A DNA stretch of 31,196 nucleotides from an uncultured Actinomycetota bacterium (GTDB lineage Bacteria > Actinomycetota > Actinomycetes > Propionibacteriales > Nocardioidaceae), in contig CAVXHO010000035.1 of assembly GCA_963761515.1 (NCBI GenBank), positions 1 to 31,196 of the forward strand, given 5' to 3'. Below the pieces are notes generated by a model. The model was not told where the DNA came from. It ran no database searches and was given only the letters and a program-made list of their open reading frames with translations. This document shows, in pieces, positions 1 to 31,196 of this stretch. The number at the start of each line of letters is the position of its first letter. Within the stretch, counting starts at the first letter, position 1. The position numbers and the translations under genes were made by a program.

Positions 1-23
1 CGTCGGTCGAGCTCGCTCAGGGG

Positions 24-3806
<3,783 letters not shown>

Positions 3807-3970
3807 GGTCAGGTCACTCCTCGCTTCGTGGGTCACCAGCCTAGGAACGCGGGTCCGACCGGTGGACCTGGTTCCCGCATCGTGACACCGGGAGGAGGGG
3901 CCGACCAATTCCCGGATCGCCAGCGCGCCGCGCCGGGTCGTCGCCTGGCCCGGGTGACTACTGTTGTCGA

Positions 3971-4819
3971 GTGATCGAGATCGAGCAGATCGACGACCTG
4001 ATGGAGCCGGTGGTCATCGCGGCCTTCGAAGGCTGGAACGACGCCGCCGACGCGGCCTCGTCCGTCATCGACCACCTGATCAAGGTCTGGGACGCTCGGA
4101 TCATCGGCGCGATCGACCCCGAGGAGTTCTACGACTTCCAGGTGAACCGTCCCGTGGTCGGCCTCGACGAGCTGGGGCACCGCCGCATCACCTGGCCGAG
4201 CACGCAGCTCGCGATCGCCTCGCCGCCCGACCTCCAGCGCGACGTGATCCTGGTGCGTGGCATCGAGCCGAACATGCGCTGGCGCCAGTTCTGCGCGGAG
4301 CTGCTGGCCGCCTGCGACGACCTCGGCGGCGAGCTCGTGATCACGCTCGGCGCACTGCTCGCGGACACACCGCACACCCGGCCGATCCCGGTGACCGGTA
4401 CGGCGACCGAGCCCGACCTGGTCGACCGGCTCAGGCTCGAGCAGTCGACGTACGAGGGGCCGACGGGCATCGTCGGCGTCTTCCAGGACGCCTGCATGCG
4501 GCTCGACGTACCGTCCGTGTCGTACTGGGCCGCGGTGCCGCACTACGTCGCTCAGCCGCCGTGTCCCAAGGCGACCCTGGCGCTGCTCGGCCAGCTCGAG
4601 GAGCTGCTCGAGGTGACCATCCCCCTCGGCGACCTGCCGGAGGACGCCCGGGCCTGGGAGCGCGGGGTCGACGAGCTGGCCGAGGAGGACGAGGACGTTC
4701 GCGACTACGTCCGGGCGCTCGAGGAGACCCGCGACACGACCGAGCTGCCCGAGGCGTCGGGCGAGGCCATCGCCCGGGAGTTCGAGCGCTACCTCAAGCG
4801 CAGGTCCGAGGACGGCTGA
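3971..4819 (+). CDS. PAC2 (proteasome assembly chaperone-like) family protein, actinobacterial Rv2125-like
   Basis: 282-aa ORF with a GTG start. It is divergent from metH and upstream of mshC, as in mycobacterial synteny. It has an acidic C-terminus typical of this family. Confidence 0.7.
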
Positions 4820-4840
4820 ACCGTCCCGGCTGGCTGTGAA

Positions 4841-4906
4841 GTGTGCGGTTTGGTCCACAACCGCATGTTTTCGAGCCCACATGTTGCGGTTTGGGACCAA
4901 ACCGCA
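4841..4906. repeat. Tandem pair of REP-like palindromic elements (core TGCGGTTTGG-GACC-AAACCGCA) between convergent genes
   Basis: Imperfect copy at 4844-4865 (TGCGGTT TGGTCCAC AACCGCA). Perfect 22-nt palindrome at 4885-4906. The same unit recurs at 10278-10342. Confidence 0.8.
4842..4873 (+). terminator. Hairpin (GTGCGGTT...AACCGCAT) followed by GTTTT, a candidate intrinsic terminator downstream of the PAC2-family gene
   Basis: An 8-bp inverted repeat at 4843-4866 followed by a T-rich tract. It is part of the palindromic repeat unit. Confidence 0.35.
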
Positions 4907-4910
4907 GGGG

Positions 4911-6146
4911 TCAGAGCGCCAGACCCAGGGCGGAGTCGAGGACGGCGTGGACGGTGACGGCGGCGGCGGGGTCGCCGGTCTCGGCCAGCCCGTGGGTGCC
5001 GAGGGTCGCGTCGACCCATCCGTCGACAGCGGCGACAGCGGCCGGGGCGTCGAGATCCGCAGCAAGAGCGGCGAGGACGGCGTCGACGACCGGCGCGGAC
5101 GCGGCACCGGCGCCCAGGGCCAGTGCCCGGCGCCAGCGGTCGAGGATGTCCACGGACTCCCAGAGCTCGGCGTCGGTCCACTCCCAGTCGCTGCGGTAGT
5201 GGTGACGCAGCAGGGTCAGCCGGATCGCCATCGGGTCGACCTCGCTCAGGCGCAGGGCCGAGACGAAGACCAGGTTGCCGCGCGACTTCGACATCTTGGC
5301 GCCGTCGTAGCCGACCATGCCGGCGTGCACGTAGGCCTGCGCGAACGGCCGACCGGTGAGGACCTGGGCCTCGGACGCGCACATCTCGTGGTGCGGGAAG
5401 ACGAGGTCGGAGCCCCCACCCTGTACGTCGAAGGCCTCACCGAGGTACTCCAGCGCCATCGCCGAGCACTCGACGTGCCAGCCGGGCCGGCCGGGGCCGA
5501 ACGGGCTGTCCCAGGCCGGCTCACCGGGGCGCTCGGCGCGCCACACCAGGCAGTCGAGCGGGTCCTTCTTGCCGGGCCGCTCGGGGTCGCCGCCGCGGTC
5601 GGCGTAGACCTCCAGCATCTGCTCGCGGGTCCACCGCGACTCCTGACCGAAGGCGGGATCGGCCGCGACCGAGAAGTAGAGGTCGTCCTCCACGGCGTAC
5701 AGCACGCCGGCGTCCTGGAGCTTCCCGATCAGCTCGGTGATCAGCCCCATCGACTCGACCGCGCCCACGAAGGTCGCCGGCGGCAGCACTCGGAGGGCGT
5801 CCATGTCCTGGCGGAACAGCTCGATCTCGCGCTCGGCGAGGTCACGCCAGTCGACGCCGACCTTGGTGGCGCGCTCCAGCAGCGGGTCGTCGACGTCGGT
5901 CACGTTGAGGACGTAGCTGACCTCGTGGCCCGCGTTGCGCCACGCGCGGTTGAGGAGGTCGAAGGCGACGTACGTCGCGGCATGGCCCATGTGGGTGGCG
6001 TCGTACGGCGTGATCCCGCAGACGTAGAGCCGGGCGGCACCCGTGGGTGTGGTCTCGACGAGACCACCCGTGGGTGTGTCGTGCACCCGCACCGCCGGGC
6101 CCGTCGCGGGCAGGGCAGGCAGATCCGGAGAGGGCCATGCGCGCAT
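4911..6146 (-). CDS. mshC: L-cysteine:1D-myo-inositol 2-amino-2-deoxy-alpha-D-glucopyranoside ligase (mycothiol ligase), a CysRS paralogue
   Basis: 411 aa with a class-I aaRS HIGH-like motif ([11 protein letters not shown]) and KMSKS. The length and lack of an anticodon-binding extension are typical of MshC rather than CysS. Confidence 0.88.
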
Positions 6147-6214
6147 GCGTGGAGACTACGGCAGCCCTGACGGCACCCGGCCGTCCGGCCCGCCCACAGG
6201 ACGGTGGACGACGG

Positions 6215-7141
6215 TCACCGGCGGCACGCCTCGACCGCGAGGGCCGCGACCGCCCCGATCGCGGCGTCGATCGGCCTCGGGTCCGCACGCGCACGCGGGT
6301 CGCTCCGGGTGAGCACCGCTACGCCGTACGCCGCGCCGTCCGGATGCCGCACCACGCCGATCTCGTTGCGGACCACGCCCATCAGGCCGCCGCTCTTGGC
6401 TGCCACGTGCACACCGGGCGGGAAACCGGCGGCGATCCGGTGCCGGGTCAGCTGCTGTGCCATGGCCGAGCGGACGGCGGCGCAGGCCTCCGGCGGACCG
6501 GCCTCGTCGTTCCAGATCGCACGGAGGAGACCGACGGACTCGCGCGCGGTGGTGCGGCTGCCGCGGGCCGGGTCGAGAGCGGCCGTCCTCGACAGCCGGA
6601 TCCGGATCTCGTCGTCCGTCGGGTCGCCCGGCGCGGATGGCGTGTAGCCCGCGAGGTCGGCGAACGACGCGAAGCCGGCCTCCACCGCCATCTCGTCGAG
6701 CATCGTGGACAGGTCGGCGGTGACCCGGGTGGTGGCCAGCCCGAGCCCGGCCGTGAGCCCGTTGACCGTGTCGAGCCCGACGGCCGCGATCAGCGCGTCG
6801 GTGGCGGGGTTGTCGCTGATGGTCAGCATCAGCACGACCAGGTCTCGCACCGACATCTCCACGTCGTCGTTCATCAGCGAGATCCCGACCGGCCCGGGGG
6901 TGCGCGCGCCCGCGCGCAACACGAGCCGCTCACCGGGATCGAGCGTGCCGTCGCTCATCGCGTTGTGGGCCGCCTGCGCGACCTGCACCTTCATCGCCGA
7001 CCCGGGCGTCATCGGCACGTCGGCGTCGAGGTCGACGACGACGCCACCGTCCAGTGCCATCGCGCACGCCGTGCCGGTGCATCCGGCCTGCTCCAGCCGG
7101 TCCCGGATCGCCGTCCGGACGTCCATCAGAAGGGCGGCCAC
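6215..7141 (-). CDS. Serine hydrolase, class A beta-lactamase-related family
   Basis: Carries the S-x-x-K (SAMK), SDN (ISDNPATD) and KSG (AAKSGG) motifs. An alternative ATG start at 7126 overlaps the upstream gene's stop (ATGA). Confidence 0.7.
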   Translation of the reverse strand: MAALLMDVRTAIRDRLEQAGCTGTACAMALDGGVVVDLDADVPMTPGSAMKVQVAQAAHNAMSDGTLDPGERLVLRAGARTPGPVGISLMNDDVEMSVRDLVVLMLTISDNPATDALIAAVGLDTVNGLTAGLGLATTRVTADLSTMLDEMAVEAGFASFADLAGYTPSAPGDPTDDEIRIRLSRTAALDPARGSRTTARESVGLLRAIWNDEAGPPEACAAVRSAMAQQLTRHRIAAGFPPGVHVAAKSGGLMGVVRNEIGVVRHPDGAAYGVAVLTRSDPRARADPRPIDAAIGAVAALAVEACRR

Positions 7142-7893
7142 GGGATGGCGCGCCAGCCCTGGCCGGGCTCCGGCAGGGTCCCGATCCGCAGCAGCCGCTT
7201 GACGCGCCGGCGGGTCGCCTCCACCTCGTGCCAGGTGAGCAGGTCGCCGAGCTGCTCCCCCAGCTCGTCGTCGAGCCGGTCTGCGAGCTGGTCCAGACTG
7301 ACGCGGTCCGCGTCGGTGAGCAGGTCACCCGCCCAGCCCCACAGGACGGTGCGGAGCTTGTGCTCGACGTGGAAGGTGAGGCCGTGGTCCACGCCGTAGC
7401 GGTGGCCGTCGGTCATCGCCAGCACGTGTCCGCCCTTGCGGTCGGCGTTGTTGACGACGGCGTCGAAGACCGCCATCCGGCGCAGCTCGGGGGTGTCCTC
7501 GTGCACCAACGAGACCACGTTGTCGCGGTCGTCGAGGCCGTCGAAGACGTGGAGGAACCCGTCGGGAACCACCTCGGTGTCGACCAGGGTGACGGCCTCC
7601 TGCACCGGGTCCGGCTCCTGCCACAGCTGGACCATGCCGGGGCCGTGGGGTCCGTCCCGCCGGAAGGTGAGCGGTACGACGTGCCAGCCGAGCGCCTCGG
7701 AGACGACGTACGCCGCCTCCTCGCGCGCCGCGAGCGTGCCGTCGGGGAAGTCCCAGAGCGGGCGCTCCCCCGCGACCGGCTTGTAGATCACGCGGCGCTC
7801 GTCGATCTCGCCGACGAAGGTCGCGTTGGACGCCGGCATCACCCGTCCGTGGAGGGTGAGCGCACCGGCGAGGAGGCCCTGGTCGATCGTCAC
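7126..7893 (-). CDS. SCO1664-family conserved actinobacterial protein (Rv2133c-like)
   Basis: 255 aa. Co-oriented with and adjacent to the DUF3090 and histidine-phosphatase genes, as in mycobacteria and Streptomyces. Confidence 0.55.
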   Translation of the reverse strand: MTIDQGLLAGALTLHGRVMPASNATFVGEIDERRVIYKPVAGERPLWDFPDGTLAAREEAAYVVSEALGWHVVPLTFRRDGPHGPGMVQLWQEPDPVQEAVTLVDTEVVPDGFLHVFDGLDDRDNVVSLVHEDTPELRRMAVFDAVVNNADRKGGHVLAMTDGHRYGVDHGLTFHVEHKLRTVLWGWAGDLLTDADRVSLDQLADRLDDELGEQLGDLLTWHEVEATRRRVKRLLRIGTLPEPGQGWRAIPWPPF

Positions 7894-7899
7894 GGCCGC

Positions 7900-8469
7900 T
7901 CAGGCCGGGTTACGGCGGCGGAACCCGTTCGCCCGGACACAGAGGTGTCCCTCGGGGTCGATCGGGCTGCCGCAGAAGGGACAGTCGGGGCGGCCGGCCT
8001 CGATCACCAGCGCGGCCCGCTGCACGAAGGCACGAGCGGGCCCGGCCTCGAGCCGGACCAGGAAGACCTCCTCCGGCTCGACCTCGTCGACCTCCTCCTC
8101 GTCGTCCTCGTCGGTGGTGTCCATCAGCGGGAACACCTCGATCACGAGGCGGGCGATGGCGGGGTCCCACGAGAGGGTCATCGTGCCGGCGCGGAACTGC
8201 TCGTCGATCGGCTGCTCCAGCGGGCCGGAGTCCTCGAGGCCGACCGGTGCGACAGCGGGGATCAGCGTCTCGGTGCCGCTGCTCGACATCACCTCGTCGA
8301 GCAGCTCGTCGATGCGCTCGGCGAGCACCGCCACCTGCTGCTTCTCGAGGGCGACGCTCACCAGGCGCGGGCCGGAGCGCGCCTGCAGGAAGAACGTGCG
8401 GCCGCCCGGCTCGCCGACGGTGCCCGCGACGAAGCGCTCCGGCGGATCGAACTCGTGGACGACGGGCAT
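7900..8469 (-). CDS. DUF3090-family protein (Rv2134c-like) with a C-terminal CPFCG zinc-ribbon-like motif
   Basis: 189 aa with N-terminus MPVVHEFDPPERF and C-terminal motif PDCPFCGSPIDPEGHLC. It sits 6 nt upstream of the SCO1664-family gene. Confidence 0.7.
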   Translation of the reverse strand: MPVVHEFDPPERFVAGTVGEPGGRTFFLQARSGPRLVSVALEKQQVAVLAERIDELLDEVMSSSGTETLIPAVAPVGLEDSGPLEQPIDEQFRAGTMTLSWDPAIARLVIEVFPLMDTTDEDDEEEVDEVEPEEVFLVRLEAGPARAFVQRAALVIEAGRPDCPFCGSPIDPEGHLCVRANGFRRRNPA

Positions 8470-8489
8470 GTCTCCACCTTATGCAGGCC

Positions 8490-9212
8490 TCACGAAGGGG
8501 GCGTAGAGGGTCCGGCGCCACCGCCCAGCTCGGCACCGCGGTCGCCGCGCCGGCGGGCTTTCGCCTTGCCCGGCTTGGGTGCCAGCCACGAGAGGTCGCC
8601 CTCATGGGTGTTGGAGGCCAGGACGTAGGGCCGGGCCTCGGTGTAGCGGATCACCGAGATCGACGCCGGGTCGACCTGGAGCCGCTGGAAGAGGTCGAGG
8701 TGCATGCCGAGCGCGTCGGCCAGCACGGACTTGATCACGTCGCCGTGGCTGACCGCCAGCCAGACGGCCTGCGGACCGTGGGCAGCCGTGACCTGGGCGT
8801 CCCGCCGTCGTACGGCGTCGACCGCGCGAGCCTGCATCTGCGGCAGGGACTCACCACCCGGGAAGGTGGCCGCCGACGGGTTGGTCTGCACCGTCTTCCA
8901 CAGCGGCCAGCTTCGCGAGCTCGCGGAGGGGCCTGCCCTGCCACTCGCCGTAGTCGCACTCGGTCAGAGCCTTGTCCGCGCGGACCCGTGGCCGCGTCGA
9001 CTGGCGGGTCGCGACGGCGCGAGCCGTCTCGCGGCAGCGCTCCAGGGGACTGCTGACCAGCTCCGCGAGCGGCACCACGGCCAGCCGCTCCCCCGCCCTG
9101 GCGGCCTGGCTCTCCCCGAGCTCGTCGAGGTGTACCCCGGCGTCCGCCCGGCGAGGGTGCCGGAGGCGTTCGCGGACGTTCGTCCGTGCCGAAGCAGGAT
9201 CACCGTGGCCAT
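8490..9212 (-). pseudogene. Histidine phosphatase (phosphoglycerate-mutase-like) family gene, Rv2135c-like, split over three frames by two frameshifts
   Basis: The N-terminus MATVILLRHGRTSANASGTLAGR carries the RHG catalytic motif (9212..about 9140). The middle part VSSPLERCRETA...DYGEWQGRPLRELAKL is in a second frame (8851-9078). The C-terminus FPGGESL...VSHGDVIKS...DLFQRL is in a third frame (8490-8891). There is an extra G near 8890-8900. Confidence 0.7.
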
Positions 9213-9284
9213 GACCCGAGCCTAGGGTGACGTGCCGGTGACCCGTGCGCGGCCTGCGCGCCGGGCACCGTGCCAGGGGCTAGC

Positions 9285-10274
9285 GTGAGCGCTGTGATCG
9301 TGGACAGCGCCGTCTACCGCCAGGGCAAGCGCATCGTCGACGACCTGCCGCCCAGCGAGCTCGGCAGGGTCCGCAAGCTCGCCTCCGAGCCGGGCGACTT
9401 CGTCTGGGTGGGCCTGTACCAGCCGAGCGAGGAGGAGCTGGCGACGGTGGAGGAGGAGTTCGGCCTGCACCCGCTGGCCGTCGAGGACGCCTTCAACGCC
9501 CACCAGCGGCCCAAGCTCGAGCGGTACGGCGACACCCTGTTCCTGACCCTGAAGTCCCTCTGGTACGTCGATGAGAACGACGCGGTCGAGACCGGCGAGA
9601 TCAACATCTTCGTCGGCGACGACTTCATCGTCACCGTCCGCCACGGTGAGGGCTCGGAGCTTCACACCGCCCGCACCGACCTCGAAGCCAGGGCGAAGGT
9701 CCTCACCCACGGCCCGTCCGCCGTCGTGTACGCCGTGTGCGACCGGGTCGTGGACGGCTACCTCTCGGTGATGGAGTCCCTCGAGGAGGACGTCGACGAG
9801 GTCGAGACCTCGGTGTTCTCGGCCCAGCGCACCAACGACTCGGCGCGGATCTACACGCTCAAGCGCGAGATCGCCGAGGCACGACGCGCGGTGATGCCGC
9901 TGCGCGAGCCGATGCGTCGCTTCGCCACGGGCGCCGTACCGGGCATCCACGAGGACGCTGCACCGTTCTTCCGGGACGTGCTCGACCACCTCACCAAGGT
10001 CGCCGAGACCGTGGACGGGCTCGACCAGCTGCTGTCCACGGCCTTCGAGGCACATCTCGCTCAGATCCAGGTGACGCAGAACGAGGACATGCGCAAGATC
10101 TCTGCCGGGGTCGGGCTCGTGGTCGTGCCGACCCTGATCGCCGGGGTCTACGGCATGAACTTCGATCACATGCCGGAGCTCGGTTGGGCCTTCGGCTATC
10201 CGTACGCCCTCGCGCTGATGGTCTTGAGCGTGGTCGGACTCTGGATCGCCTTCAAGCGCTCCGGCTGGCTGTGA
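9285..10274 (+). CDS. corA: Magnesium/cobalt transporter CorA
   Basis: Carries the YGMNF (GMN) motif and two C-terminal transmembrane helices. GTG start at 9285 with an AGGGG Shine-Dalgarno. An alternative GTG lies at 9270. Confidence 0.88.
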   Translation: MSAVIVDSAVYRQGKRIVDDLPPSELGRVRKLASEPGDFVWVGLYQPSEEELATVEEEFGLHPLAVEDAFNAHQRPKLERYGDTLFLTLKSLWYVDENDAVETGEINIFVGDDFIVTVRHGEGSELHTARTDLEARAKVLTHGPSAVVYAVCDRVVDGYLSVMESLEEDVDEVETSVFSAQRTNDSARIYTLKREIAEARRAVMPLREPMRRFATGAVPGIHEDAAPFFRDVLDHLTKVAETVDGLDQLLSTAFEAHLAQIQVTQNEDMRKISAGVGLVVVPTLIAGVYGMNFDHMPELGWAFGYPYALALMVLSVVGLWIAFKRSGWL

Positions 10275-10277
10275 GGA

Positions 10278-10342
10278 CTGCGGTTTGGTCCCAAACCGCA
10301 GGTTTCGGGTCCGAAGGACTGCGGTTTGGGACCAAACGGCGG
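10278..10342. repeat. Tandem pair of the same REP-like palindrome (CTGCGGTTTGG-TC-CCAAACCGCAG, then an imperfect copy) between convergent corA and uppP
   Basis: Perfect 24-nt palindrome at 10278-10301 followed by GTTTCGGG. The second copy at 10319-10342 has 2 mismatches. Confidence 0.8.
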
Positions 10343-10371
10343 CCGACCGCGCCTTATGTCAGGTCGAGATG

Positions 10372-11200
10372 TCAGGTAGAGGTCAGCACGTTGGTGGCCA
10401 GGAGCACGATGCAGCAGGACGCCCAGGCCCACGCGATAAGGGATGAACCACGTGATCGCGTGGTGGGCGACGAACTTGAGCAGCCAGGCGATGGACGCGT
10501 AGGCGACGAGGAACGCCACGACCGTGCCGACCAGCGTCTCCCCCACGCTGATCGAGCCGCCGAGAGCGTCCTTGAGCTCGAACAGCCCGGCGGCCAGCAG
10601 GGCCGGGATCGACAGGAAGAAGGAGACCCGGGTGGCGGTGACGCGGTCGAGGCCGCGGAACAGACCGGCCGAGATCGTGGCCCCGGACCGCGAGACCCCG
10701 GGCACGAGCGCGGCGCACTGGACCACGCCGATCACGATGGAGTCCTTGAGGTTCAGCTGCTTCTCACCGCGGTCCTGCTTCGCTACCCGCTCCGCCGCCC
10801 ACATCACGGCGCTCCAGGCGATCAGGGCGACAGCAACGACCCACAGGTTGCGGAGGTCGTCCTTGATGAAGTCCTTGAACGCGAGCCCGACCAGGCCGAT
10901 CGGGATGGTGCCCACGATGACGTACCAGCCCATCCGGAAGTCGCGGTGGCCGCGCCACTCGGGCTTGACCAGGCCCAGGCACCAGGCCTTGATGATGCGT
11001 CCGATGTCGCGGAAGAAGTAGAGGATCACGGCCGCGATGGCGCCCATCTGGATCACGGCGGTGAAGCCGGTCACCGCGGGGTCGTCGACCTGCAGCCCGA
11101 GCACCTGCTCCGCGATCGTCAGGTGGCCGGTGCTGGAGATCGGGAGGAACTCGGTCAGCCCTTCCACGATGCCGAGGATGATGGCGTCGAAGTAGTTCAT
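10372..11200 (-). CDS. uppP: Undecaprenyl-diphosphate phosphatase (BacA/UppP), with an apparent +1 frameshift near 10411
   Basis: N-terminus MNYFDAIILGIVEGLTEFLPISSTGH and SRSGATI motifs. The uninterrupted frame reads through the REP palindromes to 10196 with non-membrane Arg/Pro-rich text. Shifting one base at about 10411 gives a hydrophobic C-terminus ...GLGVLLIVLLATNVLTST with a stop at 10372. Confidence 0.8.
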
Positions 11201-11309
11201 CGCGTGCTTTCCGGCGTCGGGAGTCGTGCGGGCGCACCCAGGCTAGGGCCCGGATCGACCTGCGAGCCGCACGCCCCCCGCGCGCCGGGGACCGGCTACC
11301 TTTGGGCGC

Positions 11310-12257
11310 ATGCAACAGCGGGCGGTCGGTGCCACAGGCCTCACGGTCTCGCGGCTCGGCCTGGGAACCATGACCTGGGGTGGGGACACCGACGAGCACG
11401 AGGCCCGTGACCAGCTGATCAGCTTCGCCGAGGCAGGCGGAACCCTGGTCGACACCGCCGCGGGCTACACCGACGGGGCGTCCGAAGAGCTCGTCGGACG
11501 GCTGATCGGCGACGTGGTGACGCGGGACGAGATCGTGCTGGCGACCAAGGCCGGCATCTCGCGACGGACCGGCACGCGCGAGGCCTACGCCTCGCGAGGG
11601 CGCCTGCTCGCCGCGCTCGACGCCTCGCTGCGACGGCTCGGCGTCGACCACGTCGACCTCTGGCAGGTCCACACCTGGGTCGACGGCGTCCCCCTCGAGG
11701 AGACCCTGACCGCGCTCGACTACGCCGTGTCCACCGGACGCGCGTCGTACGTCGGGATCTCCAACTACACCGGCTGGCAGACAGCCCAGGCAGCCACGTG
11801 GCAGCGAGCGGTCCCGGGGCGGGCCGTCCTCGCCTCCACGCAGATGGAGTACTCCCTGCTCAACCGCCGCCTCGAGATGGACGTCGTGCCGGCGGCCGAG
11901 GCGCTGGGGCTGGGCATCCTCTGCTGGTCACCCCTCGGCGGCGGCGTCCTGACCGGCAAGTACCGCACCGGTACGCCGTCCGACTCTCGCGGAGCCTCCC
12001 CGGCGTTCGCACGGTTCGTCGACACCTATCTCGACGAGCGCGGTCACGGGATCGCCGAGGCCGTCGCGAAGGCCGCCGACGGACTGGGCTGGTCGATGGC
12101 CGAGGTCGCCCTCGCGTGGGTCCGTGACCGGCCCGGGGTGACCGCTCCGATCGTCGGAGCCCGCACGGCGAAGCAGCTGCTGGATCTCCTGGGTGTCGAG
12201 GAGCTGACTCTGCCCCCGGAGATCGTGGCCGCCCTCGACGACGTGTCGGAGGCCTGA
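11310..12257 (+). CDS. Aldo/keto reductase family oxidoreductase
   Basis: 315-aa AKR fold with a LGLGTMTWG N-terminus and conserved D/Y/K/H catalytic-region motifs. Confidence 0.85.
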   Translation: MQQRAVGATGLTVSRLGLGTMTWGGDTDEHEARDQLISFAEAGGTLVDTAAGYTDGASEELVGRLIGDVVTRDEIVLATKAGISRRTGTREAYASRGRLLAALDASLRRLGVDHVDLWQVHTWVDGVPLEETLTALDYAVSTGRASYVGISNYTGWQTAQAATWQRAVPGRAVLASTQMEYSLLNRRLEMDVVPAAEALGLGILCWSPLGGGVLTGKYRTGTPSDSRGASPAFARFVDTYLDERGHGIAEAVAKAADGLGWSMAEVALAWVRDRPGVTAPIVGARTAKQLLDLLGVEELTLPPEIVAALDDVSEA

Positions 12258-12260
12258 CCG

Positions 12261-12479
12261 GTGCCTGACGTCCTGCGGCGCCCGCCCGCACGCGGGGTGG
12301 AGTGGGAGTTCGAGCGGCTCACCATCGCCCGCGACTTCTCGCGCAACGTCGTGACCAAGATGCTGGTCGACCGTGCGGAGCACGGCGGCTGGGAGCTCGA
12401 CCGGGTGCACGTGGCGCCGGACGGCACCCGGCGGGTGACGCTGCGGCGCAAGATCATCCGGATGCGACCGACCTTCTAG
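12261..12479 (+). CDS. DUF5703-family small protein
   Basis: 72 aa with motif EWEFERL...HGGWELDRV...GTRRVTLRRKIIR. GTG start 7 nt after a GGAGG. Its stop overlaps the convergent E1 stop at a TCTAGA. Confidence 0.5.
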   Translation: MPDVLRRPPARGVEWEFERLTIARDFSRNVVTKMLVDRAEHGGWELDRVHVAPDGTRRVTLRRKIIRMRPTF

Positions 12480-14671
12480 ACGTCCTCGGCGTGGCCAGTG
12501 ACACGCAGCGCGGCGGCCACGACGTCGTCCTCGGACAGCAGGACCGTCGCTGCGGCAGGTCCCAGTGGGACGAACGTGTCCGCGCTGGCGACCCGCGCCA
12601 GGCGTCCGGCGTACCCGCCCTCCACCAGGCCGGTCACGACGCCCTCCGCCACCCCACCGCTCTTCCGGGTCTCGTCCACGACGAGGACCGCGGGGAACCC
12701 GACGGCGAGGTCGTTCACGGTCTGGAGCGGGAGCGGCGCGAGCCACCGGAGGTCGACGACCGTGCTCGCCACCCCCGCGTCGGCCAGCCTGACCTGCGCG
12801 CGGAGGCTCATCGGGACCCCGTTGCCGAAGGTCACCAGCAGCAGGTCGCGTCCGTCCCCGTAGCTGGCGACCTGACCCAACGGCACCGACGAGGCGTGCC
12901 CGTCGGCTGCGCTGAAGGGGGCGCTCCAGCCTGCGTCGGCGTCCTCGAGCAGGTCGCGCGAGTGGTACAGCGCGATGGGTTCGAGGACGACGCAGACGTG
13001 GCCCGCCCGGGCCAGGGCGACGCACGTGCGCAGCATCCCGGGCGCGTCAGCGGGATGGCTCGGCACCGCGAGCACGAGGCCGGGGATGTCGCGCAGGACG
13101 GCCACCGAGTTGTCGTTGTGGAAGTGACCTCCGAAGCCGCGTTGGTAGGCCAGGCCTGCGACCCGCACGACCATGCCGTTGCGGTACCGGCCGTTGGAGA
13201 AGAAGGGCAGCGACGCCGCCTCGCCGCGGAGCTGGTCCTCGGCGTTGTGGAGGTACGCGAGGTACTGGATCTCGGGCACGGGCACGAAGCCGGCCAGTGC
13301 CGATCCCAGCGCGAGCCCGAGGATGGTCTGCTCGTCCAGGAGGGTGTCGAACACCCGGTGGCCGCCGAAACGACTGCGCAGGCCGCGCGTCACGCCGTAC
13401 ACCCCGCCCTTGGCCGCCACGTCTTCGCCGAAGACGAGCAGCTCGGGATGGGCGTCCATCTGTTCGGTCAGCGTCTTGTTGATCGCCTGGGCCAGCGTGA
13501 GGGAGGAGCCGGACCCGGGCGGCCCTCCCCTGGCCCCGTCCGGGAAGGCCGCGACGGGACCAGGTCCGTCGCCGGGTGGCGTCCCCGGAAGAGCGAGTGG
13601 CGCCATCACCTCGTCGGCGCTGCACAGATGAGGCTCGTCCAGGACGCGCTCGGCCTCGCCCATCACGTGGTCACGGACCTCCTCGTACCACTCGAGGAGC
13701 TGGTCGGCCGTGGCGTGACCCCCCGCGAGCAGGCACCGTGCCGTGCCGAGCAGCGGGTCCCTCTCGTAGTCCTGCACGATCTCGCGACGGCTCCGGTAGG
13801 CAGCCTCGACGTCCGAGCCCGCGTGCCCCATGAGGCGAACGGCGTCGAGGTGCATCACGGCCGGGTGGCGGGTCTCCCTGACCAGAGCGACCGCCCGGGT
13901 CGTCTGCTCGAGCAGGCTCGAGGGGTCGGCACCGTCCGCGCGCAGGTAGGTGATGCCCGGCAGGCTCTGGAGCGCGGCCCCGGGCCAGCCTCGAGGAGAG
14001 GGCGTGCTGATCCCGATCCGGTTGTCCTCACAGACGAGCAGCACGGGACACGCCAGCCCTCGGTGGGCGAGGTACGACGCCGAGTTCAGCGCCCCGGTCA
14101 CGGTCGAGTGGTTGACCGAGGCGTCACCGAAGCTGCAGACGACGATCGCGTCGTCCGGCCATGGCGTCGAGCGGTCGAGGGTGCGGGCCAGGTCCAGCGA
14201 GTAGGCCAGGCCGACCGCGCGCGGCAGGTGGGAGCCGATGGTGGAGGTCTGCGGGACGATGTGGAGGTCCGGGTGCCCGAACACCTTGTGTCGCCCTCCC
14301 GACATCGGGTCGCGCGAGGAGCAGGTCAGGCTCAGCAGGACGTCGCGCACAGAGCCGGTCCGCCCTGCGCGAGCGGCCCTCGCGGCGTAGAAGCCACCCG
14401 ACCGGTAGTGCAGCAGCGCAGGGTCGTCGGGCCGTGTCACGAGACCCAGCGCGGCATTGCTCTCGTGCCCGGCCGAGCCGATCGTGTAGTAGCCCTTGCC
14501 CTCGGACTGCAGCCATCGGGCCGCGAAGTCCACGTGGCGACTCTCCAGCTGGGCGGCGAACAGCGCCCGGAGGGCCTCCGCGCCGACCGACGTGTCGGAT
14601 GCGTCCGCGCGCTGCGGCTCGCCACGCCACTCCCGGATGGCGTGCGAGAAGTACTCGTCCACCGCCTCCAT
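12476..14671 (-). CDS. TPP-dependent 2-oxoacid dehydrogenase E1 component, fused alpha/beta subunits
   Basis: 731 aa. The N-terminal half looks like a dehydrogenase E1 alpha (TPP-binding). The C-terminal half looks like an E1 beta / transketolase C-terminal domain. Confidence 0.75.
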   Translation of the reverse strand: MEAVDEYFSHAIREWRGEPQRADASDTSVGAEALRALFAAQLESRHVDFAARWLQSEGKGYYTIGSAGHESNAALGLVTRPDDPALLHYRSGGFYAARAARAGRTGSVRDVLLSLTCSSRDPMSGGRHKVFGHPDLHIVPQTSTIGSHLPRAVGLAYSLDLARTLDRSTPWPDDAIVVCSFGDASVNHSTVTGALNSASYLAHRGLACPVLLVCEDNRIGISTPSPRGWPGAALQSLPGITYLRADGADPSSLLEQTTRAVALVRETRHPAVMHLDAVRLMGHAGSDVEAAYRSRREIVQDYERDPLLGTARCLLAGGHATADQLLEWYEEVRDHVMGEAERVLDEPHLCSADEVMAPLALPGTPPGDGPGPVAAFPDGARGGPPGSGSSLTLAQAINKTLTEQMDAHPELLVFGEDVAAKGGVYGVTRGLRSRFGGHRVFDTLLDEQTILGLALGSALAGFVPVPEIQYLAYLHNAEDQLRGEAASLPFFSNGRYRNGMVVRVAGLAYQRGFGGHFHNDNSVAVLRDIPGLVLAVPSHPADAPGMLRTCVALARAGHVCVVLEPIALYHSRDLLEDADAGWSAPFSAADGHASSVPLGQVASYGDGRDLLLVTFGNGVPMSLRAQVRLADAGVASTVVDLRWLAPLPLQTVNDLAVGFPAVLVVDETRKSGGVAEGVVTGLVEGGYAGRLARVASADTFVPLGPAAATVLLSEDDVVAAALRVTGHAEDV

Positions 14672-14682
14672 CGAGCAGCCGT

Positions 14683-16017
14683 CTAGACCTGGTCGAGGAA
14701 CCGGTCGAAGACCCGCGCGCCGAACTCCAGCGCATCCACCGGCACCCGCTCGTCGATGCCGTGGAACAGCGCGGTGAAGTCGAGGTCGGCCGGGAGCCGG
14801 AGCGGGGTGAAGCCGTAGCTGCGCAGACCCAGCTTGTTGAAGTGCTTGGCGTCCGTGCCGCCGCTCATCAGGTACGGCGCCACCCGTGCGTCGGGGTCCT
14901 CGGCGAGGAGGCTCCGGGTCATCGCCTCGACGAGGTCGCCGTCGTACGGCGTCTCCCAGGGCTGCTGGTGGGAGATGAAGGATCGCTCGACGCCCTCACC
15001 GCACAGCGCCGCGATCGTGTCGAAGAACTCGTCCTCGTAGCCCGGCAGGAAACGCCCGTCGACGTGGCCGGTCGCCTCGGTCGGGATCACGTTCACCTTG
15101 TAGCCGGCGCCGAGCATCGTCGGGTTCGCGGTGTTGCGGATCACCGCACCCATCATCCGGGCCGCTCCGCCGAACTCCTCGATCAGCGACTCGGCGTTCT
15201 CGGGCGTCGCCTCGGTGCCGGCCATCTCGGCGACCGCGGCGAGCAGGGTCTGCATCGTCGGCGTCAGCCGCACCGGCCACTCGTGGGCGCCGATCCGCGC
15301 CACCGCGGCCGACAGCCGGCTGACGGCGTTGTCGTCGTTGATCATCGAGCCGTGCCCGGCGCGGCCGCGAGCGGTCAGCTTCATCCAGGCCATGCCCTTC
15401 TCGGCCGCCTCGATCAGGTACAGCCGCTGGCCGCGGATCGTCGTACTGAAGCCGCCCACCTCGCCGACGGCCTCGGTGCAGTGCGCGAGATGCTCGCGGT
15501 GGTCCTCGACCAGCACCTGCGCGCCGTGGTGGCCGCCTGCCTCCTCGTCGGCGGTGAAGCACAGCACGATCGGCCGTTCGGGCACCGCACCCGCACGGGT
15601 CCGCGCCCGCACCACCGAGAGCAGCATCGCGTCGAAGTCCTTCATGTCGACCGCCCCGCGCCCCCAGACGTAACCGTCCTGGATCTCCCCCGAGAACGGG
15701 TCGACCTGCCAGTCCTCGGCCGCGGCCGGTACGACGTCGAGGTGTCCGTGCAGCAGGAGGGCGCCCTCCCCGCCGGGGCTGCCGCCCCACTGGGCCACCA
15801 GGGACGTGCGGCCGCTGTCGAGCTCGAACAGCTCGCTCGAGATGCCGACCTCGTCCAGGAGCGCGGCCACGTGCTCCGCGGCCTTCCGCTCCCCCGGTCC
15901 GGACTCGTCCCCGTAGTTCGTGGTGTCGATCCGGATCAGGTCGCGACACAGGTCGACGACCTCGGCGGTCGGGTCGTAGGAAGGGGTGTACGACGACTGT
16001 TCGGTGTCGTGGGACAT
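14683..16017 (-). CDS. M20-family metallopeptidase/dipeptidase (Rv2141c-like)
   Basis: Has the HGHLDVV and DMKD metal-binding motifs. ATG at 16017 (MSHDTEQ...). The longer ORF to 16185 is an artefact that reads through the antisense of the tRNA. Confidence 0.85.
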   Translation of the reverse strand: MSHDTEQSSYTPSYDPTAEVVDLCRDLIRIDTTNYGDESGPGERKAAEHVAALLDEVGISSELFELDSGRTSLVAQWGGSPGGEGALLLHGHLDVVPAAAEDWQVDPFSGEIQDGYVWGRGAVDMKDFDAMLLSVVRARTRAGAVPERPIVLCFTADEEAGGHHGAQVLVEDHREHLAHCTEAVGEVGGFSTTIRGQRLYLIEAAEKGMAWMKLTARGRAGHGSMINDDNAVSRLSAAVARIGAHEWPVRLTPTMQTLLAAVAEMAGTEATPENAESLIEEFGGAARMMGAVIRNTANPTMLGAGYKVNVIPTEATGHVDGRFLPGYEDEFFDTIAALCGEGVERSFISHQQPWETPYDGDLVEAMTRSLLAEDPDARVAPYLMSGGTDAKHFNKLGLRSYGFTPLRLPADLDFTALFHGIDERVPVDALEFGARVFDRFLDQV

Positions 16018-16096
16018 GCCCCCATCCTGACACTCCGTGGGCCGACTCCCGATGTGAGGAATGGGCTCGTCGGTTGCTAGAGTTCCCTCCGCACTC

Positions 16097-16182
16097 GTCC
16101 GGGTGGCGGAATTGGCAGACGCGCTAGCTTGAGGTGCTAGTGCCCGTATTAGGGCGTGGGGGTTCAAGTCCCCCCTCGGACA
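16097..16182 (+). tRNA. tRNA-Leu (anticodon GAG), type II with a long variable arm
   Basis: Acceptor stem GTCCGGG/CTCGGAC. Anticodon arm CTAGC-TTGAGGT-GCTAG, with the anticodon at 16131-16133. T-arm GGGGG-TTCAAGT-CCCCC. Discriminator A. CCA is not encoded. Confidence 0.9.
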
Positions 16183-16185
16183 CAC

Positions 16186-16635
16186 TTATCGGGTCGATCG
16201 CTCCGGATCCGGGGCGATCACCGGTCGCCGGGCGGCCGACATCTCCGCTCGGCGCCGGATCTCGCGCAGCATCCTCTGCGTCGCGACCTGGTGGGCGTGG
16301 GTGCGCATGAGCAGGGCGTGGTAGAGCCGGCCCCTCAGGCCGGGGAACCGGGCGAACGTGTCGGCCGTGACCCGCGCTCCGGGCCCCTCAGGCGCGACGC
16401 GGAACACCAGGCGGTACGTCGCGAACCGGTGTCGGCCGGCCAGGGTGAGCTGGCGGTGGGGCCTCGTGTCGATGATCGTGAAGCCACTCTCGGGCACGGT
16501 CCCGAGCAGCCGGGAGAGCACCCCGTGGCCCGTCCTGCTGAGCGCCGTCGCATAGCCGACGACCGCGGGCCAGGTCTCGTCCTCACCCGCCCGGACCATC
16601 AGCCCGTGCTCGTCCACGAACGGCAACGTGGTCAT
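16186..16635 (-). CDS. SRPBCC (polyketide cyclase/START-like) family protein
   Basis: 149 aa. Its start ATG overlaps the stop of the upstream cytochrome b gene (ATGA at 16632-16635). Confidence 0.45.
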   Translation of the reverse strand: MTTLPFVDEHGLMVRAGEDETWPAVVGYATALSRTGHGVLSRLLGTVPESGFTIIDTRPHRQLTLAGRHRFATYRLVFRVAPEGPGARVTADTFARFPGLRGRLYHALLMRTHAHQVATQRMLREIRRRAEMSAARRPVIAPDPERSTR

Positions 16636-18272
16636 GAGCCCACTCTGCCTCGCCCGGTCAAGGCGGAACGCTCGGTGGTGTCGGACGACGCGTCATCGAG
16701 CTCCCCTCGGGTGGGGGTCGGGACCCGATCGGCGTACAGGGCTCGCGAGAGGCGGCCGCGGATCCGCATCCGCCACCGCCCCCGCCGTAGCACCCCCCGG
16801 TCGGTCTCCGGCTCCGGCGCCACCACCTCGGGGAGATCTCGGGCGGTCAGCCGGTAGGCCCGCCCGACCTCGAGCGGCGCGTGCCGTTCGGTGTAGCCGC
16901 CCTCGGGCGACCGTACGACGACGCCGGTCTCGCGGCCGTGCAGCAACCGGTCCCGGTCCGCCCGCTGGAGCCCCAGGCACCAGGCGCGGGCCACCAGGAA
17001 CACGACCACCGGTACGACGAGCACCGCCGCCCGCATCACGTAGGTGATCTGGTTCAGGCTCAGGTGGAGCCGGGTGGCCAGGATGTCGTTGCCGCCTGCC
17101 AACCAGAGGAGCCCGTAGACGCAGACCATCGCGGCCAGGAAGGCCGTTCGCGTCGGCGCGTCACGCGGACGCTGGAGCAGATGGTGCTCGCGGCGGTCGC
17201 CCGTCACCCACGCCTCGAGGAACGGCCATCCGACGATCAGCCCGAACAGCACGAACGGCAGCACCTGGCCCGGCAGGAGCACGTTCCACGAGACCGTGTG
17301 CCCGGCCACGTGGGTCTCCCAGCCGGGCATGATCCGGAGCAGACCCTCGGCGATCGCCAGGTACCAGTCCGGCTGCGATCCGGCCGTCACCTTGGACGGG
17401 TCGTAGGGGCCGTACTTCCAGACCGGGTTGATCGAGAGCAACGCGCCCATCAGCGCCGTCACCCCGAACACCATGCAGAAGAAGCCGGTCGTCTTCGCGA
17501 CGTAGACCGGCAGCAGCGGATAGCCCACGACGTTCTTCTCGGTGCGACCCGGGCCGGGCCACTGGGTGTGCTTCTGGACGAAGACGAGGGTCACGTGCAA
17601 CGCGACCAAAGCCAGCAGGATCCCGGGCAGGAAGAGCACGTGCAGGACGTAGAAGCGAGGGATCACCGAGTCGCCGGGGAACTCGCCGCCGAAGAGCAGG
17701 AACGACAGGTAGGTGCCGACCACGGGGGTGGCCTTGATCAGGCCGTCGGCGATCCTCAGACCGGTGCCCGACAGCAGGTCGTCCGGGAGGGAGTAGCCGA
17801 GGAACCCCTCCAGGATCCCCACCAGGAGCATGGTCGCCCCGATCAGCCAGCTCACCTCGCGCGGCTTCCGGAAGGCGCCGGTGACGAAGACCCGCATCAT
17901 GTGCACGAACATCGCGGCGATGAAGATCATCGCGGCCCAGTGATGCATCTGCCGGATCAGCAGACCACCCCTGACGTCGAACGTGAGGTGCAGCGTCGAG
18001 GCGTAGGCGTCCGACATCGGCACGCCGCGCAGCTGGGCGTACGAGCCCTGGTACGTCGACTCCGACATGCTCGGGTTGAACCAGAAGGTCAGGAAGGTGC
18101 CCGTGACCAGCAGCACCACGAACGACCAGAGCGCGATCTCCCCGAGCATGAACGACCAGTGCTCGGGGAACACCTTGCGCAGGTAGCCCCGGCTGAGCCG
18201 GGCCAGGCTCAGCCGGTCATCGGCCCACTCCGCGGCGCGGGCGACGCCGCGACCACGCGTCCCTGTGCTCAT
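16632..18272 (-). CDS. qcrB: Cytochrome b of the bc1 (menaquinol-cytochrome c reductase) complex, QcrB family, stand-alone copy
   Basis: 546 aa. N-terminus MSTGTRGRGVARAAEWADDRLSLARLSRGYLRKVFPEHWSFMLGEIALWSF and the heme-ligand His regions (RQMHHWAA, FYVLHVLFLPG) match actinobacterial QcrB. GGAGGAG lies 5 nt before the ATG at 18272. No Rieske or cytochrome c1 gene is adjacent. Confidence 0.88.
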   Translation of the reverse strand: MSTGTRGRGVARAAEWADDRLSLARLSRGYLRKVFPEHWSFMLGEIALWSFVVLLVTGTFLTFWFNPSMSESTYQGSYAQLRGVPMSDAYASTLHLTFDVRGGLLIRQMHHWAAMIFIAAMFVHMMRVFVTGAFRKPREVSWLIGATMLLVGILEGFLGYSLPDDLLSGTGLRIADGLIKATPVVGTYLSFLLFGGEFPGDSVIPRFYVLHVLFLPGILLALVALHVTLVFVQKHTQWPGPGRTEKNVVGYPLLPVYVAKTTGFFCMVFGVTALMGALLSINPVWKYGPYDPSKVTAGSQPDWYLAIAEGLLRIMPGWETHVAGHTVSWNVLLPGQVLPFVLFGLIVGWPFLEAWVTGDRREHHLLQRPRDAPTRTAFLAAMVCVYGLLWLAGGNDILATRLHLSLNQITYVMRAAVLVVPVVVFLVARAWCLGLQRADRDRLLHGRETGVVVRSPEGGYTERHAPLEVGRAYRLTARDLPEVVAPEPETDRGVLRRGRWRMRIRGRLSRALYADRVPTPTRGELDDASSDTTERSALTGRGRVGS

Positions 18273-18454
18273 GTGCTCCTCCCCGGTCGGGCGCGGCGAG
18301 TTCACCGGCCCGAGAGTGAAGACACCGCCGGCCGTCCGGTTGTGACATCGCGCCCGCCGGGCCCTCTCGAGCCGGCGGCGGATGCGACCGAGATCCCGGA
18401 GGACCAGCTCCTGGCCGCGTGGCGCGAGGAGCTGGATCGCTGAAGCTGGCGGGG

Positions 18455-19423
18455 TCAGGCCTCGCCGCGGTCGGGGGTGGGGTCGAGGAAGACGTAGCGC
18501 ACCTCCGGGAACCGGCCCCTGATGCGCTCCTCGACGTCGTCGGCCGCATGCTCGAGCTCCTCCGGCGAGAGATGGTCGGCCAGGTCGACCCGCGCCGCCA
18601 CCAGCACCTGGTCGGGCGACAACCGCATGGTCAGCAGCTCGAGCACCGAGTCGACCCCTTCGGTCGATGCGATCAGCCGGCTGATGTTCTCGCGGAGCGG
18701 CTGCGGTGCGGCCTTGCCGATGAGGTACTGCTGGTTCTGCCGACCAAGCCCGTAGGCGGCGACGACCAGGAGCGCGGCGATGGCCAGCGATGCCAGGCCG
18801 TCGTACGTGCGGCCGCCGGTGGCGGCGTCCAGTGCCAGCGCGCCGGCGGCGAGCAGGAGCCCGACGAGGGCGACCCCGTCCTCCCACACCACGGCACGCA
18901 GTGCCGGGTCTGCCTCGTGCCTGAGGTGACTGATCATGCCGACGCCGGCCCCGCGGGCGGTGCCGCGCAGCTGCCAGACCGCCCGCAGGAACGACGTGCC
19001 CTCGAAGACGAACGAGAACCCGAGCACCACGAAGGGCCAGGTCGGGGAGCCCGGCGGCTCCGAGCTGGTGAGGGCCTTGACCCCCTGGTACGCCGAGAAC
19101 CCGGCCCCGAGCACGAAGATGCCGACGGCGGCCAGGAAGGACCAGAAGTAGCGCTCCATCCCGTAGCCGAACGGGTGCTCCTCGTCCGGCTCCTTGCGGC
19201 TGCGATGAAGAGCCGCCATCAGGAACCCTTGGTTCACGGTGTCGCCGATCGAGTGCGCTGCCTCGGACAGCATCGCCGCCGACCCGGAGGCGAGCCCCGC
19301 CGCGAGCTTGGCGACGGCGATCAGCAGGTTCGCCGCGCCGGCGACCAGCACAGTCGGGGTGGACTCGTCCTCGGCCATGCCCACGTCGTACCCGATCACG
19401 GCCAGGGCACCGCTCTGTGGCAT
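18455..19423 (-). CDS. Cation diffusion facilitator (CDF) family metal efflux transporter
   Basis: Has six transmembrane helices and the HSIGD and H-x-x-x-D motifs in TM2/TM5. An alternative ATG start at 19378 gives MAEDEST. Confidence 0.82.
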   Translation of the reverse strand: MPQSGALAVIGYDVGMAEDESTPTVLVAGAANLLIAVAKLAAGLASGSAAMLSEAAHSIGDTVNQGFLMAALHRSRKEPDEEHPFGYGMERYFWSFLAAVGIFVLGAGFSAYQGVKALTSSEPPGSPTWPFVVLGFSFVFEGTSFLRAVWQLRGTARGAGVGMISHLRHEADPALRAVVWEDGVALVGLLLAAGALALDAATGGRTYDGLASLAIAALLVVAAYGLGRQNQQYLIGKAAPQPLRENISRLIASTEGVDSVLELLTMRLSPDQVLVAARVDLADHLSPEELEHAADDVEERIRGRFPEVRYVFLDPTPDRGEA

Positions 19424-19441
19424 GCCGGTGGCCGGGGCTGC

Positions 19442-20182
19442 TCAGCGTTCGGAGGCACCGAGTCCTTGGGCGATGCCCCAGAGGACCGCCTGGGAGCGGG
19501 TCGCCGCGCCGATCTTGCGGTACGACGAGCGGACGTAGGACTTGACCGAGTTGATGCTGACGGTGAGCGCCGCCGCGATCTCCGCATTGCTGTAGCCGGC
19601 CGCAATGAGGTCGAGCACATCCGCCTCTCGCGGCGTCAGTCCGGCTTCCTCCCGGGACCACCGGACCTGGACGTCTGCCGGGTCCGCCGGTTGCGCCGGC
19701 CCACTGACGACGGGATCTCCCCGACCGACCCGCTCGATCGCCTCGACGAGCTGCCGTGCGGGCAGCGACTTCGCGATGTAGCCGCGGTAGCCGTGCTGCA
19801 GGGCCGCGGTCACGAGATCGGCCCTGGTCTCCCACGAGTAAGCGGCGACCCTCGAGCCCCCTGCGGTCGGGGGCGCGGGGAGCGCGCGCACGACGCCTTC
19901 ATGGACGCCACTGGGGTAGCAGTCGAAGAGGATGACGTCCGGGGACGTGGGGCTGCTCGACGAGGCGCTGGTCCCCGCTCCGGCATGGTGGATCCGCACC
20001 CGGGCGGCATACGGCGCGAGCATCTGCTGGAGCCCTCGGGCCACGAGCTCGCAGTCACCGAGCAAGGCGACCGTGAGTGCAGTGGGGCGCGCCGAGGGCA
20101 CCGAAGGTCTGTCGCCGCGGGAGGCTGCGGGCAGCGCGTCTCCCGCGCACCCCGCATCGGGGCGCACAACGAGCCGAGTCAT
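19442..20182 (-). CDS. LuxR-family transcriptional regulator with an atypical receiver-like N-domain
   Basis: C-terminal LuxR helix-turn-helix (LTPREADVLDLIAAGYSNAEIAAALTVSINSVKSYV). The REC-like domain has GD in place of the DD acidic pair but keeps the ILFD phospho-site analogue. ATG at 20182 with an AGGA. Confidence 0.78.
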   Translation of the reverse strand: MTRLVVRPDAGCAGDALPAASRGDRPSVPSARPTALTVALLGDCELVARGLQQMLAPYAARVRIHHAGAGTSASSSSPTSPDVILFDCYPSGVHEGVVRALPAPPTAGGSRVAAYSWETRADLVTAALQHGYRGYIAKSLPARQLVEAIERVGRGDPVVSGPAQPADPADVQVRWSREEAGLTPREADVLDLIAAGYSNAEIAAALTVSINSVKSYVRSSYRKIGAATRSQAVLWGIAQGLGASER

Positions 20183-20334
20183 CCGGGGTCCTGGGTTGAC
20201 TAGTCGTGGTACCGCTGCTCGTGATCAAGCAGCAACTTCGCATCTCAGGTGACGACGAGGTGCTCTCACACGTTACTCGCCGACCCGCGAACGGTTCTGA
20301 AATCGCGCTCGCGAAAGTACTCTGAGCATCGTCA
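20183..20334. promoter_or_regulatory. Divergent intergenic region between the LuxR regulator and the first GAF-ANTAR gene, relatively AT-rich
   Basis: A local GC drop (ttctgaaatcgcgctcgcgaaagtactctgagcatcg) between divergently transcribed regulators. No specific operator could be assigned. Confidence 0.3.
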
Positions 20335-21081
20335 GTGCAGCATCCGGGGGCGTCGCTCGCGACCGGGGAGGGAGTGTCGTTGGAACCGCTTCCGGAGACC
20401 GAAGAGGCTCTCGACGAGTACCTCGAGGAAGACGACTCCGACCTGCGAGCCGTGCTCATGGAGCTGGGGCGGCGCGCCGTCGAGCTGGTGCCCTCGTGTG
20501 TCGGCCTGAGCCTGGGCATGGTGAAGGACGGCCTGACCTTCACGCTGGTGGCCACCAGCGAGCAGGTGGCGACCATCGACGCGGCGCAGTATCTCGACGG
20601 CGGACCGTGCGTGGACGTGGCCACCGGCTCCGACGTTCTCGACGTGGACATCCCCGACCTGCTCGACGAGGGGAGGTGGTCGGCGTTCGCGATGACGAGC
20701 GCGGCTCATGGAGTGCGGACCACCTTGTCCCTTCCCATCGTCCGCGACGGTCAGCTGGTCGGAGGCGTCAACCTGTACGCCGCGGAGCTCCACGCTTTCG
20801 ACGGCAAGCACGAGGCGCTGGCGATGGCTCTGGGAGCCTCCGCGGAAGGAGCGGTGGCCGACGCAGACCTGGAGTTCACCTCGCGCGCTCGCGCGGTCGC
20901 CACACCCGCAACCATGGCAGACCTGCGCACCATCGACATGGCCGTCGGCATCCTCGCCGCGCGAGACCGCACGGACGTCGACACCGCCAGGGCACAGCTC
21001 CAGGACTCGGCCACGCGAGCAGGAGTGACTCTCGTACAGGCTGCCAGCGTCGTCGGCTACCTGCGGGAGAAGCGCCGTTGA
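20335..21081 (+). CDS. GAF domain plus ANTAR (RNA-binding antiterminator) domain regulator
   Basis: N-terminal GAF-like region. C-terminal ANTAR motif LRTIDMAVGILAARDRTDVDTARAQLQDSATRAGVTLVQAA. GTG at 20335. An alternative TTG at 20380 lies behind a GGGAGGGAG. Confidence 0.72.
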   Translation: MQHPGASLATGEGVSLEPLPETEEALDEYLEEDDSDLRAVLMELGRRAVELVPSCVGLSLGMVKDGLTFTLVATSEQVATIDAAQYLDGGPCVDVATGSDVLDVDIPDLLDEGRWSAFAMTSAAHGVRTTLSLPIVRDGQLVGGVNLYAAELHAFDGKHEALAMALGASAEGAVADADLEFTSRARAVATPATMADLRTIDMAVGILAARDRTDVDTARAQLQDSATRAGVTLVQAASVVGYLREKRR

Positions 21082-21120
21082 TCCGGAGACCCGGGGAGCC
21101 GATCTGACCATGCTGCCGGA

Positions 21121-21843
21121 TCAGCCGTCCGCGGTGAGTGCCCTCATGACCCGCTTGTCGTGGAGGACGTCTCGCGCCAGATCGGTCAGCTTCACCCGGT
21201 GGTGTCGCGCATACCGCCTCAGGATGTTGAACGCCTCGTCGACGTCGACGTCGAAGGTGCGGGCAACGGCACCCTTGGCCTGCTCGATCACGATCCGGCT
21301 GTTGAGCGCGAACTGCAGCTGCTCCGTGAGCTCCTCCGCGCGCCGGAGACCACGCTCCTGCATGAGCGCGATGGTGGCGACGTCGGCGAGGGCTCTGGCC
21401 ACGCGGCGCTCGTCCTCGCCCAGGAACGAGCTCTGGACGCGGAACACGTTCATGGCGCCGATCACCTGATCCCGCAATCTCAGGGGGAAACAGTGAGTCG
21501 TGGTGAACCCCAGCTCGATGGCCCTCGGAGCGAACGCCGGCCACCGCGCCATCGACGATGCGATCTCGACATCCGCCACCTCCTCGCCCGAGCTGAAACA
21601 GTCCAGGCACGGACCTTCGGCGTGCTGTACCTGGAAGAGCTCGAGCAGACGGGCATCCTCGTTCGAGGAGGCCATCGGGCTGAGTCCCCCGCGATCGGCC
21701 AGCATGACCCCGACGGCCGCGGACCCCGTGACCTCGGCAGCGTCGACCGCGACGGTGTGCAGGAAGTCGACCAGGTCGAAGTCGTCGACCAGGGTGTCCG
21801 CCACCTCAACGAAGACATCCGCCAGGCGTGTACTGCTGATCAC
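21121..21843 (-). CDS. GAF plus ANTAR domain regulator (paralogue 2)
   Basis: C-terminal ANTAR motif LNSRIVIEQAKGAVARTFDVDVDEAFNILRRYARHHRVKLTDLARDV. Confidence 0.75.
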   Translation of the reverse strand: MISSTRLADVFVEVADTLVDDFDLVDFLHTVAVDAAEVTGSAAVGVMLADRGGLSPMASSNEDARLLELFQVQHAEGPCLDCFSSGEEVADVEIASSMARWPAFAPRAIELGFTTTHCFPLRLRDQVIGAMNVFRVQSSFLGEDERRVARALADVATIALMQERGLRRAEELTEQLQFALNSRIVIEQAKGAVARTFDVDVDEAFNILRRYARHHRVKLTDLARDVLHDKRVMRALTADG

Positions 21844-21879
21844 GGTCCCTCACCCACTCTCGCTCTAGGCTCATTATGG

Positions 21880-22647
21880 TCACGAGCCGGCGCCCGGTGA
21901 TCCGTCCGGCGTCGGCAGATGTGCGCCCCCGAGGACCTCGCGAGCCACATCGAGGAGGCTCACGTCGCGGCTGAACGCGTGAGCGCGCATCAGCGACAGT
22001 GCGTCTGCCAGGTCGACCTCCAGGTCGACCATCACCATCCCCTGCGCCTGATGGATCTCCGCCCGACGTTCCAGGGCTTCGACGAGCCGTGCGTTCACAT
22101 CGCCGGCCGAGGCTCCCGGATCGGGGTCGAGCAGTCGCTCCACCGCCAGATCGGCGAAGGTCAGGGCGAGTGAGACCTGGTCGGACCCCAAGAGACCGGG
22201 ACTCGCGGCGTACAGGTCCAGCACCCCCAGCCGGACGGCGCCGACGTGGAGCGGCAGGGAGAAGCAGGCGGCGATCCCGAACCCACGGACGGCACTGACG
22301 TACCCGGGCCAGATGTGCTGACCCTGCTCGAGGAGATCCGGCGCGAACACCGGGCGGGACTGGCTGTAGGCGTCCAGGCTCGGTCCTTCCCCGGTCGCGA
22401 AGGCGGCCTCCCCGACCGCGCGGGCTACCTCGTCGGAGCTGGCCACCACACCGCCGCCGTTCGGGCGGTTCAGGAGGTGGACCGACGCGCCGGCGAGGCT
22501 CAGTGTTGCGGTCGCGGCCCGGCAGATGCGCTGCAGGACGGCCGGCAGGTCGTGCACGTCCTCGTCCGCCCTGGCCGCCGACATGGCCATCAGGGCGAAC
22601 TCACGCCGTCCCGGTCCCGGAGGGCCTGTTCCGTCGTGCGCAGTCAC
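21880..22647 (-). CDS. GAF plus ANTAR domain regulator (paralogue 3)
   Basis: C-terminal ANTAR motif LERRAEIHQAQGMVMVDLEVDLADALSLMRAHAFSRDVSLLDVAREV. It lies 36 nt upstream of paralogue 2 on the same strand. An alternative ATG start at 22590 exists. Confidence 0.75.
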   Translation of the reverse strand: MTAHDGTGPPGPGRREFALMAMSAARADEDVHDLPAVLQRICRAATATLSLAGASVHLLNRPNGGGVVASSDEVARAVGEAAFATGEGPSLDAYSQSRPVFAPDLLEQGQHIWPGYVSAVRGFGIAACFSLPLHVGAVRLGVLDLYAASPGLLGSDQVSLALTFADLAVERLLDPDPGASAGDVNARLVEALERRAEIHQAQGMVMVDLEVDLADALSLMRAHAFSRDVSLLDVAREVLGGAHLPTPDGSPGAGS

Positions 22648-22736
22648 GGGCCTGCTCTCGATGGGCGCGGACGTAGCAGGTCACCCTACTCGGCAGGGAT
22701 ACGGCGACCAGCGCGTCGTGCAGGTCGACGTCTCAG

Positions 22737-23561
22737 TCAGGTAAGGGCGATGGCCGCGTCCGGCTCGGCGACCTTGAACGTGAACGACTCCTCCAGGTAG
22801 AGGTGCACCTGCTCGGCGTCGTGGTGGTGGTAGCCGACCGAGATGTCCTGCCCGACGTCGAGGAGGAAGTCGTCACCCCGCTGGCTCACCACCAGGGCTC
22901 CGGTGAGCCCGGGCGAACGGACGACGCTGCCCGACTCGAGGACCCGGCTCAGGTGGTCCATCAGCGGGTAGCCGCCGTGCTCGGTGGTGGAGACGATCGC
23001 GGTGTAGCGCTCGGGGTCGATGGCCAGGGCATAGGGGCCCTCGATGCCGTTCTGGCGCAGCTCGTCGGCCGCCACCGCCACGATGCCGGGGTACGCCGAG
23101 CAGTCGTCGCCCAACGGCCGTGACGGGTAGGGCGAGGCTTCGGTCATGCCCACGATGTCGGCGGCGGACCAGCCGTTCAGGACGGCCCGGTTCTCCAGCT
23201 CGGCGGCGACCCGTGCGGCTCGCGCGAGGTCGTCGAGCTCGGGGTCGCGGCTCCCGCGCTGAAGGTCGTCGATCTCACCCCGGGACACGGTGAACGGCAC
23301 GCGGTACTCCGCCAGCGGCAGCACCCGGCGCCTCCGGAGGAGGACACCCGTGGCGTCGAGGCCGGCCGGTGGGGCCTCGAGGGTGTCGGTCCGGCCCAGC
23401 GACATCGCGTCGTGCCGCCAACCGCCGGGCCCGACCCAGTCGACGAGACGACGGGCCGCCAGCAGCGGGGTCAGCCGCTCCTTGGCCTCCTCGTCGATCG
23501 CCTTCCAGGCCAGGTCGGGGATGGGGGCATGGTCGCGGAGGAGATGGTTGGGAGACGTCAT
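22737..23561 (-). CDS. Family 1 encapsulin nanocompartment shell protein (linocin M18-like, HK97 fold)
   Basis: 274 aa. N-terminus MTSPNHLLRDHAPIPDLAWKAIDEEAKERL, PFTVSRGEIDD, and C-terminus GYHHHDAEQVHLYLEESFTFKV match encapsulins. AAAGGA Shine-Dalgarno. The ATG overlaps the cargo gene stop (ATGA). Confidence 0.9.
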   Translation of the reverse strand: MTSPNHLLRDHAPIPDLAWKAIDEEAKERLTPLLAARRLVDWVGPGGWRHDAMSLGRTDTLEAPPAGLDATGVLLRRRRVLPLAEYRVPFTVSRGEIDDLQRGSRDPELDDLARAARVAAELENRAVLNGWSAADIVGMTEASPYPSRPLGDDCSAYPGIVAVAADELRQNGIEGPYALAIDPERYTAIVSTTEHGGYPLMDHLSRVLESGSVVRSPGLTGALVVSQRGDDFLLDVGQDISVGYHHHDAEQVHLYLEESFTFKVAEPDAAIALT

Positions 23562-24157
23562 GCTGATGGTCCTTTCAGGCTTCCGATGCCGAGCGAGCCG
23601 TCGGTCCGGCGCTCGGTCGAGCCGTCGTCGTTGGGGTGGAGGTCGGACTCGATCTCGTCGACGTACTCCTGCGGGTCCTTGTCGTCGGTGTCGACGCCGG
23701 CGGTGGTCGGATGGCGGTCCAGGTACTCCTCGAGCTCGCGACCGAGCTGCTCGCGGAGCTCGGGGGCCGCGTGCTGCCGGAAGTCGGCGATCCCGTCGCG
23801 CTCCTCCTCGGCCATGTGCTCGTCGTTGGCCTTGCGCGTCGCGAGCACGGCCGCCCACCACTGCTCGCTGGCGACCGGTTGGCGGGCGGCGTCGTGGACC
23901 CCGTCCCGGATGTCGTTGTGGTCGCCGATCGCGTCCAGGGTCTCGTCCTCGGGGTCGTCCTCGCCTCGCGCCAGCAGCTGCGGGTAGAAGACGGCCTCCT
24001 CCCCTGCTGCGTGTACGTCGAGCCGGGCCGCGAGGGGCTCCCAGATCGCGGCGATCGCCGCCACGTCGGGAGCCGACACGGCGTAGAGGTCGTACAGGGC
24101 GATGAACTGTCTGCGGAACCACGCATGGTCGCGCAGGATCACCTCGGTCACGTCCAT
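23558..24157 (-). CDS. Hemerythrin-like (HHE cation-binding) encapsulin cargo protein with a C-terminal targeting peptide
   Basis: Has H...HxxxE-type motifs (ILRDHAWF, VHAAGEE, IGDHND, DEHMAEEE). The C-terminus RTDGSLGIGSLKGPSA matches the family-1 encapsulin cargo-loading peptide consensus (SLxIGSLK). Start ATG at 24157, or TTG at 24196. Confidence 0.8.
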   Translation of the reverse strand: MDVTEVILRDHAWFRRQFIALYDLYAVSAPDVAAIAAIWEPLAARLDVHAAGEEAVFYPQLLARGEDDPEDETLDAIGDHNDIRDGVHDAARQPVASEQWWAAVLATRKANDEHMAEEERDGIADFRQHAAPELREQLGRELEEYLDRHPTTAGVDTDDKDPQEYVDEIESDLHPNDDGSTERRTDGSLGIGSLKGPSA

Positions 24158-24298
24158 GGTGACCACCGTAGCCAGATCGGGCCGCTCCGAAACCAACCGT
24201 CAGGTGGGTGGTCCGTTACGGGGGAGGTCGCGCTGCCCGGGCGGCCCTAGCGTCGTCCCTCTCTCGTGCCTGCTGACCCGCCACCCGAAGGACGACCC

Positions 24299-26667
24299 AT
24301 GAGCCCAGACCGGCACGCCCGCAGCATCCTGCCGATCCCCGACCGGCCGACGCCGGGCCTGACGACGTACGACGCCAAGGACCCGGACTCGTCGTTCCCC
24401 GCCATCGAGCCTCTGCTGCCGCCCGAAGGCGCTCCCAACGTGCTGATCGTGCTGCTGGACGACGTGGGGTTCGGTGCCTCGTCGGCCTTCGGAGGGCCGT
24501 GCCAGACCCCCACGGCCGAGCGGCTCGCAGCCGGAGGTCTGCGCTACAACCGGTTCCACACGACCGCCCTGTGCGCGCCTACGCGGCAGGCGTTGCTGAC
24601 CGGTCGGAACCACCACTCGGTCGGGATGGGCAGCATCACCGAGACCGCCACCTCGGCTCCGGGCATGAGCTCGCTGCGGCCGAACACCAAGGCGCCGCTG
24701 GCGACCACGTTGAAGCTGAACGGGTACTCGACCGCCCAGTTCGGCAAGTGCCACGAGGTGCCGGTCTGGCAGTCGTCGCCCATGGGCCCGTTCGACGCCT
24801 GGCCCACCGGTGGCGGCGGGTTCGAGACGTTCTACGGCTTCATCGGCGGGGAGAACAACCAGTACGACCCGGCCCTCTACAACGGCACGACGCCCGTCGA
24901 GCCTCCCGCGACGCCCGAGGAGGGCTACCACCTCACCGAGGACCTCACCGACCATGCGATCAGCTGGGTGCGTCAGCAGAAGGCTTTGATGCCCGACAAG
25001 CCCTTCCTCGTCTACTTCGCACCGGGCGCCACCCACGCCCCGCACCACGTCCCGTTGGAGTGGGCGGACAAGTACGCCGGCCAGTTCGACGACGGCTGGG
25101 ACGCTCTGCGCGGGCGCACCCTGGCGCGGCAGAAGGAGCTCGGCGTCGTACCCGCGGACACCGAGCTCACGGCGCGGCACGACGAGATCACCGCCTGGGA
25201 CGACATGCCCGACGAGCTCAAGCCGGTGCTGGCGCGGCAGATGGAGGTCTACGCCGGGTTCCTCGAGCACACCGACCACCATGTCGGCCGGCTCATCGAC
25301 ACCCTGGCCGACCTGGAGATCCTCGACGACACGCTCGTCTACTACATCATCGGCGACAACGGCGCCTCGGCCGAGGGCACCATGAACGGGGCCTTCAACG
25401 AGATGGCCAACTTCAACGGCATGGCCGCGGTCGAGACGCCCGAGTTCATGGTCAGCAAGGTGGACAGCTTCGGCACGCCAGACTCCTACAACCACTACTC
25501 GGTCGGGTGGGCGCTGGGCGATGAACTCCCCACTCCAGTGGACCAAGCAGGTCGCCTCCCACTGGGGCGGCACCCGCAACGGGACCATCGTGCACTGGCC
25601 CCGCGGGATCGAGGAGCGCGGCGGTCTGCGGTCGCAGTTCACCCACGTGATCGACATCGCGCCCGACGATCCTCGAGGTCGCCGGGCTGCCGGAGCCGAC
25701 CATGGTCAACGGCGTCATGCAGTCGCCGATCGAGGGCACCAGCATGATGTACAGCTTCAACGGACCCGACGAGCCGGAACGCCACGACCTCCAGTACTTC
25801 GAGATGTTCGGCAACCGGGGCATCTACCACCGGGGCTGGAGTGCTGTCACCAAGCACAAGACGCCGTGGCTGATCCTGGACCCCCACATGGGCGCCTTCG
25901 ACGCCGACGTGTGGGAGCTGTACGACGGCAGCAGCGACTTCAGCCAGGCCCGCAACCTCGCGGCCGACGATCCGCAGCGGCTCGCCGACCTGCAACGGCT
26001 CTGGCTGATCGAGGCCACGAAGTACAACGTCCTCCCCCTCGACGACCGGTCGGGCGAGCGGCTGAACGCCGACCTGGCCGGGCGGCCGACCCTCATCCAC
26101 GGCAACTCGCAGCTGCTGTTCTCGGGCATGGGGCGGCTCACCGAGAACAGCGTGGTGAGCATCAAGAACAAGTCGTTCTCGGTCACCGCCGACGTCGAGC
26201 TGGGCGAGGCCCCGGCGGAGGGCGTGCTGATCGCGCAGGGGGGTCGCTTCGGGGGCTGGGCCTTCTACGTCAAGGGCGGCAAGGCCAAGTTCGTGTACAA
26301 CGTGCTCGGCATCCACGAGTTCGCGACGGAGTCCGATGACCCCCTTCCCGCCGGTCACCACCAGGTGCGCGTGGAGTTCGCGTACGACGGGGGCGGCCTG
26401 GCCAAGGGTGGAGGTGTGACGTTGTACTGCGACGGCGACCAGATCGGCGCGGGCAGGGTCGAGATGACCCAGCCGATGATCTTCTCCGCCGACGAGACCA
26501 CGGATGTCGGGTACGAGTCCGGAACCACCGTGACCCCGGACTACACCACGGCGACCAGCCGCTTCACCGGCCGGATCAACTGGATCCAGATCGACCTCGG
26601 CGACGACGACCACGACCACTTCATCGACCCCGACGAGCGGCTGCGGATCGCCATGGCGCAGCAGTGA
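24299..26667 (+). pseudogene. Arylsulfatase (Cys-type, formylglycine-dependent), reading frame broken by two +1 frameshifts
   Basis: Has LLDDVGFGASSAFGG and the CAPTR signature (ALCAPTRQALLTGR). The frame shifts after ...YSVGWA (about 25515) into NSPLQWTKQVASHWGGTRNGTIVHWP, and again after FTHVIDIAP (about 25663) into ILEVAGLPEPTMVNGVMQSPIEGTSMMYSFN. The C-terminal domain continues to the stop at 26667. Confidence 0.85.
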
Positions 26668-26701
26668 CCGGTCCGCACGTCGAGCCGAGGCTGGAGCGTC
26701 G

Positions 26702-27373
26702 ATGAACGCGGTGATCGGTGACCTGCTGCCGGTGGCGCTCGGCGTGGCGATCTCGCCGATGCCGATCATCGCCGTGATCCTGATGCTGCTCTCGCCACGG
26801 GCGGGCGCCGCCAGCCTCACGCTGCTGGCCGGCTGGATCGTCGGGATCACCGTCGTGCTCACGGTGGTGGTCCTGGTCGCGAATCCCGCCGACGACTCGC
26901 AGGCGGGCAACCCGTCCACCTTGGCCTCGGTGGTCAAGATGCTGCTCGGTGCGGCCCTCGTCCTGATCGGCGTACGCCAGTGGCGACAGCGTCCCAAGGA
27001 GGGCGCGACGGCCTCGGTGCCCACGTGGATGGGCGCCATCGATCAGGTCACGCCGCTCAAGGCCTTCGGGCTGGGCGCCCTGCTGTCGGGCGTGAACCCC
27101 AAGAACCTCGCGCTCGGCCTGGCCGGTGGGGTGATCATCGCCTCGGGAGGGCTCTCGTCCGGCCAGACGGTGGTGGCGATCGCGGTGTTCGTACTGATCG
27201 GGTCCTCGACGATGGCGGTCCCCGTCGTCGGCTACCTGGTGGCACGTGAGCGGATGCAGGCACCCCTGGGTCGGCTGCGCGACTGGCTCATCGACAACAA
27301 TGCGGTGGTGATGTCGGTCCTGTTGCTGGTCATCGGTGTCGTCATCTTCGGGAAGGGACTGGCGGGTCTCTGA
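26702..27373 (+). CDS. GAP-family (DUF2910 / Sap sulfolipid-addressing-protein-like) integral membrane protein
   Basis: 223 aa, highly hydrophobic with about 6 transmembrane helices. It sits between the sulfatase and the FGE gene. Confidence 0.55.
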   Translation: MNAVIGDLLPVALGVAISPMPIIAVILMLLSPRAGAASLTLLAGWIVGITVVLTVVVLVANPADDSQAGNPSTLASVVKMLLGAALVLIGVRQWRQRPKEGATASVPTWMGAIDQVTPLKAFGLGALLSGVNPKNLALGLAGGVIIASGGLSSGQTVVAIAVFVLIGSSTMAVPVVGYLVARERMQAPLGRLRDWLIDNNAVVMSVLLLVIGVVIFGKGLAGL

Positions 27374-27399
27374 CCCGCCGGGGAGCCGAGGAGGCCGCG

Positions 27400-27735
27400 A
27401 TGAGCACAGCGGACGGCCACAGCGCGTGCTGCGCCCCGGCGGTCTCCGACGTCCCGTCGACCGCCGCGGACCGGGTCGCCGACGTCGCTCCCCGCTCGGG
27501 AGCGCGCCCGCACGGGATGGTGCCGGTCGCAGGCGGCCGGCTGCTGATGGGCGACCCGTTCTCCGAGGGCTACCCGGACGACGGCGAGACCCCCGTCCAC
27601 GCGGTCGACGTCCCGTCGTTCCTCATCGATGCGACCCAGGTGACGAACGCCCAGTTCGCGACCTTCGTCAAGGAGACCGGGTGGGTCACCGACGCCGAGG
27701 ACCTCGGCATCTGGTGTTCCACCCGGTCTCCTTGA
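27400..27735 (+). pseudogene. Formylglycine-generating enzyme (FGE/SUMF1-type sulfatase-modifying factor), N-terminal about 105 aa only, truncated at the inversion junction
   Basis: GMVPVAGGRLLMGDPFSEGYPDDGETPVHAVDVPSFLIDATQVTNAQFATFVKETGWVTDAEDLG matches the FGE N-terminus. The expected continuation (WSFVF...) is replaced after about 27715 by reverse-complement sequence. Confidence 0.75.
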
Positions 27736-27989
27736 CGCAGGTCGTGACTGGGCGTTCGTCACCTGGGTCGCATCGATGAGGAACGACGGGACGTCGACCG
27801 CGTGGACGGGGGTCTCGCCGTCGTCCGGGTAGCCCTCGGAGAACGGGGCCGCCCATCAGCAGCCAGCATGCGACCGGCACCATCCCGTGCGGGCGCGCTC
27901 CCGGCGGGGACACCGGCGACCCGGTGCGGCGGTCGACGGGACGTCGGAGACCGCCGGGCGCGGCACCGCGCTGTCGCCGTCCGCTGTGC

Positions 27990-28660
27990 TCATCACGGCC
28001 TCCTCGGCTCCCGGGCGGGTCGAGACCCACCAGTCCCTTCCCGAAGATGACGACACCGGTGACCAGCACCAGGACCAACATGACCACTGCATGTCGTCGA
28101 TGAGCCGTCGGCGCCGACCCAGGGGTGCCTGCTTCGCTCACGTGCCACGAGGGGCCGACGACGGGGATCGCCATCGTCGAGGACCCGATCGCTACGAGCA
28201 CCGCCATCGCCACCACCGCTGGCCGGACGAGCCCTCCCGAGCGATGATCACCGCCCGGCCGGCCGGCGCGAGGTTCTTGGGGTTCACGCCCGCCAGCAGC
28301 GCGCCCGCGAAGGCCTTGAGCGGCGTGACCTGGTCGATGGCGCCCGTCCACCTGGGCACCGCGGCCGTCGCGCCCTCCTGGGGACGCTGTCGCCGCTGGC
28401 GTCGCCGATTAGGACGAGGCCACGCCGGCAGCATCTTGACCACCGAGGCCGAGGCGGACAGGTTGCCCGCCTGGAGTGGTCGGCAGATGGCGACCAGCCC
28501 ACGCCGTGAGCACGCGGTGGTCCCGACGATCCAGCCAGCCAGCGCGTGAGGCTGGCGGCCGCCATGGCGAGAGCAGCGTCAGGATCACGGCGATGATCGG
28601 CATCGGCGAGATCGCCACGCCGAGCGCCGCCGCATCAGGTCACCGATCACCGCGTTCATC
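27990..28660 (-). pseudogene. Degraded inverted copy of the GAP-family membrane protein gene
   Basis: The minus-strand frame 27686-28351 contains GSSTMAIPVVG and VMLVLVLVTGVVIFGKGLVGL, matching the GAP protein C-terminus. It is interrupted by indels. Confidence 0.5.
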
Positions 28661-28689
28661 GACGCTCCAGCCTCGGCTCGACGTAGCCG

Positions 28690-30950
28690 GCTTGTCTGCG
28701 CCATGGCGATCCGCAGCCGCTCGTCGGGGTCGTTGAAGTCGTCGTCGTCGTCGTCGCCGAGGTCGGTCCGGCTAGGTTGCGTCCGTCCGTGCAGCCGCTG
28801 GTCGCCGTGGTGTCATCCGGGGTCACGTGGTTCCCGACTGGTCCCGACATCCGTCGTCTCGTCGGCGGAGAAGGTCATCGCTGGGTCATCTCGACCCTCC
28901 CCGCGCCCGAATATGCGTCGCCGTCCCAGTACAGCGTCCCACCTCCACCTTGGCAGGCCGCCCCGTCGTCGCGAACTCCACGCGCACCTGGTGGTGACCG
29001 GCGGGGGGTGATCGGACTCCGTCGCGAACTCGTCGATGCCGAGCACGTTGCCACGGACTTGGCCTTGCCGCCCTTGACGTAGAAGGCCGCCCCGAAGCGC
29101 CCCCTTCGCGATCAGCACGCCCGCCGCCGCGTGCTCGCCCAGCTCGACGTCGGCGGTGACCGAGAACGACTGTTCTTGATGCTCGCCCACGCTGTTCTCG
29201 GTGGCCTCCCCATGCCCGAGAAAGCGGCTCCGAGCTGCCGGGGATGAGGGTCGGCGCTCGGCAGGCGGTCGGGTGGCCGTCCCCGACGGCGACGAGGGGG
29301 AGGACGTTGTACTTCGTCGCCTCGATCAGCCACAGCCGTTCCAGGTCGGCGAGCCGTTGGATCGTCGGCCGCGAGGTTGCGGGCCTGGCTGAGGTCGCTG
29401 TTGCCGTGGTAGGCCCCACACGTCGGCGTCGAGGCGCCCAGTGGATGCGGGGTCGGCCACGGCGCTGCTCGGTGACGGCGCTCCAGCCCCGGTGGTCGAT
29501 GCCCCGGTTGCGAACATCTCGAAGTAGTAGAGGTCGTGGCGTACCGGCTCCTCGGGCCCCATTGAAGCTGTACATCATGCTGGTGCCCTCGATCGGCGAT
29601 TGCATGACGCGTTGACCATGGTCGCTCCGGCGGCCCGGCGACCTCGAGGATGACGGCGCTAGTCGACCACATGGGTGAACTTCGTCGCGGCCGCCGCGCT
29701 CCTCGATCCCGCGGGCGTGACGTGGTTCCGTTGCGGTACGCCCCAGTCGGAGGCGACCTGTGGACCACTGGAGTGATCATCGCCGGCCCCACCCTACCGG
29801 TGGTGGTTGCGGATCGGCGTGCCGAAGCTGTCCACCTTGCTGACCGTGACCGTCGCTCGACCGCGGCCATGCCGTTGAAGTTGGCCATCTCGTTGGAGGC
29901 CCCGTTCAGGTGCCCTCGGCCGAGGCCCATTGTCGCCGATGATGTCGTAGACCAGCGTGTGGTCGAGGATCTGCGGGTCGGCCAGGGTCTCGATCAGGCC
30001 GCCGACATCGTGGTCGGTGTGCTCGGGTCCCGGCGTAGCCCTCCATCTGCCAGCCAGCGCCGCTTGAGCTCGTCGGCATGTCGTCCAGGCGGTCATCTCG
30101 TCGTGCGCCGTGGCTCGGTCTCCGCGGGTTCGACGCCAGCTCCCCCTTCTGCCGCGCCAGGTCGCCCACGCAGAGCGTCCCAGCTCGTCGTCGACTCGGG
30201 CGGCGTACTTGTCCACCCACTCCGACGGGACATGGTGCGGGGCGTGGGTGGCGCCCGGTGCGAAGTGAGCGAGAAAGGCTTGCTCGGCGGTCTGCCTGCT
30301 CACCCAGCTGATCGCATGGTCGGTCTGGTCCTCGGTGAGGTAGTAGCCCTCCTCGGCGTCGCGCGAGCTCGACGGGCGTCGTGCCGTTGTACAGGGCCGG
30401 GTCGTAGTGGTTGTTTTCCCCGCCGATCAAGCCGTTACATTCGAACCCACCGCCACCGGTCGGCCAGGCGTCGAACGGTCCCATGGGCGACGACTACAGA
30501 CCGGCGCCCGTCGCACTTGCCGAACTCGGCGGTCGAGTACCCGTTCAGCTTGACGTCGTCGCCAGCAGCGCCTTCGTGTACGGCCACAGCGGGCTCATGC
30601 CCGGAGCCGAGTGGCGCGGTCGGTGATGCGCCCATCCCGCACCGAGTCGGTGTTCCGACCGGTCAGCCGACACCTACCGGTAGGCGCGCACAGGGCGGTC
30701 GGTGGAACGGTTGTAGCGCAGACCTCCGGCTGCAAGCCGCTCGGCCGTCGGGGTCTGGCCGGCCCTCCGAAGGCCGACGAGGCGCCGAACCCCACGTCGT
30801 CCAGCAGCACGATCAGCACGTTGGGAGCGCCTTCGGCGGCAGCAGAGGCTCGATCGGCGGGAACGAGCGTCCGGGTCCTTGGCGTCGTACGTCATCAGGC
30901 CAGGCGTCGGCCGGTCCGGGATCGGCAGGATCTGCGGGCGTGCCGGTTGG
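28690..30950 (-). pseudogene. Heavily degraded second copy of the arylsulfatase gene within the inverted arm (fragments in all frames)
   Basis: Minus-strand fragments such as MQSPIEGTSMMYSFN (28886-29605), MGPFDAWPTGGGGFE...GGENNHYDPALYNGTTPVE (29906-30484) and MLIVLLDDVGFGASSAFGGP (30595-30819). Confidence 0.55.
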
Positions 30951-31196
30951 GCTCATCGGTCATCCTCGGGGTGGTGGGTCAGCAGGCGCGAGAGGGACGA
31001 CGCTCGGGCCACCGCACCTCCCCGTAACGGACCACCCACCTGACGGTTCGTTCGGACGACCCGATCTGGCTACGGTGGTCACCATCGACATGACCGAGGT
31101 GATCCTCGCGACCATGGTGGTTCCGCAGCAGTTCGTCGCCCTGTACGCCTCCACGCCGGTCGGCTCCCGACATGGCGGCGATCGCCGCGATCTGGG

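Follow-up and report, generated by a model that had tools for sequence, protein, structure and literature searches.

An orphan QcrB paralogue of the Nocardioidaceae behind an ECF41-type promoter signature, a candidate alternative cytochrome b isoform

Gene content of the locus

The window, i.e., the stretch of DNA analysed here, is the entire 31,196-bp contig, and hence nothing lies beyond the edge of the record. The host is a soil actinobacterium. The features of the locus are the following, with the evidence used for each given in brackets.

16097-16183, (+): tRNA-Leu(GAG), convergent with p149 (ARAGORN and Rfam)
16186-16635, (-): p149, a 149-aa protein of predicted SRPBCC/Bet v1 fold, Polyketide_cyc2/DUF2867 family (homologues and AlphaFold model)
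16632-18272, (-): orphan QcrB paralogue of clade A, 546 aa (NF050120, PDB matches, tree and site mapping)
18276-18284, (-): Shine-Dalgarno sequence GGGGAGGAG, 3 nt ahead of the qcrB ATG (direct reading of the sequence)
18321-18347, (-): putative ECF41-type promoter signature TGTCACA-N16-TGTC, TGTCACAACCGGACGGCCGGCGGTGTC (sequence signature)
18455-19423, (-): CDF-family divalent-cation exporter gene (Pfam and NCBIfam)
19442-20182, (-): LuxR/NarL-type regulator with a weak receiver domain, upstream of the CDF gene (Pfam; context only)

The initial annotation described a full-length, apparently intact QcrB outside any ctaE-qcrCAB operon, and this description holds: the protein matches the NF050120 model over its full length, and tblastn with queries from the canonical Nocardioides operon found no QcrA, QcrC or CtaE gene in the 31,196-bp contig. 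Past the window edge, where qcrA and qcrC might have followed, this record has no further sequence. No nar genes were found near the window qcrB. The start codon of p149 overlaps the qcrB stop as ATGA (16632-16635), and the same 4-nt overlap is repeated in two other loci, L001 and L086, which together with the window are referred to as the window trio. The CDF gene lies upstream on the same strand, again as first annotated.

The tRNA-Leu(GAG) gene, 2 nt from the p149 stop codon, is the border between a conserved core (M20 peptidase and beyond) and a variable block. At the other end of the locus, the LuxR/NarL-type regulator matches GerE (E=4.5e-15) and reaches 19.6 bits with Response_reg, under the cutoff of 30.2; in L001, a 3.25-kb insertion separates its gene from the CDF gene. 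The CDF protein matches Cation_efflux (PF01545, E=1.8e-39), ZT_dimer (PF16916, E=1.7e-7) and TIGR01297 (168.2 bits, cutoff 82.35), and none of the equivalog models for metal specificity (FieF, ZitB, MntE, DmeF) reaches its cutoff.

By sequence, the SRPBCC assignment of p149 is weak, as its match to Polyketide_cyc2 (E=0.025, 15.3 bits) is below the cutoff of 27.4. However, 17 of 43 homologues match Polyketide_cyc2 and 15 of 43 match DUF2867 (E<=0.01), the AlphaFold model (pLDDT 91.5) presents strands at residues 6-14 and 53-96 and helices at 18-44 and 99-136, and the top 38 PDB matches of this model in Foldseek, at probability 1.0, consist entirely of SRPBCC/Bet v1-fold proteins, top matches having TM 0.5-0.58. 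Given the agreement between homologues and predicted fold, the assignment made in the initial annotation is confirmed, the model predicting an antiparallel beta-sheet around a long C-terminal helix. The dN/dS of p149 is 0.13-0.23. Genes for homologues at 75% identity are flanked by an acyl-CoA dehydrogenase gene and an acyl-CoA ligase gene, and no cytochrome b gene is close to them.

Integrity and relatives of the cytochrome b

The window QcrB scores 747.9 bits against NCBIfam NF050120 bc1_QcrB_actin (cutoff 500), with residues 16-469 spanning profile positions 1-454 of 458, and matches Pfam Cytochrom_B_N_2 with E=4.5e-62. Residues 8-468 match the QcrB structures of M. smegmatis, M. tuberculosis and C. 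glutamicum (E of about 1e-154 to 1e-164), and the identity to canonical (Nocardioides) QcrB is about 74%. Five histidines (110, 111, 124, 211 and 226) do not vary in any of the 84 aligned sequences, among them M. smegmatis QcrB, and from these the bis-His ligands of haems bL and bH, on helices B and D, were assigned as His111 (or the adjacent His110), His124, His211 and His226. In the ef-loop, the Qo motif equivalent to PEWY reads PDWY (SQPDWY conserved), and the remaining Qo contact positions present one of the two canonical Nocardioidaceae variants. The core dN/dS of orphan QcrB is 0.10-0.21, over dS values reaching about 0.7; canonical pairs give 0.04-0.19. The window QcrB is thus kept under purifying selection and, with none of its four haem histidines lost and PDWY retained, looks functional.

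Of the quinone sites, which the initial annotation left to be checked, the Qo site matches a canonical variant, and two contact positions of the QN pocket are changed. With the QN contacts (Mtb L232, W236 and F262) taken from PMC8616580, the substitutions in the window QcrB are V227 and F231, i.e., M-to-V and V-to-F at the L232 and W236 positions, and are found in the window trio only. Changes specific to clade A as a whole, at positions invariant in 67 canonical sequences, are N140S/T, L147M, A261T/S and G262T/S (M. smegmatis numbering); in the window, AKAGG becomes AKTTG at positions 261-262, within a few residues of Mtb F262, the third contact reported.

The C-terminal extension, earlier called unusual and Arg-rich, departs from the family in its basic composition and shorter length only. 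Extensions of about 80-100 aa are normal in actinobacterial QcrB; the canonical Nocardioidaceae tail has a mean of 101 aa, and that of the window QcrB is shorter, at 79 aa. It is basic (17 R+K against 12 D+E, where canonical tails have about 11 against 21) and without the canonical His/acid-rich end. The His-rich canonical tail is lost in all clade-A copies, along with the conserved tail motifs, and the L004 copy has a truncated tail.

The loci compared are the best 80 GTDB species-representative loci, of which 66 present the canonical ctaE-qcrC-qcrA-qcrB order, 12 are orphans, and 1, on a truncated contig, is unclassified. The trees are neighbour-joining only, rooted with M. smegmatis. They place all orphan QcrBs inside the Nocardioidaceae, where these arose several times, and gather the window copy, apart from canonical QcrB, in a family-internal paralogue clade (clade A; bootstrap 77, or 95 without L047). 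This topology indicates that clade A arose by duplication within the Nocardioidaceae. Canonical and orphan copies occur together in one MAG, MFD05442.bin.1.269, where L005 is canonical and L053 is an orphan of a second clade, clade B.

The ten clade-A genes are found in six different contexts, as expected of an accessory gene. In the sister subclade (L003, L004 and L087), qcrB is part of an MFS-qcrB-MFS cluster, the upstream MFS gene being disrupted in L003. Only relatives at least 90% identical, i.e., the window trio, have CDF and SRPBCC genes beside qcrB, and the CDF gene adjoins qcrB only in L001 and L086 besides the window. Hence, the CDF-QcrB-SRPBCC grouping suggested at first is not a conserved three-gene module.

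The promoter signature

The most informative feature of the locus, absent from the initial annotation, is a promoter signature ahead of qcrB. The pattern TGTCACA-N16-(C/T)GTC precedes all ten clade-A qcrB operons, in degenerate form in L024, and neither the 66 canonical loci nor any clade-B locus has it upstream. The window contains a single match, TGTCACA-N16-TGTC at 18321-18347, within the 182-bp spacer between the CDF gene and qcrB and some 48 nt ahead of the qcrB ATG. A search with TGTCRCA-N13-15-GKYGTCT yielded 9 matches in 1.17 Mb, all upstream of clade-A operons and on the coding strand, given a chance expectation of 0.02 per 31 kb. The boxes are conserved across clade A and the spacer between them is not; in the window trio, the signature is within a conserved block of about 75 nt, and the rest of the CDF-qcrB spacer diverges. 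In L021 and L047, the ATG is 8 nt past the -10 box, which fits leaderless transcripts.

The signature has the composition of an ECF41 promoter, with a -35 box TGTCACA, a spacer of 16+/-1 nt and a -10 box from among CGTC, TGTT and TGTC. The consensus defined in PMC3426412 is TGTCACA-n16-CGTC; the -10 box in the window trio is TGTC and not CGTC, and TGTT and TGTC are also found among the ECF41 promoters listed there. An ECF41-like sigma gene, encoding regions 2 and 4 and a SnoaL-like C-terminus and preceded by an epimerase fragment, adjoins the MFS-qcrB-MFS cluster in L003, L004 and L087. In this subclade, divergent copies of the signature also precede the genes for an SDR oxidoreductase and a membrane protein, beside a PAP2 gene and the sigma gene. 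No ECF41 sigma gene was found in the window (31-kb contig) or in the sequence of L001 and L086 examined. The assignment as a putative ECF41 promoter thus draws on the signature and on the sigma-gene linkage in the sister subclade. Given this candidate promoter separates the CDF gene from qcrB, the transcription unit is probably qcrB-p149, and the CDF gene, earlier counted with the unit, would be separate from it.

Interpretation and comparison with known systems

ECF41 factors have been associated with late stationary phase and with stress of an oxidative or redox kind. On balance, we lean towards the view that the window gene encodes an ECF41-induced, condition-specific alternative QcrB isoform of the bcc complex (menaquinol:cytochrome c reductase), with an altered QN pocket and tail, a reading we hold slightly likelier to be right than wrong. 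An ECF41 (SigJ-like) sigma factor encoded elsewhere in the genome would switch on the pair formed by qcrB and the overlapping SRPBCC gene, excluding the CDF gene. The new QcrB would then assemble with the QcrA and QcrC of the canonical operon, displacing the housekeeping QcrB and altering quinone-site or supercomplex properties; such assembly is suggested by the 74% identity to canonical QcrB. The SRPBCC partner may be a recent addition, and would probably bind a hydrophobic ligand, possibly menaquinone. Neither the canonical qcrCAB operon nor the ECF41 sigma gene of this genome is within the 31-kb contig.

The same elements could be read as inducible protection against a quinone-site toxin, in which ECF41, possibly through ligand binding by its SnoaL-like domain, responds to a compound that is hydrophobic or resembles a quinone and induces a replacement QcrB along with efflux pumps or a ligand-sequestering SRPBCC protein. 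This is consistent with the occurrence of the same signature ahead of MFS-qcrB(-MFS) in the sister subclade, with its divergent copies ahead of the SDR oxidoreductase and membrane-protein genes, with the departure of QN-pocket contacts from invariant canonical residues, and with the presence of CalU16, from the calicheamicin producer Micromonospora echinospora, among the structural neighbours of p149. Yet there is no known toxin, no biosynthetic cluster or known resistance determinant is near the window qcrB, the SRPBCC and MFS partners are not common to the whole clade, and the Qo residues are those of one canonical variant, the Ala equivalent to Mtb T313 also being present in 42/67 canonical copies. 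We therefore regard protection as an unlikely explanation. Only a little less credit is given to a broader proposal, in which clade-A QcrB would be the output of a one-component-like ECF41 sigma sensing a hydrophobic quinone-like compound or a redox signal, and complex III would be rewired through a cytochrome b whose pocket for menaquinone reduction (QN) is remodelled and whose cytoplasmic tail differs, co-expressed with efflux pumps in the sister subclade and with an SRPBCC carrier of quinone or another ligand in the window. If true, the bcc complex would be defended by inducible replacement of the target, and the ECF41 group would gain its first regulon open to a physiological interpretation.

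Three further readings are less probable still. The gene might be the sole QcrB of the organism, relocated from ctaE-qcrCA in a split operon, given no canonical copy from any clade-A-bearing MAG is among the best 80 loci and the gene is constrained as much as canonical copies are. We find this improbable, since qcrB directly follows qcrA in 66/66 canonical Nocardioidaceae loci, clade-A contexts differ in almost every genome, the clade deviates at positions invariant in the 67 canonical sequences and has lost conserved tail motifs, the promoter signature is of an alternative-sigma type rather than a housekeeping arrangement, and a canonical and an orphan copy do occur together in one MAG, there with a clade-B orphan. 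Equally hard to credit is a stand-alone role, which extends the idea of the initial annotation: without QcrA and QcrC, the cytochrome b would form a new module with the SRPBCC and/or CDF protein, for quinol oxidation, haem handling or a metal-linked function. Three genomes share the qcrB-p149 overlap, the SRPBCC protein CoxG carries menaquinone (bioRxiv 10.1101/2024.01.09.574806), and loss of the His-rich tail throughout clade A is accompanied in the window by an adjoining metal exporter gene; against this, the partners are not conserved past the relatives at least 90% identical, the signature lies between the CDF gene and qcrB, and the 74% identity, which includes the Qo residues facing the Rieske protein, argues for a normal complex. 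A quinol-oxidising or haem-handling role of its own found no support. Finally, the variable, accessory-like contexts, the truncated tail of L004 and the disrupted MFS gene of L003 could mark a redundant duplicate without a distinct role, neutral or heading to loss. Given a dN/dS of 0.10-0.21 over a dS of up to about 0.7, and a clade kept in at least ten lineages with a conserved promoter signature (one degenerate) and its own conserved substitutions, this is very improbable.

Among known systems, the predicted fold of p149 is that of Rv2186c (8jmy), MSMEG_5634 (7wa9), CalU16 (4fpw) and CoxG (8uds), at 10-17% identity and TM 0.44-0.58. CoxG demonstrates that an SRPBCC fold is able to extract and carry menaquinone (bioRxiv 10.1101/2024.01.09.574806); unlike CoxG, p149 has no membrane anchor, and the usual neighbours of its family are the acyl-CoA dehydrogenase/acyl-CoA ligase genes and not respiratory genes.

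The signature TGTCACA-N16-(C/T)GTC is identical to that of ECF41 regulons (B. licheniformis Ecf41, R. sphaeroides Ecf41, M. tuberculosis SigJ and SigI; PMC3426412, PMC5766207), and the R. sphaeroides RSP_0606 promoter starts with TGTCACAACCG, as does the window signature. In the sister subclade, the operon is also linked to a sigma gene whose product ends in a SnoaL-like domain and which has an epimerase gene beside it, as in ECF41 systems. Known ECF41 targets are neighbouring COE genes (or sigI) (PMC3426412, PMC5766207), COE genes (carboxymuconolactone decarboxylase, oxidoreductase or epimerase) being the only detectable targets in PMC3426412. The window contig has no sigma gene. A respiratory cytochrome b, MFS pumps or an SRPBCC gene are not described as ECF41 targets in PMC3426412 or PMC5766207.

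Canonical QcrB (M. smegmatis 7rh5 and 6adq, M. tuberculosis 7e1v, C. glutamicum 7q21) is the cytochrome b of the bcc complex and of the CIII2CIV2 supercomplex. The window copy belongs to its family and length class, with an eight-helix core, the same four histidines as haem ligands, a Qo motif of the PDWY/PDFY type and an extension into the cytoplasm at the C-terminus. It differs in lying outside ctaE-qcrCAB behind its own ECF41-type promoter signature, in changes at canonical-invariant positions, QN contacts included, and in its shorter, basic tail.

A close parallel is S. coelicolor, whose paralogues QcrB2 (SCO7120) and QcrB3 (SCO7236) are likewise encoded at loci separate from qcr-cta (PMC7931247). 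QcrB3 was detected in preparations of spores, for which it is proposed to be specific; it co-purifies with Nar1 and with components of bcc-aa3, and is proposed to replace QcrB in the bcc-aa3 supercomplex (PMC7931247); the 74% identity of the window copy to canonical QcrB fits a swap-in isoform of this kind. QcrB3 is 55% identical to its own canonical QcrB, against about 74% for the window copy, and the passages of PMC7931247 consulted note no ECF41 promoter or SRPBCC partner for it. Given the duplication appears internal to the Nocardioidaceae, the window QcrB would be of independent origin and not an orthologue of SCO7236, as judged from the tree of the compared loci. A spare QcrB is therefore a kind of protein already known from Streptomyces, and what is new here is its putative link to ECF41-type regulation.

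The orphan cytochrome b and its neighbours

The gene of interest lies in a minus-strand series of the window, an entire actinobacterial contig record (31,196 bp) of 70% G+C. The features are listed in the order of transcription of that series.

19442-20182, minus strand: LuxR/NarL-type regulator, first of the series
18455-19423, minus strand: CDF transporter, separated from qcrB by a 182-bp spacer
18321-18347: ECF41-type motif, downstream of the CDF gene and upstream of qcrB
16632-18272, minus strand: cytochrome b (QcrB), 546 aa, with GGGGAGGAG ahead of its ATG
16186-16635, minus strand: p149, a 149-aa protein, its ATG sharing the tetranucleotide ATGA with the cytochrome b stop
16097-16183: tRNA-Leu(GAG), convergent, immediately after p149

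The cytochrome b scores 747.9 bits on the NCBIfam profile bc1_QcrB_actin (cutoff 500), and its residues 8-468 align with the QcrB of solved mycobacterial and corynebacterial supercomplexes with E-values of about 1e-154 to 1e-164. A tblastn search of the contig with QcrA, QcrC and CtaE queries from a canonical operon (ctaE-qcrC-qcrA-qcrB) yielded no match. Given these results, the observation made in the initial annotation, of a full-length actinobacterial cytochrome b outside any qcrCAB/ctaE operon, is correct. The haem-ligand histidines were checked by alignment and are intact, with His110/111, 124, 211 and 226 all conserved, and the Qo motif PDWY is also kept.

The sequence of p149 alone gives a marginal match to Polyketide_cyc2 (E=0.025). 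Its family comprises 64 homologues, mostly Nocardioides-like and some named DUF2867; among the 43 scanned, 17 match Polyketide_cyc2 and 15 match DUF2867. The AlphaFold model obtained from the family alignment presents a pLDDT of 91.5, and its best PDB matches (Rv2186c, MSMEG_5634, CalU16, TTHA0849, CoxG and PYL receptors) are all of the SRPBCC/Bet v1 fold, with probability 1.0 and TM 0.5-0.58. Hence, the SRPBCC fold predicted for the protein overlapping the qcrB stop stands. Menaquinone, in Nocardioides usually MK-8(H4), is a candidate ligand. CoxG is an SRPBCC protein that extracts menaquinone (bioRxiv 10.1101/2024.01.09.574806), a precedent by analogy for possible quinone handling by p149, though nothing specific ties p149 to CoxG.

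The interpretation given in the initial annotation is partly supported: the intact orphan QcrB holds, and the CDF, QcrB and SRPBCC genes do not form a conserved three-gene module. The CDF-qcrB-p149 order is found only in the window and in two relatives' loci, L001 (QcrB 95% identical) and L086 (90%), where the whole block from hemerythrin-encapsulin through p149 is collinear. The next subclade (78-83% identical) presents an MFS-qcrB-MFS order, with a 10-nt gap ahead of qcrB, and the remaining genes of the same orphan clade (clade A) adjoin DUF2630, acyl-CoA dehydrogenase, TetR or DUF4873 genes. No cytochrome b accompanies the p149 homologues of 75-76% identity, which are flanked by acyl-CoA dehydrogenase and AMP-ligase genes. 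The arrangement is a local, recent juxtaposition, unimportant in itself.

Past the tRNA gene lies a conserved core holding M20 peptidase, E1 dehydrogenase, aldo-keto reductase, UppP, CorA, DUF3090, MshC-like ligase, PAC2 and MetH genes. A genomic island at tRNA-Leu was considered and rejected, since the window has neither a second copy of the tRNA 3' end nor an integrase. In L086, whose block adjoins neither tRNA-Leu nor the M20 peptidase gene, about 28 nt after the p149 stop (9362-9390, compared with 16156-16184 of the window) resemble the 3' end of tRNA-Leu(GAG). This stretch is degenerate, with about 80% identity, and a mobile block may have left it behind as an att-like remnant.

On the other side of the locus, a hemerythrin gene (23558-24199, minus strand) overlaps a family-1 encapsulin gene (22737-23561, minus strand; Linocin_M18 E=2.7e-74) by 4 nt. 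Their arrangement (22737-24199, minus strand) resembles an encapsulin operon with hemerythrin as cargo, and it is kept collinear in both L001 and L086. Between it and the LuxR-type regulator gene, three GAF-ANTAR regulator genes stand in a row (20335-21081, plus strand; 21121-21843 and 21880-22647, minus strand), and are kept in L001 and L086; L086 presents a fourth copy, plus PAS histidine kinase, sigma factor and CsbD genes downstream. Relative to the window, L001 carries a 3.25-kb insertion (5601-8855) between the LuxR-type regulator and CDF genes, with LigD ligase, primase-polymerase, DUF421 and hypothetical genes in it. The window in turn shows apparent frameshifts relative to L001 at 24266-26667, 27400-27735 and about 8490-9078. 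Its sulfatase gene (788 aa in L001) is present as two ORFs, its FGE-sulfatase gene as a fragment only, and its His_Phos_1 gene is split. The frameshifts are probably long-read assembly errors, and single-base details of this contig therefore need caution.

Orphan QcrB paralogues in Nocardioidaceae

The context survey considered the 80 best loci, with one genome per GTDB species. The genes qcrA, qcrC and ctaE lie directly upstream of qcrB in 66 of the 80, and none of the three occurs within 6 kb in 12. Locus L056 has the operon with an apparently frameshifted qcrB, and L080, which begins at a contig end, was left out of the canonical/orphan split. A Nocardioides relative (L002) presents the classical ctaE-qcrC-qcrA-qcrB adjoining ctaCDF, its QcrB being 74% identical to the window protein. 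In MAG MFD05442.bin.1.269 a canonical qcrB (L005) and an orphan one (L053) occur together, and MAG MFD04212.bin.2.17 holds two orphan qcrB copies.

Neighbour-joining trees rooted with M. smegmatis QcrB yielded two supported orphan clades and one singleton (L045). Clade A contains the window, L001 and L086 (the window trio); L003, L004 and L087; and L007, L021, L024 and L047, with a bootstrap of 77, or 95 without L047. Clade B contains L026, L030, L049, L053 and L067, with a bootstrap of 100. Given that all Nocardioidaceae QcrBs form one group on a long branch when so rooted, the duplications are internal to the family. As far as sequence comparison goes, this shows that orphan QcrBs arose repeatedly within Nocardioidaceae.

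Clade-B orphans and L045 adjoin a MerR-DICT regulator gene (L030, L053, L049, L067 about 7700-8585; L045 4945-5640). Two of these loci, L030 and L053, add a UbiE/MenG-type methyltransferase gene, upstream and divergent, and L053 also has an NDH-2-like gene. These surroundings suggest a different, quinone-related regulon.

The C-terminal tail of the window protein had been described as an unusual basic extension. Its basic composition is real (17 R+K against 12 D+E), but an extension as such is normal, since canonical Nocardioidaceae QcrBs also have about 101 residues beyond the core. The canonical tails are net acidic and terminate in a conserved His/acid-rich segment (HHAEHEHELEAGLDHPAAGHEFDDH..., e.g., L002 11450-11752), possibly metal-binding. 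Clade-A tails are shorter (79 aa in the window) and all lack this segment, so that the true differences are composition and truncation.

An ECF41-type signature upstream of clade A

Within the CDF-qcrB spacer, the 3' 75 nt are conserved in the window trio and the 5' part is not. Clade-A upstream regions from unrelated contexts have in common the bipartite motif gaTGTCACAa-N13-GG(T/C)GTCTT, with a non-conserved spacer. When the pattern TGTCRCA-N13-15-GKYGTCT was scanned over the window and 1.14 Mb of fetched loci, nine matches were obtained, all of them immediately ahead of a clade-A operon and on its coding strand (chance expectation of 0.02 per 31 kb); the canonical, clade-B and p149-homologue loci gave none. 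The L024 copy is degenerate. The signature, which corresponds to that of ECF41-type sigma factors (TGTCACA-N16-(C/T)GTC; PMC3426412), is kept in clade A whatever the genomic context. Given that the window motif lies 3' of the CDF gene, the transcription unit is likely qcrB-p149 rather than CDF-qcrB-p149.

In the three MFS-qcrB-MFS loci (L003, L004 and L087), the motif lies ahead of the MFS gene leading qcrB, and on the opposite strand more copies stand upstream of a membrane-protein gene and an SDR oxidoreductase gene. The ATG of L021 and that of L047 come 8 nt past the second box, as leaderless transcripts would have. In all three, MFS-qcrB-MFS is adjoined on the opposite strand by an ECF41-like sigma gene, which has sigma regions 2 and 4 together with a SnoaL/DUF4440-like C-terminus; in L087 it lies 1.6 kb from the second MFS gene and is preceded by an epimerase fragment, a classical 'COE' (carboxymuconolactone decarboxylase, oxidoreductase or epimerase) neighbour. 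No such gene occurs within the window or the L001 and L086 locus sequences examined. For M. tuberculosis SigJ, which belongs to ECF41, up-regulation in late stationary phase and an influence on H2O2 resistance are reported (PMC5766207).

In these same three loci, two or three signatures fall within about 1.8 kb (L003 2850-4326, L004 2544-4329, L087 171-474), facing the SDR oxidoreductase gene, a 230-aa membrane-protein gene and the MFS-qcrB operon, with PAP2 and ECF41 sigma genes nearby: an apparent multi-operon ECF41 regulon. Another locus, L085, holds a textbook ECF41 sigma gene (291 aa, SnoaL_2) paired with a carboxymuconolactone decarboxylase gene (2748-4157), with a p149 homologue (52% identical) some 2 kb away. 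TGTCACA-N16-YGTC has no match in this locus, and a general p149-ECF41 link was hence rejected.

Other elements were considered for the spacer. A riboswitch or RNA element was rejected, since Rfam yields the tRNA only and folding of the conserved block is no stronger than that of shuffled sequence (z = -1.44), as was a leader peptide, since the window and L001 do not share the reading frame opened by an upstream ATG. A scan of 15900-20400 for a sigma-70 promoter and an intrinsic terminator returned neither. The TGTCACAA half resembles a Rex half-site but has no inverted partner, and the ECF41 signature was preferred over a Rex operator.

Explanations and comparison with known systems

Clade A departs from all canonical sequences through N140S/T, L147M and the neighbouring A261T/S and G262T/S, in the numbering of M. 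smegmatis; the 261/262 pair makes AKTTG or AKSSG out of AKAGG. In the window trio, the stretch after the bH ligand also changes from HMLLLVYH to HVTLVFVQ. Six residues of the M. tuberculosis quinone site QN are reported to contact the menaquinone head group (PMC8616580), and the equivalents of two, L232 and W236, are altered in the trio: the former is Met in 66 of 67 canonical copies and Val in the trio, the latter Val in all 67 and Phe in the trio. The 261/262 changes fall four to five residues past the third listed QN contact, F262, and the Qo contacts of the window QcrB are unremarkable.

We favour, with moderate confidence, the reading that the window gene would be an ECF41-induced alternative QcrB isoform. 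That it would instead replace a toxin's target, thereby giving protection, is doubtful; the altered QN contacts would suit such a role, and the unremarkable Qo contacts lend it nothing. A relocated sole QcrB copy is unlikely; we infer that a canonical operon co-exists in the window's own genome, because operon structure is invariant in the family, clade-A contexts are accessory-like and variable, clade A departs at positions invariant in 67 canonical sequences, and the promoter is of an alternative-sigma type. An equally unlikely explanation is a stand-alone module, which the changing neighbours do not favour. A redundant duplicate is the least credible: the clade-A QcrB core presents a dN/dS of 0.10-0.21 over dS up to about 0.7, with canonical pairs at 0.04-0.19. 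Constraint is likewise seen for p149 (0.13-0.23) and for the CDF gene (0.11-0.16).

QcrB is the target of telacebec-class antituberculars, which lends some interest to natural isoforms whose quinone pocket is altered, as a way to understand inhibitor tolerance. A telacebec-type resistance signature was rejected for the window protein, since Ala at the Mtb T313 position also occurs in 42 of 67 canonical Nocardioidaceae QcrBs. Likewise, WPD was rejected as a clade-B-specific Qo motif: it also occurs in 25 canonical sequences, and is thus phylogenetic rather than paralogue-specific.

The moderate interest of the finding rests on the regulatory link. ECF41 sigma factors, M. tuberculosis SigJ and SigI among them, are widespread, and to our knowledge almost no targets are known beyond adjacent COE genes. 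If a respiratory cytochrome b is an ECF41 target, this would provide a testable link between the ECF41 group and remodelling of the bcc complex. In the literature consulted, we found no earlier account of an ECF41 promoter common to a whole orphan QcrB clade, nor of recurrent, context-hopping QcrB duplicates in Nocardioidaceae.

The closest known case is S. coelicolor, where two QcrB paralogues are encoded away from the qcr-cta locus (PMC7931247). One of them, QcrB3 (SCO7236), is 55% identical to S. coelicolor QcrB. It was detected in spores, is purified together with bcc-aa3 components and nitrate reductase 1, and has been proposed to substitute for QcrB (PMC7931247). The window gene is of the same kind, from a duplication that is probably independent and more recent.

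Follow-up and report, generated by a model that had tools for sequence, protein, structure and literature searches.

The 'Heme' operon of Streptomyces sp. AA4 (bioRxiv 10.1101/085266, published 2017) resembles the locus described here in that a hemerythrin gene whose product carries a C-terminal targeting peptide lies directly upstream of a shell gene of the T=1 cluster. In that system, loss of the last 12 amino acids abolished co-purification of the cargo with the shell, and the same work established targeting-peptide-dependent loading, T=1 assembly with about 20 cargo molecules per 60-mer and protection against H2O2 and NO. Both hosts are actinobacterial and both targeting peptides fit one consensus, a likeness that is drawn from the published description; the present host differs in being an uncultured member of the Actinomycetota, and its system is known from genes alone. 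A later survey catalogued 45 hemerythrin cargo systems in family 1, 42 of them in Actinobacteria (Andreas & Giessen 2021, PMC8346489), with an operon type and a phylum bias like those found here. The first-pass annotation of this DNA had linked such cargos to oxidative or nitrosative stress protection, and the literature confirms a family 1 class that gives protection against H2O2 and NO.

Three further groups of proteins are informative for comparison. M. kansasii HLP/Rv2633c (6q09; PMC6993866) is the best structural match to our cargo, with five helices in both proteins, and acts as a weak catalase and NO peroxidase (PMC8913304); the mycobacterial HLP is, however, a free monomer without targeting peptide or shell partner, unlike the cargo of this locus. 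The DyP-loaded mycobacterial encapsulins (Cfp29; 7boj, 7p1t, 9fn9 and others) provide close shell homologues, matching over the full length at E 1e-58 to 1e-61. They share with our locus loading by a C-terminal targeting peptide and a proposed role in oxidative stress, but their cargo is a haem peroxidase, whereas the one considered here is a di-iron bundle. The closest solved shell is that of 9ry4 and five sister entries ('Type 1 encapsulin shell protein'), which aligns over residues 5-273 versus 2-270 and belongs to the same insertion-containing length class. For these entries we found no paper, and no hemerythrin-like chain of at least 20 residues in the PDB set searched.

Operon layout and shell protein

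In the window, the whole stretch of 31,196 nucleotides that was analysed, two intact open reading frames on the minus strand exactly fill positions 22737-24157, where the first-pass annotation had proposed a two-gene operon. The cargo gene (23558-24157, minus; 199 amino acids plus stop) encodes a hemerythrin-like (HHE) di-iron protein. It begins with an ATG at 24157, a start backed by homologues that open with MDVTEVILRDH, and its C-terminal end, ...TDGSLGIGSLKGPSA, is followed by a TGA stop at 23560-23558. The shell gene (22737-23561, minus; 274 amino acids plus stop) runs from an ATG at 23561 to a stop at 22739-22737 and encodes a family 1 encapsulin. The two genes share 4 nt: TCAT on the plus strand at 23558-23561 gives, on the minus strand, an ATGA in which the cargo stop and the shell start overlap. 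This overlap, also claimed beforehand, can be read directly from the sequence and is kept in the closest relatives: ATGA is found in 11 other loci (L001-L007, L018, L020, L021, L032) and GTGA in several further ones.

The cargo gene thus stands directly upstream of the shell gene on the same strand, the usual arrangement in family 1 encapsulin systems. With a probability of roughly 90%, we read the locus as the core operon of a family 1 ('classical') encapsulin with hemerythrin ('Heme') cargo, located on the chromosome of an uncultured actinobacterium of high GC content; none of our results contradicts this reading. The system type was described in 2017, and the locus adds one more example, ordinary but well supported; since the class of hemerythrin encapsulins has already been presented (Giessen & Silver; Andreas & Giessen 2021), there is little new in its mere existence here.

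Profile searches left the shell well above the curated cut-offs, in agreement with its initial identification as a canonical encapsulin. Pfam PF04454 matched at E 5e-75 (252 bits) and the NCBIfam equivalog NF041155 (encap_f1) at 268.8 bits (cut-off 100) over residues 7-273 of 274. By sequence, 37 encapsulin chains of solved structure match the shell, with E of 1e-55 to 2e-71 for the top hits, the best being 9ry4 at E 2e-71, end to end, while 7odw, 7boj and the Cfp29 entries match at E 1e-58 to 1e-64, again end to end. The best-matching solved shells, spanning E 1e-37 to 2e-71, include those of T. maritima and mycobacterial Cfp29, which are T=1, whereas M. xanthus EncA (4pt2) and the Q. thermotolerans shell (6nj8), of the T=3 and T=4 kinds, reach only about 1e-7. 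Grouping in sequence with 60-mer shells and apart from these larger ones, the shell is predicted to be of the T=1 class; Heme systems are confined to the T=1 cluster (bioRxiv 10.1101/085266). Because a single-sequence AF2 model of the shell attained a pLDDT of only 32, its HK97 fold rests on homology. An exact-sequence look-up found no record of this shell protein.

The C-terminal tail of the cargo

The last residues of the cargo had been taken at first sight for a family 1 cargo-loading peptide, an interpretation that both the published consensus and the conservation of the tail bear out. DGSLGIGSLKG (amino acids 186-196; 23570-23602, minus) fits the core targeting-peptide consensus DGSLGTIGSLKGE (bioRxiv 10.1101/085266) and is followed by three variable residues, PSA (23561-23569, minus). 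L189, G190, G192 and L194 are invariant in an alignment of 26 sequences. At E<=1e-3 the cargo has 2778 homologues, the top ones 90% identical, and the tail is kept in nearly all of the best 120. Among the best 80 genome loci, the motif is present in 77; the exceptions are one locus that diverges past GSL (L010) and two that are truncated or frameshifted (L015 and L071). A scan of all six frames found no second targeting-peptide motif elsewhere in the window.

The same codons contain a candidate ribosome-binding site for the shell gene. The final codons of the targeting peptide, CTG AAA GGA, form a Shine-Dalgarno-like GAAAGGA (23570-23576, minus) 8 nt upstream of the shell ATG. The codon that follows K/R has a purine in its last position in 36 of the 39 shell-adjacent loci versus 7 of the 39 shell-less ones (Fisher p 1.6e-11, with phylogeny left uncorrected). 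With GAAAGGA inside the targeting-peptide codons and the shell ATG overlapping the cargo stop, shell expression would be coupled to that of the cargo. The end of the targeting peptide would then be under a dual constraint, as shell-binding element and as shell ribosome-binding site, which is relevant to the recoding or engineering of such operons.

The hemerythrin-like cargo and its likely chemistry

The hemerythrin assignment passed its profile check too: Pfam PF01814 matches residues 3-120 of the cargo at 35.2 bits, over a gathering score of 25.3. An AF2 model built on the 26-sequence alignment (pLDDT 87.9) shows five helices and a disordered tail. The four-helix bundle with the putative di-iron ligands occupies amino acids 1-129 (23771-24157, minus), with model helices at 3-25, 32-64, 69-91 and 98-129. 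Beyond it lie a fifth helix (132-148) and a conserved C-terminal segment (149-173) with the motif HPTTxGxDxxDKDPxxYV, together at 23639-23770 (minus). This stretch of 132-173 is modelled at pLDDT 89-97 per 10-residue block, with helices at 132-148 and 162-173, and its C-terminal segment includes the invariant residues H149, D159, P162, Y165 and V166. A variable linker (174-185; 23603-23638, minus), where pLDDT goes down to 68 and then to 40, is the one part of the alignment where lengths vary and gaps occur.

H11, H49, E53, Y58, H80, H114 and E118 are invariant in the 26 sequences, which are 59-89% identical to the window cargo, and they form the pattern H-HxxxE-Y-H-HxxxE, that is, four His, two Glu and one Tyr. 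The M. kansasii HLP, whose ligand list we took from PMC6993866, has the same pattern and spacing (H, HxxxE, Y five residues past the Glu, H, HxxxE). Profile alignment to 6q09 pairs H49/E53/Y58/H80/H114/E118 with the crystallographic ligands H45/E49/Y54/H71/H105/E109, while H11 is paired with an HLP ligand by equal numbering only and not by that alignment. Foldseek also places 6q09, an iron-bound hemerythrin-like protein, at the top (prob 1.00, target TM 0.72); hemerythrin domains of FBXL5 come next, all with weak E-values of 0.1-1. The M. kansasii protein is only remotely similar to the cargo (18% identity; profile E 0.012, 18.8 bits; Foldseek E 0.12). Two traits of the mycobacterial HLP class do appear in the cargo, namely Y58, aligned with Y54, and the model helix 132-148 after the bundle. 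On such sequence and model features, the cargo resembles the mycobacterial HLP class, a resemblance that does not imply membership.

True O2-carrying hemerythrins use a set of five His, one Glu and one Asp, which the cargo lacks: its ligand positions hold only four invariant His, the invariant Y58 sits in the place of the fifth, and the carboxylates are two Glu. For these reasons, Y58 instead of the fifth His and the two Glu, we file the protein as hemerythrin-like and not as an O2 carrier. Since its ligand pattern and fifth helix are like those of the M. kansasii weak catalase/NO peroxidase, the chemistry of the cargo is most likely NO/H2O2 scavenging rather than O2 carriage.

By analogy with Streptomyces sp. 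AA4 and with the solved homologous shells, 60 shell subunits would build a T=1 cage some 24 nm in size. The AA4 precedent further suggests that roughly 20 cargo molecules, dimers in solution, would be docked via DGSLGIGSLKG to the inner face of the shell. Their enclosed di-iron centres would bind and consume small oxidants (H2O2, NO) entering through the shell pores, and this consumption may protect the cell against oxidative and nitrosative stress.

Gene neighbourhood, alternative readings and distribution

The operon was said to adjoin a block of GAF-ANTAR and LuxR regulators and to diverge from a sulfatase locus; the genes in question are all present. Directly downstream of the shell gene, on the same strand, there is a tandem GAF-ANTAR pair (21121-22647, minus), composed of genes at 21880-22647 and 21121-21843, each with Pfam GAF_2 and ANTAR domains, whose functional link to the operon is uncertain. 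A third GAF-ANTAR gene (20335-21081, plus), a GerE/LuxR gene (19442-20182, minus) and a cation-efflux (CDF) gene (18455-19423, minus) lie beyond, the last one 3 kb off. On the other side, the divergent sulfatase gene starts at about 24299 on the plus strand, and the region 24158-24298 (minus) is the leader/promoter region common to it and the cargo gene.

A consensus scan of 21700-24400 found no sigma-70-like promoters or intrinsic terminators, the RNA fold of the leader is no more stable than that of shuffles (z +1.17), and Rfam gave no match at E<=10 in 20000-24500. The spacer from the shell gene to gafA has an unremarkable fold. A pattern scan of the whole window for ANTAR-type dual stem-loops with A..G.. 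hexaloops detected none near the operon; its one match, at 6710-6761 (minus), is to be set against 1.4 expected by chance. Given the z value, the lack of an Rfam match and the absence of a nearby dual hexaloop, we rejected a structured or ANTAR-type leader for the cargo gene.

The order cargo-shell-GAF-ANTAR recurs in L081, L082 and L083. The GAF-ANTAR pair is also found after shell-less cargo genes (L033, L055, L069) and without any encapsulin gene (L084-L087). Of 81 related loci, 7 have an ANTAR gene no more than 6 kb from the cargo gene. Of six gafB relatives (61-79% identical), four are found in unrelated contexts, and in the close relatives L001, L002 and L004 an M20 peptidase gene comes immediately beyond the shell gene, with no GAF-ANTAR gene between. 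The first two of these counts led us to reject the view that, as a general rule, GAF-ANTAR genes are conserved components of the system. As judged from gene order, the pair forms a module of its own that accompanies the operon only sporadically.

A bolder version of the scavenging hypothesis would make the cargo, with its His4/Glu2/Tyr site and fifth helix, the encapsulated equivalent of the mycobacterial di-iron NO peroxidase; in this lineage and in some mycobacteria it would be joined in one NO/redox stress unit with the tandem GAF-ANTAR pair, which would act as stress sensor and as RNA-level regulator of the operon. We regard this as a rather unlikely proposal; if true, hemerythrin encapsulins would gain a defined enzymology and their first dedicated regulator. 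The same neighbours could also be enlisted for a cargo that is mainly an O2/NO/redox sensor, acting with the two downstream GAF-ANTAR RNA-binding regulators, its encapsulation being secondary or regulatory. The seven loci with a nearby ANTAR gene include three mycobacterial ones with a shell-less cargo gene and a gafA-like/gafB-like pair, and synteny is retained in L081-L083; moreover, bacterial hemerythrin domains are frequently sensors (PMC9388753), and M. tuberculosis detects NO and Cu by means of a GAF sensor kinase and an ANTAR response regulator (PMC8131098). However, a sensory role fits poorly with a pair that behaves as an independent module (4/6 gafB relatives elsewhere), with the direct passage from shell gene to M20 peptidase in the three close relatives and with a cargo leader devoid of dual-hexaloop hairpins or unusual structure. 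The cargo also lacks an output domain and bears a conserved tag indicative of packaging; all in all, we consider a sensor very improbable.

Iron storage can be argued from the grouping of hemerythrin cargos in the ferritin-like four-helix-bundle superfamily of encapsulin cargos (PMC8346489) and from the CDF gene 3 kb away: the cargo would be a ferroxidase or iron-storage cargo like Flp and IMEF, and the shell would store mineralised iron instead of detoxifying. Yet the CDF gene is missing at the same position in L001, L002 and L004, the residue set (H-HxxxE-H-HxxxE plus Tyr) is hemerythrin-like, and the best structural match is an NO peroxidase/catalase. The characterised AA4 hemerythrin encapsulin, in turn, gave met-hemerythrin spectra and H2O2/NO protection, with no mineralisation reported (bioRxiv 10.1101/085266), so that we give iron storage a small chance. 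As to the shell, the HK97 fold is common to encapsulins, the Pfam family is still named Linocin_M18 and there is a marginal match to the phage major head family in PHROGs (E 0.003, 17.6 bits), all of which would suit the remnant of an HK97-type prophage capsid, or else a secreted bacteriocin ('linocin M18'), next to a coincidentally similar tail. But those 17.6 bits compare with 269 bits for the equivalog of family 1 encapsulins, the neighbourhood contains no phage genes, and the tail is kept across hundreds of relatives, where it co-occurs with the shell gene. The equivalog score, the weak phage match and a GC content resembling the rest of the window led us to rule out a prophage capsid, and the probability of this whole alternative is negligible.

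A shell gene is directly downstream of the cargo gene in about 41 of the best 80 genome loci, plus L081-L083; the remaining loci, from Mycobacterium and Rhodococcus, keep the tag but have no adjoining shell gene. Hemerythrin 'secondary cargo' away from shell genes has already been described (bioRxiv 10.1101/085266). Relatives are encoded in more than 514 species-level genomes, and the nearest named relatives of the host lineage belong to Pseudonocardia (64% cargo identity). The first-pass annotation had called this cargo class described but rare: the former holds, whereas the latter is, in view of these genomes, relative.

Our result is a confident annotation of a previously unannotated metagenomic locus and not a discovery. 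It ties the poorly understood hemerythrin cargo of encapsulins to the biochemically defined NO peroxidase of M. kansasii through an identical ligand pattern. It also indicates that the cargo family is far commoner in Actinomycetota than the 45 systems of the 2021 count, often as a shell-distal 'secondary' cargo.

Gene structure and shell protein

The cargo gene, encoding a hemerythrin-like (HHE) protein, runs on the minus strand from an ATG at 24157 to a TGA at 23560-23558 and yields 199 aa ending in ...RRTDGSLGIGSLKGPSA. An alternative, TTG-initiated ORF is longer and begins at 24196; since the closest homologues begin MDVTEVILRDH, sequence comparison supports the start at 24157. On the same strand, the 274-aa shell protein is encoded from an ATG at 23561 to the stop codon at 22739-22737. 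Positions 23558-23561 are TCAT on the plus strand and hence ATGA on the coding strand, giving a 4-nt overlap between the cargo stop and the shell start. This overlap had been proposed in the first-pass annotation as part of a two-gene operon at 22737-24157; it can be read directly from the sequence, and all elements described for the operon were found there. The GC content of the window is 70%.

The shell was annotated as a canonical encapsulin, and we confirmed this with Pfam PF04454 (E 5.4e-75) and with the NCBIfam equivalog NF041155, titled “family 1 encapsulin nanocompartment shell protein” (268.8 bits, cut-off 100, residues 7-273 covered). No database record with an identical shell sequence was found. 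Among PDB sequences, 37 distinct encapsulin chains were matched, the best being 9ry4 (E 2.3e-71, residues 5-273 aligned to 2-270), with 7odw and several Cfp29 and linocin shells also among the best (1e-55 to 1e-64). T. maritima maritimacin ranks below these at ~1e-42, and the matches to the larger shells of M. xanthus (EncA) and Q. thermotolerans are far weaker (~1e-7). Given these matches, and since Heme systems are confined to the T=1 cluster (Giessen & Silver, bioRxiv 10.1101/085266), we infer that the window shell would be expected to assemble as a T=1 60-mer. A phage capsid is a weak alternative reading of this gene: a PHROGs match to a major head family exists, but as the best score it amounts to just 17.6 bits, there are no phage genes in the vicinity of the operon, and the GC profile of the window is flat.

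A hemerythrin-like cargo

The upstream protein scores 35.2 bits against the hemerythrin HHE domain PF01814 (gathering score 25.3), in agreement with its earlier description as HHE/hemerythrin-like. Searching a large protein collection at E<=1e-3 gave 2778 relatives, the top one sharing 90% identity. Residues H11, H49, E53, Y58, H80, H114 and E118 are invariant across 26 aligned sequences that share 59-89% identity with the cargo. A single-sequence search against solved structures detected no match. The AlphaFold model, with the 26-sequence alignment as input (pLDDT 87.9), has a bundle of helices 3-25, 32-64, 69-91 and 98-129, followed by a fifth helix (132-148), a short helix (162-173) and a disordered tail (183-199). 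Foldseek against the PDB placed 6q09 first (probability 1.00, TM 0.72 on target, 18% identity) and FBXL5 hemerythrin domains next, all with weak E-values of 0.1-1. The 6q09 entry is Mka HLP, a hemerythrin-like protein from M. kansasii in its iron-bound form (PMC6993866). A profile from the cargo alignment also retrieves 6q09 by sequence (E 0.012) and pairs H49/E53/Y58/H80/H114/E118 with H45/E49/Y54/H71/H105/E109, the crystallographic iron ligands of Mka HLP (PMC6993866). H11, which the profile alignment does not cover, is paired with Mka His11 by identical numbering only.

According to the authors of that structure, the tyrosine ligand and the fifth helix are unique to the Mka HLP class (PMC6993866). 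Because of the ligand match, the tyrosine and the fifth helix, the cargo is, as judged from its sequence, hemerythrin-like and not a true O2-carrying hemerythrin. Like Mka HLP, it has a Tyr at the ligand position and a predicted fifth helix; however, being just 18% identical, with a profile E of 0.012, it resembles the Mka HLP/Rv2633c class in sequence and model, and membership is not demonstrable.

Targeting peptide, shell adjacency and translational coupling

The C-terminal tail had been proposed as a cargo-loading peptide. Residues 186-196, DGSLGIGSLKG, fit the core consensus DGSLGTIGSLKGE, which served Giessen & Silver for finding cargo (bioRxiv 10.1101/085266), and the tail is clearly conserved in orthologues: of the best 120 of 2778 homologues, nearly all terminate with (D)GSLGIGSL(K/R)G and 0-4 further residues, those without it being truncated sequences. 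L189, G190, G192 and L194 are invariant in the 26-sequence alignment. Length varies there only between about residue 173, where the conserved segment stops, and the tag, a pattern that fits a flexible tether. No second tag-like motif was found in any frame of the window.

A one-genome-per-species scan found a cargo relative in more than 514 genomes, and the best 80 loci were retained. In ~41 of these the cargo gene is immediately followed by a family 1 shell gene, among them uncultured Actinomycetota MAGs (75-86% cargo identity), Pseudonocardia and Actinomycetospora; 17 have an ATGA/GTGA overlap and ~15 more a 0-9 nt gap. No shell gene occurs within 6 kb of the cargo in the remaining ~39 loci, which come from Mycobacterium, Mycolicibacterium and Rhodococcus (L017, L022, L024, L027, L031, L033, L037-L040, L044-L048 and others) and from some MAGs. 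They retain the tag as SL(G/R)IGSLKG, consistent with packaging in trans by a shell whose gene lies elsewhere. Such shell-distal hemerythrin “secondary cargo” was described in 2017 (14 cases, M. simiae named; bioRxiv 10.1101/085266).

The conserved part of the tag ends in the codons CTG AAA GGA, which yield a Shine-Dalgarno-like GAAAGGA (23570-23576, minus strand) positioned 8 nt before the shell ATG; for a cargo gene with GC3 ~0.9, AAA and GGA are surprising codon choices. The codon after Lys/Arg is purine-ending (GGA, GGG, GAG) in 36 of 39 shell-adjacent loci, where Arg is usually AGA, whereas it is GGC, GGT, AAC or GAC in 32 of 39 shell-less loci (Fisher's test p 1.6e-11, phylogeny not corrected for). 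The three exceptions are all among five shell-adjacent loci (L019, L042, L064, L075, L077) where 39-86 nt separate the cargo and shell genes; these five use CGC for Arg or a pyrimidine-ending codon following Lys/Arg. From this codon pattern, the 3′ end of the tag appears to double as the Shine-Dalgarno sequence of the shell gene, which supports the tight translational coupling suggested earlier. In the last 45 nt of the cargo genes of L001-L081, the tag codons L-K/R-G/E give the variants GAAAGGA, GAGAGGA, GAAGGGA and GAAGGAG ahead of the shell gene, and shell-less relatives have GGC or GGT at this place.

Genomic setting and possible function

As first annotated, GAF-ANTAR and LuxR-type genes neighbor the operon: the tandem gafA (21880-22647, minus) and gafB (21121-21843, minus), a third GAF-ANTAR gene (20335-21081, plus) and a GerE regulator. 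The closest contigs, soil metagenome assemblies L081, L082 and L083, share with the window the order cargo, shell, two GAF-ANTAR, opposite-strand third GAF-ANTAR, GerE/LuxR and CDF. Of 81 loci, 7 have an ANTAR-domain ORF no more than 6 kb from the cargo gene; they include three mycobacterial loci (L033, L055, L069) whose shell-less cargo is followed by gafA-like and gafB-like genes, as ordered in the window. In L001, L002 and L004 the shell gene is directly adjoined by the M20 peptidase and E1 dehydrogenase genes (here 14686-16185, minus, as the longest ORF, and 12479-14671), which makes ~16.2-22.7 kb an indel relative to them. Of six gafB relatives examined, two adjoin the operon, namely the closest ones (94% and 80% identical); the other four (61-79%) keep the tandem pair in unrelated contexts. 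The cargo leader has no ANTAR-type dual hairpin, unusual fold or Rfam match. Taken together, these observations indicate that the GAF-ANTAR pair is an independent module that is found linked to the operon repeatedly but only sporadically. A regulatory link between them is a low-probability possibility, and our literature search found no paper mentioning encapsulin together with ANTAR.

The extra block of ~6.5 kb (about 16186-22736) in the window and L081-L083 contains tRNA-Leu, cytochrome b, a CDF transporter, GerE and the three GAF-ANTAR genes. At one edge, tRNA-Leu(GAG) (16097-16183, plus) overlaps the 5′ end of the M20 peptidase ORF, whose true start must therefore lie further downstream. 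The tandem paralogous pair, sometimes with a third opposite-strand gene, is a conserved Actinomycetota module found in many unrelated contexts (window 20335-22647; L084 4308-6729; L085-L087, the latter four without an encapsulin gene). The sole window match to a dual A..G.. hexaloop hairpin pattern, resembling ANTAR targets, lies inside a coding region (6710-6761, minus) and is probably without meaning; shuffled sequence gives 1.4 on average. In L003, L015, L034, L071 and L081-L083, shell or regulator genes are frame-split, truncated or miscalled as fusions; a 780-aa “hemerythrin-linocin-GAF-ANTAR” protein is one such call. Indel errors of long-read metagenome assembly look like the cause, with genuine gene decay as the alternative for L015 and L071.

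The divergent sulfatase locus noted at first is present as an arylsulfatase gene (24299-26667, plus), followed by an SfLAP gene (26702-27373). It reads in three frames: frame 2 extends to ...NHYSVGWA at ~25515, frame 0 (MNSPLQWTKQVASHWGG...VIDIAP) to ~25665, and then frame 1 (TILEVAGLPEPTMVNG...). With two frameshifts in ~150 bp, the gene is either a pseudogene or disrupted by two indels in the assembly. The region 24-11242 is a typical actinobacterial core region (metH, PAC2-family, mshC/cysS-like ligase, beta-lactamase-family, DUF3090, histidine phosphatase, corA, uppP (BacA)), which places the encapsulin operon on the chromosome.

The analysis establishes the gene structure, the family assignments, the conservation of the tag and the synteny, and the reading as a hemerythrin-loaded encapsulin operon is correct as a finding and supported as an interpretation. 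By analogy with the Streptomyces sp. AA4 system, the cargo would be packaged via its tag at ~20 molecules per 60-subunit shell, the shell would shield its di-iron site, and the loaded shell would guard cells against H2O2 and NO. Mka HLP (PMC6993866, PMC8913304) suggests catalase-like and/or NO peroxidase-like scavenging as the likely chemistry, and not O2 transport; iron storage and a sensor role are minor rivals. Since this system type was described in 2017 (bioRxiv 10.1101/085266) and catalogued in 2021 (PMC8346489), the locus adds another example of a known system and its general interest is low. To that system, the sporadic GAF-ANTAR linkage and the predicted ligand match to an NO peroxidase are minor additions, as is the putative embedded ribosome-binding site, a detail that may be novel.

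Follow-up and report, generated by a model that had tools for sequence, protein, structure and literature searches.

Fold-back reads, in which two segments of one read derive from the same locus on opposite strands, are a documented library artefact of both ONT and PacBio sequencing (Heinz, Meyerson & Li 2026, PMC12870357). They amount to 0.1-0.6% of ONT gDNA reads, even when these are aligned to their own reference assembly; in fewer than half of them the two segments are separated by intervening sequence, and such reads can cause tangles in assembly graphs and false structural variants (PMC12870357). Along similar lines, palindromic chimeras have been described that arise after amplification (Pacasus, bioRxiv 10.1101/173872). 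When inverted duplicates are sequenced by nanopore, base-calling is less accurate on the second arm, where quality is low and bases are both miscalled and missed, and this arm turns out shorter than the preceding one (Spealman, Burrell & Gresham 2020, PMC7229812). This mechanism of second-arm noise may not cover every case, because the direct-cDNA fold-back reads inspected by Heinz et al. presented no signal disturbance around the breakpoints (PMC12870357).

We have analysed a window of 31,196 bp from a Nocardioidaceae-like actinobacterium. It is a whole contig, its truncated FGE being recorded on a contig of exactly this length, so that the structure found at its end stops at a real contig end, as had been supposed in a preliminary description of this DNA. 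The terminal ca. 3.5 kb are linked to the preceding ca. 3.6 kb by 44 collinear inverted seed pairs, far beyond chance. Arm 1 (24040-27684, forward strand, 3645 nt) and arm 2, its noisy reverse complement (27719-31196, reverse strand, 3478 nt, i.e., 4.6% shorter), gave in a global alignment 3252 matches and 214 mismatches, together with 25 insertion events and 143 deletion events in arm 2 with respect to arm 1. This corresponds to an identity of 88% if gaps are counted and of 94% if they are not. Arm 2 is delimited by this alignment, by the error tests and by tblastn (see below), and it ends exactly opposite position 24040 of arm 1. The inverted symmetry noticed in the preliminary description is therefore borne out by both the seed pairs and the alignment. 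Its inverted, divergent copy stands as well, although arm 1 begins at 24040 and not at 24120, and the ca. 85% identity that it gave was too low. Its junction at 27716 is near the true switch at 27719-27723, and a spacer of 34 nt separates the arms.

As in the published artefacts, both segments lie at the same locus on opposite strands, with 34 nt between the breakpoints where the criterion used for fold-back reads is ca. 200 bp (PMC12870357), and no adapter separates them. The difference is that our case is known from a deposited consensus and not from a read, for which the breakpoint is expected within 10% of the midpoint (PMC12870357). As in the data of Spealman et al. (PMC7229812), the noise affects the second arm and not the first, the second arm is about as long as the first but shorter, and deletions far outnumber insertions, although the cases described by these authors were genuine genomic inverted duplications from yeast and human.

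Arm 1 contains the 5' end of a hemerythrin gene, a Cys-type sulfatase, a GAP/SfLAP membrane protein and the 5' part of a formylglycine-generating enzyme (FGE). This is the gene order of the Actinomycetota sulfatase maturation cluster (Cys-type sulfatase, GAP/SfLAP and FGE) as found in two related contigs, L002 and L003. The hemerythrin gene (23558-24157, reverse strand) was assigned by Pfam and by collinearity with another relative, L041; its first ca. 118 nt (24040-24157) fall within arm 1 and have their mirror image at 31030-31196, where the contig ends. The arylsulfatase (24299-26667, forward strand; Pfam Sulfatase, 9e-55) has the CxPxR motif in the form LCAPTR, which bears out its earlier classification as Cys-type. 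Its frame is split within arm 1 by two single-C insertions, one at 25514 and the other within the CCC at 25662-25664, and homologues pass both sites in a single frame. The GAP/SfLAP gene (26702-27373, forward strand; PF11139 by Pfam) is intact. The FGE fragment (27400-27723, forward strand) covers only positions 3-62 of a profile of 255, and its ORF enters the fold-back and stops at 27735. We measured a cut after ca. 100-108 codons, in agreement with the ca. 105 originally reported. The N-terminus that remains is 83-90% identical to those of the relatives, and the contig departs from the cluster as known in them in that its FGE appears truncated and its sulfatase frameshifted.

The relatives carry an FGE that continues past the junction. 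The 307-kb contig L041, which shares 88-90% identity and is syntenic with our contig between cytochrome b and hemerythrin, crosses the junction into the remaining FGE and proceeds with a response regulator, OmpA and further genes, adding up to at least 10 kb of ordinary genes past the junction position. In L003 (87% identical) the GAP gene is followed by an FGE of more than 270 aa that runs through the junction, and a 781-aa sulfatase, a GAP and a 328-aa FGE are present in L002, a more distant relative. No inverted arm is present in either L041 or L003, which are relatives at 87-90% identity belonging to other strains. The preliminary description had set this comparison as a criterion for an artefact, namely that related genomes should have a continuing FGE and no inverted arm, and that is what both of them display. 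Scanning the genome collection with GAP retrieved distant relatives only (47-57% identity), and the contigs with the closest sulfatase homologues (L039 and L040) have another gene order and are uninformative on the junction. Judging by the alignment, by the outgroup polarity described below and by flanks collinear with L041 at 88-90% identity, arm 1 is genuine genomic sequence.

The anatomy of the junction could be established by three-way comparison with L041 and L003. The spacer or loop (27685-27718, forward strand; GTCACCGACGCCGAGGACCTCGGCATCTGGTGTT) is a natural stretch of 34 nt from the FGE coding sequence, without 4 nt (CCGC) that are present in L041. Inside it lies a small 7-bp palindrome, GCCGAGG-A-CCTCGGC (27694-27708), which creates an apparent centre of symmetry at 27701. 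It is native and not a product of the fold-back, because the identical sequence occurs in L041. The arms meet at a microhomology of 5 nt, with GGTGG at 27680-27684 as its upstream half and CCACC at 27719-27723 (both given on the forward strand). The latter are the last bases in common with the natural downstream FGE (TTCCACC followed by TCGCC in L041), with blastn aligning L041 as far as 27723, and they double as the first bases of the reverse-complement arm; it is this comparison with the relatives that places the true switch point at 27719-27723. The microhomology could be a coincidence. No adapter was found at the junction among the ONT ligation and rapid, 2D hairpin, SMRTbell and Nextera sequences, whose best local alignments were at chance level and none near the junction. 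The DNA MFE of the local hairpin, -10.7 kcal/mol, ranks at the 30th percentile among the 52-nt windows of L041, and because this stability is ordinary the site is no obvious hotspot. We also considered a strong natural 14-bp quasi-palindrome at 27701 as a hotspot, which was discarded as it exists in L003 only and the hairpin is ordinary in L041-like sequence.

Using L003 as outgroup, the differences between the arms can be polarised. It agrees with arm 1 at 172 of 183 positions and with arm 2 at the other 11, i.e., 94% of the polarisable changes fall on arm 2. The mismatches are evenly spread over codon positions (61/65/61), and 26% of them are synonymous where 25% would be expected under random hits. 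Indel events and substitutions between arms stand at 168:214. The deletions in arm 2 are frequent, as previously noted, and their size is 1-9 nt instead of the 1-15 nt first given; single bases account for 117 out of 144 and multiples of three for only nine. There are 95 transitions to 119 transversions, with a marked strand asymmetry both in substitutions (72 C<->T vs. 23 A<->G, p=3e-7) and in deletions (37 of T vs. 16 of A, p=1e-3). As an internal control, arm 1 was compared over the same 1.5 kb with L003, that is, with real divergence, and with arm 2. The first comparison gave an indel/substitution ratio of 0.07, codon positions of 39/23/115 and symmetric transitions, whereas the second gave a ratio of 0.76 and codon positions of 30/31/20. 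The noise is uniform along all of arm 2, with ca. 12 non-matching columns per 100. GC3 periodicity is lost there, and tblastn of the arm-1 proteins yields only ca. 40% amino acid identity, with frame-hopping, so that the absence of intact ORFs from this arm, already remarked in the preliminary description, is confirmed. An enrichment of single-base deletions in homopolymers was not found, except weakly in runs of at least 5, and is uninformative as a platform fingerprint. To judge from these spectra, the differences between the arms, which lie on arm 2, look like read error and not evolution.

One stretch of arm 2 departs from this pattern. At 27747-27847 there is a perfect match of 100-101 nt to positions 27555-27655 of arm 1, with a probability of ca. 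0.0025 under geometric noise. This error-free island does not fit a uniformly noisy single read and is not predicted by the model of Spealman et al. (PMC7229812), and it has to be assumed in addition that, for instance, this stretch was polished locally or that more than one short fold-back read contributed.

We believe, with a probability of roughly 0.9, that positions 27719-31196 are foreign to the genome of this organism and represent the second half of one palindromic long read that the assembler added at the contig end. This is the fold-back assembly artefact favoured from the beginning, and it is supported by the outgroup polarity, the read-error signature, the position at the contig end and the FGE of the relatives. 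The real sequence runs through the 5' part of FGE up to ...GGTGTTCCACC at 27723, past which the contig reads the complementary strand backwards, from GGTGG (27684) to 24040, which is the contig end. The 3' end ...CCACC would have annealed to the GGTGG that lies 34-38 nt upstream in that strand, and extension would have followed, a snap-back or template-switch synthesis that took place most probably at library preparation. The resulting hairpin-like molecule would have been sequenced along one strand and then back along its complement. Arm 2 would then be covered by about one read, and hence never polished. If the reads were nanopore, the first arm may have re-annealed and the second translocated faster, with wrong and missed bases as a result, and such a speed-up would account for the ca. 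12% deletion-biased noise and for the 4.6% shorter arm. The true locus would continue with the remaining ca. two-thirds of FGE. Its natural continuation past 27723 would read ...TCGCCCTGCGCGAC... (HLALRD...), and the missing 3' two-thirds would read ...AVFHLALRD...PWWVAVRGATWRSPEGPGS..., followed by the response-regulator and OmpA genes as in L041. If 27719-31196 is artefactual, the same holds for the cut through FGE and for the inverted duplication that the contig seems to show.

Alternatively, and we regard this as unlikely, the fold-back could be purely informatic, with the template and then the complement passing through the same nanopore and the base-caller leaving them unsplit, in which case the hairpin molecule never existed. 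Follow-on complement reads are the basis of the 1D2 and duplex protocols. They would likewise put a palindromic read at the contig end, and poor base-calling where a read begins could account for the 39 nt that arm 2 lacks at its start; a hypothesis of Soneson about them appears as a citation in PMC12870357. However, there is no adapter remnant at the junction or elsewhere among the adapter sequences named above, and the 5-nt microhomology with a natural loop of 34 nt suits self-priming better than two abutting reads. Besides, a normally threaded complement should be normally accurate, in contrast to the ca. 12% deletion-biased error seen here, and degradation of the second arm needs both arms on one strand (PMC7229812). 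Heinz et al. also argue for library preparation as the origin of fold-backs (PMC12870357).

Another possibility, to which we give quite little credence, is that the palindrome was formed in vivo and never fixed. It would have arisen in one cell of the population, where a double-strand break was capped by a hairpin or replication switched template, and would have been captured by one long read. Its junction anatomy (microhomology and short loop) would equal that of in-vivo fold-back inversions, and snap-back in vivo and in vitro cannot be told apart from the sequence alone. The technical prior is, however, much higher, given that fold-backs represent 0.1-0.6% of ONT gDNA reads (PMC12870357), and arm 2 ends where the molecule of arm 1 would, while a perfectly symmetric read is treated by Heinz et al. 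as diagnostic of an artefact (PMC12870357). In either case, such a molecule is not a feature of the genome of the organism. If true, the GGTGG/CCACC pair in FGE would mark a single-molecule snapshot of palindrome formation in an uncultured soil actinobacterium.

The preliminary description had kept as its alternative a real, decaying inverted duplication by which FGE was truncated; it would be fixed in the genome, with arm 2 as a pseudogene copy. The symmetry is real and there is a 5-nt microhomology at the junction; short inverted repeats or microhomologies are known to give rise to fold-back inversions in vivo, and pseudogene decay in bacteria is biased toward deletions. Biological fold-back inversions and palindromic amplification at short inverted repeats share with our contig the 5-nt microhomology, a unique loop of 34-38 nt and the long arms, but not the read-error signature of arm 2, the termination at a contig end or the absence from relatives. 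We consider this duplication highly improbable, as it is contradicted by the spectra, the polarity, the contig end and the relatives. The indel/substitution ratio between arms (0.76) exceeds the value for real divergence at the locus (0.07) more than tenfold, the strand asymmetry of substitutions and deletions is unexpected for mutations fixed in double-stranded DNA, and 94% of the polarisable changes are on one arm. Moreover, arm 2 terminates at the contig end and is not embedded in further genome sequence, and in the relatives FGE is intact and a second arm is absent. The palindrome, 3.6 kb long with a spacer of 34 nt, would also have had to persist while nearly perfect, and long palindromes are unstable in bacteria (SbcCD-dependent cleavage).

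Finally, a linear replicon with a covalently closed hairpin telomere, sequenced around its end, would match the geometry exactly, down one strand and back up the other, but the probability of this reading is practically negligible, as the turn-around lies inside conserved FGE coding sequence through which L041 and L003 continue, at least 10 kb of ordinary genes follow the junction position in L041, the contig bears chromosomal housekeeping genes (metH, a CysS/MshC-type ligase, cytochrome b and BacA) and no telomere-resolvase-like protein is found among its Pfam hits.

The significance of the fold-back artefact is one of data hygiene and not of biology. Read literally, the contig would imply that the sulfatase-activating enzyme has been lost, that the sulfatase has become a pseudogene and that a 3.5-kb palindrome is present, and each of the three is an artefact or a probable consensus error. 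The contig is apparently deposited in NCBI and ENA, the truncated FGE of 111 aa stands in the protein collection as the cluster representative P0121, and ORF predictions within arm 2, if there are any, would be noise. Trimming of the contig at ca. 27723 is advisable. The combination of outgroup polarisation, codon-position profile, strand asymmetry and indel/substitution ratio, a test that requires nothing but sequence, told read noise from evolution here, and the same test could flag palindromic contig ends in other long-read MAGs.

Outside arm 2 there are residual single-base indels, the two in the sulfatase and another two in a histidine-phosphatase gene, with two frameshifts within positions 8490-9212, and from this pattern the contig is evidently a long-read consensus in which such indels persist. 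Related public contigs bearing Flye-style names contain comparable split genes, and the related MFD MAGs come from nanopore sequencing and metaFlye assembly (PMC12313526). Single-base frameshifts are suspect in this contig and in the long-read assemblies of its relatives, and for the frameshifts of the sulfatase, as for the truncation of FGE, an error of assembly or consensus is a better explanation than loss of the gene.

The inverted symmetry at the end of the contig is real. A repeat search of the window found 44 inverted pairs, all collinear, that link 24.1-27.7 kb with 27.7-31.2 kb, and a global alignment of 24040-27701 with the reverse complement of 27702-31196 contained 3252 matches and 214 mismatches; relative to arm 1, the second arm has gained 29 nt in 25 insertion events and lost 195 nt in 143 deletion events. 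The 3.5-kb inverted copy of the preliminary description and its frequent deletions are therefore borne out, with small coordinate corrections (arm 1, 24040-27684, 3645 nt; arm 2, 27719-31196, 3478 nt); the proposed identity of ca. 85% becomes 88% with gaps counted and 94% without them. Non-matching columns are spread evenly along the whole arm, at ca. 12 per 100. Arm 1 carries the 5' end (24040-24157) of a hemerythrin gene (23558-24157, - strand), a Cys-type arylsulfatase (24299-26667, + strand; LCAPTR motif; Pfam Sulfatase, 9e-55), a GAP/SfLAP membrane protein (26702-27373, + strand; PF11139) and, from 27400 onward on the + strand, the first ca. 100 codons of the formylglycine-generating enzyme (FGE; profile positions 3-62 of 255), where the gene is indeed cut and the reverse-complement arm follows. 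Elsewhere in this 70% GC window every gene shows strong GC3 periodicity; the second arm no longer does, and the arm-1 proteins match it at only ca. 40% amino-acid identity with constant frame-hopping, so that it holds no intact gene copy, as had been described. Used as a query, the FGE fragment found the truncated 111-aa product of the window itself (P0121, 100% identical, from both NCBI and ENA), and the longest contig recorded for it has 31,196 bp, the exact length of the window. The window is therefore the complete contig, and the point where arm 2 stops, level with arm-1 position 24040, is a true contig end.

A comparison with relatives had been named in the preliminary description as a way of recognizing an artefact. 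The 90% cluster of P0121 includes P0131, encoded on a 307,541-bp ENA contig (L041). By blastn, the tract from cytochrome b to hemerythrin (window 16244-24213) corresponds to L041 1528-9870 at 88-90% identity, the 3,055 nt of sulfatase and GAP (24214-27268) are missing from L041, and the intergenic region with the FGE 5' part (27269-27723) corresponds to 9867-10328 at 89%. Past the junction, L041 carries the remainder of FGE and after it a response regulator, OmpA, LysR, galK and further genes, and the arm sequence is present only once. A 2-kb soil-metagenome contig (L003, 87% DNA identity to the window) has the same gene order of sulfatase C-terminus, GAP and FGE, the last (...VTDAEDLGIGAVFHLALRD...) open for >270 aa, and in the more distant L002 the sulfatase (781 aa) is intact and is accompanied by GAP and an FGE of 328 aa. 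These findings are what the preliminary description had expected of an artefact. The sulfatase and GAP block, absent from the close relative L041 with clean boundaries (ca. 9867-9870) and found in L003 and L002, is by these alignments a presence/absence polymorphism adjoining FGE, and such strain variation might have caused the assembly graph to break nearby.

At the junction, the natural sequence in L041 reads ...CCGGATGGGTCACCGACGCCGAGGACCTCGGCATCTCCGCGGTGTTCCACC|TCGCCCTG..., and the window, compared with it, reads ...CCGGGTGGGTCACCGACGCCGAGGACCTCGGCATCT(4 nt missing)GGTGTTCCACC|CGGTCTCCTTGAC..., the tail past the bar being the reverse complement of what precedes GGTGG. Arm 1 ends in this GGTGG (27680-27684), followed by a spacer of 34 nt of native FGE sequence (27685-27718) and by CCACC (27719-27723), with which arm 2 starts. 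These 5 nt are a microhomology, occurring both in the natural sequence downstream and as the complement of GGTGG. What looks like the centre of symmetry, at 27701, is a 7-bp palindrome native to the spacer, and the local hairpin has no unusual stability (-10.7 kcal/mol, 30th percentile of L041 windows). Between 28 and 128 nt beyond the switch point at 27719 there is an error-free island of 100-101 nt (27747-27847, pairing with 27555-27655), for which P is ca. 0.0025 under uniform noise of ca. 12%; it may come from local polishing or from several short fold-back reads.

The differences between the arms look like read error. With L003 as outgroup, arm 1 agrees with it at 172 of the sites that differ and arm 2 at 11. 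Arm-2 mismatches fall on the three codon positions as 61/65/61, their synonymous share is 26% against 25% expected for random hits, and the transition to transversion ratio is 95:119. Single bases account for 117 of 144 deletions and multiples of three for only 9. Substitutions (C<->T 72 vs. A<->G 23, p=3e-7) and deletions (T lost 37 times vs. A 16, p=1e-3) are strand-asymmetric, as would be expected if one read strand carried the errors but not if mutations had been fixed in duplex DNA. The same 1.5 kb served as internal control: from arm 1 to L003, i.e., real divergence, the indel/substitution ratio is 0.07, substitutions by codon position are 39/23/115 and C<->T vs. A<->G is 25 vs. 34, whereas from arm 1 to arm 2 the values are 0.76, 30/31/20 and 26 vs. 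9.

The contig end, the relatives' FGE and the error signature all agree with the fold-back assembly artefact favoured in the preliminary description, to which we give a probability of about 0.9; the inverted arm is not a real genomic feature. Starting from what was observed here (geometry, junction, noise signature, contig end and absence of the arm from relatives), we infer the remaining steps. A strand ending in ...CCACC would have snapped back onto the GGTGG 34-38 nt upstream and been extended, most likely during library preparation, where fold-back reads have been argued to arise (Heinz et al., PMC12870357). The product would have been sequenced along arm 1 and back along its complement, and the assembler would have extended the contig end with the second half of this molecule, leaving arm 2 unpolished because only about one read supported it. 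Nanopore sequencing of an inverted duplicate has been shown to give a second arm of low quality, with wrong and missed bases, that is shorter than the first (Spealman et al., PMC7229812), which fits the 143:25 deletion bias and the 3478 vs. 3645 nt found here. By sequence alone, a single fold-back molecule formed in vivo would look the same, and even so it would be no property of the genome. An unsplit pair of template and complement reads is a less likely technical variant, given the microhomology at the join, the degraded second arm and the lack of sequence resembling the query adapters at the junction or elsewhere in the window. The genuine, decaying inverted duplication truncating FGE, which had been offered as the alternative, is contradicted by the arm stopping at a true contig end, by relatives with FGE past the junction and, in L041, a single arm copy, and by polarity, codon, indel and strand signatures of read error. 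A hairpin telomere is contradicted by relatives that read through the turn-around site, inside coding sequence. The sole value of the arm is as a warning: the contig should be cut at ca. 27723, and the truncated FGE and the arm-2 ORFs ignored.

Outside arm 2, the contig probably contains some consensus errors. Along 1-24 kb each GC3-defined coding segment is one ORF, with the single exception of a histidine-phosphatase gene (His_Phos_1, 8490-9212, - strand) with two compensating frameshifts, near ca. 9132 and ca. 8905, whose path runs through MATVILLRHGRTSANASGTLAGRTPG, then another frame, then the original again. The arm-1 sulfatase is split into three frames by two extra C's (25514 and the CCC run 25662-25664); since the intervening 49 codons show perfect conservation against homologues when read in the shifted frame, these are consensus errors or very recent changes and not old decay, probably the former, and the gene is probably no pseudogene. 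Related public contigs with Flye-style names have the same kind of split genes: the sulfatases of L039 (10001-12369, 545 + 229 aa) and L040 (10001-13025, 629 + 316 aa) and the FGE of L041 (10001-10982, 200 + 76 aa). Splits or frameshifted tails are frequent among sulfatase and FGE homologues from long public ENA contigs (also P0004, P0016 and P0030), and most of the best 120 sulfatase matches have 400-700 aa against ca. 780 aa, some being labelled partial or lying on short contigs. This suggests that indel errors are widespread when these high-GC genomes are assembled from long reads. Among the relatives, the MFD MAGs were assembled with metaFlye from nanopore data (PMC12313526); because of this, the single-base frameshifts and the split genes, the window is very probably a consensus of long reads only. 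The sulfatase homologues that match best (86-89% identity) carry the label Marmoricola or Nocardioidaceae. In L039 a dense transposase cluster (653-8210; ISL3, two copies of IS21 IstB, Mu-like and ISAzo13 families) precedes the sulfatase locus, and may indicate a mobile or rearrangement-prone setting for these genes.

The other 24 kb are ordinary actinobacterial chromosome, with metH, a CysS/MshC-type ligase, BacA, CorA, cytochrome b, a CDF transporter, three GAF-ANTAR regulators and an encapsulin. The encapsulin (Linocin_M18, 2.7e-74) lies directly downstream of the hemerythrin, and the pair (22737-24157, - strand) is kept in L041 (8394-9815). The hemerythrin C-terminus, ...DGSLGIGSLKGPSA, resembles an encapsulin cargo-loading peptide. 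Encapsulin systems with hemerythrin cargo are already known (bioRxiv 10.1101/085266; PMC8346489). Upstream of the pair, the three GAF-ANTAR paralogues are adjacent (20335-22647: 20335-21081, + strand; 21121-21843 and 21880-22647, - strand), a cluster partly present in L041.
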